A stretch of DNA of 52,362 nucleotides from a virus (taxonomy: Duplodnaviria; Caudoviricetes), in the IMG/VR virus record IMGVR_UViG_3300028027_000073, positions 1 through 52,362 of that record. The stretch is one strand, 5' to 3'. Positions within the stretch are counted from its first letter, which is position 1, and each line of letters opens with the position of its first letter. Positions 1-52,362 of this stretch are shown piece after piece. Position numbers and translations under genes: made by a program. The notes under the pieces were generated by a model. It saw nothing but the letters and a program-made list of their open reading frames with translations. It made no database searches and was not told where the DNA came from.

Positions 1-35
1 ACGTCATTTTTATCTCCTTTATTTAACGTAAAGCG

Positions 36-64
36 ATATTAACATGTATAAAAATTATAGTCAA
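36..64 (-). promoter_or_regulatory. Leftward sigma70-type promoter (arm A)
   Basis: Minus strand TTGACT-17 nt-TAATAT with TG extension, upstream of an AAGGAG RBS and an ATG at the window edge. Confidence 0.6.
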
Positions 65-107
65 CTAATATAAAAGTCGGATAAATACCCCCCTATTAAA
101 ATACTTG

Positions 108-136
108 TTGACATAAAAATTGACTAGGAGTATAGT
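108..136 (+). promoter_or_regulatory. Rightward early sigma70-type promoter (arm A)
   Basis: TTGACA-17 nt-TATAGT, followed by AGGAG RBS and ATG at 161. Confidence 0.75.
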
Positions 137-160
137 GGCTGTTCTAGTTTAGGAGTGGAT

Positions 161-292
161 ATGAAGGTAGATAGATTTATGCGTATTATCACTAATGACA
201 GGCTACAAAAAAAGTTTACACAAAAGTTCTATTATGTGGTAAAGTGGTTTTTAGTAATATTTTGGGGATATTTTTTATGGCACATTCTTTAA
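161..292 (+). CDS. Small early membrane protein (43 aa)
   Basis: Hand-translated MKVDRFMRII...KWFLVIFWGYFLWHIL; AGGAG RBS; C-terminal hydrophobic helix. Confidence 0.65.
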   Translation: MKVDRFMRIITNDRLQKKFTQKFYYVVKWFLVIFWGYFLWHIL

Positions 293-474
293 AACATATA
301 TCAGTTATTCTTGCTGATCTTGTAAAAGAGCTTAAAGAAGATAATGACAAATGGGAGAAAGCAAATGAGTCAAAGACAACATTACGATCAAATAATGATG
401 GAGCAACACCAGAAGGAAGTATTAGAAACATTACATTATGTAACAGGGGAGAAGAAGATGAGCATACACAGTAA
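277..474 (+). CDS. Hypothetical protein
   Basis: LKHISVILADLVKELKE resembles LKPISEILEDVWKELKE at 39099. Confidence 0.55.
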   Translation: MAHSLKHISVILADLVKELKEDNDKWEKANESKTTLRSNNDGATPEGSIRNITLCNRGEEDEHTQ

Positions 475-877
475 GTTAATGCAAGCAAGATTAAAGTTAC
501 AAACAGCAGACCTTAAAAAGTCTGGTCATAATAAATTTGCAGGATACAAGTATTTTGAGTTAGGTGATTTCTTACCTACTATTCAAGAGATTTGTAATGA
601 GGTAGGTATTTGTGGCACAGTAACATTTTATACAGACATTGCAGTTTTAACTATTACAGACATGGATGATGCTACACAATTTATTGAGTTTAAATGCCCT
701 ATGTCTTCAGCAGCTTTAAAAGGTTGCCATGATGTGCAAAATCTAGGTGCAGTTCAAACTTATTTGCGTAGATATTTATGGACTAATGCTTTTGAGATTG
801 TAGAGCATGATGCTATTGACGCTAGTGCAGGTGCTGTTATTAAAATGAAAGATACTAAAGCAGAGGACTTTATCTAA
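458..877 (+). CDS. ERF-family single-strand annealing protein
   Basis: YKYFEL and GAVQTYLRRY motifs; start chosen from the GGGGAG RBS and the arm B homolog. Confidence 0.85.
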   Translation: MSIHSKLMQARLKLQTADLKKSGHNKFAGYKYFELGDFLPTIQEICNEVGICGTVTFYTDIAVLTITDMDDATQFIEFKCPMSSAALKGCHDVQNLGAVQTYLRRYLWTNAFEIVEHDAIDASAGAVIKMKDTKAEDFI

Positions 878-1479
878 TGGAACAACGATCAGAAGAGTGG
901 TTTCAAGCAAGGCTCGGTTTGGTTACAGCCAGTCGTGTAGCTGATGTATTAGCAAAGATTAAGAGCGGTGAATCTGCATCTAGACGTAACTACAAAATTC
1001 AACTAGTAAGCGAAAGGCTTACAGGTGAAAGGCAAGAAACATATATTAATCAAGCAATGCAAGACGGTATAGATAGAGAGCAATTTGCTAGAGATAGATA
1101 TGTGCAACAATTCGGGGAAGTGGAAGAAGTAGGGTTTATTCAACACCCTACTTTGGAAGCTGGTGCTAGTCCAGATGGTCTTGTAGGTACAGATGGGATT
1201 ATTGAAATTAAATGTCCTATGGGAAGTACCCATACAGAAACATTGATGACACAAGATATTCCAAGTAAGTACATTCCTCAAGTCCAGTTTCAACTTTTGG
1301 TTACAGGTCGTAAGTGGTGCGATTTTGTAAGCTATAACCCAATGTTTCCAGAGCATTTACAGGTATTTGTAAAGCGTATAGAAGCAGATCCAGTGTATCA
1401 AAAAGAGCTTGAGTCAGAAGTAAAACAATTCTTGGAAGAAGTAGATACAATCATAAATAAACTTAAGGAGATTAAGTAA
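877..1479 (+). CDS. YqaJ/lambda-exonuclease family protein
   Basis: QRSEEWFQARLG..TAS, GASPDG, EIKCP, QVQFQL motifs. Confidence 0.92.
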   Translation: MEQRSEEWFQARLGLVTASRVADVLAKIKSGESASRRNYKIQLVSERLTGERQETYINQAMQDGIDREQFARDRYVQQFGEVEEVGFIQHPTLEAGASPDGLVGTDGIIEIKCPMGSTHTETLMTQDIPSKYIPQVQFQLLVTGRKWCDFVSYNPMFPEHLQVFVKRIEADPVYQKELESEVKQFLEEVDTIINKLKEIK

Positions 1480-1679
1480 TGTTTAATGATATAGAAAGGC
1501 AAATGTTAATTAAAGCGTCTAGTGGATTACATGCAGAAACATTTCATTCATTAGATATTGAAGAGCAAGAGAAGCAAATGGAAAAGTTAGATAAAGTTAT
1601 TGGTCAGTTAATTAAACGTAATCCTGATAACTTTACAGGTAGCACAGTAGCAAATTTTTATAAAACACAAGGAAAATAA
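1479..1679 (+). CDS. Hypothetical protein
   Basis: Coupled ORF with AAGGAG RBS. Confidence 0.6.
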   Translation: MFNDIERQMLIKASSGLHAETFHSLDIEEQEKQMEKLDKVIGQLIKRNPDNFTGSTVANFYKTQGK

Positions 1680-1680
1680 A

Positions 1681-1911
1681 ATGGCAGAATATGACAACAC
1701 AAACACGTTTACTTTATTTAAGAATGACAAAGGTGACAATCCTAAACGACCAGATTACACAGGTATTGCTAACGTAGATGGTATTGAATTTAGAATTAGT
1801 GGCTGGATTAGAGAAAGTGCTAAAGGTAAGTTTATTAGTGGATCTGTACAACTAAAAGATGGTGATGTTAAGCCTAAACAAGCAGCAGTAGATGAGGATG
1901 TTCCTTTTTAG
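1681..1911 (+). CDS. Small ssDNA-binding-like protein
   Basis: NPKRPDYTG, SGW and acidic DEDVPF tail; occupies the position of ssb in arm B. Confidence 0.7.
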   Translation: MAEYDNTNTFTLFKNDKGDNPKRPDYTGIANVDGIEFRISGWIRESAKGKFISGSVQLKDGDVKPKQAAVDEDVPF

Positions 1912-1921
1912 GAACACCCTC
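1894..1921 (-). terminator. 12-bp hairpin at the pqqA 3' end, overlapping the SSB tail codons
   Basis: Minus strand GAGGGTGTTCCT-AAAA-AGGAACATCCTC (one G-U pair); no U-tract. Confidence 0.45.
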
Positions 1922-1932
1922 TCTAAATGTTA

Positions 1933-2004
1933 TTACTTGTTCATAACGTACATAGTTACTTCAAAGCCAAAACGCATTTCAGTTGCTGATGGTGATGTCC
2001 ACAT
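1933..2004 (-). CDS. pqqA: Coenzyme PQQ precursor peptide PqqA (MWTSPSATEMRFGFEVTMYVMNK)
   Basis: Hand translation; MWT.P...RFGFEVTMY signature with E-x-x-x-Y; AAGGAG RBS 6 nt upstream; second copy at 40823. Confidence 0.95.
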   Translation of the reverse strand: MWTSPSATEMRFGFEVTMYVMNK

Positions 2005-2048
2005 AGTTTGCTCCTTGTTTATGACATACAAAATTGTTTGTCTAGCAA

Positions 2049-2077
2049 ATTATGCTGTTTTTGCAATACAAAAGCAA
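2049..2077 (-). promoter_or_regulatory. Putative pqqA promoter
   Basis: Minus strand TTGCTT-17 nt-CATAAT. Confidence 0.45.
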
Positions 2078-2120
2078 GTAAGAAATATTTATATTACCCT
2101 AATGAAAATACGGAGACATT

Positions 2121-2450
2121 ATGGAAGAGATTATAGATTTTGATGACAATAGTGTGTTGGCACATACCCCAGAAGGTAAATTGCTAACATGTATACTAAC
2201 GCAAGCAGTAGAAGATGCTTTATATAGACACGCACCTAATAAATCAGGTACTAAAAATATGAAGTATCATCATAAGATTAATTTTGAAAACAAAATAGAC
2301 GCTATTAAATGGTTGTTTACTAATAGCGAATTATTAGATTCATGTTGTTTTGTAGTAAACGTGCATAAAGATTCTATTAGAAAAAAGATAATAGATATTA
2401 TAGGTGCAGATGTTATTCATCCACTTGTGTATAATGTTTACAAACCATAA
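2121..2450 (+). CDS. Hypothetical phage protein (arm A only)
   Basis: GGAG RBS; coupled to the next gene. Confidence 0.7.
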   Translation: MEEIIDFDDNSVLAHTPEGKLLTCILTQAVEDALYRHAPNKSGTKNMKYHHKINFENKIDAIKWLFTNSELLDSCCFVVNVHKDSIRKKIIDIIGADVIHPLVYNVYKP

Positions 2451-2839
2451 TGGACATGCAACTGACAGAGCATGACGTTCATTGTATAGCTACAGCAGTC
2501 TATACAGAAGTCAATACACAATCACTACAAGAAAAACTAGGAGTTATTCATGTGATTGCCAATAGAATAAGGTCTAAAAGATTTGGCAAAGATGCTTGTG
2601 AGGTTGTATATAGTCGTGGGCAGTTCATAGGGGTAGAAAACTATGTAAATGGTAAGCAATCTAAACCCGATCAAAAAATGTTTTTAGAAACTCAATTACT
2701 GGTACTTGACACATTAGTTTTTAAGAAGTATGCTAACCCAGTTGCAAATAGCTTGTATTTTCATGATGATAGTATAGATATGCAATTTATTTGGAATAAA
2801 AAGAAAGTAGTCCACATAGGAAGGATGGTATTTTATTAA
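2450..2839 (+). CDS. SleB/Hydrolase_2-family cell wall hydrolase
   Basis: CIATAVYTE, VIANR, C.VVY..GQF, LYFH, IGRMVFY motifs. Confidence 0.85.
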   Translation: MDMQLTEHDVHCIATAVYTEVNTQSLQEKLGVIHVIANRIRSKRFGKDACEVVYSRGQFIGVENYVNGKQSKPDQKMFLETQLLVLDTLVFKKYANPVANSLYFHDDSIDMQFIWNKKKVVHIGRMVFY

Positions 2840-3069
2840 TGAAACCGTTAGCATGGCTTGTAGAAGAGTTTGATAGCACAGGTAAACTTGTATGGTCTGG
2901 TCTTATGACTTCAGAACCTACGGAACTTTCATGGTTAAAAGACCTTAAATTAAAACTTCATAATGTTACGATAACACCATTAATACCAGATACCAAAAAT
3001 ATTGTAAAAGTAACTAATGTTAAAAAATATGATAGCAAAAAACTAACGGAGGCTTACGGTGGCAACTAA
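2839..3069 (+). CDS. Hypothetical protein
   Basis: PLAWLVEEFD...ITPL, homologous to 41387..41632. Confidence 0.65.
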   Translation: MKPLAWLVEEFDSTGKLVWSGLMTSEPTELSWLKDLKLKLHNVTITPLIPDTKNIVKVTNVKKYDSKKLTEAYGGN

Positions 3070-3796
3070 ACCAAATTTATTTATAGCAACACCAATGTAT
3101 GGAGGTTTATGTTATGGCACTTATTTAGAGTCTATGCTTAAACTGCAAGCATGGCTTAATGCTAAAGACATAGAAGCATACTTTTCATTTTTGTATAATG
3201 AAAGCCTTATTACTCGTGGTCGTAATACATTAGTGAATGACTTCTTAAAGGGTGACGCTACACACTTAATGTTTATTGATGCTGACATACAGTTTGAGGC
3301 ACAACACTTATTAAAGATGATTGACTCTGATGTAGAGATTATATGTGGCTTGTATCCTAAAAAAGAAATTAATTGGGGTGCAGTATCTTTTGCTATTGAA
3401 AAGAAAGTGCCACAGGATCAACTTAAATACTTTACTGGCGAGTATGTAGTAAATATGGTTGGCGATGTTGAGAAACAACTTGTGCCATTAGATAAGCCAT
3501 TTGAGATTAAACATGGTGGCACTGGATTTATGTTGATTAAACGTGAAGTATTTGAAAAGCTCAAAGACAAGTGTCCATCTTATACACATAACATGAATGA
3601 TGTAAATGATAACTCTGATTTAGGTGACAAGGTTACAGAATACTTTACCACTAGCATTGATGACCGAAATCATTTATTAAGTGAGGATTATCATTTCTGT
3701 AAACTAGCTAGGGATAATGGTATTAAGGTTTGGGGTGCAGCATGGGCACAACTAGGTCACACAGGCACTTATCAATTTAGTGGCAGGCTTGTATGA
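3059..3796 (+). CDS. GT-A fold glycosyltransferase-like protein
   Basis: IATPMYGG, SLITRGRN, LMFIDAD (DxD), GTGFMLI, SEDYHFC. Confidence 0.8.
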   Translation: MATKPNLFIATPMYGGLCYGTYLESMLKLQAWLNAKDIEAYFSFLYNESLITRGRNTLVNDFLKGDATHLMFIDADIQFEAQHLLKMIDSDVEIICGLYPKKEINWGAVSFAIEKKVPQDQLKYFTGEYVVNMVGDVEKQLVPLDKPFEIKHGGTGFMLIKREVFEKLKDKCPSYTHNMNDVNDNSDLGDKVTEYFTTSIDDRNHLLSEDYHFCKLARDNGIKVWGAAWAQLGHTGTYQFSGRLV

Positions 3797-4377
3797 TTAT
3801 ACCTAATGACATGATTAGCCATGTAGGTAAGATATTTCAAGGTGAATATGCTATAGAAGGTATAGGAAAAAGCCCTTATATTATAGACATTGGTGCTAAC
3901 GTAGGTGGATTTGCAGTATGGGCACATGAATACTTTGATAAACCAAAGATAGATTGCTATGAGCCTATAAAAGCTAACTATAGTTTATTAAGGCAAAATA
4001 CAGCAGGAACTGATATAGCTATTAGAAACTTTGCTATTGGTAAAGAAGATGGTGAGCGTATGATGTACTACGGATTAAATAACTGTGGTGAAGCTAGTAT
4101 GTTTCAAGGCAAAGAACAAAGAGCAGAAGGTGAAATGGTTAAAGTAATGTCTGCTAAACACTTGCCAGAGTGTGCCATCATGAAAATAGATACTGAAGGT
4201 GCAGAAATAGAGATACTAGAGAACTTGACTGTACAACCAGTAGTATTTCTTATAGAATTCCATAGTGCATGGAATAGAAGACGTATAGATGAATTATTGT
4301 ATGACTATACCTTGATAGATTGCACAATGCGTGGTTATAATTACGGAATCTTAAAGTACTTAAGAGGTAAATTTTAA
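3793..4377 (+). CDS. FkbM-family methyltransferase
   Basis: IDIGANVG, YEP, KIDTEGAE motifs. Confidence 0.9.
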   Translation: MIIPNDMISHVGKIFQGEYAIEGIGKSPYIIDIGANVGGFAVWAHEYFDKPKIDCYEPIKANYSLLRQNTAGTDIAIRNFAIGKEDGERMMYYGLNNCGEASMFQGKEQRAEGEMVKVMSAKHLPECAIMKIDTEGAEIEILENLTVQPVVFLIEFHSAWNRRRIDELLYDYTLIDCTMRGYNYGILKYLRGKF

Positions 4378-4389
4378 AAGGAGAATCAT

Positions 4390-4668
4390 ATGGATAATAT
4401 CAATCATCCAAAGCATTACTTGGTAGGTGGTATAGAAGCAATAGATGTTATTGAAAGTCGCTTGACAAAAGAAGAGTTTATTGGATACCTAAAAGGCTGT
4501 AAAATGAAATACGACTTACGCTACCCTTTTAAAGGCAAGTTTGAAGAAGATTTAGACAAGTCTGAATGGTATAAAAATAAACTATTAGAAATAGTTAAAG
4601 ATGAAGATGTTGTTAATCCACCAGAGGTTGCTGCTCAATTACAAAGACTAGAAATGGTTGATGATTAA
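4390..4668 (+). CDS. DUF3310/SaV-like protein
   Basis: INHPKHY..GGIEAIDVI...KY..R...EDLDKSEWY. Confidence 0.85.
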   Translation: MDNINHPKHYLVGGIEAIDVIESRLTKEEFIGYLKGCKMKYDLRYPFKGKFEEDLDKSEWYKNKLLEIVKDEDVVNPPEVAAQLQRLEMVDD

Positions 4669-5170
4669 CATTCCGATCAAGGATGAAATTGTTAGTCATT
4701 GTAGAAGTTTACTAAAAAAAACTAACTTTGGTAATAGAGGTGTTGCTGATGGCAATGCCTCTGAACAGTTAAGAGGTATTGTAGGTCAGTCTGTTGTTTT
4801 AGATTTTTTAGGATTACCATTCATTGAATCTAATGGATTTGATAATGGAATAGATTTTACATATAAAGATAAAACGTATGATGTAAAAACTATGGGAAGA
4901 AATTGTGAGCCAAAGCCATATTTTGTAAATAATCTAATTGGATTGCAAGATAAATACAAAGTAGATAGATACATATTTTGTAGTTTAAATAGAACCAATA
5001 TGATATTAACTATTTGTGGCTGGATAGATAAAAATGATTTTATTGAAAAAGCTAGTTTTTATAAAAAAGGTACTGTAAGAACTAGAAGTGATAATACATT
5101 TTTTCAAACAAAAGCTGATTTGTATGAATTACAAAACAAAGAATTGAATGATTTTAGTTTAATCGTCTAG
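4658..5170 (+). CDS. Putative PD-(D/E)XK nuclease-like protein
   Basis: GIDF...YDVKT motif; very AT-rich; arm A only. Confidence 0.5.
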   Translation: MMINIPIKDEIVSHCRSLLKKTNFGNRGVADGNASEQLRGIVGQSVVLDFLGLPFIESNGFDNGIDFTYKDKTYDVKTMGRNCEPKPYFVNNLIGLQDKYKVDRYIFCSLNRTNMILTICGWIDKNDFIEKASFYKKGTVRTRSDNTFFQTKADLYELQNKELNDFSLIV

Positions 5171-5326
5171 TTCTGGCACTTCTGAATAAACGGAAAGCCC
5201 ATCACCACTAATTTCAATGTGGCTTCCGTCATCTAACATTATAATAAGCACGTCTTCACCGTAATAGGCTTCTGCTTCTACTACCATTTTGCCTACCATG
5301 TGCTCACATAACTGTTGAATGTTCAT
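5159..5326 (-). CDS. Small acidic hypothetical protein
   Basis: Homolog at 42885..43061 (C.HM.G, LDD...IEISG). Confidence 0.7.
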   Translation of the reverse strand: MNIQQLCEHMVGKMVVEAEAYYGEDVLIIMLDDGSHIEISGDGLSVYSEVPELDD

Positions 5327-5334
5327 AATTTTCC

Positions 5335-6072
5335 TTATATGCTGATAACTGATTCTTTTGTAACTTGTTCTGATTTCACTGATCTGCTCCATTTACCACA
5401 TCCTTGACATTGGAATCGTTGATAGTGTCGTGATAAATTAACTGCTGAACCACGCTTTTGTAATTTGCTAGAACCGCAATTTGGACATACTGTATTTGCG
5501 GAATACGCATTGTGGTTAGGATGATTTTTAATCCATGCTTTAAACTTGTCATAAACTTTTTCAAGTAGTACTACATCGTTTTTATTGTACTCTTCCATAG
5601 TCTTCCAAGCTTTACGATCATCGTTCATACACTTAACCCACAATGTATGACCTTCATGTTCTGTTTTAGAACCTAAACCTAAAGCCTGTGATACATAATC
5701 TAGTTTGTTAGAAACAAACCTAAATTGTCTACGAGCTACTTGTAATAAATCTATCTGTTTGGCAGGTGCTGGAGGCGGCATACCTGCTAATAAGAATTCT
5801 TTGTGTAGTATGGGTATGTCAAACCTAGAACCGTTGTAATGGACTATAGCATCAGCTTCATCAAGAAGTTTATGCACAGAGTCTAGCATCTTTTGTTTGC
5901 CAGATTTTTGAATAGAATCAAACATGATTTTAGATTCACCGTACCACTTGGCTGCATAGCAAAGGGTATAAGATGATTCTAATAATTGATTTATAGAGAT
6001 GTTCTGGTCAAAGATACCCCAGACATGAGCAGTATTTGGTGCTACTTCTATATCAATAAGTAAAATTTTCAT
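5335..6072 (-). CDS. RNase H-like (DnaQ/YprB-type) exonuclease with C-terminal Zn ribbon
   Basis: LIDIE, HYNGSRFD, NKLDYV, YNKNDV; CPNC...CQGC. Confidence 0.85.
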   Translation of the reverse strand: MKILLIDIEVAPNTAHVWGIFDQNISINQLLESSYTLCYAAKWYGESKIMFDSIQKSGKQKMLDSVHKLLDEADAIVHYNGSRFDIPILHKEFLLAGMPPPAPAKQIDLLQVARRQFRFVSNKLDYVSQALGLGSKTEHEGHTLWVKCMNDDRKAWKTMEEYNKNDVVLLEKVYDKFKAWIKNHPNHNAYSANTVCPNCGSSKLQKRGSAVNLSRHYQRFQCQGCGKWSRSVKSEQVTKESVISI

Positions 6073-6099
6073 AATAACCTTTAGTTATAAGTTTACTTA

Positions 6100-6549
6100 T
6101 TATATACCAAGAAATAGTCTGCGTTCATCCAATCTTCTGTTTTGTAAGCCTTTTAGGACTTTACCACCAGCTCTACAATATTTAACTAGCGATTCCATAG
6201 CCGTTTCTTTATCGCCACGAAGCAACGCTTGACGGATGGTTGAACGCTGAAAGCATCCAAGACCCAGATTAAAGCAAAAGCTGACAAGAGCGTCAAACTC
6301 ATGTTGTCGTAAAGGCACGTTAGGTAACATCTTATGTACTCCCAACTCAAAACGGTTGAGGTCTCGTTTAAGAATTGCATCTATTTCCTCGTTAGTAAAT
6401 GTTTTGTTCCATTCAGGCGGTAATGTTTTTCCATCACCAATCAAATGACCAATTCCCACTGTCCATAGTTTTGCGGGACACTGGTATGGTTTGTTTCTAA
6501 CACCTTCATGATGTCGGATTAACTTAATTGCCTCTTTAGATACTTTCAC
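6100..6549 (-). CDS. Endolysin, GH24 phage lysozyme
   Basis: HEGVR..PYQC..WTVGIGH, FDALVSFCFNLG, GLQNRR; GTG start assumed. Confidence 0.92.
   Translation of the reverse strand: MKVSKEAIKLIRHHEGVRNKPYQCPAKLWTVGIGHLIGDGKTLPPEWNKTFTNEEIDAILKRDLNRFELGVHKMLPNVPLRQHEFDALVSFCFNLGLGCFQRSTIRQALLRGDKETAMESLVKYCRAGGKVLKGLQNRRLDERRLFLGI
6186..6380 (-). CDS. Candidate overprinted membrane protein nested in the lysozyme gene (64 aa)
   Basis: GAGGA RBS 5 nt before ATG; TM segment plus basic tail; intact in both arms. Confidence 0.45.
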   Translation of the reverse strand: MQFLNETSTVLSWEYIRCYLTCLYDNMSLTLLSAFALIWVLDAFSVQPSVKRCFVAIKKRLWNR

Positions 6550-7033
6550 GTTTCTTTTCCCAAGTGCGAGAACCAAAGTAAAAGCCAATAATACTTGCAG
6601 TAATAGCCATTTCTTCAGAGCCAAATACTTCTTGTGAAGCTACAACAAAGTCAACACCTGACCACATAGCCCATACCAAAGAAATAAGGTTGATAAGCAC
6701 TAACTCCCCTACAAAGATGAAAGCGACTACAGGTCTAACCATAGCGTTCCAGTTCTTAACTGTAGGGCTTGCATTTTCTACTAGCTTCTTATCGTGGTCG
6801 TATAATGCTTCACGTTCTTGTGCGTATGTTTGAACTTCTATTTGGTCTAGCTTAATAGCTTCTATCTTTTCTTGTGATATAAAGCCTGCTTTAGCTAATT
6901 CTAATTCACGTTCTGTTTGTAGTTTAGCCATTTCTCTTTCATGCTTTTGGTCACCTTTTTGCTGAAAGAAACCTAAAACACTGGGTAAGCCTGAAGTAGC
7001 AAAACCTAATATACCTGATAAAATACTTAACAT
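6536..7033 (-). CDS. Holin (3TM/GTA-holin-like)
   Basis: VRP..., hydrophobic segments, IIGFYFGSR C-terminus; overlaps the lysozyme gene. Confidence 0.75.
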   Translation of the reverse strand: MLSILSGILGFATSGLPSVLGFFQQKGDQKHEREMAKLQTERELELAKAGFISQEKIEAIKLDQIEVQTYAQEREALYDHDKKLVENASPTVKNWNAMVRPVVAFIFVGELVLINLISLVWAMWSGVDFVVASQEVFGSEEMAITASIIGFYFGSRTWEKKRESI

Positions 7034-7393
7034 CTATAACTCCTTTGGATCAAAGCCATACATTTTGGCTACACGTTTTTGTAATTTAAGAAACAAGCCT
7101 TTATGACTTGTGTACTGCTCTGTTTTTGGTGAAACTGTATATACACACATATGCAATATTTCATGGCAAAGTGTAATTAACACAGGGTATAAGTGAGAAT
7201 GTCTTGCAGTAGATATAGTAATAACATGTGGCTCACCTTGTTCTGGTGGTTGATATTCTCCACATATAGCATTGTCATTTACGATAACAAAGTCTACTTT
7301 AGATGCTGGTGGTAATTTGTATTCATCAAATATAGGCATCTCTATAATTGCACTATAGAGGTTAGCTATATTATTTTCTGTAATGAATGTCAT
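7034..7393 (-). CDS. Small zincin-like (SprT-like) metallopeptidase
   Basis: TLCHEILH plus downstream H...F. Confidence 0.65.
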   Translation of the reverse strand: MTFITENNIANLYSAIIEMPIFDEYKLPPASKVDFVIVNDNAICGEYQPPEQGEPHVITISTARHSHLYPVLITLCHEILHMCVYTVSPKTEQYTSHKGLFLKLQKRVAKMYGFDPKEL

Positions 7394-7797
7394 TTTGATA
7401 ATGGGTTCATTGTGCTACGTTTAACAGTATTTAGTTTATCATCCATTGCGTTTACGGTTGCTTCTAATTCTTTACGCAGACCTGATACCATAGCTGAAGT
7501 CTCACGAGAGTTGGCAATAGCGTCTGAAGACTTTTCACTAGCTTTCATAATAGATTCAGATAGTTGGTATTGTCTTTCATTTATTGCTTTAACTTGTATT
7601 TCTAAACCATTTAATTTAGACTCTATGGGAGCTAAATCTAAACTGTCAACAGCTTCAATTGCCGTAACCATCTTGTTGTAAAAAGTTATGCCTGCGTATG
7701 CCGAGCCAGCTACTATTGGCAATGCTATTAAAATCAATTTCAGAAGTGCCGAGCTGGATAAGCTCAAGCTGAAGGTTTTGATTTTTTCCGAACTCAT
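7390..7797 (-). CDS. Membrane-anchored coiled-coil protein
   Basis: N-terminal TM, heptad-rich C-terminus; 134/135 identical to 45092..45499. Confidence 0.8.
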   Translation of the reverse strand: MSSEKIKTFSLSLSSSALLKLILIALPIVAGSAYAGITFYNKMVTAIEAVDSLDLAPIESKLNGLEIQVKAINERQYQLSESIMKASEKSSDAIANSRETSAMVSGLRKELEATVNAMDDKLNTVKRSTMNPLSK

Positions 7798-8728
7798 TGT
7801 TTATCTCCGTATCAAATTTAAATGCGTCTGTTATTTCTATTTGTTGTATAATAGGTTTGTTAAGTATTTCTAATGAAAGGACTATTCCAAAACCATGTAC
7901 AAGCTCTTTACCCTTTGGTACGTCAAGTTTAGGACTCTCCTTGCTCTCATTCTTTTGTTCAGTCTTTGGTGGGTCTTTTGGGCTGTCTTCTTTTGCTTTT
8001 GGCTCACTTTTAGTTTCTTGTTTTGGTTGTTCAACCTTAACAGGAGCTGACTCTACTTTAGGTGGTTCAGGTGCAGCTAATGGGTTTACTTCTGGAGCAA
8101 CAGCAGGTGGTGGTGCAGGAGGTGGATTATTTACAGGGTTAAGGGGTGAGCTAGGGCTAACTGGAGAACTCACGTTAGTGACGTTTGTAGCACTCTTAAC
8201 ACATGTATTGTTTGTTTCTACCCAACCATTCCATACAGGACTTCCATAAGGGTCTGGGCAAGATGAAATGTTAGTTTCTGTAATAGAACCTACATAGTCT
8301 GCTTGACAGGCTAGTTGCCTAGTTTCAACACTTGCCTGACACGTTGGAGGGTCTTGTGTGCAGTTGTTGCTAGTTTCTGTCCAAGCTGACCAGCTTTGCG
8401 TAGAACAACTAAAATTCCTGCTTTGATTAACAGCACCGCTATAGTGAGGTAACGTACAAGCTGTGGTTTGATTTTCAACCAAGTCTGAACAAGCAGGTGT
8501 TTGATACGCACCGCATATTGGGTCACTTGGGTTATAAGATACGCACCAATAGTCTTTAATTGCAATGATTGGATCAATGCCATGACATACGAGAGAACCT
8601 TGAAGCATATAGCCTTCAGGCGTTGGAGTATAGTTGCAATACCAAGCATAAGCATTATTTACCTTTGTTAATGATAGAAGTAGTAATAGGCTCGTCAGCA
8701 ACAAGCGGTATCGTGTATGTATCGCCAT
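7655..8728 (-). CDS. Secreted Cys-rich protein with Pro/Lys/Glu-rich linker
   Basis: Signal peptide (RYRLLLTSLLLLLSL..AYA); Cys conserved in arm B; W-x-x-W-x-E-T-x-N-x-C repeats. Confidence 0.8.
   Translation of the reverse strand: MAIHTRYRLLLTSLLLLLSLTKVNNAYAWYCNYTPTPEGYMLQGSLVCHGIDPIIAIKDYWCVSYNPSDPICGAYQTPACSDLVENQTTACTLPHYSGAVNQSRNFSCSTQSWSAWTETSNNCTQDPPTCQASVETRQLACQADYVGSITETNISSCPDPYGSPVWNGWVETNNTCVKSATNVTNVSSPVSPSSPLNPVNNPPPAPPPAVAPEVNPLAAPEPPKVESAPVKVEQPKQETKSEPKAKEDSPKDPPKTEQKNESKESPKLDVPKGKELVHGFGIVLSLEILNKPIIQQIEITDAFKFDTEINNEFGKNQNLQLELIQLGTSEIDFNSIANSSWLGIRRHNFLQQDGYGN
8311..8655 (-). CDS. Candidate overprinted cationic amphipathic protein (114 aa)
   Basis: TAATG coupling to the upstream stop; same length in both arms; no Asp/Glu. 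Confidence 0.5.
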   Translation of the reverse strand: MLMLGIATILQRLKAICFKVLSYVMALIQSLQLKTIGAYLITQVTQYAVRIKHLLVQTWLKIKPQLVRYLTIAVLLIKAGILVVLRKAGQLGQKLATTAHKTLQRVRQVLKLGN

Positions 8729-9161
8729 ATAGTTTCTTGAATATAGAAGGGTTACGTTCATACCAACCACGTTTAGCAGCATCACCAATAGAACCATTTA
8801 TAGGACATGGTGAGCCTGACTGTATCATGGCTTCAAATACTCTATCGTCTTGACACAAGATAGATACTGCTGCAACTTTAAGACCTAAATCATTAAGAGT
8901 TTTAGCCAGTTTAATGCGTTCACAATTAACGTCTTTATAGCCAGAGCCACCACTTAAGCCAAACAATGTACTAGATACAGAACCAGTAACAGGAACAATA
9001 CAAACGTCTTGGCTAAAAGCACTTATAGAAGGGCTAATGGCACTAGGTGGTGGTTGACCTTTATAGTTAATAGTAGTAGTATCAGCGTGTGCAGTATGAA
9101 CCATAAATAAAACAAGTAAAACAATAATTGTCCAACTAAATATTTTAGAAAATGTTTTCAT
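8655..9161 (-). CDS. Secreted protein with four Cys
   Basis: Signal peptide ending AHA; mature part nearly identical in arm B despite a different signal peptide. Confidence 0.85.
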   Translation of the reverse strand: MKTFSKIFSWTIIVLLVLFMVHTAHADTTTINYKGQPPPSAISPSISAFSQDVCIVPVTGSVSSTLFGLSGGSGYKDVNCERIKLAKTLNDLGLKVAAVSILCQDDRVFEAMIQSGSPCPINGSIGDAAKRGWYERNPSIFKKLYGDTYTIPLVADEPITTSIINKGK

Positions 9162-9162
9162 G

Positions 9163-9321
9163 TTACATAAATTTATGAGTTAATAGAAATACAATCACAA
9201 AACCTGCTGTTCCTAATAGTATTTGTTCTAAACGTTTGAGTCTTGCATTTATTTGTTCATAGCGTAAAGCACATACTTCTTCGTGTGTACTCAATCTTGA
9301 TTCTACGTCTGACTTCACCAT
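9163..9321 (-). CDS. Small coiled-coil plus TM protein (52 aa)
   Basis: Hand-translated MVKSDVESRLSTHEEVCALRYEQINARLKRLEQILLGTAGFVIVFLLTHKFM; homolog at 46869. Confidence 0.8.
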   Translation of the reverse strand: MVKSDVESRLSTHEEVCALRYEQINARLKRLEQILLGTAGFVIVFLLTHKFM

Positions 9322-9322
9322 C

Positions 9323-9385
9323 TTATCCTTTCGGAGCATTATATAAGTTTATAGGGGGTAGGTATAAATCGTGCCATTCAATCAT
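9323..9385 (-). CDS. Possible 20-aa peptide MIEWHDLYLPPINLYNAPKG
   Basis: ATGA overlap with the upstream stop; fills the intergenic gap; absent in arm B. Confidence 0.35.
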   Translation of the reverse strand: MIEWHDLYLPPINLYNAPKG

Positions 9386-11001
9386 TGTTGATTTTGATAC
9401 ATTTTATCTAATTGTTGTAAGTATAAATCTGGCTCTAATAAACTTTGAGCCTCTTGTACTTTCTTAAGCTGTACACCTGCTTTAGCTGTTAAGTCAATAG
9501 GTGTTCCATATCTAGCTACTTTGCCACCAGCTTGAGTTAGCAATCCAGTAATTTTAGGCGATGTAATACCAATACCAAGTGCTGTTAATGGGCTTAATCC
9601 AGTACCAAATGCAATATTAAGTAACCCACCAGCACCACCCAAAGTACCAAGAACACTTTTTGGTTCAAAAGATTTCATAGATGCACCAGCAATTTCTGTA
9701 GATAAATCAATGCCAGTAGCCTTTTGCATTTTATCAGCAAGTGATAATTTAACACCAGTTTCATCACGAGTTGTTCTTAATAATTTTCTTAATGCTGTTT
9801 CTTGAGATGCTTTATTTCCACCAATAAGACCTCTGTCAATCTCTCTAATAGTTTCAATAGAGTTTTCGTAATCTGCCATTGCTTTTTTGTACTCTGGCAC
9901 TTCTTTAACAAGGTAGTTTTTTACACCATTACGAGTGGTGTCTATAACTCTTTGTGCTTGAGTCATCTTTACATCGTCTGGATACACAGCATCTATTCTT
10001 TGTTTTAAAAAGTCTAAACCAGCTGCTGTATGTAATTTAGGTTGAGATTCCCATGTATTAAGAATTTTCTCTACTTCATTAATTGCTGCTAATTCTTTAT
10101 CACCAACACTTACTTGACCTTTGTAAGTAATAGATTTTTTAGCATTATCAAAAGTTTCTCTAATTGGAGCAAAGTCTAATTTAGCTGGACTTGCAGCCCA
10201 TCCAGTATCTGTACCTTTAAATTGGCTTGATTTTTTAGCTGTTGAATATTGCAAATTTTTCTGTGCAATCATTTCTTGTAAACCAGCTTTTGCTTTATTT
10301 AATATTTCTATTGATTCTGTTTTTCCTACAATTTGATTAATTGCAGTATCAATACCAGCTTTAGAAGCTTCATATACTTTTTTAATAGCTTCACCACCAA
10401 CACCAGTTGTTAATCCTAGTATTGGAGGAAGACCAGCTTCTAGCACTTTACCGCTCATATATAATGGATTTGTTACTTTAGATAACTCTGAAAATCCTAC
10501 AGCAGGTGTAGTTACTTGCCTCTCTGTAAATGGAACTTTGCCTGTAACAGATGGAATTTTGTATGGCACAGCTTTAGATGCAATACCAGCACCTGTAGAT
10601 ATATCAAGCAATGCCTCTACTGGTCTTTCTTGAGCATATTGTTTAAATGATTCTGCACTTTGGTACGGTGCTGCAAATGCTCTAAACATTTCTTCTTGTC
10701 TAGATACTGGCATTTTTTCCAATACTTTTTCTGGAGAATACATTTGACCTAAACTTTTTCTTGCTGCTGCTTGTGCACCTCCAGCAAGAGTTTCACCAGC
10801 TGCATAACCAACTTGTGGTGCGTTAGTGATTACATTGTAGCCACCACGCAATATATCCAATAAGTTTTGAGGCACATTTGCACCAGCTTGTAAAAAAGAA
10901 AAGTTTGTTGGAACATCGGCTACAGCACCTGCTTTTAATGGACCAGATGTAGTAATGTCTGGAACTTTATTTTGCGTTAATTTATATAAATCTTCAGCCA
11001 T
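9382..11001 (-). CDS. Putative DNA ejection/internal virion protein
   Basis: Last gene of the ejection cluster; Ala/Gly-rich helical protein with glycine-zipper segments. Confidence 0.65.
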   Translation of the reverse strand: MAEDLYKLTQNKVPDITTSGPLKAGAVADVPTNFSFLQAGANVPQNLLDILRGGYNVITNAPQVGYAAGETLAGGAQAAARKSLGQMYSPEKVLEKMPVSRQEEMFRAFAAPYQSAESFKQYAQERPVEALLDISTGAGIASKAVPYKIPSVTGKVPFTERQVTTPAVGFSELSKVTNPLYMSGKVLEAGLPPILGLTTGVGGEAIKKVYEASKAGIDTAINQIVGKTESIEILNKAKAGLQEMIAQKNLQYSTAKKSSQFKGTDTGWAASPAKLDFAPIRETFDNAKKSITYKGQVSVGDKELAAINEVEKILNTWESQPKLHTAAGLDFLKQRIDAVYPDDVKMTQAQRVIDTTRNGVKNYLVKEVPEYKKAMADYENSIETIREIDRGLIGGNKASQETALRKLLRTTRDETGVKLSLADKMQKATGIDLSTEIAGASMKSFEPKSVLGTLGGAGGLLNIAFGTGLSPLTALGIGITSPKITGLLTQAGGKVARYGTPIDLTAKAGVQLKKVQEAQSLLEPDLYLQQLDKMYQNQQ

Positions 11002-11009
11002 GTTTTATC

Positions 11010-12536
11010 CTAGAAATAATATAATTCGTTATTCATAATGTAATACTGTGCATTTGGATCTAATCCAGACGCTTTGGCTGGGAAACGTTTTTTAATATAT
11101 GGGTTTGCACCAGAATATACTTTAATTTCACCTTTGTCTGTTTTTACTTTTGTTTCTAATGGTAAAAATTCTGATTTTGGAAACTCAAAGTCATTACCAT
11201 AATCATTTGCATATCCTTGATTAAGGTTAGCTTTTGCAGCTTGAATAGTTTGTAATAACTCAACAACTACTCTTTTACCTTCTTCTGGAGGAAGACCTAA
11301 CTTAATTTTATTTAAAGAAGCAATAATTCTATCGCCTTCTTTTTCTGATAAATTTCCTGTTCCAGCTGCACCAGAAGGTGAAAGTGCTTTTAGTTTTTTT
11401 AATTCACTTACTAAAGACGCACCTTCTGTACTTGTAATAAGGTTATTTAATTTAAATGCAGAAGTTCCTTCTATACCAGCACGCTTACTTGCTAAAGGAC
11501 CAAAAGCATTATCAAAATCTTTATCTGTAATAATATCGTATACTGTTTTTTCAAAATTATTTAAACTTGTAAATGAATCTGTTAATCTTTTTTGAATTTC
11601 ACTTTGATTATCTTTTAACTGCTGTCTTGTAACTGCAGAAACATCTTGTCTATTTACAAATGGAATGGTAGATGTTGTTTTTGCAGCAGGAGTAGGATTT
11701 GCAGATACATTTGTTTGCGGAACTTTTGTTGTATTAACTGCAGCAGGTTGAGTTTGTTGCGTAACCTGTGGTTGCGTTACTGGTGCAACATTAGTTTGTG
11801 TAGCGGTAGTAACTTGTGGCTGAACAACAGGTTGATTTGCTTGACTCATTCTGTTTGCTCTATCTAGTTTAATTTGAGCAATAATTTTATCTGCAGATGG
11901 CAATTCATCAAGTGGAGCACTTGGTAATTTGGCTTTAAATTCAGCTCTAGGAACTGCTTGTTTTGACTTTTCTATAGAAGAAACAGCAATAGCGTCTTTT
12001 GCAATACGCACATCAGCCATATCTTGTGCAGATGGGCTTTGAGGATTAATACCAAGTTCTTGCATAATTGAAAGATCTTGTTTATCAATCTCTGGAAGAG
12101 GTCTAAATCTTTCTTGTGTTTTTTGTAGTCTTTCTAATGTGCCTTTTGGATCAATAAAAAAAGCATTTGCTAATTCTGGGTTATTTCTAATAGCGTCTGC
12201 TAAACCAGCTTCTGTTCTTTCAAAACCTTTTAATTCAAACTGACCCTTTTTAATATTTTGCATAAGGTTAGTTAATTCAGTAGTAGTCATAAGGTTTCTA
12301 GTAGCTGCATCTATAGGAGCTTGTCTTCCTCCAACAGCACCAGTAAATCCACCTAATGCAGCACCAGCAACACCTTTATTCCAATTAGAAGCAATACCAG
12401 TAGCTAAACCAAGACCAGTGCCAATAAGTTGTTGCGTCTTAAGTCTTTCCTGTTCTTCTGGAGATAAAAGACCTGCAACAGGGCTTTGTCTTGTAAGAAA
12501 TAATGTATCTAATAAACCTTGAAAATTATCTGCCAT
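11010..12536 (-). CDS. Putative DNA ejection protein (P22 gp20-like position)
   Basis: N-terminal glycine zipper; LKALSPSGAAGTGNLSEKEG motif. Confidence 0.65.
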   Translation of the reverse strand: MADNFQGLLDTLFLTRQSPVAGLLSPEEQERLKTQQLIGTGLGLATGIASNWNKGVAGAALGGFTGAVGGRQAPIDAATRNLMTTTELTNLMQNIKKGQFELKGFERTEAGLADAIRNNPELANAFFIDPKGTLERLQKTQERFRPLPEIDKQDLSIMQELGINPQSPSAQDMADVRIAKDAIAVSSIEKSKQAVPRAEFKAKLPSAPLDELPSADKIIAQIKLDRANRMSQANQPVVQPQVTTATQTNVAPVTQPQVTQQTQPAAVNTTKVPQTNVSANPTPAAKTTSTIPFVNRQDVSAVTRQQLKDNQSEIQKRLTDSFTSLNNFEKTVYDIITDKDFDNAFGPLASKRAGIEGTSAFKLNNLITSTEGASLVSELKKLKALSPSGAAGTGNLSEKEGDRIIASLNKIKLGLPPEEGKRVVVELLQTIQAAKANLNQGYANDYGNDFEFPKSEFLPLETKVKTDKGEIKVYSGANPYIKKRFPAKASGLDPNAQYYIMNNELYYF

Positions 12537-12538
12537 GA

Positions 12539-13276
12539 TTATCCTATCCTTTTAACTTGTAAAAGATTGCCAGCCATTGGACCAGATTGACCTTTTCTAA
12601 TTTGTTGGTTGCCCATTGCTACAGCTTCTTGTAATCTTTGTTTATCTGCTTGTTCATTTTTTTGTCTTATATCTAAAAGACTTTGACCACCACTTAATAC
12701 AGTCATTGGATTTTGTTGGGCATATGACATAGTATTAGAACCTAGATCAGAAAGTCTTTCTCCAAATGTTAATGGTGTATCTACAGCTATACGTCTAGGG
12801 TCTAATGTTAATGGGTTTGGTGTAGAAGAAAATGAAAATGGAATACCAGTAGCAGGTGCACCAGATGCAGCAAATCCCAATCCATCATCAGCGACATTAA
12901 GATATGGGCTAATGTTTATTCCTTGACCTGCACCACCAATTACATTTGTAGGAAGTGAAGTATTAAATGCTATATCATCTAAAGAATTTAATGCTAAATC
13001 GTCTACAGTATTTGCAACAGTAGGAGCTAACTGAACACCAGTTCCAGTAGCAGAAGGTAACGCACTTTTGAAACCTGAAAATAAATTACCACCAGCACCA
13101 CCTGCACCACCTAAAATACCGCCAGTAGCAGCACCTAGCAATGCACCTTTAATAGGGTTTCCACCCATTACACCAGAACCTACAGCTCCGATAGCTGCTG
13201 GAACTAAAATTTCTGGACCAAGAGAAGGTTGTAAAAAGTTCTTAATAATCCATACAGGATTAAAATACTTAAACAT
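12539..13276 (-). CDS. Gly/Ala-rich putative ejection protein
   Basis: Glycine-zipper N-terminus, homologous to 49568..50275. Confidence 0.65.
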   Translation of the reverse strand: MFKYFNPVWIIKNFLQPSLGPEILVPAAIGAVGSGVMGGNPIKGALLGAATGGILGGAGGAGGNLFSGFKSALPSATGTGVQLAPTVANTVDDLALNSLDDIAFNTSLPTNVIGGAGQGINISPYLNVADDGLGFAASGAPATGIPFSFSSTPNPLTLDPRRIAVDTPLTFGERLSDLGSNTMSYAQQNPMTVLSGGQSLLDIRQKNEQADKQRLQEAVAMGNQQIRKGQSGPMAGNLLQVKRIG

Positions 13277-14388
13277 TATTTGCCTACCTTTCCTACTACA
13301 TAGCAGATTGGTTCTAAAATAGCACGATAAATCATGCCATAATTATCACGTTTTTTACCTCTTTTTTGTTTCCAGATATCAGCAGTCCTATGTCTTGCGA
13401 TATGCTCTAAAACACCCCTTAAAATGCGTTGTAGGGCATTCTTTTTACCACTCTTATAAGCATAGTTTACTAATGGTAAGAATAGAGTGTGATAACCTTT
13501 TTCGTATGCTGGGTCTAAATCTTTAGATTGAGCTAACCAAATAGCGTTACGGAAGCTACCAAAGCCATATTCAGCATTCATAGCTGTACATACAATCTTG
13601 CCACCACCTGATTGAGTTGTTTTTGTAACTTGACCAACTGGAGCACCGTATGCAGCACCCAAGTAAGCTTGTAGTTTTGTGTATGGTTTGTTTTGTTCAA
13701 ATTCGTATCTAGCAATTTGATCTTCAAGAGCTTTTTGTGAGTAGTCTTCTCTAACTTGACCAACATTCATAAGTTGGTTAATATCTTGGAATCTAGCTTG
13801 AGCTAATTGAGGAGCTTGTAATGCAGCTGCTTCTTGTCTAGCACGTTCATTAGCATAGTTTTGATATGCAAGTTCACCCGCTTTGCCAGTCAAAGTTGTA
13901 GCTAAAGTATTAGCGGCTCTATTTTGTAAGTCTGCAGAAACATTAGATCCATAACGACCAGCCATAGATGCTGAACCTTGTGCTTGTTTGATAGCATCAT
14001 TGTAAGCTTGTGTAGCTGTTTGAACAGCTGGTTGCATAGCAGCTTGGAAATATGGGTTAGCACCTAAATATTGACCTTGTACAGTACCTAATTGTTGATT
14101 AAGTGCTGCACCTGTAAGAGGGCTTCCTGCTCTTGCTTGTGCTTCAGCTTGTGCTAATGCAGATTCTGTTTGAGCAGATGGGCTAACATATGTTTGACCA
14201 GCAAAATATTCAGGTGTAGTAGTTTGATATAAGTTTTTAGCTTCAGTTAATCCATACTCTACAAATGGTCTTACAGTAGGATCTAATTCGCTTTTGGTTT
14301 CAGATGTGCCGCCACCACCAGAACCTCCACCACCATAAAATGTAAATGACTGTACTAATTCTTGTACCCAATTGTGTAACTTAAACAT
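13276..14388 (-). CDS. Ejection protein (P22 gp7-like position) with GGG-KIVCT C-terminal domain
   Basis: Short leader then poly-Gly; Gln/Ala-rich core; start matched to the arm B homolog. Confidence 0.75.
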   Translation of the reverse strand: MFKLHNWVQELVQSFTFYGGGGSGGGGTSETKSELDPTVRPFVEYGLTEAKNLYQTTTPEYFAGQTYVSPSAQTESALAQAEAQARAGSPLTGAALNQQLGTVQGQYLGANPYFQAAMQPAVQTATQAYNDAIKQAQGSASMAGRYGSNVSADLQNRAANTLATTLTGKAGELAYQNYANERARQEAAALQAPQLAQARFQDINQLMNVGQVREDYSQKALEDQIARYEFEQNKPYTKLQAYLGAAYGAPVGQVTKTTQSGGGKIVCTAMNAEYGFGSFRNAIWLAQSKDLDPAYEKGYHTLFLPLVNYAYKSGKKNALQRILRGVLEHIARHRTADIWKQKRGKKRDNYGMIYRAILEPICYVVGKVGK

Positions 14389-14398
14389 ATCTAGTTCC

Positions 14399-14797
14399 TT
14401 AAAGTGTATATTCCCATGTTTGAGGTTTAAAACCCATCTGTCTTGCTTTACGTTCCCATCCACGTCTTTCGGAGTTAAACGTAACTTTAGTTTTACCGCC
14501 TTGTTTTGCTATTTGTTGAATCTCTTGAAATGCTTGTGTAAAGAGTGCCTCATCATTAATTAATGACCATGCAGCCCATACATGAAGCCTGTTTCCGATT
14601 GGTTGAAGTACTACGAATCCTACTGGTTTATTGTCTATTATTCCCATAAACAACATAGAACGTTGCTCATAGCAATCACAATATACATCTTCTGGTATAT
14701 ACTCGGTATGACCTTTAGACCTGACTATTTCTAATCCGTGTCTAATGTATTCCCAATGTTGACGTAAATTATCTTTAGGTATGTAATGTAAAATCAC
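14399..14797 (-). CDS. GNAT-fold-like virion assembly protein (P22 gp14/T7 gp13-like position)
   Basis: GFVVL, LHVWAAW, S.RRGW.R....GF; lies between tail and ejection genes. Confidence 0.6.
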   Translation of the reverse strand: MILHYIPKDNLRQHWEYIRHGLEIVRSKGHTEYIPEDVYCDCYEQRSMLFMGIIDNKPVGFVVLQPIGNRLHVWAAWSLINDEALFTQAFQEIQQIAKQGGKTKVTFNSERRGWERKARQMGFKPQTWEYTL

Positions 14798-15588
14798 GCT
14801 ACTATAATATATCCGTATGTTTTATCTGCTGTACTGTTTGCAAAGTGTTTTAATGTTGCACTACCTTTAGTTCTAGCACTTACATATACATTAGTAGATG
14901 CTGAAGTTGATACATAACTCATTGTAGTAATAACGCTTGGTGTAGCTGGTCTTGTTGGACTTGTACCTGCTGCATAATGTTCTATAGACACACCAGTATC
15001 AGATACTTTCCACATAAGTTCAACATAGTCACCTGCTACTAATTCTAAATAAAAGTTTAATGCACCAATAATATGGCTTGGGTCACCACCACCTCTTCTT
15101 GGTGATAAACCAAACCTACTGTTTGATGCTGCAATATCTGTGCCATTTTTTCTAAACCAAACTTCTGCGTCTTGAGAGTCGTTGGTTGTATTCTTAAACT
15201 GTATAGAAAACTCTAAATTATAAAGACCACTATTTCTTACATTAAGCCTAGAACTGTTTGACAAATAAACACCATTAGAAAAGTCAGTAGTGTTAAATGT
15301 AATTGTATAAGCTGCTGTTGTTGATGCAGCAGTCTGGTCAGTTGAGTCTTGAAACGCACCATAAGGAACAGTATCACTACCAGCAGCAGTACTAATAGGT
15401 GTTAGTAGTATTATACTATTATAACCTATTCTTTCATCATATATCGTGGTAGTTGTAGCATTTCCTGTAGCTAAAGTAATTTCACCAGTATTGTTAGATT
15501 TACCTTCTACAAGGTTATTTACTACTTCTGATATTTCACGTGGGTCTGCACCAGCGTAGTTGAGCTTACGGTACATATCACGAGCCAT
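14794..15588 (-). CDS. Tail-associated structural protein
   Basis: Follows the tail hub gene; beta-rich C1q/BclA-like insert (GLYNLEFSIQF, GDYVELMW). Confidence 0.65.
   Translation of the reverse strand: MARDMYRKLNYAGADPREISEVVNNLVEGKSNNTGEITLATGNATTTTIYDERIGYNSIILLTPISTAAGSDTVPYGAFQDSTDQTAASTTAAYTITFNTTDFSNGVYLSNSSRLNVRNSGLYNLEFSIQFKNTTNDSQDAEVWFRKNGTDIAASNSRFGLSPRRGGGDPSHIIGALNFYLELVAGDYVELMWKVSDTGVSIEHYAAGTSPTRPATPSVITTMSYVSTSASTNVYVSARTKGSATLKHFANSTADKTYGYIIVA
14854..14980. repeat. 127-nt exact repeat of the window end
   Basis: Identical to 52236..52362 by direct comparison; identity breaks at 14853/52235. Confidence 0.95.
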
Positions 15589-17015
15589 TATCTATTACCT
15601 TGTTGTTCTAAAGTAACGTCTATAGTAACTGCTGTAGTCCAACCACCTGTAGGAGTAACTTGAACTCTATAGTAACGACCAGCACTTCTAACAGATGCTC
15701 TATTTTCAGATGATGTTGCTACAGGTGTTGAATATACAACAGGGTCACTTAATAATTTACGACTTGCTACTGCAATATTACAAGAACCATTGTCAATCTG
15801 TGAACGCACTAATGTCATTACAGAGTCATAACCTTCTTCAATTTCACCTACAATTAAAGAAGCTGTAGAATTGGCACCTGTAAATGTCACTATTCTGTTA
15901 GTTGTAACTCCGCCTAATAGTAACTTACCACCTACCCAAATTCTATCATCTAAAGATGCAGGTAATGTGTCTAAAGAACCAAATACGTCTAATTCTTCTA
16001 ATGTAAATCCTGAAGTTGCTAATGATGCAATATATTTTGTTGTTGTTTGAGCAGAAGACCACTTACCAAGTTTCCAGTTGTAAATAAGGATAGAACGGTC
16101 ACCAGAAATGTTTGGATAATTCCACATAACAAGACTTCTTACTGGGTCTACAGCAGCAGATATAGTATCAATACTACCAGCGTTCATGTTATCGTAGAAC
16201 CATCTATCTACTTTTTCTTTGCCTATAGGTGTAATGTTTTGACCATCACATGAATAGAAACCATCATCTGATAAGAAGTATGTAATACCACCGTATTGTG
16301 CTACAGAACCACCTGTAACGCATCCAATACCTCTTGAAATATTGTCAAATTGGAAGAAATATGGCGAACCAATATAGGTCATGCGAGTAATACCACGTTC
16401 TAGTAGTATTAAACCAAATTCACCACCTGTAATATTTTGTATGTTGCCACCGTCACTAATTATTTGGAAGTCACTTTGTGATGCTGCACCAGAAGTCCAA
16501 TTAGTTTCGTCATTAATGTCAGACCATTGCACTTTGTTAGCGTTTGTACCACCATCTAGGTTAGCACAGACTACAAAGTCACGAACAGTTGTGATGTATT
16601 TAGCTATAGGAGCAGCAGCAGCTACGTCAGCAAATGCAGTAGATGTGCCTACAGTCCATGCTTGTACTTTAGAGGCATCATTAACTGCTAGTAATACGTT
16701 ACCAAATTGTGTAAAATACCATCTAGCAGAACCTGCATATCCACCAGCTTTAGATACATCATCTAGGTTAAGTGTAGCAGCATTAAACTTAAATAGTTTA
16801 GATGTGCCACCAGCAAAGACCTGTGTTAAATTGTTAAATTTAGCAGCGTGTATATTGGTAAGGGTTTCAGAACCAGCATTAGAGTAGTTAGCAGATAATG
16901 GAAATGCTCCATATCCAGAAGCTACAGGAATGACGTTTGTAACGTCTTGCATTGTACCTACAATACTAGGTTGGTCTGGTAACCATTCACCAAATGGTAT
17001 TCTTTTGACAGGCAT
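15588..17015 (-). CDS. Tail hub/nozzle protein (P22 gp10-like)
   Basis: FGEWLPDQP N-terminus; beta-propeller-like repeats (VQWSDIND, YFLSDDGFY). Confidence 0.75.
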   Translation of the reverse strand: MPVKRIPFGEWLPDQPSIVGTMQDVTNVIPVASGYGAFPLSANYSNAGSETLTNIHAAKFNNLTQVFAGGTSKLFKFNAATLNLDDVSKAGGYAGSARWYFTQFGNVLLAVNDASKVQAWTVGTSTAFADVAAAAPIAKYITTVRDFVVCANLDGGTNANKVQWSDINDETNWTSGAASQSDFQIISDGGNIQNITGGEFGLILLERGITRMTYIGSPYFFQFDNISRGIGCVTGGSVAQYGGITYFLSDDGFYSCDGQNITPIGKEKVDRWFYDNMNAGSIDTISAAVDPVRSLVMWNYPNISGDRSILIYNWKLGKWSSAQTTTKYIASLATSGFTLEELDVFGSLDTLPASLDDRIWVGGKLLLGGVTTNRIVTFTGANSTASLIVGEIEEGYDSVMTLVRSQIDNGSCNIAVASRKLLSDPVVYSTPVATSSENRASVRSAGRYYRVQVTPTGGWTTAVTIDVTLEQQGNR

Positions 17016-17449
17016 TACTCACCCCAATTTTGTGCGTTTAAAACCTCAATAAGAGCTTCTACAGTAGTTGATGCGTTAATATCAACTTCTAATCTGTTTG
17101 CTTCTGTAACGATTTGTGTACGTTTTAGAGTTACTTCTGCAGGTACTTCTACAGCACGTTCTGCTTTACGGATAATAACCCAGTCAGTTTGTGATAATAG
17201 TTTACCTGCTGTGTCTTTAACTTCAGCTACATATTGTGCTTTAAGTCCTACTAGGTCTTTAGGGTTGTTTACATCACCATCCCAATAAAATCTATCGTCA
17301 GCACGAACTGGGTCAGCTACCCACGTAATACCTACAGCGTTTTTTTCTTCTTCTGTAGAAAGGTTAAGCCAGTTAGCTGGATATTGGTTACCATTAGCGT
17401 CTTTAAAAGCTGTGCCTTCTGGGAGTCTGTTACCGTTTAATAAAAACAT
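17015..17449 (-). CDS. Tail-fibre-associated/chaperone-like protein
   Basis: YPANWL, LSQTDW.IIRKAE; follows the large receptor-binding protein gene. Confidence 0.55.
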   Translation of the reverse strand: MFLLNGNRLPEGTAFKDANGNQYPANWLNLSTEEEKNAVGITWVADPVRADDRFYWDGDVNNPKDLVGLKAQYVAEVKDTAGKLLSQTDWVIIRKAERAVEVPAEVTLKRTQIVTEANRLEVDINASTTVEALIEVLNAQNWGE

Positions 17450-17457
17450 ATTTTTCC

Positions 17458-19830
17458 TTATCTTGCGTTAGAGTTTTTGAATGGGTTTTCTGCAAATGCC
17501 ATGTATATCATAGTTGCTGCATTAGTATTAATATCTATATAAGAACTCCGTAATTTAAATCCATTGGATAAAATATCCCATGACAAATCAGTTGCTTCTG
17601 CATTAGACGCATTTGCTAGTAAATATGGGTTCACTACATTATATGTAGCACGAGATGTATCAAGCATATACCATGAACCTGTAGAGTCTGTTCTTTTAAT
17701 CATTACAAATTTAGGTCTAAATCCAAGATATACAAAAGTACCGTCAGCACTACCATTACCTGTGTAAGAACCAAACTTACTAAAGCCAGCTATTTCTGCC
17801 CAGCAATAGGCAACATAAGTGCGAGTGCTACCATTAACATCATTATTAGTTCCCACAGAAAATACTGTAGATGTTGGTGATGTATCGTTCCATAAAGTAA
17901 TTGATGACGCAGAAGCATTAGCAGCATTTAATTGAAGGTATTGAGTTGCACCAGTAGAACTATGATAAACTGCCCAATTATCAATTGCATTTCTAGTTTT
18001 AACAATTATCATTTTAGGTGCAACACCTAAACCATGTCCTACTGTTGCATTAGCACCTGTTCCTGTATAAGTCACTACACTAAACCCAGCAGTTGTACTT
18101 GCTCTTACTTGTGCTGATATAGTGCCACTAGTGTTAGTAACTGTAGATGCACTAGCTTGCCATTGCCAGCCTACATAAGTTTGCCCACTTTCGTTACTAG
18201 CTACGTCAGACCCAACAGAAAAACCATTTGAATTAAATGCAGTAAGAGTTCCTGATTGATTTGCCTCTGCAGCTGTTTCGTTACTAGAAATACGATTTAA
18301 AACTCCACGAATAGTATCAAATAACCAATGTGAACTATTTGAAGAACGTTCTTTAAACCATACTAAATCTGGTCTAAATCCTGCTGCATTAGTAATAGTT
18401 TGTGTTGTGCCATTGCCTGTATATAGCGTTGCATCCATAACAGTATTAGCTTTTTTGATAGTGCTATCAGGTAAATTAAATGTGTTTACTGCTGAAAAAC
18501 CTGTAGGCAATGCAGTAAATGGTCTTTGACCAAAGTTCCAATGTCCTGTAACAGTTGAAGCTGGATTATTTCCATTAGCAAAATAATATGTGCCAGCAGG
18601 AATACTAGAATAAGCTACACCTTGAGATGCACCATTTTTATAAAATGTAATTGTTCTTGCATCTGCATCAAAAGCAACCCCTATAACATCATTTAGTCCC
18701 CATGTTGCACCATAAGATGTTTGAGTATTATTATTAGCTTTAAAACCATTGCTATTTAAATATGAATATTCACCTGCATTTTGACCTAACCAAGAATGGT
18801 TTGGATTAATTGAGTCTAATGAAATACCAACATACATAGCTCCACCTGCTGGTGTTGTTCCTTGTGTCCATTCAGCATACCATTTACCAGACGTTATTCC
18901 ATATGTTGAATATGCTATTGAATTTGTAGCACCTGTAGCACTATATGATAAATTACCATTTGTTATGGTAACTGCAGAACCTTTCCATAAAGGATTAATA
19001 ACAGCATAATTACCAGTAGTAATACTTGTATTAGTAGGCACATCTTTCATTGAGTCATATGTTGTACCTGCTGTGATACTGATATTGTTAGTTACCCAAT
19101 AATTAGTATTACCACTAAAGTCTTTACCTAGACCTACGTTAGATGATGTAGTAAGTGCAGAGTTATCTGTAAATGGTAAGTAGAAACCGTTAGTACCGTA
19201 AGTGCCACTATATTTTTTAGGTATCCATGAACCTGTAACAGCGTCTGTAGAGCCGAATGATGATGGTGTTAGGGCTTGTCCGTCTACAAAGTTTACTTCA
19301 GCTAGGTAGCCGTCTAAATAAGAGCCGCTAAAATATTGCCCTATTTGATGTTGATTGGTAGCATTAACTAATAAATCTTGATTTTGTGAATATCCTCCAG
19401 CACCACCAAATGTATATGGAAATGTTTGTTGTATACCATTTACATATAATTTAACTCCATTAGCGGATGATGCTTGTGTTGTATCTACAACTAATACAAT
19501 ATGATACCAAGCAGATGGGTCACGAAATACAGCGGATGTAGCATAAGACCAATTTTGAACTCCACCACCAATATAGTGTTGAAACTGTATTAAGTCATTT
19601 GTAAAATAAAATGCTGTAGATTGATTTGAACCAGATGAACCACTACCAAATAAACCAAATGCAGTTGATGATGATAAAGTTCCTCTTTTTACCCATCCAC
19701 TCCAAGTCCATGTTTTTCTGTTAGATGCAGTTGCTGGTGTTCTTGATAAAAAAGCAGAAGCACTAGCTCTAAATCTTAAAGAGTTGTTGATGTTATATCC
19801 AGAAGCATTATTTCCTGCTATGTTAAACAT
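17458..19830 (-). CDS. Putative receptor-binding protein with LamG/ConA-like and SPRY-like domains
   Basis: WTWSGWVKR, WYHIVLVVD..LYVNG; GKWYAE..VIGVAFD..FYKNG; repeated YTGNG/GFRP. Confidence 0.8.
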   Translation of the reverse strand: MFNIAGNNASGYNINNSLRFRASASAFLSRTPATASNRKTWTWSGWVKRGTLSSSTAFGLFGSGSSGSNQSTAFYFTNDLIQFQHYIGGGVQNWSYATSAVFRDPSAWYHIVLVVDTTQASSANGVKLYVNGIQQTFPYTFGGAGGYSQNQDLLVNATNQHQIGQYFSGSYLDGYLAEVNFVDGQALTPSSFGSTDAVTGSWIPKKYSGTYGTNGFYLPFTDNSALTTSSNVGLGKDFSGNTNYWVTNNISITAGTTYDSMKDVPTNTSITTGNYAVINPLWKGSAVTITNGNLSYSATGATNSIAYSTYGITSGKWYAEWTQGTTPAGGAMYVGISLDSINPNHSWLGQNAGEYSYLNSNGFKANNNTQTSYGATWGLNDVIGVAFDADARTITFYKNGASQGVAYSSIPAGTYYFANGNNPASTVTGHWNFGQRPFTALPTGFSAVNTFNLPDSTIKKANTVMDATLYTGNGTTQTITNAAGFRPDLVWFKERSSNSSHWLFDTIRGVLNRISSNETAAEANQSGTLTAFNSNGFSVGSDVASNESGQTYVGWQWQASASTVTNTSGTISAQVRASTTAGFSVVTYTGTGANATVGHGLGVAPKMIIVKTRNAIDNWAVYHSSTGATQYLQLNAANASASSITLWNDTSPTSTVFSVGTNNDVNGSTRTYVAYCWAEIAGFSKFGSYTGNGSADGTFVYLGFRPKFVMIKRTDSTGSWYMLDTSRATYNVVNPYLLANASNAEATDLSWDILSNGFKLRSSYIDINTNAATMIYMAFAENPFKNSNAR

Positions 19831-20837
19831 TAAGCAACTCCTTGTGTACGACCTTGTTCATATAGATTTGTGCCATCACTTCTGAATGTAAAGAAGTCTT
19901 TAGCGTCAGCAGCAGTAGAAAGTGTAGGTGCTTCAGCTCTTTCCCATTTAAATACGCTATCCCATGATAATGTTCTTGAGCCTGTAGCATCTTGGTATAC
20001 TGCTAGACCATAATAAGCACCGTCTTTAAGATTTGTAGGTGCTCCTACTGTTCTGTTATCTGTTAAAGTAACTGTAGCTGTTTGACCCAAGTCTGTGTTC
20101 CATGCAATAGTTGAAGCGTCTGTAAGAGTAATAGGTAATGAATAACCTGTTCCTGTAACTGTAAGTGTACTTGTAAGTGTTAATCCTCCAGTAATAGAAT
20201 TAAGATTAACAATATAAGAATTACTACCAAATGTTACCACAAATTTAACTGTAACATTGCCAGAAGTAGAAAGACTTGTAGCACCTGTACAGATAAATGT
20301 ATTGGCATCACTAACTGAAGTTACTGTAGTAGAAGCGTCTACACCAGTACCAGATGTAAAGTCTAGGTAAATCTTGTCACCAGCTAAAAGACCATGAGAT
20401 GTTGCTGAAATAGTAATTGTTGTACCAGATTGTGAATAAGTAGCTGAAATACTATCACGACCAATATTAGCACTACCGTTTACATCTAGTGTTACTGCTG
20501 GAGATGATTTGTTGATACCTACACGATTGTTAGTAGCATCCAATCTTAATGTGCCACTATCAAAAGATAAACCATTAGGAATAGCAACTGTAGAAGCATT
20601 TAATGTAACTGCATCACCGCTAGCGTCACCAATTGTAGCACTTCCTGTAACAGATAAATTATTACCTACTGTGAAGTCTGAACCATCTAAACCTGCTTGC
20701 TGATTTTTAAGTTCAGCTAAAATTTCACGCATAGCATTATTAACGTCTGACGGAGCCATGCCCTCGCCAATATTAATACCATTTACGTTTGTGTTACTGG
20801 CTGCGGTAGATGAATATTCACTAATTTTTGTTGCCAT
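19830..20837 (-). CDS. Tail fibre protein
   Basis: EGMAPSDVNNAMRE N-terminus; RVGINKSSP; C-terminal QDATGSRTL domain. Confidence 0.8.
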   Translation of the reverse strand: MATKISEYSSTAASNTNVNGINIGEGMAPSDVNNAMREILAELKNQQAGLDGSDFTVGNNLSVTGSATIGDASGDAVTLNASTVAIPNGLSFDSGTLRLDATNNRVGINKSSPAVTLDVNGSANIGRDSISATYSQSGTTITISATSHGLLAGDKIYLDFTSGTGVDASTTVTSVSDANTFICTGATSLSTSGNVTVKFVVTFGSNSYIVNLNSITGGLTLTSTLTVTGTGYSLPITLTDASTIAWNTDLGQTATVTLTDNRTVGAPTNLKDGAYYGLAVYQDATGSRTLSWDSVFKWERAEAPTLSTAADAKDFFTFRSDGTNLYEQGRTQGVA

Positions 20838-20840
20838 TTT

Positions 20841-21254
20841 TTATCCTTTTAATAACCATGTATTTGAACCTGCTGTAACTTCTGTCCATGTTTCAGGACT
20901 TGCTGTTACAGTAGTCCATGTGTCTGTGCCTTCTATTACTGTATCCCAGTTATAACCAAATCTTATTCCATTTGCAGTTAAATTAGCAGTTCCTATAATA
21001 CCTGCTGCTCTACGATATATAGCGACTGGAAATGCTGTTACTATGGCTTCAGCATATATTGACGCAAAACCAGAGTAAACCATACCACCTAATGCTGTTA
21101 ATGTTGCAATGCCTGTAATACTTGCAGAGCTATAAGCATCTGAAGAACCATCTGCTGTAACTATTGCATAAGTAGTAATGCTAGCATTAGCAAACTGTTC
21201 ACCAACAAAAGCTGTGCTAAATGGAGCTTGTGAAAACCCACTTAACCCAAACAT
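20841..21254 (-). CDS. Tail/virion structural protein
   Basis: [13 protein letters not shown] start; Ala/Thr-rich; TW repeats. Confidence 0.65.
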   Translation of the reverse strand: MFGLSGFSQAPFSTAFVGEQFANASITTYAIVTADGSSDAYSSASITGIATLTALGGMVYSGFASIYAEAIVTAFPVAIYRRAAGIIGTANLTANGIRFGYNWDTVIEGTDTWTTVTASPETWTEVTAGSNTWLLKG

Positions 21255-22819
21255 TATGCTACTCCTAAACTACGACCTTGTTCGTAAAGGTTTGTACCGT
21301 CTGAACGGAATACAAAGAAATCTTTAGCATTTGCAGCAGTTGATAATGTAGGAGCTGTACCACCAGCCCAATCAAATACAGCGTTCCATGTAATTGTTCT
21401 TGAACCTGTGCCATCTTGTATTACGCATAATGAATAAAATCCACCATTAACTAAACCTGTTGGAGCACCAAATGTTCTGTTACCAGCAATAGTTACTGTA
21501 GCTACTTGAGCTGCACCTACTGCCCATGAGATAGTTGCACCGTCTGTTAATGTTGCAGCACCAAAATATTGTTGTGCAGTAAAGTTAGTTGCTGTAGATG
21601 AAACTACATAATCTGTGCCTGCTGTAGCATTTGCTAAAGCACCACCACTATTTGCTTTTAAAATAGCTGTGCCAGAAGGTGGAGCTAAATAATCTGTACC
21701 TGCAGTAGCAGCAGTAAATGCAGAAGTACCATTTCCTTTTAAAACACCAGTAAGTGTAGTAGCACCTGTGCCACCGTTACCTACTGCTAGAGTACCTGTA
21801 ATACCTGTAGTTAATGGTAAATCTGTGCAACTTGATAAAGTTCCAGATGCAGGAGTTCCTAATGCAGGTGTTGTTAATACTGGTGATGTTAATGTTTTAT
21901 TTGTAAGTGTTTGACTTCCAGTTAATGTAGTAACTGTAGAGTCAATAGAAAATTGTGTTCCAGTAAGTGTTAATCCTGTACCTGCTGTATATGTACCAGC
22001 ACCAGAGAATTGTGTAAAATTAACTGCAGATGTACCAATAGTAGTTACTGGGTCTATAATTATCCAACCAGTATCATTATTAACTGTGCCATGCACTACA
22101 AAGAAAAAGTCACCACCATTTAATTCTGTTGTAGTATCAGCGTCAGTAGCTCTAGTTAATACTGTTCCACCAGTAGCCCATGTATAAATACCATTGTGAG
22201 CAGCATTTGCTTGGTTTTTAACAAGTACTCTATCGTTATTAACTAATGTATATCCGTCTAATACTGTAAGTGCTGTGCCTAATGTAAGTGTAGCACCTAC
22301 ACCAGATGTTCCATTGTTATAGGTTACAACTCCAGATAAAGCAGCAGTTGTGGCAGCAGATACTGCGTCATGCACATGAAGTCCAGTTATAGCAGCGTCT
22401 ACATATTGTTTTGTAGCTACTTCTAATGACGCAGTTGGATTGGCAGTAACAACAATAGAACCACCAGTAATAGATACGTTATCACTATTTTGACTTGCAA
22501 TAGTTCCAATAGCGTCTGTAGTAACTGATTTACCTGCTGGGTATGAACAGAATACATCTTTTGTACCTGCAGTAAATGTAACAGCAGAACCAGCGTTAGA
22601 TGATGCTAATACAGTTGTTCTAGCTAATGTGCCAGCACCTACCGTACCAATACCTACTTCCCATTCTGAACCGTTGGTAATAGTGTAATAAGTTGTGTTT
22701 GTGTTACCAATAGCAGCAGAGAATGTTTGGAACCCAGTAACAGCACCTGCAAGCGTGAGTGTACCTGTGCCTGTAGTGGTACTGGTTTCTCGTACCCTAT
22801 CTTTAACTACGAGAGCCAT
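21254..22819 (-). CDS. Tail fibre protein
   Basis: [38 protein letters not shown]; C-terminal QDGTGSRTI domain. Confidence 0.82.
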
Positions 22820-22828
22820 GAGTTATCC

Positions 22829-23215
22829 TTACGCTAATGTTACTGAAAGATTACCAGTAGTGATTTTAAATATGTCACCTAAGTCAATAGTTTTGCTTGC
22901 ATCTAAAGGTGTATGGTAAAGAAGATTGCCACTTGTAAGTGCATCATTAATACCAATCCAACCTACAGTTCCCCATGAACCAGTTGCTGTTGGAAAAGTA
23001 ATGTCAGCATTGTTTGTAGTGACTCCACCTGAAGGAGCAGCAAAGGTGACAGCAGTTCTAGCGTAAGAGCCACCACTAACTTCTGTGCCACTACCTGCGT
23101 CTGTAGGGTCTGAAGTCCATAGTGATACGTATACTGCTGCTGGTGATGTATATGTTGTTGCTCTTAGAGTTGCATTTATAAGTGCGTTTTCTAAAAAGTT
23201 ACTAAATTCTGCCAT
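22829..23215 (-). CDS. Virion structural/fibre-associated protein
   Basis: EVSGGSYAR, FPTATGSWGTV, GNLLYH motifs. Confidence 0.7.
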   Translation of the reverse strand: MAEFSNFLENALINATLRATTYTSPAAVYVSLWTSDPTDAGSGTEVSGGSYARTAVTFAAPSGGVTTNNADITFPTATGSWGTVGWIGINDALTSGNLLYHTPLDASKTIDLGDIFKITTGNLSVTLA

Positions 23216-23224
23216 GACTGTTCC

Positions 23225-23833
23225 TTATCGTGGTGTTACATTTAATGTAGTGTATGAATATGTTTGACCTAAGTCGCTTGTTTTAATATTTCCAATTGCT
23301 CTGTCGTATAATGCAGACCATGTTTGCACTCTAGCGTCATTCATAAGATATGGTTCTGCTTCTGCTAATGTTGCGTAAAGTAAAGCATCTGGATAGTATG
23401 CTAAATACAAGTTACTAGAAGTTGTGCTAGAAATAAATGTAGGTTGAGCATAATATAGAATTTGAATTGTGTAATCTGTATCTTGAGTAGGTGCAAATTG
23501 AAACTCTGTACCTAACATTGTAAAGTAATGTGAACGACCTGATAATGTTGTTTGTCCATTACGGAAGAATAAGTCAGGTGTTTGAAACTCTAAGATAATA
23601 GGTGGATTACCCTGAAAGTGCATCTCTCGTAACTCTAAAAAGTCATTAGGAAATGCTACCTTATTATCAGTAGGAGAAGTAGTAGCAACTTTTAACATTC
23701 TTTCTGTTCTTAAATCACGACTCATTCTTAGCTGTGCTAATTGTATAAAGTCTGGAATAATGCTACTTAAGTCTGTTCTAGCAAGATAGCTTTCTACCGT
23801 TGATACAAACGTAGTATAGTTTGTTAATGCCAT
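23225..23833 (-). CDS. Head-tail adaptor (podoviral tail tubular protein A-like)
   Basis: IPDFIQLA..R..RDLR, PD.LLYATL.EA; position. Confidence 0.75.
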   Translation of the reverse strand: MALTNYTTFVSTVESYLARTDLSSIIPDFIQLAQLRMSRDLRTERMLKVATTSPTDNKVAFPNDFLELREMHFQGNPPIILEFQTPDLFFRNGQTTLSGRSHYFTMLGTEFQFAPTQDTDYTIQILYYAQPTFISSTTSSNLYLAYYPDALLYATLAEAEPYLMNDARVQTWSALYDRAIGNIKTSDLGQTYSYTTLNVTPR

Positions 23834-23842
23834 TATTAATCC

Positions 23843-24355
23843 TTATTGTTTTTTTACTAATACGATACAACCATTATCTATCTTTACTTGTTTAGCTATA
23901 GTAAAGCGAGTGCTGAGATGTTTATTCCACCACTCTAAAGGTTGTTGTATGAGGTGTGCGTTTCTACCGTCTGGTAATATTTTTATTGCTGGACCAGTAT
24001 GTATTGTAAATAGTCCGTATTTATCTACTACTCTTTTTAAATCATCTAGTACGTTATCTAGTAATTCAGGTTCTATGTGTTCAAGAACATCTATACATGT
24101 TACAAATTCGTTTGGTTCTGGTGTTTGACTCCATAATGGGTTACTAGGTTCATAAGGAGTGTAAATTACTTCTGACTTAATGCTGTCTTTTAGTCTACAT
24201 TTACCTGCACCGTAGTCTAATAAACTTGTAATACCAAAACTTTGTATAACATCATCAACAATTGGTGCAAAGAATGTACTTGCTATCCCATATTCAGGAT
24301 TTTCATGCAGTTTTGCCTGCATTTCTCTATATTCGTTAGAGATTAAGCTGTTCAA
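23843..24355 (-). CDS. Class I SAM-dependent methyltransferase
   Basis: LLDYGAGK, CIDVLEHI, DGRNAH. Confidence 0.88.
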   Translation of the reverse strand: MNSLISNEYREMQAKLHENPEYGIASTFFAPIVDDVIQSFGITSLLDYGAGKCRLKDSIKSEVIYTPYEPSNPLWSQTPEPNEFVTCIDVLEHIEPELLDNVLDDLKRVVDKYGLFTIHTGPAIKILPDGRNAHLIQQPLEWWNKHLSTRFTIAKQVKIDNGCIVLVKKQ

Positions 24356-25658
24356 TGACTTCTTTCCATGTTCTATCGTCTTGATAAATTAGTCTCATGT
24401 GGCGATACCAAAGCATACTTGGTTGAGCATATCTCCATTGGTGGTATTTAGGTACCAAGCACCATGTTTTAACGCCCATAGCAGCACTACAATGTAAAGC
24501 TGTAGTATTGACCCCTAAAACCATATCGCAAGCTCCTATAAGAGCTGCTGTATCATCATAATCTTTTGCGTCTGACGCTAATTCAAAGTACTTAACACCT
24601 TCAATTTTGCTTTCTACGCTATAATCTAAGCTAACTAATTGTATATCTTTGCGTTTAAGTAGTGGCTGTAAGTCTTCTTCTGTAAGAACACGACCTTTAG
24701 AGTTTGTTCTAAACGTACCGCCTTTAGTAGTGATACCTATTACCGTCTTACCCCAAGGCTTAAACATGGACTTCCACATCTCAACCTTATCTGTATCAGG
24801 TACTAGAAAAGGAGTCCCAGGAAAAGATTTATTTGTTGTCCTGAAAAACTGAGGTACTCCACCAATTGCACATCTTGCATTAATTGTAGCGTCATCTACC
24901 CACTCCGCATCTTCATCTTTACGTGTTCCATGCACTTCTGCTTTAGGAAAGCTACGTTTAAATATTGTCTCTAAGCGTTTGTCGCACTCTATATATACTT
25001 TGTTGCTAATTGCTATAGCGTCTGGTATACATGATGCGTAAAATATCTCATCACCTAAACCTTGTTCACCATATATAACTAAATCTTTACCAGATGAACC
25101 ATCCCATTTAACTTCGTCTTTATAAACTATCTCTTTACGGAACTTGCCACCTAGTGACTTATCCCATTCTTTCCAACCTTGTTCCCATTCACCTTTGGCT
25201 AGGTAACTATGGGCTAGGTTTAATTGTGCGTGTAGCTCGTTAGGATTGCATTCTAGAGCCATCTTTGCAGACTTCTCTGCATCATCCCATCTTGACATCT
25301 GAACAAGTGAAGCTGAAGCGTTAGCATAAGCTAATGCATAGCTAGGGTCTAATTCTGCTGACTTTAAGAAGTATTTAATTGCATCATCAAACATATCCAT
25401 TTCATGGCATGCACGACCTAAAGATGTCCATAATGCTTTATTGCTTGGTGCTTCTTGTAATGACCTACGGAATAACTGATATGCAAATGCAGGCTTTTCA
25501 CCCATCAACCAAATGTATCCTAGAAAATGTAATGTAGCTGCATCATTAGGATAAACCATTAAGACTTCGTTAATAATAGGTAAAGCTACCTCATACTCTT
25601 CTTTCTGTATAAGGTCATGTATTGCTAACTGTACTTTCTTTAATTCTTCTTTATCCAC
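24336..25658 (-). CDS. TPR-repeat protein fused to a GT-B (GT9-like) glycosyltransferase domain
   Basis: Several TPRs, then WDG...YGEQGLGDEI and DTAALI..CD.V..V.T..LH..AAMG. Confidence 0.85.
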   Translation of the reverse strand: MDKEELKKVQLAIHDLIQKEEYEVALPIINEVLMVYPNDAATLHFLGYIWLMGEKPAFAYQLFRRSLQEAPSNKALWTSLGRACHEMDMFDDAIKYFLKSAELDPSYALAYANASASLVQMSRWDDAEKSAKMALECNPNELHAQLNLAHSYLAKGEWEQGWKEWDKSLGGKFRKEIVYKDEVKWDGSSGKDLVIYGEQGLGDEIFYASCIPDAIAISNKVYIECDKRLETIFKRSFPKAEVHGTRKDEDAEWVDDATINARCAIGGVPQFFRTTNKSFPGTPFLVPDTDKVEMWKSMFKPWGKTVIGITTKGGTFRTNSKGRVLTEEDLQPLLKRKDIQLVSLDYSVESKIEGVKYFELASDAKDYDDTAALIGACDMVLGVNTTALHCSAAMGVKTWCLVPKYHQWRYAQPSMLWYRHMRLIYQDDRTWKEVIEQLNL

Positions 25659-25974
25659 GCTTTGTAGTCAACTTAAGATAAGGATAGTTTTCGTTTATTT
25701 CTTTTATGAGTTCTTTTGTTTGGCTAGGGTTATACATGTCTATACCCTTTTGCTTTAACTGCATTTCCACTACAGGTGGAATACTAGCAAAGTGCGCCCA
25801 TTCTTCTTTAACACCTTTATCCCATATTGCAGGGTTATCTCTTGCTTCTTTAATATTGTCTAACATGCCACTAATATCTTGTGTGCTAGTTAGGTAGTAT
25901 GTATCTTTAGCTGGGTCGTAGTCAAAGTACTGACTTACACCTGTTACGCTATTGTGGTCAAATAATATTGGCAT
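25651..25974 (-). CDS. Hypothetical protein downstream of the capsid gene
   Basis: QD...HFASIP motif; coupled to the TPR-GT gene. Confidence 0.7.
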   Translation of the reverse strand: MPILFDHNSVTGVSQYFDYDPAKDTYYLTSTQDISGMLDNIKEARDNPAIWDKGVKEEWAHFASIPPVVEMQLKQKGIDMYNPSQTKELIKEINENYPYLKLTTKRG

Positions 25975-26009
25975 AGTAAAAATAATAGAGGGAGAATTAA
26001 CTCCCCCTA
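25975..26009 (-). terminator. Intrinsic terminator after the major capsid gene
   Basis: TAGGGGGAG-TTAATT-CTCCCTCTA followed by TTATTTTT. Confidence 0.7.
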
Positions 26010-26027
26010 CTATATCACATCTAGTTA

Positions 26028-26981
26028 CTAAGCACCTGTGTTTTGCACTTTTGCATGTGCGTCAGGGTTCTGTACTACTAAAGCATATTCTGCTGTTAAT
26101 AGCCATTTTGTTGAGTCACCAGTCTTAGCAAGTTCTTCTTTGCTTAAAGGTCTGAGTGAAGCTAAACCAACATAGCCTGGGTCAATACATAAAACTGCTT
26201 CATTACGCATGAAACGGTCAAGTTTCACAGTATGATTACCGAAGTCAGAAACGTAAACGTCTGCTGCACCAGTAATAGTTGCTTGTGTTTTAGATTGTAC
26301 GTCTACAAACTTAGTAGCAATACCACTAAAACCAGAGAAACGTGATTTGTTAGTTGCTGACATAAGGATTGTTGATGGCTCGCCACCATCTGTCCAAGCT
26401 AATTGTAAAGCTGACTTTAAGTCTGCTTCAACGAACGTTACTGCTGTGCCGTCTGTAGGAGCTGCAACTGTTCCACCTGAAAAACCAGGTGTTGTGCCAG
26501 ATGTAGAACCTGTAGCTAATACTCGGTTAGTAATCCAAGACTCAATACCTGCAGATGTACGAGCTGTTGCTGCACCACCTGCTGAAGATGCTTGGTTACG
26601 TACGATAGCATATTCCATGTCACGTTTCATTTCTTTACCAGCTTTCATAAGTTGGTAAGCAACTTCAGACTTACGACCATACTTACGTACTACGTCATAT
26701 GTGTTTGAAATTTGAACTGTTTTGCGTGAGATTTGAGTATAGTTACCTAATACTGTTGTTGCTGCTAATGTTGCGAATGAAGCGTCATCACCTTCAACGT
26801 TTGCATTAGTTGTTGCTGCTGCTAATGCGTCTGTTTGCCATTGATGGTAAGTTTGACCTGCTGACATTCTTTTTGCCATTGATAACAATGGTGTGTCTTC
26901 TGGAGAAATATCAAAGATAATGTCTTCAAAAGACTCTGCTATACCTTTACCGGTATAACTATTGGTTGCTGATACTGCCAT
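26028..26981 (-). CDS. Major capsid protein (DUF5309/SU10-like)
   Basis: ISPEDTP, HQWQTD.L, NYTQI.RK, KRDME, SDFG, LAKTGDS. Confidence 0.9.
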   Translation of the reverse strand: MAVSATNSYTGKGIAESFEDIIFDISPEDTPLLSMAKRMSAGQTYHQWQTDALAAATTNANVEGDDASFATLAATTVLGNYTQISRKTVQISNTYDVVRKYGRKSEVAYQLMKAGKEMKRDMEYAIVRNQASSAGGAATARTSAGIESWITNRVLATGSTSGTTPGFSGGTVAAPTDGTAVTFVEADLKSALQLAWTDGGEPSTILMSATNKSRFSGFSGIATKFVDVQSKTQATITGAADVYVSDFGNHTVKLDRFMRNEAVLCIDPGYVGLASLRPLSKEELAKTGDSTKWLLTAEYALVVQNPDAHAKVQNTGA

Positions 26982-27001
26982 GATTATGGTTTCCTTTTAA
27001 A

Positions 27002-27988
27002 TTAAAGCATGTTTTCTATAAGTTTTGTAGCTGCATCTGACTTACCTGTTTTACGTAATTGCTCACGTAGTTGACGGTGGTTAGAGTTAGCTTCCGCTTT
27101 AGTATCTTTAGAACCAGGTTTCACTACTGGTTTAGCACTTGATACTTTTTTCTTTACAGTAGAATTCTGTTGAAGTTTTCGCCATTGCATAGCGTCATGC
27201 AATACCTTTACGTGACGAGGGTCAACAATTGAGTTAAGTTCGGCATCTGAAAAACCATAATCCTTGCCAGTAGATAACAATGCTTGGTTAGTCTCAGGAC
27301 TCCAATTTGGTATCTCTTTTGCTAGAATTTCTTTTCCTTTTGCTATCTTCTCAGACATCAATTGCGTTTGCTTCTGAACGACTTGTTGCTTTTTGGCTTC
27401 AAACTGTGAAACAAGTTGACTACGTTCTTGCTGTAGTTGGTTGTATGTAAAGAAAAGTTTTTGTGCTTCCACAAAGTCATTATCAGACAATTGTTGCCAA
27501 TTCACGTTTGCATATTGGTTTAATTGTTGGTCTAATGATGTGATTTTTGCTACATCTTCAATTAAGACATTGTTAAGTTGCATCTGCTCTTGAAAGGCTT
27601 GCTCTTGAGCTTTTATACTCTCAGCATAGGCTTCTAGCTCTTTACGTTGTTCTGCTACTTGTTGTGTCTTTTGCGTGTAGTCTAAGCCTTGTTGAGCTAA
27701 TGCTACGACTTCGTCTAGTGGCTTCTCAACATCTTCACCATTGACTTTAAGTTTAAGGATAGCTGGAACTTCATCTTGCGACTGTTCTTCTTCCTCAACC
27801 TCTTCATCTGGCTCATCTGTTGCTTCTTCTGACTCTACTTCTTCAGTAGCTTCAGCCTCAGCTTTTAGTGGTGGTTGTTCTTTCTCTTCTTCTTGAACTT
27901 CAGGTGTAATTACATCTGATTCAATACTATCACCTAGCATAGCCTCTAATCGGCTTTGTGGTGACTGTTCTGGGACTTGGTCACTCAT
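27002..27988 (-). CDS. Capsid scaffolding protein
   Basis: Acidic N-terminus, KVNGE..E, DYTQKTQ, coiled coil; precedes the capsid gene. Confidence 0.85.
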   Translation of the reverse strand: MSDQVPEQSPQSRLEAMLGDSIESDVITPEVQEEEKEQPPLKAEAEATEEVESEEATDEPDEEVEEEEQSQDEVPAILKLKVNGEDVEKPLDEVVALAQQGLDYTQKTQQVAEQRKELEAYAESIKAQEQAFQEQMQLNNVLIEDVAKITSLDQQLNQYANVNWQQLSDNDFVEAQKLFFTYNQLQQERSQLVSQFEAKKQQVVQKQTQLMSEKIAKGKEILAKEIPNWSPETNQALLSTGKDYGFSDAELNSIVDPRHVKVLHDAMQWRKLQQNSTVKKKVSSAKPVVKPGSKDTKAEANSNHRQLREQLRKTGKSDAATKLIENML

Positions 27989-28015
27989 AGTTTTGTTTCC
28001 TTGAAATTAGACAAT

Positions 28016-28119
28016 AAAAAAGACTCCTAAGAGTCCTAAGTAGGCTTGTCCTTACCTAAATTCTTTGCCTGTCAAAACGGTTTTCATTCAAAATACTGGA
28101 AAACTACTTCTGAATGAAA
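28016..28119 (-). promoter_or_regulatory. Structured leader upstream of the scaffold gene (long hairpin plus terminator-like hairpin)
   Basis: TTTCATTCAGAA...TTTTGAATGAAA and GACTC-TTAG-GAGTC-TTTTTT. Confidence 0.55.
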
Positions 28120-28392
28120 CTAACCGAATACTTTAAATCTTGGCTTATCCGTTTGTATAGCTGCTAACTTACCTGTGTGCATCACGTCAGTAAGTTGTTT
28201 GTTAATTTGGTTTAATAACTGTAGTGCGATTACTAATTTGTTGTGTGTCTTCTCATCACCTAGTGGACTGTTAGCCATACTAGCAATAAGACTTTCACGA
28301 ACCTTATCCATAGCTTCTTTGTATAGAGGGTTATCTAATATCTGTGTTGCTTGTTCACCACGTTTAACTTCTTCTAATGACTTATCCGCCAT
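28120..28392 (-). CDS. Small protein between portal and scaffold genes
   Basis: Coupled to the portal gene; RGEQA..IL.NP..GKLA. Confidence 0.75.
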   Translation of the reverse strand: MADKSLEEVKRGEQATQILDNPLYKEAMDKVRESLIASMANSPLGDEKTHNKLVIALQLLNQINKQLTDVMHTGKLAAIQTDKPRFKVFG

Positions 28393-30388
28393 ATATCATC
28401 CCTGATTGTGCTTTGATTTGTGCGATAGCTAAATCTGTCTCTGCTCTTAATTGTGCCTTGAAGCGTTCTAGTTCTGCTTGAGATGCTATCTTCTCACGTT
28501 CAATTATAACATCATTCTGTGAACGTACTTGTTCTTGTTGTAATTGTGCTTGAGCTTTTTGTTGTTCAATCTGTAACTGACCTTGAACCATAATCTCTGC
28601 TTCAGAAGGCTTGTCTTGTTGACCTTCTTGCTCAGGTGTATTAGCTGGATTAACCCAGAACTCTTCAGGGTTCTTAAAGCCTGCATTCTGTGTAAGTTTA
28701 GCAAGTGCGTTGTATATCTTTTCAGGGTTAGTTAAGCCAACAGCAATAGCTTCTTTTTGCATTTGTAAGATAGATGTTAAGTGAACCAATTGTTGGTCTT
28801 TATTACCAGCACCTAAGCCTACAGAGATAGATAAGTCTTTACGAGCTTTCCATTCTCTAGGGTCTACTTCTACCCATTTGTTACGTAGACGAATAATGTC
28901 TGGTTTAGTAAGTGTTGTTCTAACTAAGTGATGCACAAGTTTAAATAGTTCTTTAACACCTGTTTCTGCGAATGTTCTAGCTACTAACTCAATACGTTGT
29001 TGAGACGCATTCATAATCTGTGCTACACCGGTAGCTGTCTTGTTAAGACTGTTAGAGTCTAAGCCTTGGTTATAAGCTGTGATACCTGTTCTCTTTTCTT
29101 TCATAGAGTCCATGTATTCAACCATACCGAATGATGATGCTGGTAATGGTGGATGTGATAAAGGCATAATACCTGTACCTGGGTCACCATCTACACGAAC
29201 AATACCACCTGGTCTTGACGTTAGCATATCATCTAGGTTTACTCTGTCAGAGATAGCATAACGACCATTGTTAGCTAGATACATATTATCTAACTGACCA
29301 CGAATAAGAGTAGACTTAATGAGCTGAATGTCCATAGTCAAGTCAGCATAAGAACGACCAATATGTCTATGTGGCATTATCATAGGTGTGATACATGCAA
29401 AAGGTACATACTCACATTTCTCTTTATAAAGAACTGTGTTACCTAATACGACTACTCTATATCTTTCACCATCTAACTTAATGTATGTGTCTTTAACGAG
29501 TGCTTCTTGTGACTCAATAGCTCTATCATATTCTTCATCATAAATATCACGAGCATTAGACTCTTCTTCAAAAGTGTCTCGTAGGTCTGACATAATAGAC
29601 TTGATGTATTCTAATGGCTTGTCAAACGTTTCAGCAATGTCAGCTAACTGCATAACTTCTCTGTGTTGAACAAACTTAGCATCTTGTAGGTTAGGACCTG
29701 ATACCTCTACAGATATCATCATGTTTTCAGGTGCTACGTTATCAATGTATATTTCAGTCTTGCTTTCTGTAACCTTGAGCTTAACGTCATGTAACATAGG
29801 TTGCATAACTGTAGCTGGGTCAACACCATTCATAGCTGCTTGTTGATAGACAACATCCATGTTGACACTTGGGTCAGGGTAACCAGTATGCTCTAATACT
29901 TCTGTATTCTCATCTGAAGCCAACATTTGAAGTTGTGCGTCAGTAAGACCTTTATATTCATATTCTTCTACTTCTTCCTCTTCTTCAGAGTAAACCTTTA
30001 CATATCCGTTCTTAGATAGTAATGCGTCTTTAAACCATACATAGAATACTTTGAAACCTTCGTTCTTTTCCATAACGACATGGTTTACATAATCTGTTTC
30101 TTGGTCTGCTGCTTCTTGGTCTTCAGGACCTTTAGGGTCAAACTGAACAACCTTATCACCGGCTACAAAGACTTTTAAAAGCTGAGGGAGAGCTGACTCA
30201 ATAGTATCTTGAACGTCATACGATACAACTTGTGAACGACCTTCTTCTTCGTTACCGAATGGTTGTCCCAGGTAATAGTCAATCGCTTCTGCTCTATCAT
30301 TAGACAATGCACTATCATTTACACCATAGGCTATATTCTCTTGCGCCTCTATCTGTGCAATTATTTCCATGTCTTCTATATTCATCAA
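28382..30388 (-). CDS. Portal protein (P22-like, with C-terminal barrel)
   Basis: DYYLG, GRSQVVS, KDALL.KNG.VKV, TATG; Gln-rich coiled C-terminus. Confidence 0.92.
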   Translation of the reverse strand: MMNIEDMEIIAQIEAQENIAYGVNDSALSNDRAEAIDYYLGQPFGNEEEGRSQVVSYDVQDTIESALPQLLKVFVAGDKVVQFDPKGPEDQEAADQETDYVNHVVMEKNEGFKVFYVWFKDALLSKNGYVKVYSEEEEEVEEYEYKGLTDAQLQMLASDENTEVLEHTGYPDPSVNMDVVYQQAAMNGVDPATVMQPMLHDVKLKVTESKTEIYIDNVAPENMMISVEVSGPNLQDAKFVQHREVMQLADIAETFDKPLEYIKSIMSDLRDTFEEESNARDIYDEEYDRAIESQEALVKDTYIKLDGERYRVVVLGNTVLYKEKCEYVPFACITPMIMPHRHIGRSYADLTMDIQLIKSTLIRGQLDNMYLANNGRYAISDRVNLDDMLTSRPGGIVRVDGDPGTGIMPLSHPPLPASSFGMVEYMDSMKEKRTGITAYNQGLDSNSLNKTATGVAQIMNASQQRIELVARTFAETGVKELFKLVHHLVRTTLTKPDIIRLRNKWVEVDPREWKARKDLSISVGLGAGNKDQQLVHLTSILQMQKEAIAVGLTNPEKIYNALAKLTQNAGFKNPEEFWVNPANTPEQEGQQDKPSEAEIMVQGQLQIEQQKAQAQLQQEQVRSQNDVIIEREKIASQAELERFKAQLRAETDLAIAQIKAQSGMIYGG

Positions 30389-31641
30389 ACAATTCCTCTA
30401 TTTGTATATTGTATTTTCTCTTTGCTCCATGACTCGTTCTTCATAGACTCAATAGAGGTACATAAATATCTGAACGCATCTGCTCCATGGCTGTATTCGT
30501 CATGTAGTGGCGCACCAGGTTCGTTAGTTGCAGAGTTTATACTTCTGCGATAATTCTTTAAACATTCAACAAGTCTTTGTGCTGACTTATCAAAGTATAT
30601 ACGGTGAAAGTTCATACGTGCTAACTTAATACCAGACTCTATGTCTGCTTTAGGTACGATACGTATATCCCATCCTAACTTCTTCATAATATCTTCTGCT
30701 GATATGCCATGCTTAAAGTCTTTAGACTGTCCGTCATGTGGTAAGAACATTGTACCCCAGTTATAGGATAAGTTCTTTAGTTGTGCAGAATAGCTATCTA
30801 ATGTTCTGTGGTCATCTTCTATATAACCAATGATGCGTAAGTCTGATATACCTTTTTGGCATAGGATAACTGACATACTGTCGTTCCATCCTAAGTCCAT
30901 AACTACATGAACCTTCATCATAGGGTCATAAGGTACAGTTGTTATACGGTTACCTTCTTGTGCTTCACGTATCTCGTTAGAGTATATAGCACCATCTACA
31001 GCAGCCTTACAATCACCTTCCCAGATGTTTGCATAGTCAGGGTTAGTCTTTTCGCTATGTAGACGTTCTATCTCTAATACTTCAGGAAACCAAGGATTGT
31101 CAGTATAGTTTACCTTGACTACCTTAGCGTTCTCTGGTGGATTAACCACGAACCTAGTATATGTATCGTCTGTATCTATGTTAGGGTTAAATGAGACCCA
31201 TATCTCTGAATTAGGTTTACGTATCGTAGGAATAAGAATATCCCATGACTTTTTACTAACTGTTTGAGCTTCTTCTACCCATACTATGTCACAGCCCTCA
31301 AAAGACTTTATAGACTCAACAGTATTTGTAGCAAGACCAGTAAAGCTAAATGTACTACCGTTACGACCTCTAATCTCTGCTTCCAAGACTTCGTAGAAAG
31401 CTCCTAGACCTAAAGACTGTATTTGGTCATTAAGTAATGTATGTACTGACTGCTTGATAGACTTTTGTATCTCTCGTGCACATAAGACACGTGTTGGCTC
31501 ATTAGCTGCTTTTATAAGCAATGCTCTTGCCATAGACCATGACTTACCTGAACCTCTACCACCGTATGCTACTTTGTAACGGTGTGGCTCAAATAAGAAC
31601 TGTAACCTTTCAGGGAACTCAGCTATCGTTTGGTTTGACAA
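30385..31641 (-). CDS. terL: Terminase large subunit (PBSX type)
   Basis: YGGRGSGKS, WVEEA, LIPTIRK, FNP, DLG..D, HGADAFRY. Confidence 0.95.
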   Translation of the reverse strand: MSNQTIAEFPERLQFLFEPHRYKVAYGGRGSGKSWSMARALLIKAANEPTRVLCAREIQKSIKQSVHTLLNDQIQSLGLGAFYEVLEAEIRGRNGSTFSFTGLATNTVESIKSFEGCDIVWVEEAQTVSKKSWDILIPTIRKPNSEIWVSFNPNIDTDDTYTRFVVNPPENAKVVKVNYTDNPWFPEVLEIERLHSEKTNPDYANIWEGDCKAAVDGAIYSNEIREAQEGNRITTVPYDPMMKVHVVMDLGWNDSMSVILCQKGISDLRIIGYIEDDHRTLDSYSAQLKNLSYNWGTMFLPHDGQSKDFKHGISAEDIMKKLGWDIRIVPKADIESGIKLARMNFHRIYFDKSAQRLVECLKNYRRSINSATNEPGAPLHDEYSHGADAFRYLCTSIESMKNESWSKEKIQYTNRGIV

Positions 31642-31876
31642 AGCTAATTCCTACACCAATGGGTATATCTCCACCATCTACACCGCTTATCTCTGTAGAT
31701 GATAGGTCAGGTAATGACTTACGTAATAGTATCTCTATTGCTTTCATGCGTGTAGGGGTAATTTCTTTTTCATCATCTACACCAAGTGCATGATTTTGCA
31801 AGACATTTACTAGCTGACTTGTCTGTATTTTTGTTCTTACTTCGTCTTGATGACGCTTTCTTAATCGTTCTGCCAT
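31619..31876 (-). CDS. Putative terminase small subunit
   Basis: Immediately upstream of terL; KAIEILLRKSLPDL..E.SG.DG. Confidence 0.65.
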   Translation of the reverse strand: MAERLRKRHQDEVRTKIQTSQLVNVLQNHALGVDDEKEITPTRMKAIEILLRKSLPDLSSTEISGVDGGDIPIGVGISFVKPNDS

Positions 31877-31908
31877 AATATTGCAACTCCTTATAGGTTG
31901 GTTGCCCT

Positions 31909-33315
31909 CTATTGTCTGTTATCTTGTAATAACCCTGTGCCTAATGGTACGCCAACACCTACTCCAAACATTTGGTTACCAAATTTGTTAAATAAACTTG
32001 CTCTTTCTTCTGGTGTAGCATATTCGTATATATCTTTAATGCCAGCGTTATCTAAAATACCTTTAGCTTGTGGGCTTAAGTCTTTAGGTACAATTGCACC
32101 TTTAAACTCACCAATGTCTACTGCTCTTTGTGGTTTAATCTCAAAGTATCCTGTTGGCATAGATTTAAGACTATCTAAATATGCTGAAATATCTGCTTTT
32201 AAATTCTTTGGTGCATCTTTATAATAGTCATCTAATATGCTGTAGCTTCTTGTTTCTGCTATGTCTAGTATAGCATTGTCAGCATCAAATGATGGGTTTA
32301 CTTCTCTTAGTCTTTTAGTTAAGTCAAAGTAAGCGTCATTAAACTTTTCTTTAATTGGTGTAAAGTCGCTTTCACTTAGTATCTTATCTCTGCTGCCTTT
32401 AATTTCTGTAAGGTTTTTAAACTTAGGTGTTACTAATGCTCTTACATTACCTACACCATAATTCCAACCTTCTGTACTAGCTCCACCCTTCATTTCTTTT
32501 ACAACATTTTCTAATGTTACTGGAGCATATCTTCTATTGCCTGATGGTGTATATCCTTTGAATATTCTTTCTTGAACATTTACACCTGCTTCTGGTAATT
32601 TACTTTCAAAATTCATTAACCAGTTTTCGTATTCTTTTCTATTAGCACTTCTTAATTCATTTAACGTTGCATCAAATTTATAATTGTTTTCAATATTAGT
32701 TGGCAGTATGCCTTTTTCATCTAAAAATTTTGCAACATATAAATTATTATATTCTCTGTCTTTGTATTCATCAACAAGCCTACTAAAGTCTCTTTCAGGA
32801 TTAGGAACTTTATTTAGTGTATCACCTAACACGCCTTTTAAATTTTGTTGGCTTTTATAATCAATATTATAATCAATGCCTGGTGAACGTTTTGTGTAAG
32901 CATCTGACCTAAATACTGGATTTTTAGCAGATGGTATAGCCATTTCTTTAGAGCCAATTAAAGATATATCTCCAAAACCAGATAATGGTTCTGATACCTT
33001 ACTAATAGCTAATGATGGTACAGGCATACCGCCTAATCTGTTTGCTGCAACAAGTTTTTCTGGTGTAAGGTTATGTTGAACAATAAGTTCTTCACCTGCT
33101 CTAACACCTGGAACATATTGAGATAATAAACCACTTGTTACATCTTTAGCTTTTTTAGCACCTTTAGCTAATAGTCCTGCTGTTACATTACCTATATTGC
33201 TAGTAGATAAACCTAAATATGGGTCTTGCAAGTAAGATGGCATTTGGGCATAACCTTCTGCATATCTTTGTGCAGCAGGGAAGTTCCCTGATAGTATGTC
33301 CTGTAATGTAGCCAA
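31909..33315 (-). CDS. Uncharacterised 468-aa late protein, possibly packaged/injected
   Basis: Low-complexity GLL-containing termini around a globular core (HNL, PSLAI, FGDISL, DAYT, YFEIKPQRAV). Confidence 0.6.
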   Translation of the reverse strand: MATLQDILSGNFPAAQRYAEGYAQMPSYLQDPYLGLSTSNIGNVTAGLLAKGAKKAKDVTSGLLSQYVPGVRAGEELIVQHNLTPEKLVAANRLGGMPVPSLAISKVSEPLSGFGDISLIGSKEMAIPSAKNPVFRSDAYTKRSPGIDYNIDYKSQQNLKGVLGDTLNKVPNPERDFSRLVDEYKDREYNNLYVAKFLDEKGILPTNIENNYKFDATLNELRSANRKEYENWLMNFESKLPEAGVNVQERIFKGYTPSGNRRYAPVTLENVVKEMKGGASTEGWNYGVGNVRALVTPKFKNLTEIKGSRDKILSESDFTPIKEKFNDAYFDLTKRLREVNPSFDADNAILDIAETRSYSILDDYYKDAPKNLKADISAYLDSLKSMPTGYFEIKPQRAVDIGEFKGAIVPKDLSPQAKGILDNAGIKDIYEYATPEERASLFNKFGNQMFGVGVGVPLGTGLLQDNRQ

Positions 33316-34023
33316 TTATAACTCGCTTTCTTGTCCGTTTCCTTTTAGAGGATATATCATTCGTTTATAGCAGTCCCACCATTCTTGACTATAGTCTGTA
33401 TTCTGATAGTCTTTAAAGCACGGTGTGCCTAATGTGTGATGCACTAACTTAGCATCCTCGTTGTATTCGTATTCTGTTTCTAGCCAGTTCCATGTTTCAT
33501 CTAGCTTACCTACTTGTTCTTCTGGATACTTGAGCCATTCAAACCTGTGTAGGTATTTACCTGTTTGTTCTTGGACAAACTTAGGTGTTAATTGTTTATT
33601 TAGCCAATGTGAGCAGTTCCATAACATAACGCTTGACCAGTTCTTTTTAGGATAGTCTTCGTTCTTTGCACCTAAGTACTTCACAGGATGCTTTGTTGTA
33701 TAGTAATGCTTTACAACTTTAACGGCTTCGTCATTATCAAAGTTAGCTAGTATCTCTGCTATATCTGTTCTGCATATCATATCGCCATCTACGAATAGTG
33801 CGATACCTTTAAAGTTATTTAGATATGGCACTAGAAAGCGTGAATAGATAAATGCGTTACTACCGTCTGTATGTGTTTCTTTGTAGTCTTTTAAAGTGTT
33901 TAGTGCTAATGGTGTAAAACTTACCGGTATAGATGACTTCTCTATAACTGACTGGCAAAAGTTATGATAAGCAATTGGTTCTACTTTGCCATCATATCCT
34001 ACATATATATCTAGTTTTACCAC
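33316..34023 (-). CDS. GT-A fold glycosyltransferase (GT8-like)
   Basis: IYVGYD, YSRFLVP, FVDGDM (DxD), KNWSSVML, WNWL, HHTLGTP. Confidence 0.85.
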   Translation of the reverse strand: MVKLDIYVGYDGKVEPIAYHNFCQSVIEKSSIPVSFTPLALNTLKDYKETHTDGSNAFIYSRFLVPYLNNFKGIALFVDGDMICRTDIAEILANFDNDEAVKVVKHYYTTKHPVKYLGAKNEDYPKKNWSSVMLWNCSHWLNKQLTPKFVQEQTGKYLHRFEWLKYPEEQVGKLDETWNWLETEYEYNEDAKLVHHTLGTPCFKDYQNTDYSQEWWDCYKRMIYPLKGNGQESEL

Positions 34024-34268
34024 TTTACTTTGTTTGCCCAAAAAGCGGCACTCATTTTTCCTTTAGCAATGTTCTTAGCGTGTCTTGCTTTAAATGACTT
34101 TGCTCTATCTGTATTTGTCTTGTCACCACTTACGCCTTTTTGTCCAAAGCGTATAAGTTTTTCTTGGTCACCATCTTTAGCTAAGACTGCATGTGACTTA
34201 GTAGGATGATTAGGCGTTCTCTTAGGTTTATTATAACCTGAAAATGTTTCCTTACCCTTCTTAATCAT
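34017..34268 (-). CDS. Small basic protein (83 aa)
   Basis: GYNKPKRTP, IRFGQ, SFKARH, SAAFWA; Lys-rich. Confidence 0.8.
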   Translation of the reverse strand: MIKKGKETFSGYNKPKRTPNHPTKSHAVLAKDGDQEKLIRFGQKGVSGDKTNTDRAKSFKARHAKNIAKGKMSAAFWANKVKW

Positions 34269-34420
34269 TTCTTTTTCTTAGCTGTCTTTGCTGATTGTTT
34301 AAATGCCATAGCAGTAGGTGCACCTTTAGAACCTACCTTACGCATCTTCTCACCTGAGCCAGCTTTAATTCTAGCTTTCTTGGCTGCAATGTTAGCGTAT
34401 AGACCTGGCTTATTTGCCAC
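34265..34420 (-). CDS. Small basic protein (51 aa)
   Basis: Hand-translated MANKPGLYANIAAKKARIKAGSGEKMRKVGSKGAPTAMAFKQSAKTAKKKK; overlaps both neighbours. Confidence 0.75.
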   Translation of the reverse strand: MANKPGLYANIAAKKARIKAGSGEKMRKVGSKGAPTAMAFKQSAKTAKKKK

Positions 34421-34541
34421 GTTTAGCTGCCTTTTTCATAGGCTTAGCTGCCATAGCTTTACCTGTTTTCTTTGCGTATTCTTTAGCTTCTTTTTTTCCC
34501 TTAGCATCGTAAGAGAATTTTTTCATTCCGACCATTGGCAT
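34410..34541 (-). CDS. Small basic protein (43 aa)
   Basis: Hand-translated MPMVGMKKFSYDAKGKKEAKEYAKKTGKAMAAKPMKKAAKRGK; AAGGA RBS. Confidence 0.75.
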   Translation of the reverse strand: MPMVGMKKFSYDAKGKKEAKEYAKKTGKAMAAKPMKKAAKRGK

Positions 34542-34543
34542 AA

Positions 34544-34708
34544 TTATTTCCTTTTCTTTTTAGATATATTAGCTTCGCTGAGGGCGATTGCTATTGCTTG
34601 TTTTGGATTTGACACTTTCTTTGATGACTTACCTACATTTAAAGTTCCTGCTTTAAATTCCTTCATTACCTTGCTGACCTTTTTCATTGATTTGGTCTTT
34701 GCTTTCAT
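34544..34708 (-). CDS. Small basic protein (54 aa), DUF6496-like
   Basis: KVMKEFKAGTL..GK..KKV..PKQAIAIALSEA; AAGGA RBS. Confidence 0.78.
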   Translation of the reverse strand: MKAKTKSMKKVSKVMKEFKAGTLNVGKSSKKVSNPKQAIAIALSEANISKKKRK

Positions 34709-34817
34709 TATCTTTCCTTAACTTGATAAATCGGTGGTCATATCTGCAATCATTACATAGACTATACTCGGTGAAGTCAAATGGTTCACCACATTGTTCG
34801 CAAATAGATAGTTTCAT
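34653..34817 (-). CDS. Small Zn-finger protein (54 aa)
   Basis: CEQC...CNDC; ATG directly follows the terminator U-tract. Confidence 0.55.
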   Translation of the reverse strand: MKLSICEQCGEPFDFTEYSLCNDCRYDHRFIKLRKDNESKDQINEKGQQGNEGI

Positions 34818-34861
34818 AAAAAGAAAAAGCCCAACCAAGGAGAGAGTATGGTCAGGCTTTT
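34818..34861 (-). terminator. Intrinsic terminator in the late leader (tR'-like)
   Basis: AAGCCTGACCA-loop-TGGTTGGGCTT then TTTCTTTTT. Confidence 0.8.
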
Positions 34862-34905
34862 GTGGGATTACGTTATTAACGGACAGGAGTTGTCCAACAA
34901 ATAGC

Positions 34906-34934
34906 ATTATAGCAAACTTTGTAATTATGTGCAA
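34906..34934 (-). promoter_or_regulatory. Late promoter (PR'-like)
   Basis: TTGCAC-17 nt-TATAAT with TGn extension, just after the Q-like gene. Confidence 0.75.
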
Positions 34935-34939
34935 CCACT

Positions 34940-35269
34940 TTATGCGTTTATTCGTCTTTCTGCTATTGTCAGTAAATTATCGTATGCCATGTCTAATTGC
35001 CAGTAAAAGGCTAATGGTGGTTTAGCACCTAAGTATTTAGCATAGATAGCGTCTTGTTGTCCTTGTTCTAAGCTATGTATGATAGCGTGTATAGTTCTAA
35101 TATTAGACATATCTTGGGCAGAACACATCTCTTCAAACGCTTCTGAAGTTGACTCACCACCGGATGACATACCTATGCTTTTAGAGGGGTATCCTAGTTT
35201 ATGGGTATCATGTTTCATCCATAAGCTCCAATCCTCAAGGATGGATAATAAGCGTTCCATACTAATCAT
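34940..35269 (-). CDS. Q-like late antiterminator/activator
   Basis: LEDWSLW...LGYP, I..L.....AIYAKY; position before the late promoter/terminator. Confidence 0.6.
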   Translation of the reverse strand: MISMERLLSILEDWSLWMKHDTHKLGYPSKSIGMSSGGESTSEAFEEMCSAQDMSNIRTIHAIIHSLEQGQQDAIYAKYLGAKPPLAFYWQLDMAYDNLLTIAERRINA

Positions 35270-35612
35270 ATTGTGTTAGCGTATAAGCTACGCTTTGCCC
35301 AAATGTTTCTTGTGTAGTTCTTTGTTGAAGGTTATGTTTAGCATCATCTGCGTTATGACTGATAACACCTTTTATCTGGTCTTCTGTGAAGTTTGCTGTG
35401 TGTCCAAATATACCTTGTAGCGGATGTGGCTGTGGAATGTAATAGTGCATAAGTCTATTATCTTTATCTTTGAATGCGTGTATATCACCTTCCATCTTCA
35501 TGGTGACAAGCAAGTTTTTAATAGTATTGTAATTGCCATCTACATGTGCTGCTATATCTTTTATAGCTTTAGGCTCTGTAAGGTAAGCTAGTATTTTATT
35601 TCTGGTATTCAC
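35262..35612 (-). CDS. Winged-helix-like DNA-binding protein
   Basis: KIL.YL..P..IKDIA..V...YNTIKNLL..M...G.I. Confidence 0.55.
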   Translation of the reverse strand: MNTRNKILAYLTEPKAIKDIAAHVDGNYNTIKNLLVTMKMEGDIHAFKDKDNRLMHYYIPQPHPLQGIFGHTANFTEDQIKGVISHNADDAKHNLQQRTTQETFGQSVAYTLTQYD

Positions 35613-35926
35613 GATACATCCTTAATTTTACAATGCCATTTTTTCTTATCGTCTTGATGCCAACCATGTACATGAATAGTCCAACCAGCTTCACGAACAT
35701 GTCCTACGTTTTCATGGTCACCTATCTTCTTTACTCTAGCTGACATATTACCTGCTGTGGTTGTTTGTACCGCTAATACTTCTTTACCTTTTAAAGCTAG
35801 TAAATCTATAAAGCCAAACAAGTCCTGTCTTATCCTTGCAAAACTATTCCAATGTTCTACTACTGCTACTGTGTATCCTTCTTCTCGTAATTTTTTAAGA
35901 CTTAACTGCGTTGGGCTAGTTGCCAT
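35609..35926 (-). CDS. PD-(D/E)XK nuclease, Holliday-junction-resolvase-like
   Basis: LREEGY.V, DLFGFIDLLAL, AVQTT. Confidence 0.65.
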   Translation of the reverse strand: MATSPTQLSLKKLREEGYTVAVVEHWNSFARIRQDLFGFIDLLALKGKEVLAVQTTTAGNMSARVKKIGDHENVGHVREAGWTIHVHGWHQDDKKKWHCKIKDVS

Positions 35927-36125
35927 CAAATTGACTTTCGTTAGGTTTAGATATTCCGTCTATAAATCTTTTCTCTATATCACCGGTAGACTTATTAAGT
36001 TCGTATTCATAAGCATGTGGTGATACGTCATCACTATTCTTTTTCTTTTTGAATATCTTGTCCCAGTTGTCTTGTGCTTCTTGTTCAGAAATTAACAATG
36101 GTCTTCTTCCAGAACCTTTACCCAT
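35916..36125 (-). CDS. Hypothetical protein
   Basis: MGKGSGRRP...NWDKIF; coupled ORF. Confidence 0.65.
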   Translation of the reverse strand: MGKGSGRRPLLISEQEAQDNWDKIFKKKKNSDDVSPHAYEYELNKSTGDIEKRFIDGISKPNESQFDGN

Positions 36126-36419
36126 TTATTTTACTCCCAAATGTCCGTTAGTAAATAACCAACCTATAGTTTTTCTATGTGCTTCTTCCCATGCTGCTAT
36201 TCTATCATGTTTATCTAGCATCTTATCATTATCTATCATGTGGTGGCATTGGTGGCATAAGAAAGCTATACGATAATCGTGTCCCTTTATACCTGTTCCC
36301 TTACCATCACGTAGTTGGTTAGAGTGTGCAGATACTACAGTTCCGTCTTGCATAGAACACATCATACATGGTGCTCCATCTGCTAGTTTAAGTAGTTTAG
36401 GATTACGATAATTCATCAT
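36126..36419 (-). CDS. DUF1364/YbcO-like His-Me finger nuclease
   Basis: CMMC, AHSN, GKGTGIK.HD, LCHQCH..ID. Confidence 0.8.
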   Translation of the reverse strand: MMNYRNPKLLKLADGAPCMMCSMQDGTVVSAHSNQLRDGKGTGIKGHDYRIAFLCHQCHHMIDNDKMLDKHDRIAAWEEAHRKTIGWLFTNGHLGVK

Positions 36420-36774
36420 AGTCCCACATCCAACCTAAATTAGTTTGTGCCCAAATTTCTATTGAGTTTTGGTATTCCGTCATGTCAGATGTTGTTAGTT
36501 TTGTCGTTGACTTTATAAGCTCTACTGGCATACCTGCAATTTCTGTTTGGTATCGTAAAAACTTATATCCCATAAGCTCATGTAATTTATCTTTTTCAAT
36601 ACCTGTATGCTGAGATATGCTTGTATATAATTGCCATAGTCTTTCATTTTGCTCATGACTTCTGTTTAATTTAGCATCTGATACTGTTACTCTCCAACGC
36701 TTAGTAAAGTCAAGACTTTTTAACTTCTCTACAAACATTGGTAAATTGTCTTTTGTTAAACTCCACTTCAACAT
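36403..36774 (-). CDS. NinB/Orf-like recombination protein
   Basis: RSHEQN..LW, LHE, STTKL...M.EY. Confidence 0.75.
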   Translation of the reverse strand: MLKWSLTKDNLPMFVEKLKSLDFTKRWRVTVSDAKLNRSHEQNERLWQLYTSISQHTGIEKDKLHELMGYKFLRYQTEIAGMPVELIKSTTKLTTSDMTEYQNSIEIWAQTNLGWMWDYDELS

Positions 36775-36892
36775 TATTATATCCTTTACTTTTAAATGTT
36801 CTTCCATCAATCAAAGTAGCTTTATATACCATATCCTTATCCCATTTAGCTACAGCCTTAATAAATTTATTAGCATCATTTTCATCACTCAT
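36710..36892 (-). CDS. Hypothetical protein
   Basis: ATGA coupling to the helicase gene. Confidence 0.5.
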   Translation of the reverse strand: MSDENDANKFIKAVAKWDKDMVYKATLIDGRTFKSKGYNNVEVEFNKRQFTNVCREVKKS

Positions 36893-37806
36893 CTTGGTGG
36901 ACTCTCGTTATATCGTAAACCTTTTTGGTCAAACCAAAAGTTAAATGAACCTTCCCATTGTGCATTACGCTGCTTCTGAACAAAGACTTTACAATCAGGA
37001 ATAATCTTTAACTCAGCTTCAGAAGTCTTACCTTCTTCTATTAATCTTTCTTTAGACCTATTACGCCATACACAAATAATATTATCACATAAGTTACGAA
37101 TATGCGAACTTCCCATAATGTTTGTAGCATCTGGTATCTCTTCTTCTGACTTCATTTTTCTTGTATGTGCAACTAAAAAAACTGCAATGTTAAGGTCTCT
37201 AACAGTTACAGCTAATTTATCTACAAACATTTTTTGAGCCTCTAAAGACTCTTCAGATATATCTGACATTTTCATAAGGCTATCTATAACAAATACTTCT
37301 ACTCCTAAAATATGTTTGCCATAGTAAAGCGTAGCTATCATATCCTGTGATGTAGTTTGTTGGTGCTGGTCGTAAATATATAACTTGTCTTTTGCACGTT
37401 CACAAAACTTGCGTATGTAATCGTCTGTAGGCTCTGGTGAACCTAATGCTTGGGTACATAGTCTCGCCAAAGATAATACCGGACGCATTTCTAGGCTTGC
37501 CAGTAGACATTTAGTGCCTTGCTTCATCATAGATAATATCACTTGTGACAACCAGAGGCTCTTCCCATGACCTGAGACGCCCGTTAAAATATTTAGCTCA
37601 TTCCTAACACGGAACTTATCTTCCGTCTTAACCCAGCCAAGCGATTTGCCACTATGAATTTCCTCACCAAAATACTTGACCAAGTCATCAGCAAATATAT
37701 CCGTACTCTTAACTTTAAACTCTGCATGTCCATACCCCTCATTATAAAATTCTTGAACTGTTGATTGGCTAACTGTTAGTTTATCTATTACTTCACCTAT
37801 GTTCAC
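36889..37806 (-). CDS. SF4 (DnaB/T7 gp4-like) replicative helicase
   Basis: GVSGHGKS, SLEM, VIDSL, LVAH, GSS, KQRN. Confidence 0.9.
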   Translation of the reverse strand: MNIGEVIDKLTVSQSTVQEFYNEGYGHAEFKVKSTDIFADDLVKYFGEEIHSGKSLGWVKTEDKFRVRNELNILTGVSGHGKSLWLSQVILSMMKQGTKCLLASLEMRPVLSLARLCTQALGSPEPTDDYIRKFCERAKDKLYIYDQHQQTTSQDMIATLYYGKHILGVEVFVIDSLMKMSDISEESLEAQKMFVDKLAVTVRDLNIAVFLVAHTRKMKSEEEIPDATNIMGSSHIRNLCDNIICVWRNRSKERLIEEGKTSEAELKIIPDCKVFVQKQRNAQWEGSFNFWFDQKGLRYNESPPR

Positions 37807-38423
37807 TAAATGCCACCTTCCCAAACCTTACGAACTTGTTGAACATCCCCGTCGTTCCATCTCTCCTGATTAAGAAGCGTTAAAGGGGCTGGCGAGAAAC
37901 CATCTCTCCATGATTGAGTATCTTTCATCTTCTTTACATACCCTATCACTTCATCTGCTATACCGTCAAGATTTTTATTAGCCCATCTTTCCATACATGT
38001 TTTCTTGTTGACTTTACGAACATTAGGATAACTTTCCCAAAATTCTTCAAACCTATTGGTCGTTTTAACGACATATATATCTTCTCTTATCTTCTCTTCT
38101 CTTCTCTTCTCTATCCTAACAGTCTCATAGTTTTCTACTAGTAATCCTCTAGTAAATAGTTCTTTTACTATTTTTTCAACAAAATCAATAGGATAATGAA
38201 GTCTAAAAGCTATTTCAAAGTTGTCAGGTAACACACCATCACTTTCAGAACCAAGACACCACAACTCTACTAAAACAGCTTTTTGTTCAAAAGATAGTCT
38301 ATGAATTTCAATGTTGTTTATGTAATCCGTACCATAAAATTTAAACCACGTCATCTTTTTTTGATAACGTGGGTTCTTAGGATTGTAGAGATTAAACTTT
38401 TCCCAGTTCTTAATCTTGTACAT
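37806..38423 (-). CDS. Replication initiator (lambda O-like)
   Basis: WFK, EKRREEKIRE linker, FEEFW..YP..V.KK, P.TLLNQERW. Confidence 0.8.
   Translation of the reverse strand: MYKIKNWEKFNLYNPKNPRYQKKMTWFKFYGTDYINNIEIHRLSFEQKAVLVELWCLGSESDGVLPDNFEIAFRLHYPIDFVEKIVKELFTRGLLVENYETVRIEKRREEKIREDIYVVKTTNRFEEFWESYPNVRKVNKKTCMERWANKNLDGIADEVIGYVKKMKDTQSWRDGFSPAPLTLLNQERWNDGDVQQVRKVWEGGI
38081..38117. repeat. CTTCT tandem pentamers inside the initiator gene (possible ori-associated tract)
   Basis: cttctcttatcttctcttctcttctcttctctatcct. Confidence 0.4.
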
Positions 38424-38577
38424 TAGTTGCCTCATTTCCAATCTTTAAACCTTTTTTAAGTATAACTCTTATAAAGCCATACTCTCTCTCATTTAATTCA
38501 AATCCTCCATCATTTAATTTACCTTCAGCCACTCCAAATATTGCATGAATAGCTACTAATGCGTCTCTTTCTGTCAT
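38410..38577 (-). CDS. Hypothetical protein, first leftward early gene
   Basis: AGGAG RBS; MTERDALVAI start. Confidence 0.6.
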   Translation of the reverse strand: MTERDALVAIHAIFGVAEGKLNDGGFELNEREYGFIRVILKKGLKIGNEATNVQD

Positions 38578-38609
38578 AATGCTCTCCTGTTGGTTAATAA
38601 TGCCAAAAA

Positions 38610-38638
38610 AGATTAACATAAGTAATTCTAGTTGTAAA
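38610..38638 (-). promoter_or_regulatory. Leftward sigma70-type promoter (arm B)
   Basis: TTTACA-17 nt-TAATCT with TG extension. Confidence 0.55.
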
Positions 38639-38660
38639 CTAATTATTTGCTAGAAAATAC

Positions 38661-38689
38661 TTGACAGGTGTTTTTTATGAGTTTAGAGT
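38661..38689 (+). promoter_or_regulatory. Rightward early promoter (arm B)
   Basis: TTGACA-17 nt-TAGAGT, then AGGAG RBS. Confidence 0.7.
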
Positions 38690-38715
38690 TCAATTGTCAA
38701 CTTTAGGAGAGACAC

Positions 38716-38811
38716 ATGAAAATTTCAACAATGATAGCAGTAGCAGTACTATTTTGGGTTTATGTAGCTTCATGCCTTTGGGTTATGGGCAAATTAGCGG
38801 GAGCAATATAA
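38716..38811 (+). CDS. Small early membrane peptide (31 aa)
   Basis: MKISTMIAVAVLFWVYVASCLWVMGKLAGAI; AGGAG RBS; TAATG coupling. Confidence 0.65.
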   Translation: MKISTMIAVAVLFWVYVASCLWVMGKLAGAI

Positions 38812-38921
38812 TGGAAAGACATTTAGACCCAGACGCTTATTTAGATGAAATGGATAGACTTGACAGATTGGAAGAAGAAGCCCAATATAAACTTGAGCAA
38901 CAGGAGAAACATGATGACTAA
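38811..38921 (+). CDS. Small acidic protein (36 aa)
   Basis: MERHLDPDAYLDEMDRL...; GGGAG RBS. Confidence 0.6.
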   Translation: MERHLDPDAYLDEMDRLDRLEEEAQYKLEQQEKHDD

Positions 38922-39114
38922 TTGGGGATGGGATAAAGATAGACATAATACCTGGTATAACCAATGGCATTATAAAACACCTAGAAGTTATCGTGAAAGA
39001 TATGGTGTTGACTATAAACATGACGATACAGAGCATGAAGAACATATAACAACAAATATCTTGACTGTCATATTAGTTTTAATTATAGTGGGGATGTTAT
39101 GTCTACAGAACTAA
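38911..39114 (+). CDS. Small membrane protein
   Basis: AGGAG RBS; YKTPRSYRE; C-terminal TM. Confidence 0.65.
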   Translation: MMTNWGWDKDRHNTWYNQWHYKTPRSYRERYGVDYKHDDTEHEEHITTNILTVILVLIIVGMLCLQN

Positions 39115-39272
39115 AACCTATATCTGAAATACTAGAAGATGTTTGGAAGGAATTAAAAGAACTTAACGATAGATTTGACGAAAGGGAGAGAGCAAATGGA
39201 AGACCAATTTTACCAGGAAGTGATGCAGGAATTGCACGAGATGGAAACCAAACAACAGGAGAGAATAAATGA
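39099..39272 (+). CDS. Hypothetical protein
   Basis: Similar to 277..474. Confidence 0.5.
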   Translation: MSTELKPISEILEDVWKELKELNDRFDERERANGRPILPGSDAGIARDGNQTTGENK

Positions 39273-39811
39273 GCATTCATAAAAAATTAATGCAAGCAAG
39301 ATTAAAGTTGCAAACAACAGACCTTAAAAAGTCTGGTCATAATAAATTTGCAGGATATAAGTATTTTGAGTTAGGTGATTTTTTACCTACTATTCAAGAA
39401 ATTTCTAATGAGGTGGGTATCTGTGGCACAGTAACATTTTATACAGATATAGCAATTCTTACTATTACAGACATGGATGATGCTACACAGTTTATTGAGT
39501 TTAAATGTCCTATGTCTTCAGCAGCTTTAAAAGGTTGCCATGATGTGCAAAACTTAGGTGCAGTTCAAACATACCTTCGTAGGTATTTATGGACTAATGC
39601 GTTTGAGATAGTAGAACATGACGCAATTGATGCTGCTAAACCTATAGAACCAGAAGAAGTTGAAATGACTGAGTCTCAATTAAGTAAATTTAAAACACAA
39701 TTAGAAGAAGCATTAAAAGAAGGTAAGCTAAAAGAAGCATTCTTTAAACTACCAGAAAATGTTAAAACTCAATTACGGGATTATGCTAATGAACTTAAGA
39801 AGTCTGCATGA
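39269..39811 (+). CDS. ERF-family single-strand annealing protein
   Basis: Near-identical to 458..877 up to EHDAIDA, then a different tail. Confidence 0.85.
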   Translation: MSIHKKLMQARLKLQTTDLKKSGHNKFAGYKYFELGDFLPTIQEISNEVGICGTVTFYTDIAILTITDMDDATQFIEFKCPMSSAALKGCHDVQNLGAVQTYLRRYLWTNAFEIVEHDAIDAAKPIEPEEVEMTESQLSKFKTQLEEALKEGKLKEAFFKLPENVKTQLRDYANELKKSA

Positions 39812-40410
39812 GTCATTTAACCGACAATAGACGTCATAATATTATTACAGCTAGCAATGCTTGGTCTGCTGTGTATGAGAGACAAAAATTATGGCGTCAA
39901 ATGACTTTAAGAGAAGCTCCATTTGAAGGCAATGAAATGACTGAATGGGGTAATCTTAACGAACATCTTGCTATTTGTGAGTTTGAAAAAGCTATGGGAG
40001 AGATTACTGAAACTGGTAATAAGTTAATTGTTCATCCTGATTTACCATTAGGTGCAAGTCCAGATGGATTCTTAAATAGGCTGCCAATAGAAGCAAAGTG
40101 TCCTTATAGCCAAGAGTTTTATGGTATGATTCCAGACCGTTATTATTTCCAAACACAGTTACAAATGGAAGTATGTGGTGCTCCAAGATGTTATTTTGTA
40201 GTGTGGACACCAAAAGGAATTACTATACAAATTATTGAAAGAAGTAAAGAATGGTTTGACTGGTATAAACCTTTAGCGTTAGAATTTATGAAGTTTGTAG
40301 AAGATGATGTAGAGCCTACTCGTTGGAAACGCAAACCCATATTTGATATAGATTTGAAAGAAGATAAATTATTATTTCCAAAGGAGCAACAAGATGGCAT
40401 CAGTAAATAA
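39808..40410 (+). CDS. YqaJ-like exonuclease (different subtype from arm A)
   Basis: ITAS, WG..NE, GASPDG, EAKCP, QTQLQM. Confidence 0.88.
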
Positions 40411-40798
40411 AGCAATTATCGTAGGTAATTTAGGGAAAGACCCAGAGGTTAAATTTTTAACTAATGGTGACGCTGTGTGTAGTTTTAGTATTGCTACTAC
40501 TGACAGTTGGAAAGATAAAGCAGGTCAAAAGCAAGAAAAAACAGAATGGCATAACATTGTTATGTATAGAAAGTTAGCTGAAATTGCTGGTGAGTATCTT
40601 AAAAAAGGCAGTCCAGTATACGTTGAAGGTGCTTTACAAACTCGTAAATGGACTAATAAAGAAGGTCAAGATAAATATACAACTGAAATTGTAGCAAACA
40701 GTATGCAAATGTTAGGCGGTAAAACTTTACAACAAGAACAAAATAATACTAGAAGTGGTCCTGCTATTGAAGGGGCAGATGAGGACGTGCCATTTTAA
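40394..40798 (+). CDS. ssb: Single-stranded DNA-binding protein
   Basis: [38 protein letters not shown]. Confidence 0.95.
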
Positions 40799-40811
40799 AG
40801 CACATCCCCAT
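40779..40811 (-). terminator. 12-bp hairpin at the pqqA 3' end
   Basis: Minus strand ATGGGGATGTGC-9 nt-GCACGTCCTCAT (two G-U pairs). Confidence 0.45.
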
Positions 40812-40822
40812 TAGCATGATAA

Positions 40823-40894
40823 CTATTTGTTCATTACGTACATAGTTACTTCAAAGCCAAAACGCATTTCTGTAGCTGCTGGAGTTGTCCACAT
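40823..40894 (-). CDS. pqqA: Coenzyme PQQ precursor peptide PqqA (MWTTPAATEMRFGFEVTMYVMNK)
   Basis: Hand translation; E-x-x-x-Y core; AAGGA RBS; TATAAT at 40945-40950. Confidence 0.95.
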   Translation of the reverse strand: MWTTPAATEMRFGFEVTMYVMNK

Positions 40895-40997
40895 GGTATT
40901 TATCCTTAAGTAATATATTATGCTTAATTGCACAATATAATGGAATTATACGCTTATGTGGGTTTGCTAGACACCAGATAATCATTAAAGGTAGATA

Positions 40998-41387
40998 ATG
41001 GATATACATATTTCAGAACATGATGTACATTGTATAGCGACTGCTGTTTATACAGAAGTCAACATGCAATCACTAGAAGAAAAACTAGGGGTTATTAATG
41101 TCATTATGAACAGAGTTAGGTCTAAACGATTTGGTCGTGATGTTTGTGAGGTAGTTTATGCTAGGGGACAGTTCATTGGTATAGAAAACATGATGAAAGC
41201 TAAAGAAAAGAACATAGACCAAGAAACACTATTAAAGACTAAGTTACTTGTAATAGATACATTATTCTTTAAAAAGCATGCAAATCCTGTAGGGAATAGT
41301 CTATACTTTCATGACGATAGCGTAGATATGAAATATATCTGGGACAAGAAACCAAACAAAAAAATTGGAAGGATGGTGTTTTACTAA
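40998..41387 (+). CDS. SleB/Hydrolase_2-family cell wall hydrolase
   Basis: Homolog of 2450..2839. Confidence 0.85.
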   Translation: MDIHISEHDVHCIATAVYTEVNMQSLEEKLGVINVIMNRVRSKRFGRDVCEVVYARGQFIGIENMMKAKEKNIDQETLLKTKLLVIDTLFFKKHANPVGNSLYFHDDSVDMKYIWDKKPNKKIGRMVFY

Positions 41388-41632
41388 TGGCTAAAAAAGA
41401 ACCTGTAGCATGGCTTTATGAAGAGTTTGATATTAGGTCAGGTGACCTTAAAGCATCTTATTTGTGGTCGTTTCATCCTAAAGAATTGTCATATTTGAAT
41501 GATTTAAAAGGTTCAACACATCATATAAAAATAACACCATTATTCAGAGGCGAAAAAATAGAAGAATACAAGTCAATGAATAAGTACTCAGAAGAAACAC
41601 AAAGATTAATTGAAAGCAATAATGGACTCTAA
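41387..41632 (+). CDS. Hypothetical protein
   Basis: EPVAWLYEEFD..ITPL. Confidence 0.65.
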   Translation: MAKKEPVAWLYEEFDIRSGDLKASYLWSFHPKELSYLNDLKGSTHHIKITPLFRGEKIEEYKSMNKYSEETQRLIESNNGL

Positions 41633-41768
41633 ACCACTTACCCAAGAAGAAATTATAAAGGTATATAAAGAAGCATTTGGATACGGTAGTCAAGTAATAA
41701 CGATTGACAAGATATTTAAGTTTGCTAGACTTATAGAACAATTGCATGGAGTAAAAGATGTACACTAA
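41622..41768 (+). CDS. Small hypothetical protein (48 aa)
   Basis: Hand-translated MDSKPLTQEEI...FARLIEQLHGV; overlaps both neighbours. Confidence 0.6.
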   Translation: MDSKPLTQEEIIKVYKEAFGYGSQVITIDKIFKFARLIEQLHGVKDVH

Positions 41769-42021
41769 ACTAGACGACCAAAGACAAGCAAAGTTTGTTA
41801 TAAACTATATTACTGCACATCCTGGTTGCAGCATTAAACAAATTGTGCAAGAATGTGTCATTTCAAGGTCAAGGTTAAAATACCTAGAAAGTCAAGAATA
41901 TTTGATTTTGCCTAAATGGACTTATAGCAATGAACTAGATAAACGATTTAAGAATAGAAAATACGTATCTGTAACTGTAGGTAGGGAGTATGGAAAATGG
42001 GACGAGCAGAAAAGGTATTAG
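41758..42021 (+). CDS. HTH-like hypothetical protein
   Basis: YITAHPGCSIKQI; GGAG RBS. Confidence 0.55.
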   Translation: MYTKLDDQRQAKFVINYITAHPGCSIKQIVQECVISRSRLKYLESQEYLILPKWTYSNELDKRFKNRKYVSVTVGREYGKWDEQKRY

Positions 42022-42113
42022 ATGTAGTAGTATGGTTGTTGATTGTTGGTGGTATGGGTTGGTTTGCTTATGGTTGTTATGAACTTATTGATTTATTTTT
42101 TCTAAGGGGATAG
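41997..42113 (+). CDS. Small membrane protein (38 aa)
   Basis: MGRAEKVLDVVVWLLIVGGMGWFAYGCYELIDLFFLRG. Confidence 0.55.
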   Translation: MGRAEKVLDVVVWLLIVGGMGWFAYGCYELIDLFFLRG

Positions 42114-42115
42114 AT

Positions 42116-42391
42116 ATGGTAGATATGGTAAATAGACCTCCACATTATTTAGTGGGCGGAATTGAAGCAATAGATGTAATTAAGAGTCGTTTAACTAAAG
42201 AAGAATACATTGGGTATCTTAAAGGCTGTAAGCTCAAGTATGACTTACGCTATCCGTTTAAAGATAATCCACAACAAGATTTAGACAAGTCTGATTGGTA
42301 TAAAAATAAGCTATTAGAAGTTACTAAAGACGAAGATGCTGTAAACCCACCTGAAGTAGAAGCTATCTTAGAAAGATTTGATGATGAATAA
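42116..42391 (+). CDS. DUF3310/SaV-like protein
   Basis: Homolog of 4390..4668. Confidence 0.85.
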   Translation: MVDMVNRPPHYLVGGIEAIDVIKSRLTKEEYIGYLKGCKLKYDLRYPFKDNPQQDLDKSDWYKNKLLEVTKDEDAVNPPEVEAILERFDDE

Positions 42392-42539
42392 AACCTATTG
42401 GGTATTTATTGTGGTATTAGCTGCATTAGCTATTTGGGGAACAGAAAGAGCTATGGCTCAAACTACGACTATACTAGCACCAGATGGTTCTGTAACTGTC
42501 TGTCAGGTTGGTAGTAATGGTGTGATTATTTGTGTCTAA
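42384..42539 (+). CDS. Small secreted peptide with a Cys pair (51 aa)
   Basis: Signal peptide ending AMA; mature QTTTILAPDGSVTVCQVGSNGVIICV. Confidence 0.65.
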   Translation: MNKTYWVFIVVLAALAIWGTERAMAQTTTILAPDGSVTVCQVGSNGVIICV

Positions 42540-42888
42540 TGGTATGCGTAATAGTCAAGCTACTCATGTAGATTTTGGCTTTTTGCGTGGAGCAATAAAA
42601 AGTAATCCTAAAGTAATACCTGTAAATTTAGACATGGTATATGAACATAAGGGTCATTTTTTATTTGCAGAATGGAAACGTGAAAACGAACAAATTAGTG
42701 AAGGGCAAAAGATACTATTAAGAAACCTAGCAAAACTACATACAGTATTGCTAATTATTGGACATAGTGATGAAACATCAACCGAAGTAAAAGATTTTTA
42801 TTGGGTTCGTGGGCTATATATGACTCATGTTGGAAAGGGTATAGACTCATTAAAAGATTATATAGATGATTGGTGGAACGAATATTAA
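42532..42888 (+). CDS. Putative PD-(D/E)XK nuclease-like protein
   Basis: NLDMVYE....LFAEWK, SEGQKILL. Confidence 0.55.
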   Translation: MSNGMRNSQATHVDFGFLRGAIKSNPKVIPVNLDMVYEHKGHFLFAEWKRENEQISEGQKILLRNLAKLHTVLLIIGHSDETSTEVKDFYWVRGLYMTHVGKGIDSLKDYIDDWWNEY

Positions 42889-43061
42889 TCATCCATAGGT
42901 GTTAATTCACCATAGATAGCTAGTTCTTCACCACTTATTTCTATCATGCTATCGTCATCTAATGTGATAACTATAGTGCTATCGCCATGTAATGCTTCAC
43001 AAGATACAATCACTCTTCCTAACATGTGATTACAGATAATTTCTACTTCTGACCGTTGCAT
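42885..43061 (-). CDS. Small acidic hypothetical protein
   Basis: Homolog of 5159..5326. Confidence 0.7.
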   Translation of the reverse strand: MQRSEVEIICNHMLGRVIVSCEALHGDSTIVITLDDDSMIEISGEELAIYGELTPMDD

Positions 43062-43068
43062 AATTGTC

Positions 43069-43773
43069 CTAAGAAACATGACCATTCCAACGCCCATTTT
43101 CTTTTAATACCATAGGCATTAGCTTTGGTTGACCGTTAATAATAACTCCACAACCTACAATGAAACGACTCTTAAAGTTTTTAGCATAGTCAAATGCCAT
43201 AGACTTTTGATGTATTAAACATCCTACTTGCATACCCCAAATAAGAGCATCTGGGTTACTGTAATAACCAATACTGAATTTAGTATGATAGTGACCCTGC
43301 ACCGTATTCATTCCATACTGCTGGGCTACCTTTAAAACGTCAGCAGATAAACCATGAGTAAAGAAACATCTAGAGTTATCACTTAAGGTTATGGTGTGGT
43401 CATCTACCCATTCCCAGCCTTTGCCAACGCCTAAGAACTCATTGTAATGCTTTAGATATGCTTTAGGCATACCATACTTTAATGCTCTACGATAAACTAA
43501 AGAGCTATGGTTAGAATGAACTAAAACCATCTTAGGGAATATCTTTTCTAGTTCTTTGACATGCTTCTTAGACTCTTCTAATTCATGTCCAGCAGAGTAT
43601 AAGTCTGGGTTATGTTCGTGCATAGAGATAGCGTGTTGGTCTAGCTCATCACCTATGTTGACTATATGGTCAAACTTGTATTTAGTCTTTAATGCTTTGA
43701 GAAACGCAAATGCGTCAGGATGATGATATGGAATATGTAGGTCAGATATGACTAGAACTGATTTATATTTCAA
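43069..43773 (-). CDS. Calcineurin-like metallophosphoesterase
   Basis: SDLH.P, GDE.D, SNH, THG, GHYH motifs. Confidence 0.9.
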   Translation of the reverse strand: MKYKSVLVISDLHIPYHHPDAFAFLKALKTKYKFDHIVNIGDELDQHAISMHEHNPDLYSAGHELEESKKHVKELEKIFPKMVLVHSNHSSLVYRRALKYGMPKAYLKHYNEFLGVGKGWEWVDDHTITLSDNSRCFFTHGLSADVLKVAQQYGMNTVQGHYHTKFSIGYYSNPDALIWGMQVGCLIHQKSMAFDYAKNFKSRFIVGCGVIINGQPKLMPMVLKENGRWNGHVS

Positions 43774-43801
43774 ACTACTCTCCTAGGGTTAAGATGCTTT
43801 A

Positions 43802-44251
43802 TTATAACCCTAAAAACAATTTGCGTTCATCTAATCTTCTGTTTTGTAAACCTTTTAATATCTTACCACCAGCTTTACAATATTTAACTAACGACTCCAT
43901 AGCCGCTTCTTTATCGCCACGTAACAACGCTTGACGGATGGTTGAACGCTGAAAGCATCCAAGACCCAGATTAAAGCAAAAGCTGACAAGAGCGTCAAAC
44001 TCATGTTGTCGTAAAGGCACGTTAGGTAACATCTTATGTACTCCCAACTCAAAACGGTTGAGGTCTCGTTTAAGAATTGCATCTATTTCCTCGTTAGTAA
44101 ATGTTTTGTTCCATTCAGGCGGTAATGTTTTGCCATCACCAATCAAATGACCAATTCCTACTGTCCACAGTTTTGCGGGACACTGGTATGGTTTGTTTCT
44201 AACACCTTCGTGATGACGTAGTAACTTGATAAGTTTATCAGATACTTTCAC
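43802..44251 (-). CDS. Endolysin, GH24 lysozyme
   Basis: Homolog of 6100..6549. Confidence 0.92.
   Translation of the reverse strand: MKVSDKLIKLLRHHEGVRNKPYQCPAKLWTVGIGHLIGDGKTLPPEWNKTFTNEEIDAILKRDLNRFELGVHKMLPNVPLRQHEFDALVSFCFNLGLGCFQRSTIRQALLRGDKEAAMESLVKYCKAGGKILKGLQNRRLDERKLFLGL
43888..44082 (-). CDS. Candidate overprinted membrane protein nested in the lysozyme gene
   Basis: 62/64 identical to 6186..6380; same RBS and stop. Confidence 0.45.
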   Translation of the reverse strand: MQFLNETSTVLSWEYIRCYLTCLYDNMSLTLLSAFALIWVLDAFSVQPSVKRCYVAIKKRLWSR

Positions 44252-44735
44252 GTTTCTTTTCCCATGTACGAGAGCCGAAATAGAAACCAATAATAGATGC
44301 AGTAATAGCCATTTCATCTGAACCAAATACTGCCTCTGAAGCTGTTACAAAATCTACACCTGTCCACATAGCCCAACCTAATGAGATAAGATTAATAAGC
44401 ACTAACTCACCTACAAAGATAAATGCTACTACAGGTCTAACCATAGCGTTCCAGTTTTTAACTGTAGAACTTGCATTTTCTACTAACTTCTTATCATGGT
44501 CGTATAATGCTTCACGTTCTTGTGCGTATGTTTGCACTTCTATTTGGTCTAGCTTAATAGCTTCTATTTTTTCTTGTGATATAAAACCTGCTTTAGCTAA
44601 TTCTAATTCACGTTCTGTTTGTAGTTTAGCCATTTCTCTTTCATGCTTTTGGTCACCCTTTTGCTGAAAGAAACCTAAAATACTAGGTAAACCTGAGGTA
44701 GCAAAACCTAATATGCCTGATAAAATACTTAACAT
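44238..44735 (-). CDS. Holin (3TM-like)
   Basis: Homolog of 6536..7033. Confidence 0.75.
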   Translation of the reverse strand: MLSILSGILGFATSGLPSILGFFQQKGDQKHEREMAKLQTERELELAKAGFISQEKIEAIKLDQIEVQTYAQEREALYDHDKKLVENASSTVKNWNAMVRPVVAFIFVGELVLINLISLGWAMWTGVDFVTASEAVFGSDEMAITASIIGFYFGSRTWEKKRESI

Positions 44736-45095
44736 CTATAACTCCTTTGGGTCAAAGCCATACATTTTGGCTACACGTTTTTGTAATTTAAGAAACAAGC
44801 CTTTATGACTCGTGTACTGTTCTGTTTTTGGTGAAACTGTATATACACACATATGCAATATTTCATGACAGAGTGTAATTAACACAGGATATAAGTGAGA
44901 GTGTCTTGCAGTAGATATAGTAATGACATGTGGTTCACCTTGTTCTGGTGGTTGATATTCTCCACATATAGTATCGTCATGCAATACTATGAAGTCTACT
45001 TTAGATGCAGGTGGTAGTTTGTATTCATCAAATATAGGCATCTCTATAATTGCACTATAGAGGTTAGCTATGTTATTTTCTGTAATGAATGTCAT
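44736..45095 (-). CDS. Small zincin-like metallopeptidase
   Basis: HEILH; homolog of 7034..7393. Confidence 0.65.
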   Translation of the reverse strand: MTFITENNIANLYSAIIEMPIFDEYKLPPASKVDFIVLHDDTICGEYQPPEQGEPHVITISTARHSHLYPVLITLCHEILHMCVYTVSPKTEQYTSHKGLFLKLQKRVAKMYGFDPKEL

Positions 45096-45499
45096 TTTGA
45101 TAATGGGTTCATTGTGCTACGTTTAACAGTATTTAGTTTATCATCCATTGCATTTACGGTTGCTTCTAATTCTTTACGTAGTCCTGATACCATAGCAGAA
45201 GTCTCACGTGAGTTGGCAATAGCGTCTGAAGACTTTTCACTAGCTTTCATTATAGACTCTGATAGCTGATATTGTCTTTCATTAATAGCTTTAACTTGTA
45301 TCTCTAAACCATTTAACTTAGACTCTATAGGAGCTAAGTCTAAACTGTCAACAGCTTCAATTGCCGTAACCATCTTGTTGTAAAAAGTTATGCCTGCGTA
45401 TGCCGAGCCAGCCACTATTGGCAATGCTATTAAAATCAACTTCAGAAGTGCCGAGCTGGATAAGCTCAAGTTGAAGGTTTTGATTTTTTCCGAACTCAT
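45092..45499 (-). CDS. Membrane-anchored coiled-coil protein
   Basis: Homolog of 7390..7797. Confidence 0.8.
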   Translation of the reverse strand: MSSEKIKTFNLSLSSSALLKLILIALPIVAGSAYAGITFYNKMVTAIEAVDSLDLAPIESKLNGLEIQVKAINERQYQLSESIMKASEKSSDAIANSRETSAMVSGLRKELEATVNAMDDKLNTVKRSTMNPLSK

Positions 45500-46427
45500 T
45501 GTTTATCTCCGTATCAAATTTGAAAGCATCTGTTAATTCAATTTGCTGTATAATAGGTTTGTTAAGTATTTCTAGTGAAAGAACTATTCCAAAACCATGT
45601 ACAAGCTCCTTACCTTTTGGCACGTCAAGTTTAGGACTATCCTTGCTATCATTCTTTTGTTCAGCCTTTGGTGGGTCTTTTGGGCTGTCTTCTTTTGCTT
45701 TTGGCTCGCTTTTAGCTTCCTGTTTTGGCTGTTCAACCTTAATGGGAGGAGGGCTAGATAAAACAGGCTCACCAGGGCTATTTGTAGGTAGCCCAGCAGG
45801 AGGTGGTGGAGCTGCAACAGGTGGTGGGTTATTTACAGGGTTAAGGGGTGAGCTAGGGCTAACTGGAGAACTCACGTTGGTGACGTTTGTAGCACTCTTA
45901 ACACATGTATTATTTGTTTCTACCCATGCTCCCCATACATCATTACCATAAGGGTCAGGACAAGATGAATTTCTAGTTTCTGTAACTGAACCTACATAGT
46001 CTGCTTGACAGGCTAATTGTCTAGTTTCAGTACTTGCTTGACACGTTGGAGGGTCTTGCGTGCAATTGTTGCTAGTTTCTGTCCAAGGTGACCAAGAGTT
46101 TGAAGAACAACTATAAGTCCTGCTTTGATTAATAGCACCGCTATAATGAGGTAACGTACAAGCTGTGGTTTGATTTTCAACCAAAGGAGAACAAGTAGGT
46201 GCTTGATACGCACCGCAAATTGGGTCACTTGGGTTATAAGATACGCACCAATAGTCTTTAAGTGCAATTTGTGGGTCAATGCCATTACATACGAGAGAAT
46301 CTGGAAGCATATAGCCTTCAGGCGTTGGAGTATAGTTGCAATACCAAGCATAAGCATTATTTCCTTGTAGGGATAGAAGTAGTAATAGGCTCGTCAAGAA
46401 CAAGCGGTATCGTGTATGTATCGCCAT
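45357..46427 (-). CDS. Secreted Cys-rich protein
   Basis: Homolog of 7655..8728. Confidence 0.8.
   Translation of the reverse strand: MAIHTRYRLFLTSLLLLLSLQGNNAYAWYCNYTPTPEGYMLPDSLVCNGIDPQIALKDYWCVSYNPSDPICGAYQAPTCSPLVENQTTACTLPHYSGAINQSRTYSCSSNSWSPWTETSNNCTQDPPTCQASTETRQLACQADYVGSVTETRNSSCPDPYGNDVWGAWVETNNTCVKSATNVTNVSSPVSPSSPLNPVNNPPPVAAPPPPAGLPTNSPGEPVLSSPPPIKVEQPKQEAKSEPKAKEDSPKDPPKAEQKNDSKDSPKLDVPKGKELVHGFGIVLSLEILNKPIIQQIELTDAFKFDTEINNEFGKNQNLQLELIQLGTSEVDFNSIANSGWLGIRRHNFLQQDGYGN
46013..46357 (-). CDS. Candidate overprinted cationic amphipathic protein (114 aa)
   Basis: Homolog of 8311..8655; TAATG coupling with AAGGA upstream. Confidence 0.5.
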   Translation of the reverse strand: MLMLGIATILQRLKAICFQILSYVMALTHKLHLKTIGAYLITQVTQFAVRIKHLLVLLWLKIKPQLVRYLIIAVLLIKAGLIVVLQTLGHLGQKLATIARKTLQRVKQVLKLDN

Positions 46428-46869
46428 ATAGTTTCTTAAATATAGAAGGGTTACGTTCATACCAGCCACGTTTAGCAGCATCACCTATAGAACCGTTTAT
46501 AGGGCATGGTGAACCTGACTGTATCATGGCTTCAAATACTCTATCATCTTGACAAAGGATAGATACTGCTGCAACTTTAAGACCTAAGTCATTAAGAGTT
46601 TTAGCTAATTTAATACGTTCACAATTAACGTCTTTATAGCCAGAGCCACCACTTACGCCAAACAATGTACTAGATACAGAACCAGTAACAGGAACAATAC
46701 AAACGTCTTGGCTAAAAGCACTTATAGAAGGGCTAATGGCACTTGGTGGTGGTTGACCTTTGTAGTTGATAGTAGTTGTATCTGCTGCTCTAGCATCCAT
46801 AGATAATGCTAATAACATACCTATTGACATACCTACGAGTAATGCTATTAAGTTTCTTAATGCTTGCAT
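46357..46869 (-). CDS. Secreted protein with four Cys
   Basis: Homolog of 8655..9161. Confidence 0.85.
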   Translation of the reverse strand: MQALRNLIALLVGMSIGMLLALSMDARAADTTTINYKGQPPPSAISPSISAFSQDVCIVPVTGSVSSTLFGVSGGSGYKDVNCERIKLAKTLNDLGLKVAAVSILCQDDRVFEAMIQSGSPCPINGSIGDAAKRGWYERNPSIFKKLYGDTYTIPLVLDEPITTSIPTRK

Positions 46870-47027
46870 TATTTCATTCCATTGGTTAGTAGATAAACAA
46901 TAACGAAACCTGCTGTGCCTAATAAGATTTGTTCTAGGCGTTTAAGTCTTGCGTTTATTTGCTCATAACGTAACGCACATACTTCTTCATGCGTACTTAA
47001 ACGTGCTTCTACGTCTGTCTTGACCAT
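46869..47027 (-). CDS. Small coiled-coil plus TM protein (52 aa)
   Basis: Homolog of 9163..9321. Confidence 0.8.
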   Translation of the reverse strand: MVKTDVEARLSTHEEVCALRYEQINARLKRLEQILLGTAGFVIVYLLTNGMK

Positions 47028-47036
47028 TACTGTTCC

Positions 47037-48458
47037 TTACTGTGAGAGAAGACCAGGATACTGGTTATTTAATTCAAATTGTTGTTCTATAAGTTGTCTT
47101 GCTAAAGTATTTCTAGCATTATTATCTAAAAACATACCTAAACCTTGATTTTGTTTTTTGTATAGTTCTAATGCTGCTTTACCTTTAATTTTAGGAGAGT
47201 CTAATAATGATTGTGCAAAACCAAGAGCTGCACCAGGGATACCGCCTAAAGCTCCACCAGCACCAGTTTTTGCAGTAGCACCAAGACCCATTAAATCTCT
47301 ATTTTCAATACGACCTACAGCTTTTTGAAGATTAGGTTGCAGTTCTTTTAATGAACCATATTGTGCATTAATAGCTTTAAGTTCTGGCATAAATCCTTCT
47401 AGTGATGTTTTTGCTACATCTGCCATAGCTCTATAAGCATCTTCTTTTGCAATGGATGGTTTTGTAGGTGCTCTTCCAAAATCAATACGTTTATAAGCGT
47501 CTGATTTAAAATCTTGAAGTTGTTGTGGTGTTACAGAAGTAATTTTATTTTGTTTTAAGTATGTTTTAAACTGCTTTTCAATATCATTAATTTCTTTAAT
47601 ATCTTGTGCTGCTTCAATTTTAAAACCACCTGATTTTTTCTTAACATCTTTAAGACTTTCTAATACTTTTGTAGCTGGAATTTTAATGTTTTGGTCGGTA
47701 GCGTTAGTAATTAAATTATCCATTTTATCGCCAAGGTCAGTAAGTTTAGATTGAACTTTACCTAATCCTGAATAATCTAATGGTATTTGATTTTTAAGTG
47801 CAGTTTCAGTTATTGATGCTCTGTCTGCTGGAGATAAAGTAGTACCCCATTTAGCTGCACTTTCATACATCATAGGTGCTACAGTTTTAGGAATTACTTT
47901 TGATGCACCATACATAGTAGTATTAGCTGCTAGATTTAATGGGTCAATTGCTGTTCCTGCTTTAGCAACCTGTTCTAATCCAGCAGATACTTTTGTTCCT
48001 AATTTAGATAATGATGCAACTTTAGCAGCACCAGAAGCTCCACCTGTAACAAACATAGATATATCACTTAATATACTTGCTGGATTGTTTTGCAATTCTT
48101 TTAAAAAAGCATCTTTACTACCATATTTATTAGAGTAATAATCACCTAAAGCATCTGCATATTTTTCATGAGATTGCACACCATCTGTAGCTTTTTCTGC
48201 AATACCCAATGCTAAATTACCAATACCTTTTAGTGTTTGAATTGGTTGTGTAATTGCACCAATTACATTTTTACCTTCTTCAACAATGCTTCCAGGAAGA
48301 TTTTTTAATGCTTCTTTTCCTGAAAATTGAAACTTAGATGCTTCTTGTTGTTTAGCAGCTTGGTATGCTTGAGCAATAGTTTCAAACTCAGGTGTTCCTT
48401 GTTTGTCTTGATTTTTAATAATCCATTGTGCGTAATCTGAAGCTGAACTAGCCATCAT
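47037..48458 (-). CDS. Putative DNA ejection protein
   Basis: Positional equivalent of 9382..11001; only patchy similarity (P...L.DIS). Confidence 0.65.
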   Translation of the reverse strand: MMASSASDYAQWIIKNQDKQGTPEFETIAQAYQAAKQQEASKFQFSGKEALKNLPGSIVEEGKNVIGAITQPIQTLKGIGNLALGIAEKATDGVQSHEKYADALGDYYSNKYGSKDAFLKELQNNPASILSDISMFVTGGASGAAKVASLSKLGTKVSAGLEQVAKAGTAIDPLNLAANTTMYGASKVIPKTVAPMMYESAAKWGTTLSPADRASITETALKNQIPLDYSGLGKVQSKLTDLGDKMDNLITNATDQNIKIPATKVLESLKDVKKKSGGFKIEAAQDIKEINDIEKQFKTYLKQNKITSVTPQQLQDFKSDAYKRIDFGRAPTKPSIAKEDAYRAMADVAKTSLEGFMPELKAINAQYGSLKELQPNLQKAVGRIENRDLMGLGATAKTGAGGALGGIPGAALGFAQSLLDSPKIKGKAALELYKKQNQGLGMFLDNNARNTLARQLIEQQFELNNQYPGLLSQ

Positions 48459-48474
48459 ATATCCTTATTGAGGT

Positions 48475-49566
48475 TTATTTTCTATTTAAAATTTGGTCTG
48501 CTTGATTAAATATTGCTTGATTTGGGTTATTAGCACCACCTCTATTTTGTGTATTAGCTGTAAGCTCATCAAATCTTTTCTTAACGTTATCGCTAACTGC
48601 TTGACCAAGTGAGTTATCATAATTAGCAAGACCTTCGTAACTAAATGTACCTGATTGAATATTTTTTCTAGCCCAATCAGAAAGTTTAGCATTACGAATT
48701 GCATTAGCTTCTGCAATTTGAACCATAACATCTCTACCTTCTTTAGAAGTTGCAAGACTTGGAAACGCAGCTTTATACGCACCAAACTCTAAGTCAGAAG
48801 TAGAACCACTACCAGGTGTTCTAATTTCTGTAGCACCTTTAGTAGCAATAGCATCAATAACTTGATTAACATTAGCAGTTGGAGTATTAATTCCTAAAAA
48901 GTTTTGTAAGTTAGCAGTTAATTTAATTGCACCACTACCTTGTTGATTTCCAATTAATGAGCTAATAGTTCTTGTGTTATTTGCAATACTTCTAGCAGAA
49001 TTAGTACTTCCAACCAACCCTTCTAATGTACCTTTATCAACATCAAGAAGAACCTTATTAGGGTTAGGCATTTGATTAGTAATATTAGTTTTAGGAGCTT
49101 TAAGATTAGCCATTTTTGTAGCCCAATCTTGAAATGAACCTGTAAATCCTTGAGTTTTAGCATACTCATATTCACGAACATCATTAGGAACTACTTTTAA
49201 ACGGTCTAATTCAGCGTCTCTAAGTTCTTTTTGAATTTTAAGTTTATTCATTTCATTTTCTGTAGCTTGTGTATATGGCGTTTGTGCAGCTTGCATACCA
49301 CCTAAATATGATTTACCAAGAATAGCACCTAAGCCAATATTTTGGTTTTTAGGTTGTGCTAAATATGTTGCACCTGCACCTAAAATGCCAGATAGTAAAG
49401 ATTGATTTCTAAGTTTATCTTGTTGAGCTTGATTTAATAAGCCAGGAACTGCAGGAGTTTCTCCTTGAGCAGGTGTCCCAGTTAAGTAATCAGGAAGTCT
49501 AGCTCCAAATATATTCATACCACTAAACAAATTTCCTAAACCACTATTTGTGTCAAATAATGCCAT
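48475..49566 (-). CDS. Putative DNA ejection protein
   Basis: Positional equivalent of 11010..12536; REYEYAK.QG, RTPGSGSTSDLE. Confidence 0.65.
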   Translation of the reverse strand: MALFDTNSGLGNLFSGMNIFGARLPDYLTGTPAQGETPAVPGLLNQAQQDKLRNQSLLSGILGAGATYLAQPKNQNIGLGAILGKSYLGGMQAAQTPYTQATENEMNKLKIQKELRDAELDRLKVVPNDVREYEYAKTQGFTGSFQDWATKMANLKAPKTNITNQMPNPNKVLLDVDKGTLEGLVGSTNSARSIANNTRTISSLIGNQQGSGAIKLTANLQNFLGINTPTANVNQVIDAIATKGATEIRTPGSGSTSDLEFGAYKAAFPSLATSKEGRDVMVQIAEANAIRNAKLSDWARKNIQSGTFSYEGLANYDNSLGQAVSDNVKKRFDELTANTQNRGGANNPNQAIFNQADQILNRK

Positions 49567-49567
49567 T

Positions 49568-50275
49568 TTATCTTCCTCTAAATCCTGTTGTTTGCAATTG
49601 TTGTTGTAATCTTAAAAGTTCTTCTTCTGTTAAAGGTATAGTTGTATTTAAGTTTGGTAAACCTATTTCATTACCCCTTTGTTGTAATGGATTAGGTGCA
49701 ACATTTTGTAAAGTAGATGATGGGTTAGTATTAAAGTTAGGAGCCACAAGATTAGGATTACCTTGTCTAACTCCAGTTTGAGCAGATGTATCTATTGGAG
49801 TTCTTGGAGGATTAGCAGCTTCATAACCTTTCATGCCTAAACCTAACTTATCCATAGTAGACATATTATTAAAACCTTCTTTAATATTGCCACCTATATT
49901 TCCAAATGTATCAGTAATATTTGACCCTAATGTTTCTAATGCAGATGGTGGAGTAAAGTTAAGTCCTGTACCAATATTAGTGGCAGCATTACGTAATGCG
50001 TCAGCACCTGTTACAAAACTTGCACCTGAAGCTGCTGGAGCAGAAGATAATAGTGATGAAGCTATTTGACCGTTAGAGCCCACAAGACCTGATACTCCTG
50101 CTGTCCCTGCTCCAGTACCGCCTGCACCGCCTGCAAATCCACTACCAATGCTACCAGCACCGCCAAATAAACCACCAGTAGCACCGCCAAGTAATGCACC
50201 CATAAATGGATTTTTACCCATAGCAGCAGATGTTGCTGCACCAATACCAGCACCTATTAATAGAGGTGGTCCCAT
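49568..50275 (-). CDS. Gly/Ala-rich putative ejection protein
   Basis: Homolog of 12539..13276 without the N-terminal extension. Confidence 0.65.
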   Translation of the reverse strand: MGPPLLIGAGIGAATSAAMGKNPFMGALLGGATGGLFGGAGSIGSGFAGGAGGTGAGTAGVSGLVGSNGQIASSLLSSAPAASGASFVTGADALRNAATNIGTGLNFTPPSALETLGSNITDTFGNIGGNIKEGFNNMSTMDKLGLGMKGYEAANPPRTPIDTSAQTGVRQGNPNLVAPNFNTNPSSTLQNVAPNPLQQRGNEIGLPNLNTTIPLTEEELLRLQQQLQTTGFRGR

Positions 50276-50276
50276 A

Positions 50277-51386
50277 TTATTTACCTACCTTACCTGCTAC
50301 ATAGCAAATTGGTTCAATGATTGCACGATAGATACGACCTAATGTATCTCTACGTTTACCACGCATTTCTTTCCATAAGTCAGCAGTTCTATGTCTTGCA
50401 ATATGTTCTGAAACTTTACGAACAAGTTTACGAACAAATGTTTGTTTATCACTAAATGCAAACGCAACAACTGGTAAGAATAATTTATGGTATCCTTTTT
50501 CAATTGTTTTAGCATTAGGCATATTAGCTGAATGTTGTAACCAGATAGCTTGTCTAAAGCTACCAAATCCGTATGCTTTGTTCATTGCTGTGCATACTAT
50601 CTTACCACCACCAGACTGAGTAGTAGTAGATACTGAGCCTGTAGGAGCACCATAAGCTGCACCAAGATAAGAAGATAGTTTTTGATATGGTTTGTTTTGT
50701 TCAAAGTTAAATCTATCAATATCAGCTTGTAATGCTGTTTTTTGATAATCTTCTTGAGTCTTACCTACATTCAGAAGTTGTTGAATGTCACCATAATCAG
50801 CAGCAGCTAATGCAGGAGCACCCATAGAAGCAGCATCTTGTCTGCCACGTTCAGTAGCGTAATTAGTATAAGCTAATTCACCATACTTATTAGCTAGTGT
50901 ATTAGATAATGTATTAGCAGCACGATTTTGAATATCAGCAGAAACACCAGAGCCATAACGACCAGCTCTAGATGCACCAGATTGTGCAGCCATAATAGCA
51001 TCATTATAATTTTGTGTAGCACCTTGTGCAGCACCTGCTAGAGCTTGGTTAAAGTATGGGTTGTTTTGTAAATAAGCACCACCAATAACATCTTGTTGCT
51101 GACGTTGAGCTGCAGGAAGTAAAGGATTTCCAGCTAATGCACGATTTTGAGCAGATTGTAATGCTGTTTGTGTTTGTGCAGAAGGACCTACATAAGTTTG
51201 ACCACCATAGTATTGTGGTGTATCTGTTTGATAAAGACTTTTAGCTTCATTAAGACCATATTCAACAAATGGTCTAACAGTAGGGTCTAATTGATTTTGA
51301 GTTTGAGATGAGCCACCTCCACCACCACCTTTGTAGAATGTAAAGTTGTCTACTAAATTAAATAGCCAGTTATTAAGATTAATCAT
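50277..51386 (-). CDS. Ejection protein (gp7-like position) with GGG-KIVCT domain
   Basis: Homolog of 13276..14388. Confidence 0.78.
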   Translation of the reverse strand: MINLNNWLFNLVDNFTFYKGGGGGGSSQTQNQLDPTVRPFVEYGLNEAKSLYQTDTPQYYGGQTYVGPSAQTQTALQSAQNRALAGNPLLPAAQRQQQDVIGGAYLQNNPYFNQALAGAAQGATQNYNDAIMAAQSGASRAGRYGSGVSADIQNRAANTLSNTLANKYGELAYTNYATERGRQDAASMGAPALAAADYGDIQQLLNVGKTQEDYQKTALQADIDRFNFEQNKPYQKLSSYLGAAYGAPTGSVSTTTQSGGGKIVCTAMNKAYGFGSFRQAIWLQHSANMPNAKTIEKGYHKLFLPVVAFAFSDKQTFVRKLVRKVSEHIARHRTADLWKEMRGKRRDTLGRIYRAIIEPICYVAGKVGK

Positions 51387-51793
51387 GTTATTCGTTTCTC
51401 CACTATAATGTATCTGTTTTCAAATCCGTAAGCACGCTTCCAAAGCCTAGCTACTGCTTCAAATGCTGCTCCCTGTATCTTTGTGCCACCATTGGCTTTA
51501 ACCCATAATTCAAATTCACTAAAACCTTGCTTATCTGTTTTGCCACCAATAGCTGTTATAAATGCTACTCTGTCGTTAGGATAGTTAATCCACTCTATGG
51601 TCATAGCACATTTAATTATTAAATCTTCTTCTGTACCTACACACAATACTTGTCTACCTTGTGCAAGCAATACTTTAAGTTGGTCAAGGTCATACTCACC
51701 ACCAGAATGAGCCATAGCTCTATCTAGCATGATTTCTACTTTGTCCCATGTTTGTTGGATGTGTGATGTAGGAACTACATAAAACTTTAGCAC
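51383..51793 (-). CDS. GNAT-fold-like virion assembly protein (extra copy)
   Basis: YPNDRVAFITAIGG, ARLWKR.YGF. Confidence 0.55.
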   Translation of the reverse strand: MLKFYVVPTSHIQQTWDKVEIMLDRAMAHSGGEYDLDQLKVLLAQGRQVLCVGTEEDLIIKCAMTIEWINYPNDRVAFITAIGGKTDKQGFSEFELWVKANGGTKIQGAAFEAVARLWKRAYGFENRYIIVEKRIT

Positions 51794-52176
51794 TCAAACC
51801 TCCATGTATATGGTTTAAATCCTAGTTTAGGTGCAATTTTTTCAAAGCCTTTACGATAAGAACTAAATGTTATTTCTTTAGCGTTCATCTTATGTGCTAT
51901 TTCTACTATCTCTGTTAAACCTTCTGATAGTATGTCATGTGAGTTACTGTAAGCAGCCCATACATGAAGTGAGTTATTTATAAGTTGCGTTATAAGATAG
52001 CCTATAAAGTAACCGTCTTTAATACCTAAATATAGTTGAGCTTTTCCTACTTTAATATCACAATAGGCATCTTCTGGTATCCAATCACCACCTAGTTCGG
52101 ATATTTCACCTAAACTTGGTTTTATTTGGTTCCAGACTTGTTTTAATTCGTTTGGATTTATGTATTTTAATTGCAT
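51787..52176 (-). CDS. GNAT-fold-like virion assembly protein
   Basis: Homolog of 14399..14797 (IPED.Y.D, LHVWAA, ITF.S.R.G, GFKP.TW). Confidence 0.6.
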   Translation of the reverse strand: MQLKYINPNELKQVWNQIKPSLGEISELGGDWIPEDAYCDIKVGKAQLYLGIKDGYFIGYLITQLINNSLHVWAAYSNSHDILSEGLTEIVEIAHKMNAKEITFSSYRKGFEKIAPKLGFKPYTWRFEC

Positions 52177-52362
52177 TATGCTACTATAATATATCCGTAT
52201 GTTTTATCTGCTGTATTGTTTGCAAAATGTTTTAGTGTTGCACTACCTTTAGTTCTAGCACTTACATATACATTAGTAGATGCTGAAGTTGATACATAAC
52301 TCATTGTAGTAATAACGCTTGGTGTAGCTGGTCTTGTTGGACTTGTACCTGCTGCATAATGT
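52176..52362 (-). CDS. 3' end of a tail-associated gene (partial; equals the end of 14794..15588)
   Basis: Near-identical to 14794..14980. Confidence 0.85.
   Translation of the reverse strand, partial: HYAAGTSPTRPATPSVITTMSYVSTSASTNVYVSARTKGSATLKHFANNTADKTYGYIIVA
52236..52362. repeat. 127-nt exact repeat of 14854..14980
   Basis: Direct comparison. Confidence 0.95.

What the first reader, a model, noticed from the sequence alone, without database searches (positions are those of the whole stretch)
1933..2004. Phage-encoded PqqA: stand-alone precursor peptide for the methanol-dehydrogenase cofactor PQQ (arm A)
Seen: a 23-codon ORF missed by the ORF track, MWTSPSATEMRFGFEVTMYVMNK, with a strong RBS and its own promoter-like element, oriented against the early operon. 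No pqqB-E genes are present. Known: PqqE/PqqD cross-link the Glu and Tyr of E-x-x-x-Y, and PqqA is consumed stoichiometrically; PQQ is the cofactor of XoxF/MxaF methanol dehydrogenases. Inference: the phage supplies the consumable substrate to boost host methanol oxidation, and the host is probably Methylophilaceae. A decoy that sequesters PqqD/E is an alternative. I recall metagenomic mentions of viral pqqA, so it may not be wholly new, but I know of no functional test.
Basis: partly seen in the sequence, partly recalled or inferred. Interest (0 to 1): 0.9.

Follow-up and report, generated by a model that had tools for sequence, protein, structure and literature searches.

The report
Stand-alone pqqA gene in methylotroph phage
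A 23-codon gene in this phage genome is a genuine copy of pqqA, the peptide from which methanol-eating bacteria make their PQQ cofactor; viral pqqA was already reported in 2020, but it sits unlabelled in nine of the ten cultured-phage records of these bacteria that I found it in (the tenth was not inspected).

Summary
The ORF at 1933-2004 (-) is real and reads exactly as reported. It is a PqqA: Pfam PF08042 38.8 bits (cut-off 21.1), TIGR02107 34 bits (cut-off 20). It has an AAGGAG ribosome site and a stable hairpin after its stop. A second copy lies at 40823-40894 (-), because the record is about 1.4 genome lengths with two diverged arms. The window is a tailed phage with no PqqB, C, D, E, methanol dehydrogenase or integrase. 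The peptide type is that of Methylophilaceae, whose genomes carry 1-12 mostly unlinked pqqA matches. The same gene occurs in at least 120 IMG/VR contigs, under purifying selection (pN/pS 0.26), with conservation confined to the ORF and its ribosome site. tblastn also finds it in P19250A, Venkman, MEP301, MEP401/402 and four Melnitz records; no pqqA CDS is annotated in the nine inspected (MEP401 was not). Most likely the phage supplies precursor peptide to the host's PqqBCDE enzymes; this is inferred, not shown. Viral PqqA was published in 2020 (Lake Baikal), so the kind is known. The promoter claim was not confirmed, and expression of the phage copy could not be separated from other pqqA transcripts.

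The parts
1933..2004 (-). pqqA, arm A copy: 23 codons plus TAA stop, peptide MWTSPSATEMRFGFEVTMYVMNK, with the Glu15-x3-Tyr19 pair
   Evidence: ORF; PF08042, 38.8 bits vs 21.1; TIGR02107, 34 bits vs 20; six-frame scan of the record
2011..2016 (-). Shine-Dalgarno AAGGAG, 6 nt before the ATG
   Evidence: An SD-like motif is present in 108 of 108 distinct viral upstream stretches
1889..1925 (-). Stable RNA hairpin starting 8 nt after the pqqA stop; it overlaps the last codons of the convergent gene 1681-1911. Probable terminator or 3' stabiliser, but it has no U-run
   Evidence: -22.9 kcal/mol, z -5.27, 0 of 200 shuffles fold as well. The consensus terminator scan did not call it
40823..40894 (-). 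pqqA, arm B copy: peptide MWTTPAATEMRFGFEVTMYVMNK, identical to the peptide of phage P19250A and to the commonest Methylophilaceae peptide
   Evidence: PF08042, 40.3 bits; 25 of 123 viral and 56 of 127 bacterial matches carry this peptide
40903..40907 (-). Shine-Dalgarno AAGGA, 8 nt before the ATG of the arm B copy
40775..40815 (-). Stable RNA hairpin after the arm B pqqA stop, overlapping the last codons of the SSB gene. The stem sequence differs from arm A but still pairs
   Evidence: -23.5 kcal/mol, z -4.54, 0 of 200 shuffles fold as well
1681..1911 (+). Context: convergent 76-aa gene ending in an SSB-like acidic tip (DEDVPF); no Pfam family
40394..40798 (+). Context: convergent SSB gene (134 aa) in arm B
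   Evidence: PF00436, 142 bits
344..1479 (+). Context: phage recombination module, ERF (344-877) and YqaJ exonuclease (877-1479). The same module lies near pqqA in arm B and in P19250A, Venkman and MEP301
2121..2450 (+). Context: divergent 109-aa gene of unknown family, followed by a cell-wall hydrolase (2450-2839)

Best explanation
The ORF is a functional, self-contained pqqA gene carried by a lytic-type tailed phage of Methylophilaceae. The phage brings only the 23-residue precursor peptide. The host keeps the machinery: PqqD and PqqE to cross-link Glu15 and Tyr19, then a protease, PqqB and PqqC. In these hosts pqqA is normally multi-copy and unlinked to pqqBCDE, so a copy supplied in trans from a phage genome would be used like any host copy. 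One peptide is consumed per PQQ molecule. A phage copy would therefore keep or raise precursor supply, and so PQQ for XoxF/MxaF methanol dehydrogenase, once infection cuts host transcription. Shown: identity, translation signals, purifying selection, presence in several unrelated methylophage lineages, absence of the other pqq genes, and the host's pqq gene layout. Inferred: expression during infection, processing to PQQ, and any gain in methanol oxidation.
For: Identity: PF08042 38.8 bits (cut-off 21.1) and the TIGR02107 equivalog 34 bits (cut-off 20). The record holds two matches. Phage setting: SU10-type capsid and portal, terminase, lysozyme, ERF, YqaJ and SSB. Stand-alone: PqqC in 0 of 51 records (the window, P19250A and 49 IMG/VR records), against 4 of 4 Methylophilaceae controls. 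PqqE, PqqB and PqqD are absent from the window and P19250A and present in the host controls. Methanol dehydrogenase is absent from the window. Selection: 120 of 120 IMG/VR pattern hits read a full PqqA-like frame. In 103 distinct ORF DNAs, pN/pS is 0.26 over the 14 codons the search pattern did not fix; W2, P5 and R11 are invariant, and Arg is coded by both CGN and AGA. Conservation is 1.8 bits at codon positions 1 and 2, 1.2 at position 3, and 0.1-0.3 in the flanks; an SD-like motif occurs in 108 of 108. Spread: the loci fall into local gene-content groups of 68, 18 and 14 plus 14 smaller groups. tblastn finds the gene in P19250A, Venkman, MEP301, MEP401, MEP402 and four Melnitz records; the five isolate peptides tested, plus the window's arm B copy, all pass Pfam (6 of 6). 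Host logic: 69 of the 80 listed genome hits with this peptide type name Methylophilaceae or Methylophilales taxa. All 61 of 61 genomes of that family have PqqA matches, 1-12 each, median 5. In Ca. Methylopumilus universalis the three matches lie at least 119 kb from pqqBCDE. Beck et al. 2014 report 3-12 pqqA copies against one pqqBCDE (PMC4109929, passages read). Transcript unit: stable hairpins follow the stop in both arms. Such hairpins occur in 68% of 113 viral and 87% of 119 bacterial loci, against 21-23% of upstream control stretches.
Against: There is no direct evidence that the phage copy is transcribed or translated. In four lake metatranscriptome runs the very deep contigs match only 1933-2004 and then diverge at both ends, so they come from other pqqA loci. 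The phage-specific contigs have ordinary depth, and DNA carry-over cannot be excluded. No sigma-70-like promoter was found upstream, and such sites are not clearly enriched across 113 viral loci: 11% reach 10 of 12, against 5% of shuffles. Hosts already carry several pqqA copies, and PQQ is a stable, tightly bound cofactor (general knowledge), so the size of any benefit is uncertain. The viral and bacterial sets were picked by a pattern that fixes 8 (viral) or 12 (bacterial) codons, so divergent or decayed copies were not sampled. Some named Methylophilales phages gave no hit (MEP431-434, phiMB624-A, HIM624-A, Venkman EXVC038S, MG-MTP1, RSA-MFP1), and I could not tell whether they are in the collection. 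Only 50 of the 120 IMG/VR records were searched for methanol dehydrogenase, and 49 for PqqC.
Confidence: 0.62

Rival explanations
1. Decoy: the phage peptide ties up PqqD/PqqE and lowers host PQQ synthesis.
For: It is a stand-alone peptide with no processing enzymes in the phage.
Against: The arm-B and P19250A peptides are identical to the commonest Methylophilaceae peptide (25 of 123 viral and 56 of 127 bacterial matches). Arm A differs only at positions 4 and 6, which also vary among the other viral copies. Glu15 and Tyr19 are kept in all 103 distinct viral ORFs, though the search pattern required this. A peptide indistinguishable from the substrate is a substrate.
Confidence: 0.04
2. Neutral passenger: a small host fragment picked up by recombination and carried without benefit to the phage.
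For: The ORF DNA is 92-99% identical to its best bacterial hits. The phage has an ERF/YqaJ recombination module next to the gene.
Against: Only the ORF and its SD are conserved, while the flanks are unrelated. pS is 0.51 and pN 0.13. The gene sits in many gene contexts and in unrelated virion types: the SU10-like window, siphovirus P19250A, Zobellviridae MEP402 and Kyanoviridae Melnitz. A neutral 72-nt insert would not stay intact in 120 of 120 hits, although the hits were chosen by an intact 8-codon core.
Confidence: 0.08
3. Homology patch: the 72-nt stretch serves as a target for recombination with the host's many pqqA loci (integration, transduction or gene exchange) rather than as a coding gene.
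For: Hosts carry 1-12 dispersed matches. An ERF/YqaJ module lies beside the gene in the window, P19250A, Venkman and MEP301.
Against: Selection acts on the protein, not the DNA: third positions vary freely and Arg11 uses both CGN and AGA. Only 1 of 103 distinct viral ORF DNAs is identical to any of the sampled bacterial ORF DNAs. No tyrosine integrase is present in 0 of 5 records. The SD is conserved in 108 of 108. In MEP402 and Melnitz no such module is annotated within the 2.5-kb flanks shown.
Confidence: 0.04
4. A real, expressed PqqA whose benefit to the phage is something other than methanol oxidation. Examples: PQQ for other quinoproteins, PQQ as a secreted or antioxidant molecule, or a regulatory effect of the peptide or its mRNA.
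For: Identity and selection as above. The tools give no evidence for which PQQ-dependent process matters. Only 1 of 50 pqqA-bearing viral records also carries a methanol dehydrogenase.
Against: The streamlined host checked has XoxF-type dehydrogenase as its clear PQQ enzyme: one match above the cut-off in G050. The gene is found almost only in phages of obligate methylotrophs among 50,697 phage records: 10 of the 12 hit records name Methylophilales or Methylophilaceae.
Confidence: 0.15

Closest known systems
Bacterial PqqA (Pfam PF08042, NCBIfam TIGR02107), in particular the multi-copy, unlinked pqqA genes of Methylophilaceae
   Same: Same length (23 aa), same conserved residues (W2, P5, R11, E15-x3-Y19), an SD site and a hairpin after the stop. 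The arm-B peptide is identical to the commonest Methylophilaceae peptide. Host copies are often stand-alone too (PMC4109929).
   Different: It sits in a phage genome between phage replication and recombination genes, with no pqqB-E anywhere in the record. The arm A peptide (S at positions 4 and 6) was not seen among the other 121 viral or the 127 bacterial matches.
Viral PqqA of Lake Baikal viral population VP_266 (Coutinho et al. 2020, PMC7678222; passages read)
   Same: A PqqA precursor peptide on a phage predicted to infect Methylophilaceae, proposed to boost methanol oxidation.
   Different: VP_266 also encodes a methanol dehydrogenase and a peptide deformylase. This window has no methanol dehydrogenase, and only 1 of 50 pqqA-bearing IMG/VR records searched has one. 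That paper states that P19250A encodes none of these genes, but an unannotated pqqA lies at KX815270.1 28082-28153.
Cyanophage psbA (recalled knowledge; an analogy only, not homology)
   Same: The phage carries the one high-turnover, consumable part of a host energy system and relies on the host for the rest.
   Different: psbA encodes a structural photosystem protein and its expression in infection is shown experimentally. Here the product is a cofactor precursor peptide and nothing has been tested.

Membership tests
PqqA (PF08042 / TIGR02107) | Profile match above the curated cut-off | tested here: met
   PF08042 38.8 bits vs 21.1; TIGR02107 equivalog 34 bits vs 20; arm B 40.3 bits
PqqA (PF08042 / TIGR02107) | Short peptide with a Glu and a Tyr spaced E-x-x-x-Y, the pair cross-linked by PqqE (PMC10906245, passages read) | tested here: met
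   23 aa with E15-V-T-M-Y19 in both copies
PqqA (PF08042 / TIGR02107) | A translatable gene kept by selection on the peptide | tested here: met
   AAGGAG 6 nt before the ATG; SD-like motif in 108 of 108; pN/pS 0.26 at codons not fixed by the search pattern; flanks not conserved
PqqA (PF08042 / TIGR02107) | Adjacent to pqqBCDE. This is typical in many bacteria but is not a defining feature: Methylophilaceae carry unlinked copies | tested here: not met
   No PqqB, C, D or E in the record. In Ca. Methylopumilus universalis all three host matches are also at least 119 kb from pqqBCDE
PqqA (PF08042 / TIGR02107) | Binds PqqD and is cross-linked by PqqE, then converted to PQQ | not testable with these tools
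   The peptide is under the 30-residue minimum of the complex predictor, so no job was sent. No PqqA chain was found in the PDB
Phage auxiliary metabolic gene | Lies inside a bona fide phage genome with phage genes on both sides, and is homologous to a host metabolic gene | tested here: met
   ERF, YqaJ, hydrolase, lysozyme, SU10 capsid and portal, terminase; host homologues
Phage auxiliary metabolic gene | Expressed during infection | tested here: inconclusive
   RNA-library contigs cover the phage region, but the deep pqqA contigs diverge at 1932 and 2004, and contigs cannot show strand or level
Phage auxiliary metabolic gene | Changes host metabolism to the phage's benefit | not testable with these tools
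   Needs infection experiments

The most novel reading that the evidence does not exclude
pqqA may be the signature auxiliary gene of phages of obligate methylotrophs, a 'psbA of methylophages'. On this reading it was acquired independently by sipho-, podo- and myovirus lineages and is present in every complete cultured Methylophilales phage genome. It was overlooked because gene callers skip 23-codon ORFs. It would mark precursor-peptide supply as the step of PQQ and methanol-dehydrogenase function that limits phage yield.
Probability: 0.4. Interest if true: 0.65.

Novelty: new member of a known kind. Interest (0 to 1): 0.5.

Why it matters
Methylophilaceae (LD28 in lakes, OM43 in coastal seas) are major consumers of methanol, and their energy gain depends on PQQ-dependent dehydrogenases. 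A phage gene that feeds PQQ synthesis would tie viral infection to C1 carbon flux. The idea is already in print for metagenomic viruses. What this work adds is that the gene is also in cultured phage-host pairs: P19250A/IMCC19250, Venkman and Melnitz on H5P1, MEP301, and MEP401/402. No pqqA CDS is annotated at the match in the nine of those ten GenBank records that I inspected (the MEP401 row was not checked for strand), and one paper says the gene is absent from P19250A. The hypothesis can therefore be tested directly at the bench. It is also a reminder that very short ORFs are missed in phage annotation.

Tried and rejected
PHROGs has no family for the peptide.

I used a degenerate DNA pattern instead.

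Promoters. The consensus scans found no site upstream of either copy. A scan of my own over 113 viral and 119 bacterial upstream stretches showed no clear enrichment. I therefore make no promoter claim.

Terminators. The consensus scan found none. The hairpins lack a U-run, so I call them a hairpin, not a proven terminator.

Expression. Summed depth in the 1801-2000 bin is 269-3983, against about 2-66 in nearby bins in the four RNA runs. Loose ends at 1932 and 2004 show that these contigs belong to other pqqA loci. This is not evidence that the phage copy is expressed, and contigs give neither strand nor level.

Attachment-site idea. No tyrosine integrase was found in 0 of 5 records. Serine integrases were not searched.

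Other searches with no result. Rfam gave no family in the window, the PDB no PqqA chain, and ARAGORN no tRNA. DNA of the window's structural module (24000-31700) matched none of five large pqqA-bearing records; this had no positive control, so it only says they are not close relatives at the DNA level.

Not done. No complex prediction was sent, because the peptide is below the tool's 30-residue guidance. No tree was built, because 72 nt carry too little signal. The three capped protein searches (search for homologous proteins, the search of protein representatives, the protein-atlas search) were not used. IMG/VR loci L054-L123 were not searched for methanol dehydrogenase, nor L053-L123 for PqqC.

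Supplementary tables of the papers were closed, so an annotation of pqqA hidden in a supplement of the isolate papers or of Coutinho et al. cannot be excluded. The original P19250A paper (Moon et al. 2017) was not read; I know it only as reference 54 in PMC7678222.

Full report
**1. The observation**

The minus strand of 1933-2004 carries ATG, 22 further codons and TAA. AAGGAG lies at 2011-2016 (-), 6 nt before the ATG. The gene is convergent with ORF 1681-1911 (+) and divergent from ORF 2121-2450 (+).

The peptide scores 38.8 bits on Pfam PqqA (cut-off 21.1, E 8.8e-10). It scores 34 bits on the NCBIfam equivalog TIGR02107 (cut-off 20). PHROGs has no family for it. A six-frame scan of the whole record with PF08042 gives two matches and no more: this one, and 40838-40894 (-).

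**2. The second copy and the shape of the record**

The second ORF, 40823-40894 (-), reads MWTTPAATEMRFGFEVTMYVMNK. It has AAGGA 8 nt upstream and scores 40.3 bits on Pfam PqqA.

A self-comparison shows that 1-14980 is homologous to about 38800-52362 at 68-98% identity. The offsets are 37.4-38.8 kb, and the last 183 bases repeat 14798-14980 at 98%. The record (IMG/VR, linear, CheckV 100%) is therefore about 1.4 genome lengths. The overlapping part is present as two diverged versions, arm A and arm B.

The likeliest cause is that an assembler threaded two co-occurring strains of a genome of roughly 37-39 kb. A real concatemer is not excluded. Five other large pqqA-bearing viral records have one PqqA match each. 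I therefore read the two copies as one gene per genome.

**3. What the window is**

It is a tailed phage. Pfam finds these families:

- ERF, YqaJ, a cell-wall hydrolase, an FkbM-type methyltransferase and DUF3310.
- Phage lysozyme and an RNase H-like exonuclease.
- SU10-type major capsid and portal proteins, and a DUF7483/SPRY tail protein.
- Large terminase, a PBECR5 nuclease domain, an AAA_25 helicase-like ATPase, and SSB in arm B.

There are no tRNAs and no Rfam family. G+C is 36%.

**4. Stand-alone status**

| Family | Window and P19250A | Other viral records | Host controls |
|---|---|---|---|
| PqqC (TIGR02111) | 0 of 2 | 0 of 49 IMG/VR | 4 of 4 |
| PqqE (TIGR02109) | 0 of 2 | not searched | 3 of 3 |
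| PqqB (TIGR02108) | 0 of 2 | not searched | 2 of 2 |
| PqqD (PF05402) | 0 of 2 | not searched | 2 of 2 |
| Methanol dehydrogenase (TIGR03075) | 0 of 2 | 1 of 50 IMG/VR | 1 of 1 |
| Tyrosine integrase (PF00589) | 0 of 2 | 0 of 3 near-complete | rings in all 14 control genomes |

The one viral record with a methanol dehydrogenase is a 72-kb contig (L039, handle G036). It scores 608 bits with the neighbouring pieces in the same frame.

**5. Host**

A megablast of 1-12000 against GenBank phages hit Methylophilaceae phage P19250A only at 1933-2008, at 88% identity, where nothing is annotated. Read from the DNA there, the P19250A ORF gives the same peptide as arm B; the ORF passes Pfam.

Of the 80 listed titles, 69 name Methylophilaceae or Methylophilales taxa. 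Ten carry only higher-rank names, and one is an Acidovorax MAG.

The commonest viral peptide (25 of 123 matches) is also the commonest bacterial one (56 of 127). The window's ORF DNAs are 94-99% identical to their best bacterial hits.

Runs holding the window's first 6 kb are mostly lake, freshwater or subsurface metagenomes.

**6. How the hosts keep pqqA**

All 61 of 61 genomes drawn from the family of Ca. Methylopumilus universalis have PqqA matches above the cut-off. They have 1-12 matches each, median 5, and 58 of 61 have two or more.

In Ca. Methylopumilus universalis (1.3 Mb), pqqB, C, D and E lie side by side at 576.5-579.5 kb. The three PqqA matches lie at 416, 457 and 1186 kb, and the xoxF-type dehydrogenase at 1070 kb.

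Beck et al. 2014 state that Methylophilaceae carry 3-12 pqqA copies against a single set of the other genes (PMC4109929, passages read). Supply of the peptide in trans from unlinked loci is thus the native arrangement.

**7. Spread and selection in viruses**

- **Hits.** All 120 of 120 read a full PqqA-like frame.
- **Where conservation lies.** Among 108 distinct 192-nt stretches, column information is 1.77, 1.82 and 1.19 bits at codon positions 1, 2 and 3. It is 0.34 bits upstream and 0.11 downstream. All 108 have an SD-like motif.
- **Substitution pattern.** In 103 distinct ORF DNAs, over the 14 codons the pattern does not fix, pS is 0.51 and pN 0.13, a ratio of 0.26. The bacterial set gives 0.27. 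W2, P5 and R11 never change, and Arg11 uses both CGN and AGA.
- **Three-way alignment.** Arm A, arm B and P19250A show identity confined to the ORF and SD.
- **Gene contexts.** By shared flanking proteins the 123 viral loci fall into groups of 68, 18 and 14, plus 14 smaller groups. The window and P19250A are in the largest. Orientation relative to neighbours varies: pqqA is antisense to both in 44 loci and co-oriented with both in 34 of 123.

Caveat: both sets were selected by an intact peptide core, so decayed copies would be missed.

**8. Cultured phages**

tblastn of the peptide against 50,697 phage records hit 12 records:

- Venkman, MEP301, P19250A, MEP401, MEP402 and four Melnitz records.
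- One uncultured freshwater phage, MW202481, which is also the window's nearest DNA relative (84.5% over 39% of the first 12 kb).
- Two weak Acinetobacter phage hits (E 0.1).

In Venkman, MEP301, MEP402 and P19250A nothing is annotated at the match. The MEP401 row also lists no feature under the match. In the four Melnitz rows the feature listed under the match is a 'hypothetical protein'; in the one Melnitz record I inspected it is on the opposite strand. The MW202481 row also shows a 'hypothetical protein', which I did not inspect, so I cannot say on which strand it lies.

The peptides read from the loci are:

- Venkman: MWTKPSATEMRFGFEVTMYVMNK
- MEP301: MWTSPKATEMRFGFEVTMYVMNK
- MEP402: MWTKPEAVEMRFGFEVTMYVLNK
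- Melnitz: MKWTKPVAQEMRFGFEVTMYIMTR

Each has an SD-like motif. All six peptides tested (these four, P19250A and arm B) pass Pfam at 37-43 bits.

By their records or papers these phages are of different kinds: a siphovirus (P19250A), Zobellviridae (MEP402), Kyanoviridae (Melnitz) and the SU10-like window.

The denominator is not known. NCBI taxonomy also names HIM624-A, phiMB624-A, MEP431-434, Venkman EXVC038S, MG-MTP1 and RSA-MFP1. None gave a hit, and I could not tell whether they are in the collection. HIM624-A is a partial genome without replication genes (PMC10580990). MG-MTP1 and RSA-MFP1 are metagenome-derived (PMC13059738).

**9. Transcript anatomy**

Both copies are followed within about 8-16 nt by a stable hairpin. 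Arm A gives -22.9 kcal/mol (z -5.3) and arm B -23.5 (z -4.5); 0 of 200 shuffles fold as well in either case. P19250A has an A/U-rich stem followed by a U-run.

The stems overlap the last codons of the convergent SSB-type genes. They differ in sequence between the arms yet still pair.

Within 60 nt after the stop, 68% of 113 viral and 87% of 119 bacterial loci fold with z below -2. The figure is 21-23% for upstream control stretches (mononucleotide shuffles, 30 each). pqqA thus looks like a compact unit of SD, ORF and hairpin in phage and host alike.

No sigma-70-like promoter was found.

**10. Expression**

Six lake metatranscriptome runs hold 21-36% of the sampled words of 1-6000. I laid four of them.

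The 1801-2000 bin has summed depths of 488, 269, 3983 and 1347, against single to double figures around it. Loose ends at 1932 and 2004 in all four runs show that these contigs match only the ORF and then diverge. They are therefore other pqqA loci, from hosts or from other phages.

Phage-specific contigs do exist in the RNA libraries. One example is a 245-nt contig over 1989-2233 with one difference. They have ordinary depth, no strand information, and DNA carry-over cannot be excluded. Expression of the phage copy is not shown.

**11. Mechanism**

Established knowledge (PMC10906245, passages read): PqqA binds the chaperone PqqD through its N-terminal part. PqqE cross-links the Glu and the Tyr. 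A protease, PqqB and PqqC then finish PQQ. One peptide is used per cofactor.

The phage peptide keeps every conserved residue, and in arm B it is identical to the host's. I therefore infer that host enzymes process it as an extra substrate. This would sustain PQQ supply for XoxF/MxaF dehydrogenase when host transcription fails during infection.

My confidence that it is a selected, functional pqqA is about 0.95. My confidence in the substrate-supply role is about 0.6.

The decoy reading is unlikely, because a peptide identical to the substrate is a substrate. The neutral-passenger and homology-patch readings are unlikely, because the conservation is at protein level and the gene recurs in unrelated phages.

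**12. What is known**

Coutinho et al. 2020 reported PqqA, with a methanol dehydrogenase, in a Baikal phage population predicted to infect Methylophilaceae. They gave the same rationale, and they wrote that P19250A encodes none of these genes (PMC7678222, passages read). My contradict that last statement.

A 2026 paper lists viral pqqA among phosphorus-related auxiliary genes (PMC13188868, passages read).

The main texts of the four isolate papers held contain no 'pqq' other than a medium recipe: PMC8163748, PMC8024684, PMC10580990 and PMC9004378. A search for pqqA together with OM43 returns only two bacterial papers. Supplements were closed, and the P19250A paper was not available.

**13. Verdict**

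The kind is already in print.

The added value has three parts:

- The gene is widespread: at least 120 viral contigs.
- It recurs across unrelated methylophage lineages.
- It is present without a pqqA annotation in cultured phage-host systems where the hypothesis can be tested.

Interest 0.5; new member of a known kind.

Noticed in passing
window 1-14980 versus about 38800-52362: The record is about 1.4 genome lengths. Its two ends are homologous at 68-98% identity, and the last 183 bases repeat 14798-14980 at 98%. The likely cause is two strains threaded into one contig, so gene duplications in this record should not be taken at face value.
   Followed up: partly
window 1889-1925 and 40775-40815: The hairpins after pqqA overlap the codons of the acidic C-terminal tip (DEDVPF) of the convergent SSB-type genes. 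The stems differ in sequence between the arms but both pair. This may be a shared bidirectional transcript end.
   Followed up: partly
window 1681-1911 versus 40394-40798: In arm A a 76-aa protein with an SSB-like tail but no Pfam SSB domain occupies the slot that holds a full 134-aa SSB in arm B.
   Followed up: no
window 3059-4377: Arm A carries a glycosyltransferase-like gene (weak Anp1 match only) and an FkbM-type methyltransferase. The self-comparison found no counterpart of this stretch in arm B. This may be a cell-surface or DNA-modification cassette.
   Followed up: no
L039 / handle G036, 34049-35731 of a 72-kb IMG/VR record: This is the only record among the 50 pqqA-bearing viral records searched that also encodes a full PQQ-dependent methanol dehydrogenase (608 bits with its neighbouring pieces in the same frame). 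It resembles the Baikal VP_266 type.
   Followed up: partly
KX815270.1 28082-28153; MT375522.1 9977-10045; MW452941.1 3316-3384; OP830907.1 43050-43118; MZ577097.1 about 76134-76208: No pqqA CDS is annotated at the match in these GenBank records of cultured Methylophilales phages. In the Melnitz record inspected, a 'hypothetical protein' is called on the opposite strand over it.
   Followed up: yes
window 1801-2000 in four lake metatranscriptome runs: Contigs matching only the pqqA ORF reach summed depths of 269-3983, far above the neighbouring bins. pqqA-type sequences are very abundant in these RNA libraries, whichever loci they come from.
   Followed up: partly
window 19825-20123 versus 21249-21547: A 300-nt internal repeat at 68.5% identity lies at the 3' ends of two adjacent minus-strand tail-region genes, that is, over their N-terminal coding parts.
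   Followed up: no
window 31909-33315 and 24336-25658: A 468-aa protein with a PBECR5 nuclease domain lies next to the terminase, and a 440-aa TPR-repeat protein lies among the structural genes.
   Followed up: no

Follow-up and report, generated by a model that had tools for sequence, protein, structure and literature searches.

Introduction

Two-component spanins such as lambda Rz/Rz1, T7 gp18.5/18.7 and P2 LysB/LysC are encoded in the lysis cassette and comprise an i-spanin, which has an N-terminal transmembrane anchor and a periplasmic coiled coil, and an o-spanin, a small outer-membrane lipoprotein with a lipobox, whose gene is embedded in that of the i-spanin, overlaps it or follows it. 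The two subunits bind each other by their C-termini and bridge the periplasm, and cells in which they are missing arrest as spheres. Unimolecular spanins of the T1 gp11 type have an N-terminal lipobox and a C-terminal transmembrane segment. The other known outer-membrane step that is independent of spanins is that of Disruptin (phage phiKT gp28), a single cationic peptide. XhlA is a family of lysis-cassette proteins of Bacillus phages, and holin T of phage T4 begins in the cytoplasm, crosses the membrane once and carries, in the periplasm, a disulfide-bearing domain to which the antiholin RI binds. Phages without spanins are put at ca. 15% in a preprint (bioRxiv 10.1101/515445), and how such phages open the outer membrane is an open question, on which the gene module described here may bear.

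Organisation of the gene block and its two copies

The DNA analysed (the window) is the whole 52,362 nt of a freshwater Caudoviricetes virus record (IMG/VR IMGVR_UViG_3300028027_000073), which was rated 100% complete. On its minus strand, gA (9163..9321) encodes 52 aa from a conserved MVK start, the longest ORF beginning at 9339, and is followed by gB (8655..9161; 168 aa with a signal-peptide-like N-terminus and four Cys), gC (7655..8728; 357 aa with a signal peptide, a Cys-rich domain and a Pro-rich linker), gD (7390..7797; 135 aa with an N-terminal hydrophobic anchor and then a helical region) and gE (7034..7393; 119 aa with an HExxH motif, HEILH). Downstream on the same strand are a holin-like gene (6536..7033), encoding a 165-aa membrane protein related to the GTA_holin_3TM type, and an endolysin gene of the phage lysozyme family (6100..6624; Pfam Phage_lysozyme, E 6.2e-36; phrog_7, E 2.1e-49), the true start of which is likely the GTG at 6549, not the TTG at 6624. 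All of these genes were located where the original prediction had placed them, as were the overlaps of 74 nt between gB and gC and of 143 nt between gC and gD.

A second copy of gA-gE, also on the minus strand, is carried by arm 2 of the window (44736..47027) and has 89% DNA identity to the arm 1 copy described above. It consists of gA (46869..47027), gB (46357..46869), gC (45357..46427), gD (45092..45499) and gE (44736..45095), and minus-strand holin (44238..44735) and lysozyme (43802..44326) genes lie downstream of the gE copy. Protein identity between the arms was 92% for gA, 93% for gB, 84% for gC, 99% for gD and 95% for gE, and the MVK start of gA was kept in arm 2 and in relatives. The block had been described as conserved between the arms beside barely alignable ejection genes, and this was the case: while the block is retained, the proteins encoded immediately upstream (539 aa and 473 aa) could not be aligned (BLASTP E 0.099). 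The reported replacement of one whole signal peptide was also confirmed for gB, whose signal peptides are unrelated in sequence between the arms while the mature parts match. Codon-position diversity indicated coding constraint in every gene, with third-position diversity flattened within both overlaps.

Conservation and genome context

The relatives were taken from the top of the tblastn matches for three queries and do not constitute a random phage sample; 83 close relatives, each with at least 3.5 kb downstream, and 47 more distant ones with enough flank were counted. The order gB-gC-gD was identical in 83/83 close and 47/47 distant relatives, so that the co-occurrence implied by the idea of a module was observed. 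Since this order recurs and the codon-position diversity shows coding constraint, the gene block is not a chance arrangement. The overlap of gC and gD is also retained, measuring 116-164 nt in 124 of 126 relatives.

Of the five genes proposed originally, gA-gD stood as the conserved set and gE did not. gE was present in 65 of the 83 close relatives and in none of the 47 distant ones, and because it has no export signal and is absent from 18 of the former and all of the latter, the conserved set consists of four genes. The gE protein scored 13.9 bits against the Pfam SprT-like family (PF10263; cut-off 25.6), and its positional homologue in one relative (L092) scored 27.7 bits, above the cut-off. 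The gE gene, inserted between gD and the holin gene, is optional, and its SprT-like product is cytoplasmic; the gene stands outside the conserved module.

Holin and endolysin genes directly followed gB-gC-gD-(gE) in all 83 close relatives, 72 of which had a lysozyme and 11 a GTA_holin_3TM holin with a Peptidase_M15_3 enzyme. A recognised endolysin, including the GH19 type, was encoded downstream in 41 of the 47 distant relatives, and the linkage between module and lysis genes is thus maintained even when these enzymes have been exchanged. Most distant relatives, and two of the cultured phages inspected, likewise had a holin or holin-like gene beside the module. The 165-aa holin-like protein of the window matched phrog_6637 and gave no Pfam match; it aligned over its full length with Mosig_00203 (29% identity, BLASTP E 5e-23), which passes the cut-off of Pfam GTA_holin_3TM (PF11351; 25.8 bits, cut-off 24.8). 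Among cultured phages, the gB-gC-gD triad of HTVC033P adjoins an amidase gene and a holin-like gene, that of Mosig adjoins the GTA_holin_3TM gene, and that of Roseobacter phage CRP-207 adjoins a gene for a two-TM protein of a class that precedes the holin in other relatives. The triad of HTVC202P precedes terL, about 20 kb from an M15 peptidase gene, and the Baldr triad also precedes terL.

The upstream neighbours of the module varied among relatives, being ejection proteins or tail fibres, and the upstream genes of the window match ejection and virion proteins. The module accompanies lysis genes in podovirus, siphovirus and myovirus genomes alike, and its proteins retain export signals even though the sequences of these signals have been replaced. 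In the window, the block is positioned at the end of the late gene block, where neither promoter-like signals (19 found against 29.3 expected) nor terminators exceeded chance. Searches of Pfam and PHROGs gave no described family for gA-gD and no structural, holin or antiholin family match, consistent with the proposal of an undescribed system. No paper on this module was found in the main texts searched, where PMC9004378 and PMC9238414 mention spanins in passing.

Spanin genes in the window and in relatives

A lipobox scan of the window from every start in six frames yielded one candidate, a 31-aa ORF (38716..38811) far from the lysis genes. Nothing in the record as a whole matched PF03245, phrog_1327 or phrog_13 (E <= 0.1), and no ORF in the window had the arrangement of a unimolecular spanin. 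The earlier statement that no lipobox-bearing spanin is evident holds for the window. The A-Y-A/W-Y-C sequence of gC is not a lipobox. Lipobox matches in 7 of 134 close relatives were 40-42-aa ORFs inside holin or lysozyme genes and were judged spurious.

In the window, gD has the layout of an i-spanin and the module has the location of a lysis-cassette component, directly upstream of the holin-like and lysozyme genes; no gene for a small outer-membrane lipoprotein lies by gD. Among the 47 distant relatives, 12 have a small Cys-rich lipoprotein gene that starts at the gD stop, which is the 'separated' spanin gene layout, and seven carry a canonical embedded Rz/Rz1 pair alongside gB-gC-gD (phrog_1327, E 7.7e-13; phrog_3198, E 1.6e-4). 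Since Rz/Rz1 and the module are carried together in these seven, the module cannot be a mere alternative to spanins. The suggestion that it may replace spanins agrees with the window, from which canonical spanins are absent, but is weakened by these relatives, in which canonical spanins, named in the original prediction as a refuting finding, are present.

The module resembles two-component spanins in its place in the lysis cassette, the putative type-II inner-membrane coiled coil of gD, the overlap of the gD gene with a partner gene in another frame (143 nt), the Cys-bearing, presumably exported partners, the Pro-rich segment expected in the periplasm and, in the 12 distant relatives, the small lipoprotein gene after gD. 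Unlike these spanins, the window has neither a lipoprotein nor an Rz/Rz1 family match; the overlapping partner, gC, is encoded upstream, is 357 aa long and has a predicted cleavable signal peptide instead of a lipobox; the set includes two further conserved proteins, gA and gB; and the module can be found together with true Rz/Rz1. Disruptin is comparable in that it breaches the outer membrane without spanins; it is a single cationic peptide, whereas the module comprises four proteins that bring together anchors, a coiled coil and putative disulfide domains, and in which no cationic amphipathic peptide was seen.

Features of gA and gB

gA has a helical N-terminal part, a C-terminal hydrophobic segment, and conserved His and Cys residues, and it is predicted to be a tail-anchored protein whose helix lies in the cytoplasm and whose C-terminal segment is set in the membrane. 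It is linked to longer gA-like forms through a 43%-identical relative. Pfam XhlA (PF10779) was matched by 2 of 11 aligned gA-like proteins (E 3.6e-7; 30.7 bits, below the cut-off of 34.7), and gA of the window had no match to this family at E <= 0.1. gA is like the XhlA-type partners (PBSX XhlA and SPP1 gp24.1) in being short, in having a helix near the N-terminus and a membrane segment near the C-terminus, and in being encoded in the lysis cassette; it is unlike them in these sub-threshold or missing Pfam matches and in that the hosts here are presumably Gram-negative. In-frame fusions of gA and gB form clusters P0066 (205 member sequences) and P0115 (20). These fusions are predicted to start in the cytoplasm, to pass through the membrane once and to have a periplasmic domain with disulfides; they contain an A-H-A/D signal-peptidase-like site, at which they may be cleaved.

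In gB, the signal peptide, which is replaceable, is followed by a hydrophobic loop that is rich in Gly and flanked by Cys54 and Cys80, and then by a helical C-terminal half containing Cys103 and Cys119. The alignment of 32 sequences had 29 invariant columns, and identity is 55-65% across very different phages; spanins are usually far less conserved. Such conservation would suit an enzyme, or a protein that binds a conserved component of the host. Clustered at 90% identity, the family comprises 3,702 clusters; in the protein Atlas it is confined to viruses, and its neighbours there are unnamed viral clusters. Among cultured phages it occurs in six Pelagibacter phages and one Roseobacter phage. 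gB relatives in bacterial genomes were confined to six contigs, and since every one came from metagenome bins, no host was inferred from them. The AF2 model of gB (mean pLDDT 61.7) was too poor for a structure search, and a sequence search of PDB chains with the gB profile returned nothing at E <= 1.

Features of gC and gD

The N-terminal domain of gC (residues about 30-183) is Cys-rich and beta, with 11 invariant Cys and one nearly invariant, and contains two W-x-x-W-x-E-T-x-N-x-C repeats (residues 113-123 and 166-176). A linker rich in Pro and Lys, which varies, comes next, and the C-terminal segment after it is conserved, with a hydrophobic stretch (GFG-V-S-L) and a tail that reads W..RR..LQ. 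In the AF2 model, the mean pLDDT of 10-residue blocks was mostly 88-95 in the N-terminal domain and <50 in the remainder. A Foldseek search of the PDB with this model returned nothing at E <= 0.001. A wide VIA structure search (Z <= 6.3) was swamped by the low-confidence C-terminal helices and barely probed the N-terminal domain, and BFVD held one unnamed homologue (E 5e-11, 38% identity). A thrombospondin-repeat-like fold was considered for the W-x-x-W repeats and rejected, as no such Pfam match was obtained. The middle protein of the pelagiphage triads was likewise not accepted as a homologue of gC (hhalign 0.13%), the two being positional analogues that share a layout; the N-terminal domain of the HTVC033P protein is a different one, annotated as carbohydrate-binding, with no detectable homology to that of gC.

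A Kyte-Doolittle scan placed the hydrophobic segment of gD at residues about 17-40. The remainder is helical and heptad/hendecad-like, with weak Pfam matches of coiled-coil type only, suggesting that gD is a type-II membrane protein with an N-terminal anchor and a periplasmic helical or coiled-coil region. This layout was kept in 15 aligned relatives, and the length of the helical region changes in 11-residue steps. The C-terminal tail reads K-R-x-T-x-N-P-L in the window, and an N-P/R-L tail was found in 183 of 186 relatives. gD also shows homology to the product of the final triad gene in pelagiphages (hhalign 93.7%, E 1.9e-7). The gD profile had only 68 matches among 1.84 billion representatives, and because the family diverges too fast, this HMMER profile misses marine forms; the best named matches in the protein Atlas (0.78-0.80) were at noise level. 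Complex prediction with mature gB and periplasmic gD scored 0.00 with the verdict 'no answer', which speaks neither for nor against a contact.

Gene callers usually start gC at Met42, missing its signal peptide, and often start gD at Met43, missing its anchor. Both are trimmed because of the long overlaps, and this trimming by standard gene callers helped the module to go unnoticed.

Discussion

We tentatively favour the reading that gA-gD belong to the phage lysis cassette as an accessory module that is expressed late and probably gives rise to an inner-membrane-anchored periplasmic complex that would help to breach the outer layers. The linkage to lysis genes, the i-spanin layout of gD, the lack of a spanin in the window, the lipoprotein genes adjacent to gD in some relatives, the sub-threshold XhlA matches of gA relatives and the export signals retained despite sequence replacement speak for this reading. 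In the working that we propose, export, disulfides, protein-protein contacts, target and outer-membrane effect are all read from sequence. The complex would act in the host periplasm after the holin and endolysin, breaching or detaching the outer envelope layers, and would thus perform a spanin-like job without a lipoprotein. gD would be anchored in the inner membrane and extend its coiled coil into the periplasm, as an i-spanin does, and gB and gC would be exported by Sec and then oxidised to disulfide-bonded domains. The long Pro-rich linker of gC may cross the periplasm and place the putative N-terminal binding domain, which differs between lineages, at its outer face. The N-P/R-L tail of gD may dock on a conserved partner, for which gB, being highly conserved, is the most likely choice. 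Candidate membrane-active elements are the GFG-V-S-L segment of gC and the hydrophobic loop of gB with its many Gly residues, and gA would work with the holin as an XhlA-like tail-anchored peptide. The disulfide-bonded complex of the original prediction was not substantiated as such, its one basis being the conserved Cys residues; nor was a surface adhesin, as no route across the outer membrane is encoded.

Several points argue against an outer breach. The module of the window has no outer-membrane anchor, Rz/Rz1 is co-carried in the seven distant relatives, gB is far more conserved than spanins usually are, the triads of HTVC202P and Baldr lie by terL, and gC has no detectable homology to the pelagiphage middle protein. 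The co-carriage, in particular, implies that the module must add something beyond spanins, which would suit a control of lysis timing, with the proteins acting as a periplasmic sensor or antiholin-type regulator of the adjacent holin and breaching no membrane. The holin or holin-like neighbour in all close and most distant relatives and in two cultured phages, as well as the resemblance of gA relatives to XhlA-type holin partners, is consistent with such a control. The gA-gB fusions have the predicted layout of holin T, that of a single-pass protein with a disulfide-bearing periplasmic domain, and the module adds a putative secreted periplasmic partner comparable to RI; this likeness, drawn from general knowledge of T4, is confined to layout. 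Yet the fusions may be cleaved, holin and antiholin families gave no sequence match, and four proteins, one of them of 357 aa with a large binding domain and a long linker, exceed what an antiholin needs. We consider timing control rather unlikely.

Superinfection exclusion or receptor masking, in which the exported proteins would occupy a host envelope component and block injection by further phages or progeny, appears improbable. A lineage-specific N-terminal domain of gC, Cys-rich here and of another kind in HTVC033P, would suit variable host structures, the block in the window adjoins hypervariable ejection genes, and gB, as a small, conserved and probably disulfide-bearing periplasmic protein, loosely recalls T4 Spackle. 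The constant neighbours are nevertheless the lysis genes and not the ejection genes, upstream genes being variable, and the block ends the late gene block without promoter-like signals of its own above chance, whereas known exclusion genes are usually early or lysogenic. That gA-gD are ordinary virion or assembly proteins sited by chance between ejection and lysis genes is very hard to credit: their position at the end of the structural gene block, beside matches to ejection and virion proteins, would allow it, but signal peptides and anchors keep their function despite sequence replacement, no structural family was matched, and the module moves with lysis genes across the three virion types.

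A further claim, which goes beyond the accessory lysis module favoured above and which we regard as possible though doubtful, is that gA-gD and the gB-gC-gD triad of pelagiphages and roseophages represent a third, as yet undescribed type of machinery for the final stage of lysis in Gram-negative hosts, one that is multi-protein, non-lipoprotein and trans-periplasmic. Inner-membrane-anchored gD would present its N-P-L tail to gB, and a swappable gC would hold a host-specific outer-layer component.

The module occupies the spanin slot in a very large group of aquatic phages, to judge from the size of the gB family alone, and its carriers among cultured Pelagibacter and Roseobacter phages make it testable at the bench. 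If the third-class reading is true, this machinery would be used by some of the most abundant aquatic phages; should the module instead prove to serve in regulation or exclusion, ecologically dominant phages would still have a new and widespread envelope function in it.

Gene block and its two arms

The stretch spans an entire IMG/VR virus record (52,362 bases) from a freshwater phage lineage and is longer than one copy of a podovirus genome (roughly 37.7 kb). It contains 11 families of direct repeats spaced 37.0-38.9 kb apart (70-97% identity), indicating that the lysis region occurs in two diverged copies, the arms. Two diverged copies of one roughly 37.7-kb phage thus meet at a head-to-tail junction, and the record could be a concatemer or an assembly that is chimeric between two strains. 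The minus-strand genes named with PHROGs were those for the portal, the major head protein, virion and tail-fibre proteins, and an ejection protein; the gene block follows them, and is itself followed by the lysozyme gene and a DNA-polymerase exonuclease subunit.

All seven genes of the original prediction, gA to gE (minus strand, 9321 down to 7034), a holin-like gene and the lysozyme gene, were found at their predicted positions, and the overlaps of gB with gC (74 nt) and of gC with gD (143 nt) were confirmed; gD and gE overlap by 4 nt. The block had also been described as conserved between the arms unlike the adjacent ejection genes, and this held: arm 2 (44736..47027) is 89% identical to arm 1 (7034-9321) in DNA and 84-99% in the gA-gE proteins, whereas the upstream proteins of 539 and 473 aa did not align (E 0.099). 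One signal peptide had been described as wholly replaced; that of gB differs completely between the arms, and mature gB matches. Downstream of the lysozyme gene the arms diverge, with the exonuclease subunit (phrog_403) at 5335-6072 in arm 1 and an unrelated 234-aa ORF at 43069-43773 in arm 2; relatives show the same alternative.

gA-gD as the conserved unit

Relatives were fetched via gB with three queries (the window protein, a gA-gB fusion form and a 149-aa form; 80 loci per query), and 18 loci repeating an already included contig were dropped; the resulting samples are best matches to the queries, not a random draw. The first two sets (close relatives) comprised 141 distinct loci, 83 of them with 3.5 kb or more of sequence beyond gB on the downstream side, and all 83 had the order gB-gC-gD-(gE)-holin-endolysin. 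The holin and lysozyme were of the window's types in 72 of the 83, and the remaining 11 carried a Pfam GTA_holin_3TM holin (E 7.8e-22) and a Peptidase_M15_3 enzyme (E 1.1e-15). The third set (distant relatives) added 67 new distinct loci; gB-gC-gD was kept in all 47 with enough flank, and an endolysin, GH19 type among them, was recognised via the reference set in 41. A separate gA-like gene preceded gB in 91/125 loci, and a long gB ORF, possibly a fusion, was seen in 21/125. These counts indicate that the conserved unit is gA-gD (the module). The predicted co-occurrence in relatives was thus borne out for these genes, while the fifth member, gE, comes and goes (65/83 close and 0/47 distant loci). 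The HExxH protein gE has no export signal; its relative at one locus (L092) scored above the Pfam SprT-like threshold.

Searches by tblastn with gB matched six Pelagibacter phages (podo-, sipho- and myovirus genomes), Roseobacter phage CRP-207 and two uncultured records. In all five phages inspected, gB comes first, ahead of a larger protein, with an evident signal peptide in three, and a short, helical, membrane-anchored protein whose last residues are N-P-L; Baldr has a 62-aa ORF between gB and the large protein. The last protein of this triad is related to gD (hhalign 93.7%, E 1.9e-7), and the middle one showed no detectable relation to gC (hhalign 0.13%). The triad neighbours an amidase, a holin-like gene and a gA-like gene in HTVC033P, a GTA_holin_3TM gene and a DUF7201 tail-anchored protein in Mosig, and in CRP-207 the two-TM protein gp72, of a class that precedes the holin in other relatives. 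It lies directly before terL in HTVC202P and Baldr, and in HTVC202P is about 20 kb away from the M15 peptidase.

Features of the module proteins

The tail-anchored helical protein gA of the window had no Pfam match; a 70-aa relative shares 43% identity with it. Among 11 gA-like proteins, two matched XhlA, below its cut-off, and two matched DUF7201. The exported gB has 3,702 relatives among 90%-identity clusters (E ≤ 0.001) and no Pfam domain. Its nearest Atlas clusters are 98-100% viral, and only six contigs of bacterial genomes, all from metagenome bins, hold it. An alignment of 32 members had 29 invariant columns, including the four Cys, with a Gly-rich hydrophobic stretch between Cys 1 and Cys 2. 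In-frame gA-gB fusions formed two clusters (205 and 20 member sequences), in which the gA membrane segment, terminating in A-H-A/D, replaces the signal peptide. A 126-157-nt stretch of gB (8772-8928) shares 71-78% DNA identity with four marine Pelagibacter phage genomes, otherwise without detectable DNA similarity to window positions 6000-12600, which indicates strong conservation of that part of gB.

In the exported gC, a signal peptide precedes a Cys-rich domain in which 11 Cys are invariant and one is nearly so; an S-P-V-S-P-rich hinge and a variable linker then lead to the C-terminal part, which is conserved. AlphaFold2 gave block-mean pLDDT values of 88-95 over most of the Cys-rich domain and below 50 beyond it; in the model of the domain, two three-stranded units come after a short helical part. 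No match to solved folds was found. For the coiled-coil protein gD, HMMER retrieved only 68 clusters at 50% identity, indicating much faster divergence than in gB. The anchor is kept, and 183/186 relatives end in N-P-L or N-R-L. Lengths of gD differ by 11 or 22 residues among relatives, and in their alignment these blocks fall in the helical region. The sequences suggest a hendecad-based coiled coil whose length may be tuned by whole repeats.

Across 54 distinct close relatives, each gene showed the usual excess of third-position diversity (e.g., 0.067/0.053/0.22 by codon position in mature gB). The three positions were level in the gB/gC overlap (0.12/0.12/0.13), and third-position diversity of gD fell from 0.30 to 0.20 inside the gC/gD overlap. 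Both frames thus appear to be constrained in the overlaps, gD more than the gC tail. The long overlaps also account for recurrent misannotation: public calls of gC (7655-8728) and gD (7390-7797) are mostly truncated, apparently because gene callers limit same-strand overlaps. Most database gC versions have 302-327 aa (87-89% query coverage), consistent with calls that begin at Met42 and omit the signal peptide, and many gD versions begin at Met43, without the anchor. The database labels 'transport protein tonB', 'homoserine kinase' and 'MerR regulator' on relatives were judged spurious; the first probably stems from the Pro-rich linker.

Spanins and the lysozyme start

The original prediction that the window lacks a lipobox-bearing spanin was upheld: no lipobox ORF was found near its lysis genes, and three Rz-type models had no match in the record, which is rated 100% complete. 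A single ORF of the window carries a lipobox (38716-38811, plus strand, 31 aa); it lies between the arms, among the early genes, and may be spurious. Lipobox ORFs of 40-42 aa in 7/134 close loci, each nested out of frame within a holin or lysozyme gene, were judged spurious on that ground.

The distant relatives cut both ways for a spanin-like reading. In 12/47 loci (L187:7928-8152, L165:7769-7948 and 10 others), the start of a gene for a 59-75-aa Cys-rich lipoprotein coincides with the gD stop or lies no more than about 30 nt from it, an arrangement with the look of a separated spanin pair. This family has six Cys (C-x-D/E-R-Y/F-R-Y-P-C-Q-N/D-P...) and no Pfam or PHROG match. At seven of the 47 loci there is, in addition, a canonical i-spanin gene (phrog_1327, E 7.7e-13) within which a gene for a Pro-rich lipoprotein (phrog_3198, E 1.6e-4) is embedded; the pair adjoins a GH19 endolysin. 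A full Rz/Rz1 pair beside the module shows that the module is not simply a substitute for spanins, which weakens the proposed spanin replacement.

Read from a TTG at 6624, the lysozyme ORF would gain a hydrophobic extension of 25 residues, which is read through the end of the holin gene (6536-6624). Most relatives start at M-K-V-S, and here a GTG at 6549, with GGGAAAAG ahead of it, provides the same start; the enzyme is thus probably cytoplasmic and not signal-anchored.

Possible function

No match to named families was obtained for gA-gD, no function is attached to the PHROG families of gB and of the relatives' accessory genes, and full-text literature searches yielded no paper on the module. 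There is good support for assigning the module to the lysis cassette. A role in regulating lysis timing is favoured by its occurrence together with Rz/Rz1 and by the layout of the gA-gB fusions, which resembles that of holin T; we consider this role rather unlikely. Superinfection exclusion, raised in the original prediction, seems slightly less probable still, and it is very improbable that these are ordinary virion parts.

The most likely function, put forward tentatively, is that of an inner-membrane-anchored periplasmic complex acting on the outer envelope layers at lysis. In such a complex, gD would serve as the inner-membrane anchor, its N-P-L tail would probably have the conserved gB as partner through a putative contact, and gC may act as a swappable arm reaching, by a likewise putative contact, an outer host-specific component.

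Follow-up and report, generated by a model that had tools for sequence, protein, structure and literature searches.

A probable overprinted gene for a basic amphipathic helix in the envelope/lysis block of a freshwater phage group

The window analysed here, the whole 52,362-nucleotide stretch of the viral record IMGVR_UViG_3300028027_000073 (Duplodnaviria; Caudoviricetes), carries a gene for a secreted Cys-rich protein in two copies, referred to as arm A and arm B. In both copies a second frame on the same strand, +1 relative to the Cys-rich host gene and wholly embedded in it, remains open over a long stretch (Table 1). Is this hidden ORF a gene, and what would its product do? An earlier reading made from the letters of the window (the sequence-only reading) had proposed a hidden cationic amphipathic protein with a membrane-active role in lysis. 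To our knowledge, almost all embedded genes described in tailed phages are Rz/Rz1 cases, and gene callers overlook such genes. The hidden ORF is missing from the GenBank annotation of one close relative.

Table 1. Features of the locus and its neighbourhood, in window positions
Feature	Position	Strand	Description
Host gene, arm A	7655..8728	minus	357-aa secreted protein: signal peptide, Cys-rich beta domain, Pro-rich linker, C-terminal helices
Host gene, arm B copy	45357..46427	minus	88% nucleotide identity with arm A
Hidden +1-frame ORF, arm A	8311..8655	minus	114 aa from ATG#1 (8655-8653), 112 aa from ATG#2 (8649-8647); TAG stop 8313-8311
Hidden ORF, arm B copy	46013..46357	minus	114 aa; 34 nt differences from arm A
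Shine-Dalgarno-like AAAGG	8662..8666	minus	6 nt upstream of ATG#1
Upstream 168-aa secreted protein	8655..9161	minus	phrog_20531, function unknown; TAA stop 8657-8655 overlaps ATG#1
Downstream 135-aa protein	7390..7797	minus	N-terminal TM segment and coiled coil, i-spanin-like layout
Holin-like 165-aa multi-TM protein	6536..7033	minus	phrog_6637, function unknown; directly upstream of endolysin
Endolysin (phage lysozyme)	6100..6624	minus	PF00959 E = 6e-36; phrog_7 E = 2e-49; hydrophobic N-terminus

The true coding sequence of the Cys-rich gene is most likely the one listed for arm A, with a signal peptide that ends in AYA and is followed by WYC. The pN/pS of the gene is about 0.35, and the N-domain (residues 30-180) of the AlphaFold2 (AF2) model of its product has a pLDDT of about 90. 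Pfam and PHROG searches with the host protein returned no family, and a Foldseek search of the model against the PDB gave no match at E ≤ 0.001. An antisense ORF of 150 aa lies in the Pro-rich part of the gene in both arms and is interrupted in the relatives L066 and L078. The host gene overlaps both of its neighbours. The last 74 nt of the upstream 168-aa gene coincide with its signal-peptide codons, and the first 143 nt of the 135-aa gene, which shares the +1 frame of the hidden ORF, coincide with the 3' end of the host gene. Fourfold-site diversity in the latter overlap is 0.011, compared with 0.16-0.26 elsewhere in the host gene, and the 135-aa gene is retained in distant clades.

The two arms were compared over the hidden ORF, where 34 of 345 nt differ. 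As had been stated before, the ATG overlaps the TAA of the upstream gene in a TAATG, the encoded protein has 114 residues in either arm, and it contains no Asp or Glu in arm A and a single one in arm B. A further argument of the sequence-only reading, that substitutions between the arms spare the hidden frame, holds only in part. The H>N, T>A, A>T, V>I and V>T changes of the Cys-rich frame are silent in the hidden frame, and the conservative Y>F, R>K and I/L exchanges were found as well, but 12 other changes are silent in the Cys-rich frame and missense in the hidden frame, some of them radical (Q>L, T>I, G>D). Because these coexist with changes of the opposite kind, the two arms alone settle nothing, and the caution already voiced about this comparison was justified. 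The 115-codon stop-free run of the hidden ORF is the longest in any same-strand alternative frame across the 10,879 codons of 37 window genes, the runner-up having 75 codons.

Relatives were gathered with the host protein as the query rather than the hidden protein, which keeps the counts free of ascertainment bias; loci L082-L105, retrieved with the hidden protein and thus biased, were excluded from all counts. The hidden frame is open at 109-115 aa in 149 of the 158 assessable relatives, down to about 37% identity of the host protein, and the position of its stop is conserved along with its length. The exceptions are three relatives with one early stop and six loci, all of one clade, in which the frame is broken. 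Three loci lack the first 18 codons. The start was not assessable in L051, L061, L062 and L079, which lack the 5' part, and the 3'-truncated L042 and L045 were left out of the codon alignment. The phages with the hidden ORF form a widespread freshwater group that is common in lakes. Contigs of the lake metatranscriptome runs X15, X16 and X18 cover the ORF region and those of X17 do not, a frame-blind record of presence in RNA libraries in which DNA carry-over is possible.

The start region is strongly conserved. ATG#2 is present in 155 of 158 relatives and displaced by one codon in the remaining three. Neither stops nor loss of the ATG, both named beforehand as observations that would speak against a gene, prevail among the relatives. 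ATG#2 depends on a Tyr codon of the host frame, and this codon reads TAT in 128 of 128 unique sequences, compared with 18.5% TAC at other Tyr codons, and the TAA of the upstream gene occupies the identical place in 158 of 158 relatives. The close spacing of the two starts (M-x-M) is dictated by the N-A-Y-A codons of the host frame. Of the 149 intact relatives, 137 have a Shine-Dalgarno-like motif within the 16 nt before the start, and none of the 6 broken ones has it, although the latter count as effectively one event because all six belong to one clade. In every locus the hidden frame also has a stop between 2 and 6 codons ahead of ATG#1 (two codons in arm A). Fusion by frameshifting, either to the upstream gene or to the host signal peptide, was considered and rejected on the strength of these stops and the fixed TAA.

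We then asked how often the frame would stay open given the host protein. Synonymous resampling predicts 3-5 stops per sequence in the hidden frame, and the probability of no stop, by synonymous resampling or shuffling, is 0.001-0.025 per sequence (0.001-0.036 across 14 deep lineages). The length of the ORF is thus not what codon shuffling yields, the other outcome named as adverse to the claim. The codons used in the overlap display the same avoidance. A Leu, Ile or Val codon followed by a codon that starts with A or G was defined as a stop-prone context. In such contexts NTA occurs in 0 of 508 cells (0 of 15 columns) within the overlap, compared with 187 of 322 cells (8 of 10 columns) in safe contexts of the same region and 653 of 1865 cells (27 of 54 columns) in stop-prone contexts outside it. 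Fisher tests on columns gave P = 4e-5 and 2e-4 for the comparisons with the safe and the outside contexts, respectively. The stop-prone sites of the overlap are filled by the rare codons CTC, TTG, GTC and ATC. A stop-avoidance simulation with more homologs, which the sequence-only reading had suggested, was performed on a tree of 55 tips with a length of 2.06 substitutions per site. Starting from an open ancestor, a mean of 1.6-11.4 of the 55 tips remained open, and all tips were open in 0 of 1000 replicates under each of six settings.

The hidden protein is cationic and hydrophobic, with a net charge of +17 in arm A and +15 in arm B, about 53% hydrophobic residues, a GRAVY of +0.67, a very basic C-terminal tail and only one Pro in 114 residues. 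Much of this follows from the host protein: its +1 frame yields the hydrophobicity (fraction 0.53 in both the protein and the null), the scarcity of acidic residues and the best 19-residue window anyway. That window has a Kyte-Doolittle mean of 2.2, no higher than the null, and holds a nearly invariant Lys. An excess of Lys and Arg was rejected as evidence; its z of about 4 relative to genome codon usage was accompanied by values above 3 in 2 of 75 controls, and it disappeared under a local permutation null.

The helical hydrophobic moment behaves differently from these composition measures. It is 1.11, compared with 0.63-0.70 in the nulls, giving a z of 4.1 when the null follows codon usage without stops and of 4.85 when synonymous codons are permuted locally; arm B reaches 5.09 (KD scale, local permutation null). 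The signal is robust on three hydrophobicity scales (Kyte-Doolittle, Eisenberg and Wimley-White), peaks solely at 100 degrees and has a z of 2.0-4.6 in 14 deep lineages. As controls, 75 +1 segments were taken from other genes in the window; their z averages -0.11 and does not exceed 1.75. AF2, run with 46 sequences, models residues 2-111 as one helix with a pLDDT of 87.6. One long alpha-helix is therefore the predicted form of the hidden product, with a hydrophobic face that stays coherent at 97.5-100 degrees per residue. Pfam and PHROG searches returned no family for it, holin families included, and all database matches of the protein were to the same locus. In the ESM Atlas it matched only its own viral "hypothetical" clusters, with scores below 0.9. 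Literature searches listed no earlier description of the gene.

Dual-frame substitution rates, proposed earlier as a further check, gave a divided answer. NG86 pS in the overlap is 0.319, compared with 0.327, 0.371 and 0.239 in the other parts of the host gene, so synonymous change is not reduced overall. Transversion diversity at fourfold sites of the host frame, which are second codon positions of the hidden frame, is lowered to 0.095, compared with 0.13-0.18 in flanking non-overlap sequence, as computed from pooled pairs uncorrected for phylogeny. Since overall pS is not lowered, selection would act on the openness of the frame and on the hydrophobic/polar pattern rather than on the exact sequence.

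The broken-frame clade illustrates how the locus looks once the ORF is lost. Its six loci contain 4-6 stops in the hidden frame, matching the null mean of 4.2-5.3, and their moment z of -0.1 to 1.6 is null-like. They keep the same five-gene block, including the holin-like gene and the endolysin, with no extra gene and no visible replacement. As the ORF is lost in one clade while the block stays intact, and three loci lack its first 18 codons, the product would be dispensable in some phage-host pairs. The loss clade counts against an essential role.

Could the open frame be a chance consequence of a Cys/Thr/Ser-rich host protein, inherited from a common ancestor? Such a composition does give fewer +1 stops, the hydrophobic and basic character of the product equals the null expectation, and the antisense ORF in the same gene is likewise shared by both arms. 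Yet several stops would be expected with the host protein as it stands, every simulation begun with an open ancestor lost the frame in at least one tip, NTA is absent from stop-prone sites and frequent at safe sites of the same region, the broken clade displays what chance gives, and the antisense ORF is interrupted in two relatives. In our view the observations already contradict this explanation, and its probability is negligible. Alternatively, the frame might be kept open for regulation, the peptide being irrelevant, if re-initiated ribosomes kept the mRNA unfolded or tuned the Cys-rich gene or the downstream 135-aa gene. The TAATG coupling fixed in all 158 relatives, the undiminished overall pS and the free drift of the hidden amino-acid sequence would suit such a role. 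Against it speak an amphipathic periodicity that is carried by synonymous sites, is specific to 100 degrees, is robust to scale and null, is found in deep lineages and is gone in the broken clade, and the conserved length and stop position. Moreover, the hidden ORF ends about 500 nt ahead of the start of the 135-aa gene with about 12 stops in between, and is therefore unable to deliver ribosomes to it. We regard a purely regulatory frame as very unlikely. That a gene for a cationic amphipathic protein is hidden here is strongly supported by stop avoidance, the conserved start and the periodicity at synonymous sites, and the ORF is very probably a genuine translated and selected gene.

What the product does has to be judged from its surroundings. 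All neighbours of the hidden ORF carry a signal peptide or a TM segment. In each of the four clades inspected, the block that holds it runs in the same direction as the holin-like gene and the endolysin and adjoins them without a break, and it is syntenic in distant clades immediately before these two genes; the holin-like call refers to hydrophobic segments read from the translation. The block is flanked by ejection and structural genes on one side and by lysis genes on the other, and the hidden ORF lies two to three genes away from the holin-like gene and the endolysin, not in between them. A crude regex scan for lipoboxes over the whole record in six frames had a 31-aa ORF (38716..38811) as its sole match, which is not spanin-like; the 135-aa protein with its i-spanin-like layout is present. 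A real gene with a product outside lysis, acting in superinfection exclusion, in anchoring or chaperoning of the secreted neighbours, as an ejection or assembly accessory, or as a nucleic-acid or protein binder, fits all gene-level evidence equally well. The position of the block between ejection/structural and lysis genes, the distance from the endolysin, and the loss of the ORF without replacement in a clade that retains the holin-like gene and the endolysin all agree with it. The contiguous, co-oriented arrangement with these two genes in the four clades argues against it, as does the regex scan, which gave no spanin-type lipoprotein to serve the outer-membrane step. We consider such a product possible but on the unlikely side.

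The reading that we prefer is a real overprinted gene whose helix acts on membranes within the envelope/lysis block, to which we assign slightly better than even odds (roughly 0.55). In the proposed mechanism, ribosomes that end the upstream gene at its TAA would restart at the overlapping ATG#1 or at ATG#2, 6 nt downstream. An SD-like AAGG or GGAG may help the restart, and 112-114 codons would then be read in the +1 frame of the Cys-rich gene. The basic helix would bind or insert into host membranes late in infection and, as part of a block closed by the holin-like gene and the endolysin, could weaken or reorganise a membrane. A lysis or disruptin function is plausible from this context, namely the signal-peptide and TM neighbours, the nearby endolysin and the regex scan without a lipobox ORF of spanin type. 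Among the specific forms of membrane action, disruptin-like breaching of the outer membrane has a low probability taken singly, some other envelope role inside the same block an equal one, and an inner-membrane holin, antiholin or lysis-timing accessory a slightly lower one. It is also conceivable, though improbable, that the protein represents a new class of lysis effector in a large, spanin-less lineage of abundant freshwater podophages. It would then be a long basic lipid-binding amphipathic helix, with a period of about 11 residues in 3 turns, that arose de novo in a secreted-protein gene and serves to breach or prime either the outer or the inner membrane.

For a case built on sequence comparison, the support is unusually good, comprising about 150 diverged relatives, a codon contrast within one region, a product signal at synonymous sites and a null-like loss clade. 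With this locus, the envelope/lysis block of a lake phage group gains an unannotated protein that is probably directed to membranes, and there is a concrete candidate for the outer-membrane step that is missing where phages lack spanins. It would also be a clean natural example of an overprinted gene selected for a physicochemical pattern rather than a sequence. If the lysis-effector reading were true, the natural knock-out clade would show when the effector can be spared.

Several known systems share features with the hidden protein. Holins are small TM proteins with a charged C-terminal tail. The hidden protein falls in their size range and shares with them a very basic C-terminal tail, an M-x-M double start and a single 19-residue stretch of strong hydrophobicity. 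Unlike holins, it carries a conserved Lys in the hydrophobic stretch and its hydropathy is at the null, and a separate multi-TM holin-like gene lies by the endolysin. The E protein of phiX174, encoded inside gene D, and the L protein of MS2 are overprinted single-gene lysis proteins, the sole effectors of phages without holin and endolysin. Like these, the hidden protein is small, membrane-directed by prediction and overprinted in the +1 frame of an older gene, with a putative link to lysis; unlike theirs, its phage encodes an endolysin as well as a holin-like protein.

In lambda-like lysis cassettes, the o-spanin Rz1 is embedded in the +1 frame of Rz. A nested Rz/Rz1 pair is also reported for LambdaSo (10.1101/2024.01.23.576932). 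Like Rz1, the hidden ORF is a same-strand +1 ORF wholly inside an envelope-protein gene, and it belongs to the late/lysis region of a tailed phage that infects a Gram-negative host. It differs in that its product is a long basic helix, not Pro-rich and without a lipoprotein signal or lipobox, and the gene around it specifies a secreted, Cys-rich, signal-peptide protein instead of a TM-anchored coiled-coil i-spanin. An o-spanin of the Rz1 type was accordingly rejected, given the missing lipobox, the single Pro in 114 residues and a host gene that is not an i-spanin.

The disruptin gp28 of phiKT is a hydrophilic and highly cationic protein of 56 aa with a net charge of +7 and a predicted amphipathic helix; its free-standing gene lies between lysis genes of a podophage in which no lipoprotein spanin was found, and it belongs to no database family (bioRxiv 10.1101/515445). 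By contrast, the hidden ORF is embedded out of frame, two to three genes from the holin-like gene, and its product is larger (112-114 aa), more highly charged (+15 to +17) and hydrophobic rather than hydrophilic (GRAVY +0.67, one TM-grade stretch), so that size and hydrophilicity set it apart from gp28, and the likeness is one of description. Our crude scan also gave no lipoprotein spanin for the present phage, which does encode the 135-aa protein of i-spanin-like layout. What the two have in common is a highly cationic protein predicted to form an amphipathic helix, the lack of a family, and a proposed principle of action, direct destabilisation of membranes.

The window (52,362 bp) takes in an entire IMG/VR virus record and corresponds to ~1.4 genome lengths of a podophage. 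Its two arms (window 1-15000 and 38800-52362) lie ~37.7 kb apart and are 88-95% identical; rather than a true repeat, this duplication seems to reflect an assembly that joined two co-occurring strains whose genome is circularly permuted. The late operon on the minus strand runs from the genes for the major head protein, tail fibres and ejection protein through a block of small envelope proteins to the lysozyme. The hidden ORF, a candidate overprinted gene within the Cys-rich gene of this block (the host gene), starts at the TAATG at which the 168-aa gene terminates. The sequence-only reading had described it correctly in every detail, including the coordinates, the arm B copy, the composition and the substitutions between the arms. 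The host frame itself is real, since its protein has a textbook signal peptide, its cysteines are invariant in 37 aligned relatives, its pN/pS is ~0.35, and its N-domain is beta-rich with a pLDDT of ~90 in the AF2 model. The question is therefore whether the second frame is also read.

Positions of the envelope block, the hidden ORF and other reading frames in the window
Feature	Position	Strand	Remark
58-aa tail-anchored protein	9163..9339	-	first in envelope block, in transcription order
168-aa secreted protein	8655..9161	-	second
357-aa secreted host protein	7655..8728	-	third; Cys-rich N-domain, Pro-rich linker, C-terminal helices
Hidden ORF, arm A, 114 aa	8311..8655	-	+1 frame of host gene
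Hidden ORF, arm B, equal length	46013..46357	-	copy of arm A ORF
135-aa TM + coiled-coil protein	7390..7797	-	fourth; i-spanin-like (N-terminal TM plus coiled coil)
119-aa HExxH protein (SprT-like motif)	7034-7393	-	fifth, between TM coiled-coil and holin-like genes
165-aa multi-TM holin-like protein		-	last in envelope block
Phage lysozyme (endolysin)	6100..6624	-	PF00959, E = 6e-36
Antisense 150-aa ORF, one arm	7797-8249	+	over Pro-rich linker
Antisense 150-aa ORF, other arm	45499-45951	+	over Pro-rich linker
31-aa ORF	38716..38811		sole lipobox regex match

In this genome of 36% GC, the 115-codon stop-free run of the hidden ORF is the longest same-strand alternative-frame run among 37 genes (10,879 codons), the next reaching 75. 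Querying IMG/VR with the host protein gave 104 relatives, 80 of which were kept (67-100% identity), and the hidden frame is open over 110-114 aa in all 78 entries having the 5' part. A second set, for which the query was built from aligned, more distant host proteins (125 found, 80 kept, identity down to 37%), has the frame intact (109-115 aa) in 71 entries. Three others (L111, L112 and L144) carry one stop at codon 17 with an ATG directly after it (TTTAGATGG or TTTAAATGA), and 6 are broken by 4-6 stops, all within one clade (the loss clade: L169, L172 and L181-L184, and also L190). When both sets are pooled, the frame is intact in 149 of the 158 entries that could be assessed. The first 18 residues would seem dispensable, because a 96-aa ORF remains in the three loci with the early stop. 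Among database variants of the hidden protein (P0055 and P0090), one has lost its stop and reaches 174 aa, and the other is chimeric between the two frames, probably due to a sequencing or assembly indel.

Chance openness was assessed with the host protein fixed and synonymous codons either drawn from phage codon usage or permuted among the sites of the gene. Under this null, 2.8-4.7 stops are expected in the hidden frame of the 12 relatives tested (probability of no stop, 0.001-0.025), and the exact probability is 0.001-0.036 for each of 14 deep lineages. As to shared ancestry, codon evolution was simulated from an open ancestor (three root sequences) along the tree of 55 unique overlap sequences, which amounts to 2.06 substitutions per site, under GY94 with omega 0.3 or synonymous-only change. 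A mean of 1.6-11.4 simulated tips remained open, and in every setting all 55 were open in 0/1000 replicates. The codons themselves point the same way. A +1 stop is made by a Leu, Ile or Val codon ending in TA before a codon starting with A or G. Within the overlap, NTA is used in 0/508 stop-prone cells (0/15 columns), compared with 187/322 cells (8/10 columns) for Leu/Ile/Val before C or T in the same region and 653/1865 stop-prone cells (27/54 columns) outside it (column-based Fisher tests, P = 4e-5 and 2e-4). The rare codons CTC, TTG, GTC and ATC occupy the stop-prone sites; in one column, Leu is CTC or CTT before a G-initial codon, and CTA and TTA are also used before a T-initial codon.

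Some properties of the hidden product follow from the host frame. Its hydrophobic content (0.53) and few acidic residues are what the +1 frame of the host protein yields anyway. Its sequence drifts (12 of 34 arm differences are missense in the hidden frame and silent in the host frame), and host-gene synonymous divergence is not lowered in the overlap (pS 0.319 vs 0.327, 0.371 and 0.239 elsewhere). The order in which hydrophobic and polar residues follow each other is no by-product of the host frame. The helical hydrophobic moment averages 1.11 vs 0.67 in a no-stop synonymous null (z = 4.1, 0/1000), with a peak at 100 degrees only. Under a stricter null permuting only the region's own synonymous codons, arm A gave z of 4.85, 4.66 and 3.49 on three scales, and arm B gave 5.09, 4.25 and 2.66. 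For 75 control +1-frame segments of other window genes, z had a mean of -0.11 (sd 0.91, maximum 1.75). Across the 14 deep lineages, z was 2.0-4.6. The loss clade is a natural control for selection on the hidden frame: its 4-6 stops compare with a null mean of 4.2-5.3, and its moment z is -0.1 to 1.6. The host protein of this clade is only 316-320 aa long. Fourfold sites of the host gene are second codon positions of the hidden frame, where transversions swap the hydrophobic/polar class. Transversion diversity at these sites (pooled pairs) is 0.095 in the overlap vs 0.133-0.18 in the flanking non-overlap parts, and fourfold transitions are the same as in the adjacent segment. We estimate a probability of about 0.9 that the hidden ORF is a real gene; this part of the sequence-only reading is well evidenced by stop avoidance and periodicity.

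The TAA of the upstream 168-aa gene is at the identical place in 158/158 entries. The ATG of the TAATG (ATG#1) is present in 130 entries and lost in 25, and ATG#2, two codons later, is present in 155; the three entries without it have an ATG one codon away. The Tyr codon forming ATG#2 is TAT in 128/128 unique sequences, whereas every other well-populated Tyr column has some TAC (18.5% overall). Of the 149 intact loci, 137 have an AAGG/GGAG-like motif ahead of the start, and the loss clade, which represents one event, has none. Frameshift fusion to the hidden ORF was rejected, because its frame already meets a stop a few codons ahead of the start. Given the fixed TAA, ATG#2, the SD-like motif and these upstream stops, termination-reinitiation coupling is the likely mode of translation.

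AF2 (46 diverse sequences) predicted one unbroken helix spanning residues 2-111 (pLDDT 87.6). Family-averaged hydropathy peaks coherently at 97.5-100 degrees, and most strongly so in residues 60-112; a heptad coiled coil corresponds to 102.9 degrees. This periodicity fits a straight amphipathic helix of ~3.6-3.7 residues per turn better than a heptad coiled coil. Since the net charge is +15 to +17 and half of the residues are hydrophobic, the simplest reading of the model would be a membrane-surface or membrane-inserting helix, and we lean towards membrane binding. Searches of Pfam, PHROG and ESM Atlas returned no informative family or structural relative.

The block (58-aa gene, secreted protein, host gene with hidden ORF, TM coiled-coil, holin-like and endolysin genes) is syntenic in distant clades, its envelope products all have signal peptides or TM segments, and a six-frame regex lipobox scan of the whole record found no spanin-like lipoprotein. 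Together these features fit the lysis-associated membrane-active protein proposed by the sequence-only reading. Against a lysis role, the loss clade keeps the block from the secreted protein to the endolysin with no added gene. We regard action in lysis as possible, at somewhat below even odds. The sequence-only reading had likened the product to the disruptin phiKT gp28. According to the bioRxiv report (10.1101/515445), gp28, the only characterised disruptin, is a hydrophilic, free-standing protein of 56 aa, whereas the hidden protein is hydrophobic, has twice that length and is encoded 2-3 genes from the holin-like gene. This mismatch and the loss clade weaken the lysis and disruptin part of that proposal, and a disruptin-like role at the outer membrane appears unlikely.

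Other features of the block were also observed. The first 143 nt of the 135-aa gene overlap the host-gene 3' end (window 7655-7797), likewise in the +1 frame; fourfold diversity there is 0.011 vs 0.16-0.26 in the rest of the host gene, a dual-coding signature much stronger than that of the hidden ORF, and the overlap is retained in distant clades. The signal-peptide codons of the host gene overlap the last 74 nt of the 168-aa gene (window 8655-8728), also with low synonymous diversity (pS 0.146, fourfold 0.08). Thus, three consecutive genes and the hidden ORF share sequence. The antisense ORF is interrupted in two relatives (L066 and L078) and is probably a compositional by-product. The i-spanin-like protein has no o-spanin partner by the lipobox scan; as an idea only, the secreted Cys-rich, Pro-rich host protein might be its non-lipoprotein periplasmic partner. 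In a distant clade (locus L191 of G002, 1028-1621), the 58-aa and 168-aa proteins form one 197-aa bitopic protein, which suggests that the two window genes may act together. The HExxH gene is missing at its position in the three other clades inspected (L093, G001 and G002), and G001 has a related 115-aa HExxH ORF upstream of the block instead. The window-clade endolysin begins with a hydrophobic stretch resembling a SAR or signal sequence, whereas those of two distant clades (L190 and L191) start without one; the export mode therefore differs between clades.

The hidden ORF is unannotated in the close GenBank relative MW202481, metagenome pipelines have predicted its product as a hypothetical protein, usually starting at ATG#2 and usually on a short contig, and literature searches found no earlier description. 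It represents a well-evidenced new embedded gene with a putative membrane or lysis role. Overprinted phage genes are of a known kind, exemplified by Rz1 in Rz and by phiX174 E, and the hidden ORF differs from both in its host gene and its type of product.

Follow-up and report, generated by a model that had tools for sequence, protein, structure and literature searches.

The window, which is the whole stretch of viral DNA analysed here, corresponds to one entire IMG/VR virus record and is 52,362 bases long. It contains two copies of pqqA, one in each of two regions of related gene content: the gene order of positions 39154–52362 (arm B) is repeated, in mosaic-like fashion, at 323–14980 (arm A). 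PqqA is a ribosomally made peptide; its residues Glu15 and Tyr19 are cross-linked and excised to give one molecule of PQQ, and the peptide is consumed rather than recycled. Across the whole window, a degenerate pattern for the peptide core matches at the two pqqA sites only (40823–40894 and 1933–2004). Both arms have the same order of genes, namely Erf, a YqaJ/RecE-type exonuclease, SSB, pqqA in antisense orientation, and a cell-wall hydrolase (PF07486). The genes at and around the two sites are as follows.

40823–40894, minus strand: pqqA, arm B allele; 23 codons and TAG; the peptide is the commonest Methylophilaceae PqqA
1933–2004, minus strand: pqqA, arm A allele; 23 codons and TAA; S4 and S6
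40394–40798, plus strand: canonical 134-aa SSB (phrog_44), arm B; convergent with pqqA
1681–1911, plus strand: short 76-aa SSB (phrog_18154/7364), arm A; the common neighbour of pqqA in the group
40998–41387, plus strand: cell-wall hydrolase (PF07486), arm B; divergent from pqqA and homologous to 2450–2839 in arm A
2450–2839, plus strand: cell-wall hydrolase, arm A copy; homologue of the arm B hydrolase
2121–2450, plus strand: 109-aa ORF (orf109) without a family match; found in arm-A-type contexts only, between pqqA and the hydrolase gene

The arm B gene (reverse strand, 40823–40894) translates as MWTTPAATEMRFGFEVTMYVMNK, followed by TAG, and the arm A gene (1933–2004, minus strand) as MWTSPSATEMRFGFEVTMYVMNK, followed by TAA. 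Both peptides score above the curated Pfam cut-off (PF08042; 40.3 and 38.8 bits, cut-off 21.1) and that of NCBIfam (TIGR02107; 38.8 and 34.0 bits, cut-off 20), so that these ORFs are not products of chance. The Glu-x3-Tyr pair (E15, Y19) is kept in both arms. Each gene also has the attributes expected of a small gene: an ATG start, an in-frame stop, and AAGGA or AAGGAG 6–8 nt upstream. Compared codon by codon, the two alleles differ by two replacements (codon 4, S/T; codon 6, S/A) and by four silent codons (7, 8, 20 and 23), and the stop codon differs as well. This bears out the initial annotation, which had described differences at two leader residues, silent sites and the stop codon around an invariant core. 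By the Nei–Gojobori method, sd is 5.0 and nd 2.0, with pS = 0.375 and pN = 0.036; a binomial calculation by hand gives p ~0.004 for at least five of seven changes falling on the 19% of sites that are synonymous.

Nucleotide homology between the arms around pqqA is confined to 1890–2016 and 40777–40907, which are 80% identical. The 43 nt of homology past the pqqA stop codon consist of the tail codons of the SSB gene and a hairpin that is discussed below. It had been proposed that pqqA was kept while both of its flanks were replaced. On the SSB side this is correct: the two SSBs belong to different PHROG families and have just 7 of 12 residues in common, at the C-terminus, and the exonucleases are only 31% identical. 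The hydrolase side, in contrast, has an inserted ORF (2121–2450 in arm A) and a diverged intergenic region, after which synteny resumes, with 73% identity in the hydrolase gene. Among viral contexts of pqqA, the canonical SSB adjoins the gene in 2 of 134, and the short 76-aa SSB in 28.

Over their full length, the two arms form a mosaic of islands with 65–98% identity, between which lie stretches without nucleotide homology. The genes for capsid, portal and terminase occur once in the window, at 26–31.6 kb. Among IMG/VR contigs, the capsid protein has 484 relatives. The long relatives measure 36.4–39.0 kb; the complete ones measure 37.0–39.0 kb and have one pqqA each, and two have exact terminal overlaps of 127 nt. 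Given this genome size and the single pqqA of complete relatives, the two arms are unlikely to belong to one and the same genome. Most likely, the window comprises ~1.35–1.4 unit genomes, and its arms are two related, co-occurring phage variants joined in assembly; the assembler would have walked round a circular or permuted genome and then into the second variant. Arm A versus arm B is still valid as a comparison of two related phages. The mosaic also includes another replacement by an unrelated gene: at corresponding positions, arm A encodes an RNase H-fold/PolB-exonuclease-like protein (5335–6072, minus strand; PF13482) and arm B a calcineurin-like metallophosphoesterase (43069–43773, minus strand; PF00149).

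The 11 long capsid relatives permit a view of how regularly the gene occurs. It is present, in one copy each, in 8 of them, including all 6 that are at least 90% complete. The other three are fragments of 67–82% completeness that also lack Erf and the hydrolase; as both neighbouring genes are missing too, counting them as true absences was rejected. In all ten members of the group (the eight relatives and the two arms), pqqA lies antisense at the same site, between the Erf–exonuclease–SSB module and either the hydrolase gene or orf109.

Beyond this group, a scan of IMG/VR with the core pattern identifies at least 120 contigs with pqqA, and all matches listed are short intact ORFs. A second pattern, anchored on the leader only and therefore blind to the core, retrieves 119 viral copies. 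All are 23 aa long and all have E-x3-Y; the exact core is present in 111, and the remaining 8 have the conservative changes M18L, F12Y or V16I. There are no frameshifts or premature stops among these 119 leader-anchored copies. Neither the sporadic nor the pseudogenised occurrence that the initial annotation had named as fatal to its view was found, and its view of pqqA as a gene stably kept by this group of phages, and not recent host debris, is upheld by the near-complete relatives (6/6), the constant position (10/10) and the intact copies (119/119). As a separate observation, the leader is of Methylococcales, Methylophaga or Burkholderiales type, and not of Methylophilaceae type, in about 15 of 126 viral pqqA ORFs (examples are L025, L059, L065, L073, L077, L098, L100, L107 and L116). 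This suggests that phages of other methylotrophs, or mis-sorted host fragments, also carry pqqA.

The search proposed at the outset, tBLASTn of the peptide against viral sequences, was also run on 50,697 phage records, of which 12 were returned: P19250A, Venkman, MEP301, MEP401, MEP402, four Melnitz records, one Manatee Spring genome and, as weak matches, two Acinetobacter phages. The ORFs translated from the returned records are intact. Every cultured Methylophilales phage lineage that this search returned has the gene, and five unrelated cultured phage lineages carry it. According to a 2023 paper, Venkman, MEP301 and Melnitz were the only earlier isolates for OM43, and all three are among the matches. 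In P19250A, an intact pqqA (locus L003, 2501–2572) encodes a peptide identical to that of arm B. Most of the records have no annotation at the site, and the GenBank entries that leave pqqA out include P19250A, Venkman, MEP301 and MEP401 (locus L349, 1018–1089, for MEP401). In Melnitz (locus L348, 2495–2569) and in the Manatee Spring genome, a 'hypothetical protein' has been called over it on the opposite strand. The Melnitz gene lies directly before a tRNA-Leu gene.

The pattern of substitution points to purifying selection on the peptide, as had been supposed. Within the ten capsid-defined group members, pN/pS is 0.065 for codons 2–23, and over the different sets it ranges from 0.06 to 0.26. 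When only codons left unconstrained by the search pattern are considered, the ratio comes to 0.26 in the core-anchored viral set (leader and tail codons) and to 0.058 in the leader-anchored one (core and tail codons); in a viral set that is filtered on some residues it is 0.20. A collection of 112 viral pqqA ORFs contains 101 distinct nucleotide haplotypes and 40 peptides. Variation in the peptide concerns residues 4, 6, 7 and 21, and the identical positions vary in hosts. The initial annotation had drawn its evidence for selection from the contrast between the two arms. The changes between them are indeed mostly synonymous, but the alleles may have come separately from hosts: they are alike at 64 of 72 nt and each is closer to a host allele, so that the contrast between A and B alone is no proof of selection inside the phage.

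This leads to the pqqA genes of the hosts. With one genome per species, the matches listed for the core pattern are mostly from methylotrophs (Methylophilaceae, Methylococcales, Methylophaga). All 81 Methylophilaceae genomes sampled have matches, between 1 and 12 each with a median of 4, and all six genomes of 1.3 Mb have three matches. In Ca. Methylopumilus universalis (1.27 Mb), for example, three stand-alone pqqA genes are located near 416 kb, 457 kb and 1186 kb, and the pqqBCDE operon at ~576–580 kb has no adjoining pqqA; the paralogs differ mostly at silent sites. Since host copies thus occur without pqqB after them, pqqB was rejected as a marker for separating host from viral loci. The phage genes are not linked to pqqBCDE, and neither are the Ca. 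Methylopumilus copies, so that such linkage is no defining trait of PqqA in this host family. With host PqqB–E as queries, tblastn retrieves nothing from the window or from 165 viral loci, nor from 4 complete relatives, where the best E is 0.37.

The comparison with host paralogs that had been suggested shows that the allele of either arm resembles some host allele more than the two arms resemble each other. Arm B pqqA is identical to a Methylopumilus copy at 70 of 72 nt, and to another host allele at all 69 coding nt. Arm A pqqA matches, at 69 of 72 nt, a rare class of host paralogs that likewise encode the S4/S6 peptide and occur in 6 of 361 genomes. In the phage group, pqqA alleles are 0–6 nt from the nearest host allele. 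Among 157 viral alleles in all, 7 agree with a host allele throughout the 69 coding nt. More generally, nearest-allele distances are mostly 2–8 differences from virus to host and mostly 0–4 from host to host, but a gene of 72 nt is too short for such distances to distinguish phage lineages of long standing from captures that were repeated. Between them, the window's alleles mirror two host paralog classes; at 72 nt, divergence in place, separate capture and gene conversion are likewise indistinguishable. Homology between phage and host ends ~15–45 nt upstream of the ORF and a few nt downstream of it. In a first sample, 31 of 99 viral haplotypes had S6 and none of the 51 from hosts did. The idea that S4/S6 is phage-specific and proves evolution within phages was nevertheless rejected, as 361 Methylophilaceae genomes include 23 with S6 alleles and 6 with the exact leader of arm A. 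No window-like prophages were found around the arm-A-type host copies.

Several candidate signals for expression accompany the two phage genes.

40903–40907, minus strand: Shine–Dalgarno-like AAGGA, 8 nt before the arm B start codon
2011–2016, minus strand: Shine–Dalgarno-like AAGGAG, before the arm A start codon
40945–40950, minus strand: putative −10-like TATAAT, oriented for pqqA in arm B, without a good −35
2049–2077, minus strand: putative promoter-like TTGCTT-17 nt-CATAAT, oriented for pqqA in arm A
40781–40809, minus strand: 3′ stem-loop in pqqA-sense RNA, arm B; z −3.3, with 0 of 200 shuffles folding as well
1894–1921, minus strand: 3′ stem-loop in pqqA-sense RNA, arm A; z −4.6, with 0 of 200 shuffles folding as well

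Upstream of the ORF, homology across unrelated viral contexts has a median length of 11 nt. Of the 21 upstream regions of arm B type that were aligned, 14 have TATAAT without a mismatch, and TTGCTT-17-CATAAT is common to the arm-A-type contexts L096, L119, L121, L006 and L053. These −10-like hexamers sit in the short gap between pqqA and the divergent hydrolase gene or orf109. Consensus scans of both arms gave neither a sigma-70 promoter nor an intrinsic terminator for pqqA; expression from a promoter of its own would rest on the elements just described.

Downstream, the 3′ arm of the hairpin coincides in both arms with the last codons of the convergent SSB gene (..EDVPF). The hairpin is the RNAalifold consensus of 18 sequences and has 10 pairs, without compensatory pairs in the MAFFT columns of these 18 sequences. 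After the register has been corrected by hand (a shift of one column), there is one compensatory pair, G-C in 3 and T-A in 15 related sequences. Every one-sided change keeps the pairing, as G-U, only if the RNA is of pqqA sense; in SSB-sense RNA the outcome would be an A-C mismatch. As no U-run follows the hairpin, it is read, with modest confidence, as a predicted 3′ end or stabiliser of pqqA-sense RNA. Rfam and tRNA scans of the whole window returned no matches, so that the conserved block is not explained by a known RNA gene.

Contigs from RNA libraries of four lake metatranscriptome runs (two studies) bridge the SSB gene and pqqA, and also pqqA and the hydrolase gene; these contigs convey neither strand nor level, may include DNA, and have gaps in cover to which no meaning attaches. 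At 40792–40914, the summed depth of pqqA words in the lake RNA contigs is in the hundreds to thousands, with neighbouring phage genes in single or double digits. Most contigs behind the deepest pqqA words run on into different surroundings, those of host copies or of further phages, which makes this depth a weak measure that does not rank genes.

The flanks of pqqA reassort independently. Two viral sequences (G003 and G008) combine the short SSB of arm A type with a right flank of arm B type, and two others (L045 and L125) combine an exonuclease of arm B type (95%) with the short SSB. The latter combination implies a swap of the SSB cassette that is bounded by the end of the exonuclease gene and by the SSB tail and hairpin next to pqqA. 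Among 5611 pairs of viral contexts, 4816 share the pqqA island only, 445 share one flank and 321 share both. These data are compatible with the further suggestion that the pqqA block anchors module exchange, with breakpoints viewed at pqqA only.

Taken together, we consider it likely that pqqA in the window is a functional, host-derived auxiliary metabolic gene (AMG) that supplies a consumed PQQ precursor to the host pathway. The gene resides in a bona fide phage genome, with Erf, exonuclease and SSB on one side, the hydrolase on the other, and capsid, portal and terminase in the same record. It has close host homologues, since the arm B peptide is the commonest host PqqA and 69–70 of 72 nt match host alleles. 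The proposed arrangement is a free-standing minigene, with a ribosome-binding site, 23 codons, a 3′ stem-loop and probably its own promoter, set antisense in the early recombination module of a ~37–39 kb phage of freshwater Methylophilaceae. Phage PqqA would be processed by host PqqBCDE; because the phage is devoid of any enzymes for PQQ synthesis, the peptide would have to take this route. In LD28 and OM43, methylotrophs that abound in lakes and coastal seas, carbon and energy enter through PQQ-dependent methanol dehydrogenase. An additional source of peptide may benefit the phage, in that it would keep PQQ, and hence this dehydrogenase and the energy it provides, available during an infection in which the host's own transcription of pqqA would fail. 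Two considerations temper this scheme. PQQ is not necessarily limiting within one cycle of infection, and repeated re-acquisition, instead of prolonged selection in phages, could help to retain the gene, given that alleles in the phage group are so close (0–6 nt) to the nearest host allele.

The same closeness to host DNA invites explanations in which the encoded peptide matters less. One of these, a neutral and recently captured host fragment that happens to be present in both variants, would account for the near-identity of phage and host alleles. Such debris would hardly occupy one position in all ten group members and be present in all six complete relatives, nor would it be free of broken copies (0 of 119), recur in five unrelated cultured phage lineages and come without any flanking host DNA (4816 of the 5611 context pairs share just the pqqA island); the idea is largely refuted and scarcely credible. 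It is rather more plausible, yet still unlikely, that the locus serves recombination first and metabolism second. A block of ~130 nt (SSB tail and hairpin, pqqA, ribosome-binding site) would then persist mainly through its near-identity among phages and with several host loci, acting as a portable crossover site for the Erf/exonuclease system; it would serve both module swaps and phage–host exchange, and conversion from functional host copies would keep the peptide intact. That pqqA lies within a recombination module, and that the arm alleles are nearer to host alleles (69/72 and 70/72) than to each other (64/72), fits this idea, as do the 7 of 157 viral alleles that equal a host allele over the coding 69 nt, the reassorted flanks (G003, G008; with L045 and L125 bounding the SSB swap) and the pairs with flank homology, which share one flank (445) more often than both (321). 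Nonetheless, pqqA is kept in phages where it does not adjoin recombination genes, next to a tRNA gene in Melnitz and next to hypothetical and structural genes in MEP401, and its orientation and neighbours vary widely among viral contexts. Conversion alone would not explain a conserved ribosome-binding site, hairpin and −10 element either, and a constrained gene of 72 nt is in any case expected to be only a few synonymous changes away from some of the 128 host alleles sampled.

A different role for the peptide itself, as a decoy or regulator that competes for host PqqD/PqqE or alters PQQ synthesis or signalling instead of feeding PQQ, is improbable. Although it would suit a phage that has the peptide and none of the enzymes, and a peptide whose variation is concentrated at leader residues 4, 6 and 7, these variable positions are the same as in host paralogs. 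A decoy would be expected to lose its reactive residues or to diverge, whereas the Glu and Tyr that become cross-linked are kept, together with the core, in all 119 copies (8 with conservative changes), and the arm B peptide equals the commonest host peptide; both points argue against a decoy. Returning to the metabolic interpretation, its most far-reaching version, which we regard as tentative and somewhat doubtful, is that pqqA is a hallmark AMG of essentially all Methylophilaceae phage lineages, matched to host paralogs by ongoing conversion, with the block of ribosome-binding site, ORF and hairpin doubling as a portable homology patch. If this holds, the hallmark would span phages with short and with long tails, Zobellviridae and T4-like myoviruses, from the sea as well as from fresh water; pqqA would be the smallest AMG, encoding a consumed substrate rather than an enzyme; and neighbouring modules such as the SSB cassette would be swapped via the homology patch.

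There are familiar parallels for such a gene. In the case of cyanophage AMGs of the psbA type and of phage 'morons', the phage carries a fast-consumed part of an energy pathway of the host, and the host provides the rest; the idea of a self-contained unit, inserted between phage genes in opposite orientation, is common to them and to pqqA as well. The product of phage pqqA differs in being a 23-aa substrate that is consumed stoichiometrically, and neither a protein subunit nor an enzyme. The likeness to morons extends to a promoter and a terminator of its own only as far as the putative elements listed above can be taken as such. The stand-alone pqqA paralogs of Methylophilaceae offer a closer comparison. 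They encode a 23-aa peptide like those in the window (the arm B type being the commonest and the arm A type present in 6 of 361 genomes), and in hosts and phages alike each copy is a small single gene that has a ribosome-binding site to itself and no linkage to pqqBCDE. The host copies differ in having G+C-rich terminator hairpins with T-runs, and unrelated flanks, whereas the phage copy stands antisense between phage genes and has a hairpin built from SSB tail codons.

Phage-encoded pqqA has been known since 2020, and the present data correct and extend the literature. Coutinho et al. 2020 (PMC7678222) reported PqqA together with methanol dehydrogenase in VP_266, a T4-like Lake Baikal virus of Methylophilaceae, and they interpret the viral PqqA as an AMG that boosts methanol oxidation. 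VP_266 and the window phage are alike in that a virus of freshwater Methylophilaceae encodes the PQQ precursor. They differ in that VP_266 is T4-like and also has methanol dehydrogenase, while in the window phage, of ~37–39 kb, pqqA alone was found when pqqB–E were searched for. The same paper states that phage P19250A encodes none of those AMGs; for pqqA this is wrong, as tblastn locates the intact, unannotated gene. A 2026 article (PMC13188868) lists viral pqqA, pqqD and pqqE among phosphorus-cycling AMGs of reservoir sediments. There, too, pqqA is virus-encoded in metagenomes, but it is an item in a list that is framed as phosphate solubilisation, and host lineage, conservation and context of viral pqqA are not given in the relevant part of that text. 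The Baikal paper and the 2026 list are the only literature on phage pqqA that was found. No paper was found on the spread of pqqA over cultured Methylophilales phages (supplements, which may list it, were outside the search), and the word 'pqqA' has 0 occurrences in the OM43 phage papers searched.

As an AMG, pqqA is of an unusual kind, for it would supply a stoichiometrically consumed precursor and not an enzyme. The idea lends itself to direct testing in phage–host pairs already cultured (P19250A with LD28; Venkman, MEP301, MEP401 and Melnitz with OM43). A gene of 23 codons is skipped by gene callers, and once recognised it could mark the host of methylotroph phages. In the window, spurious ORFs overlap both copies: one of 52 aa in arm B (40851–41009, minus strand) is on the pqqA strand in a different frame, and one of 83 aa (1892–2143, plus strand) runs antisense to arm A pqqA. 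The latter gives rise to false 'protein' tblastn matches at every host pqqA locus.
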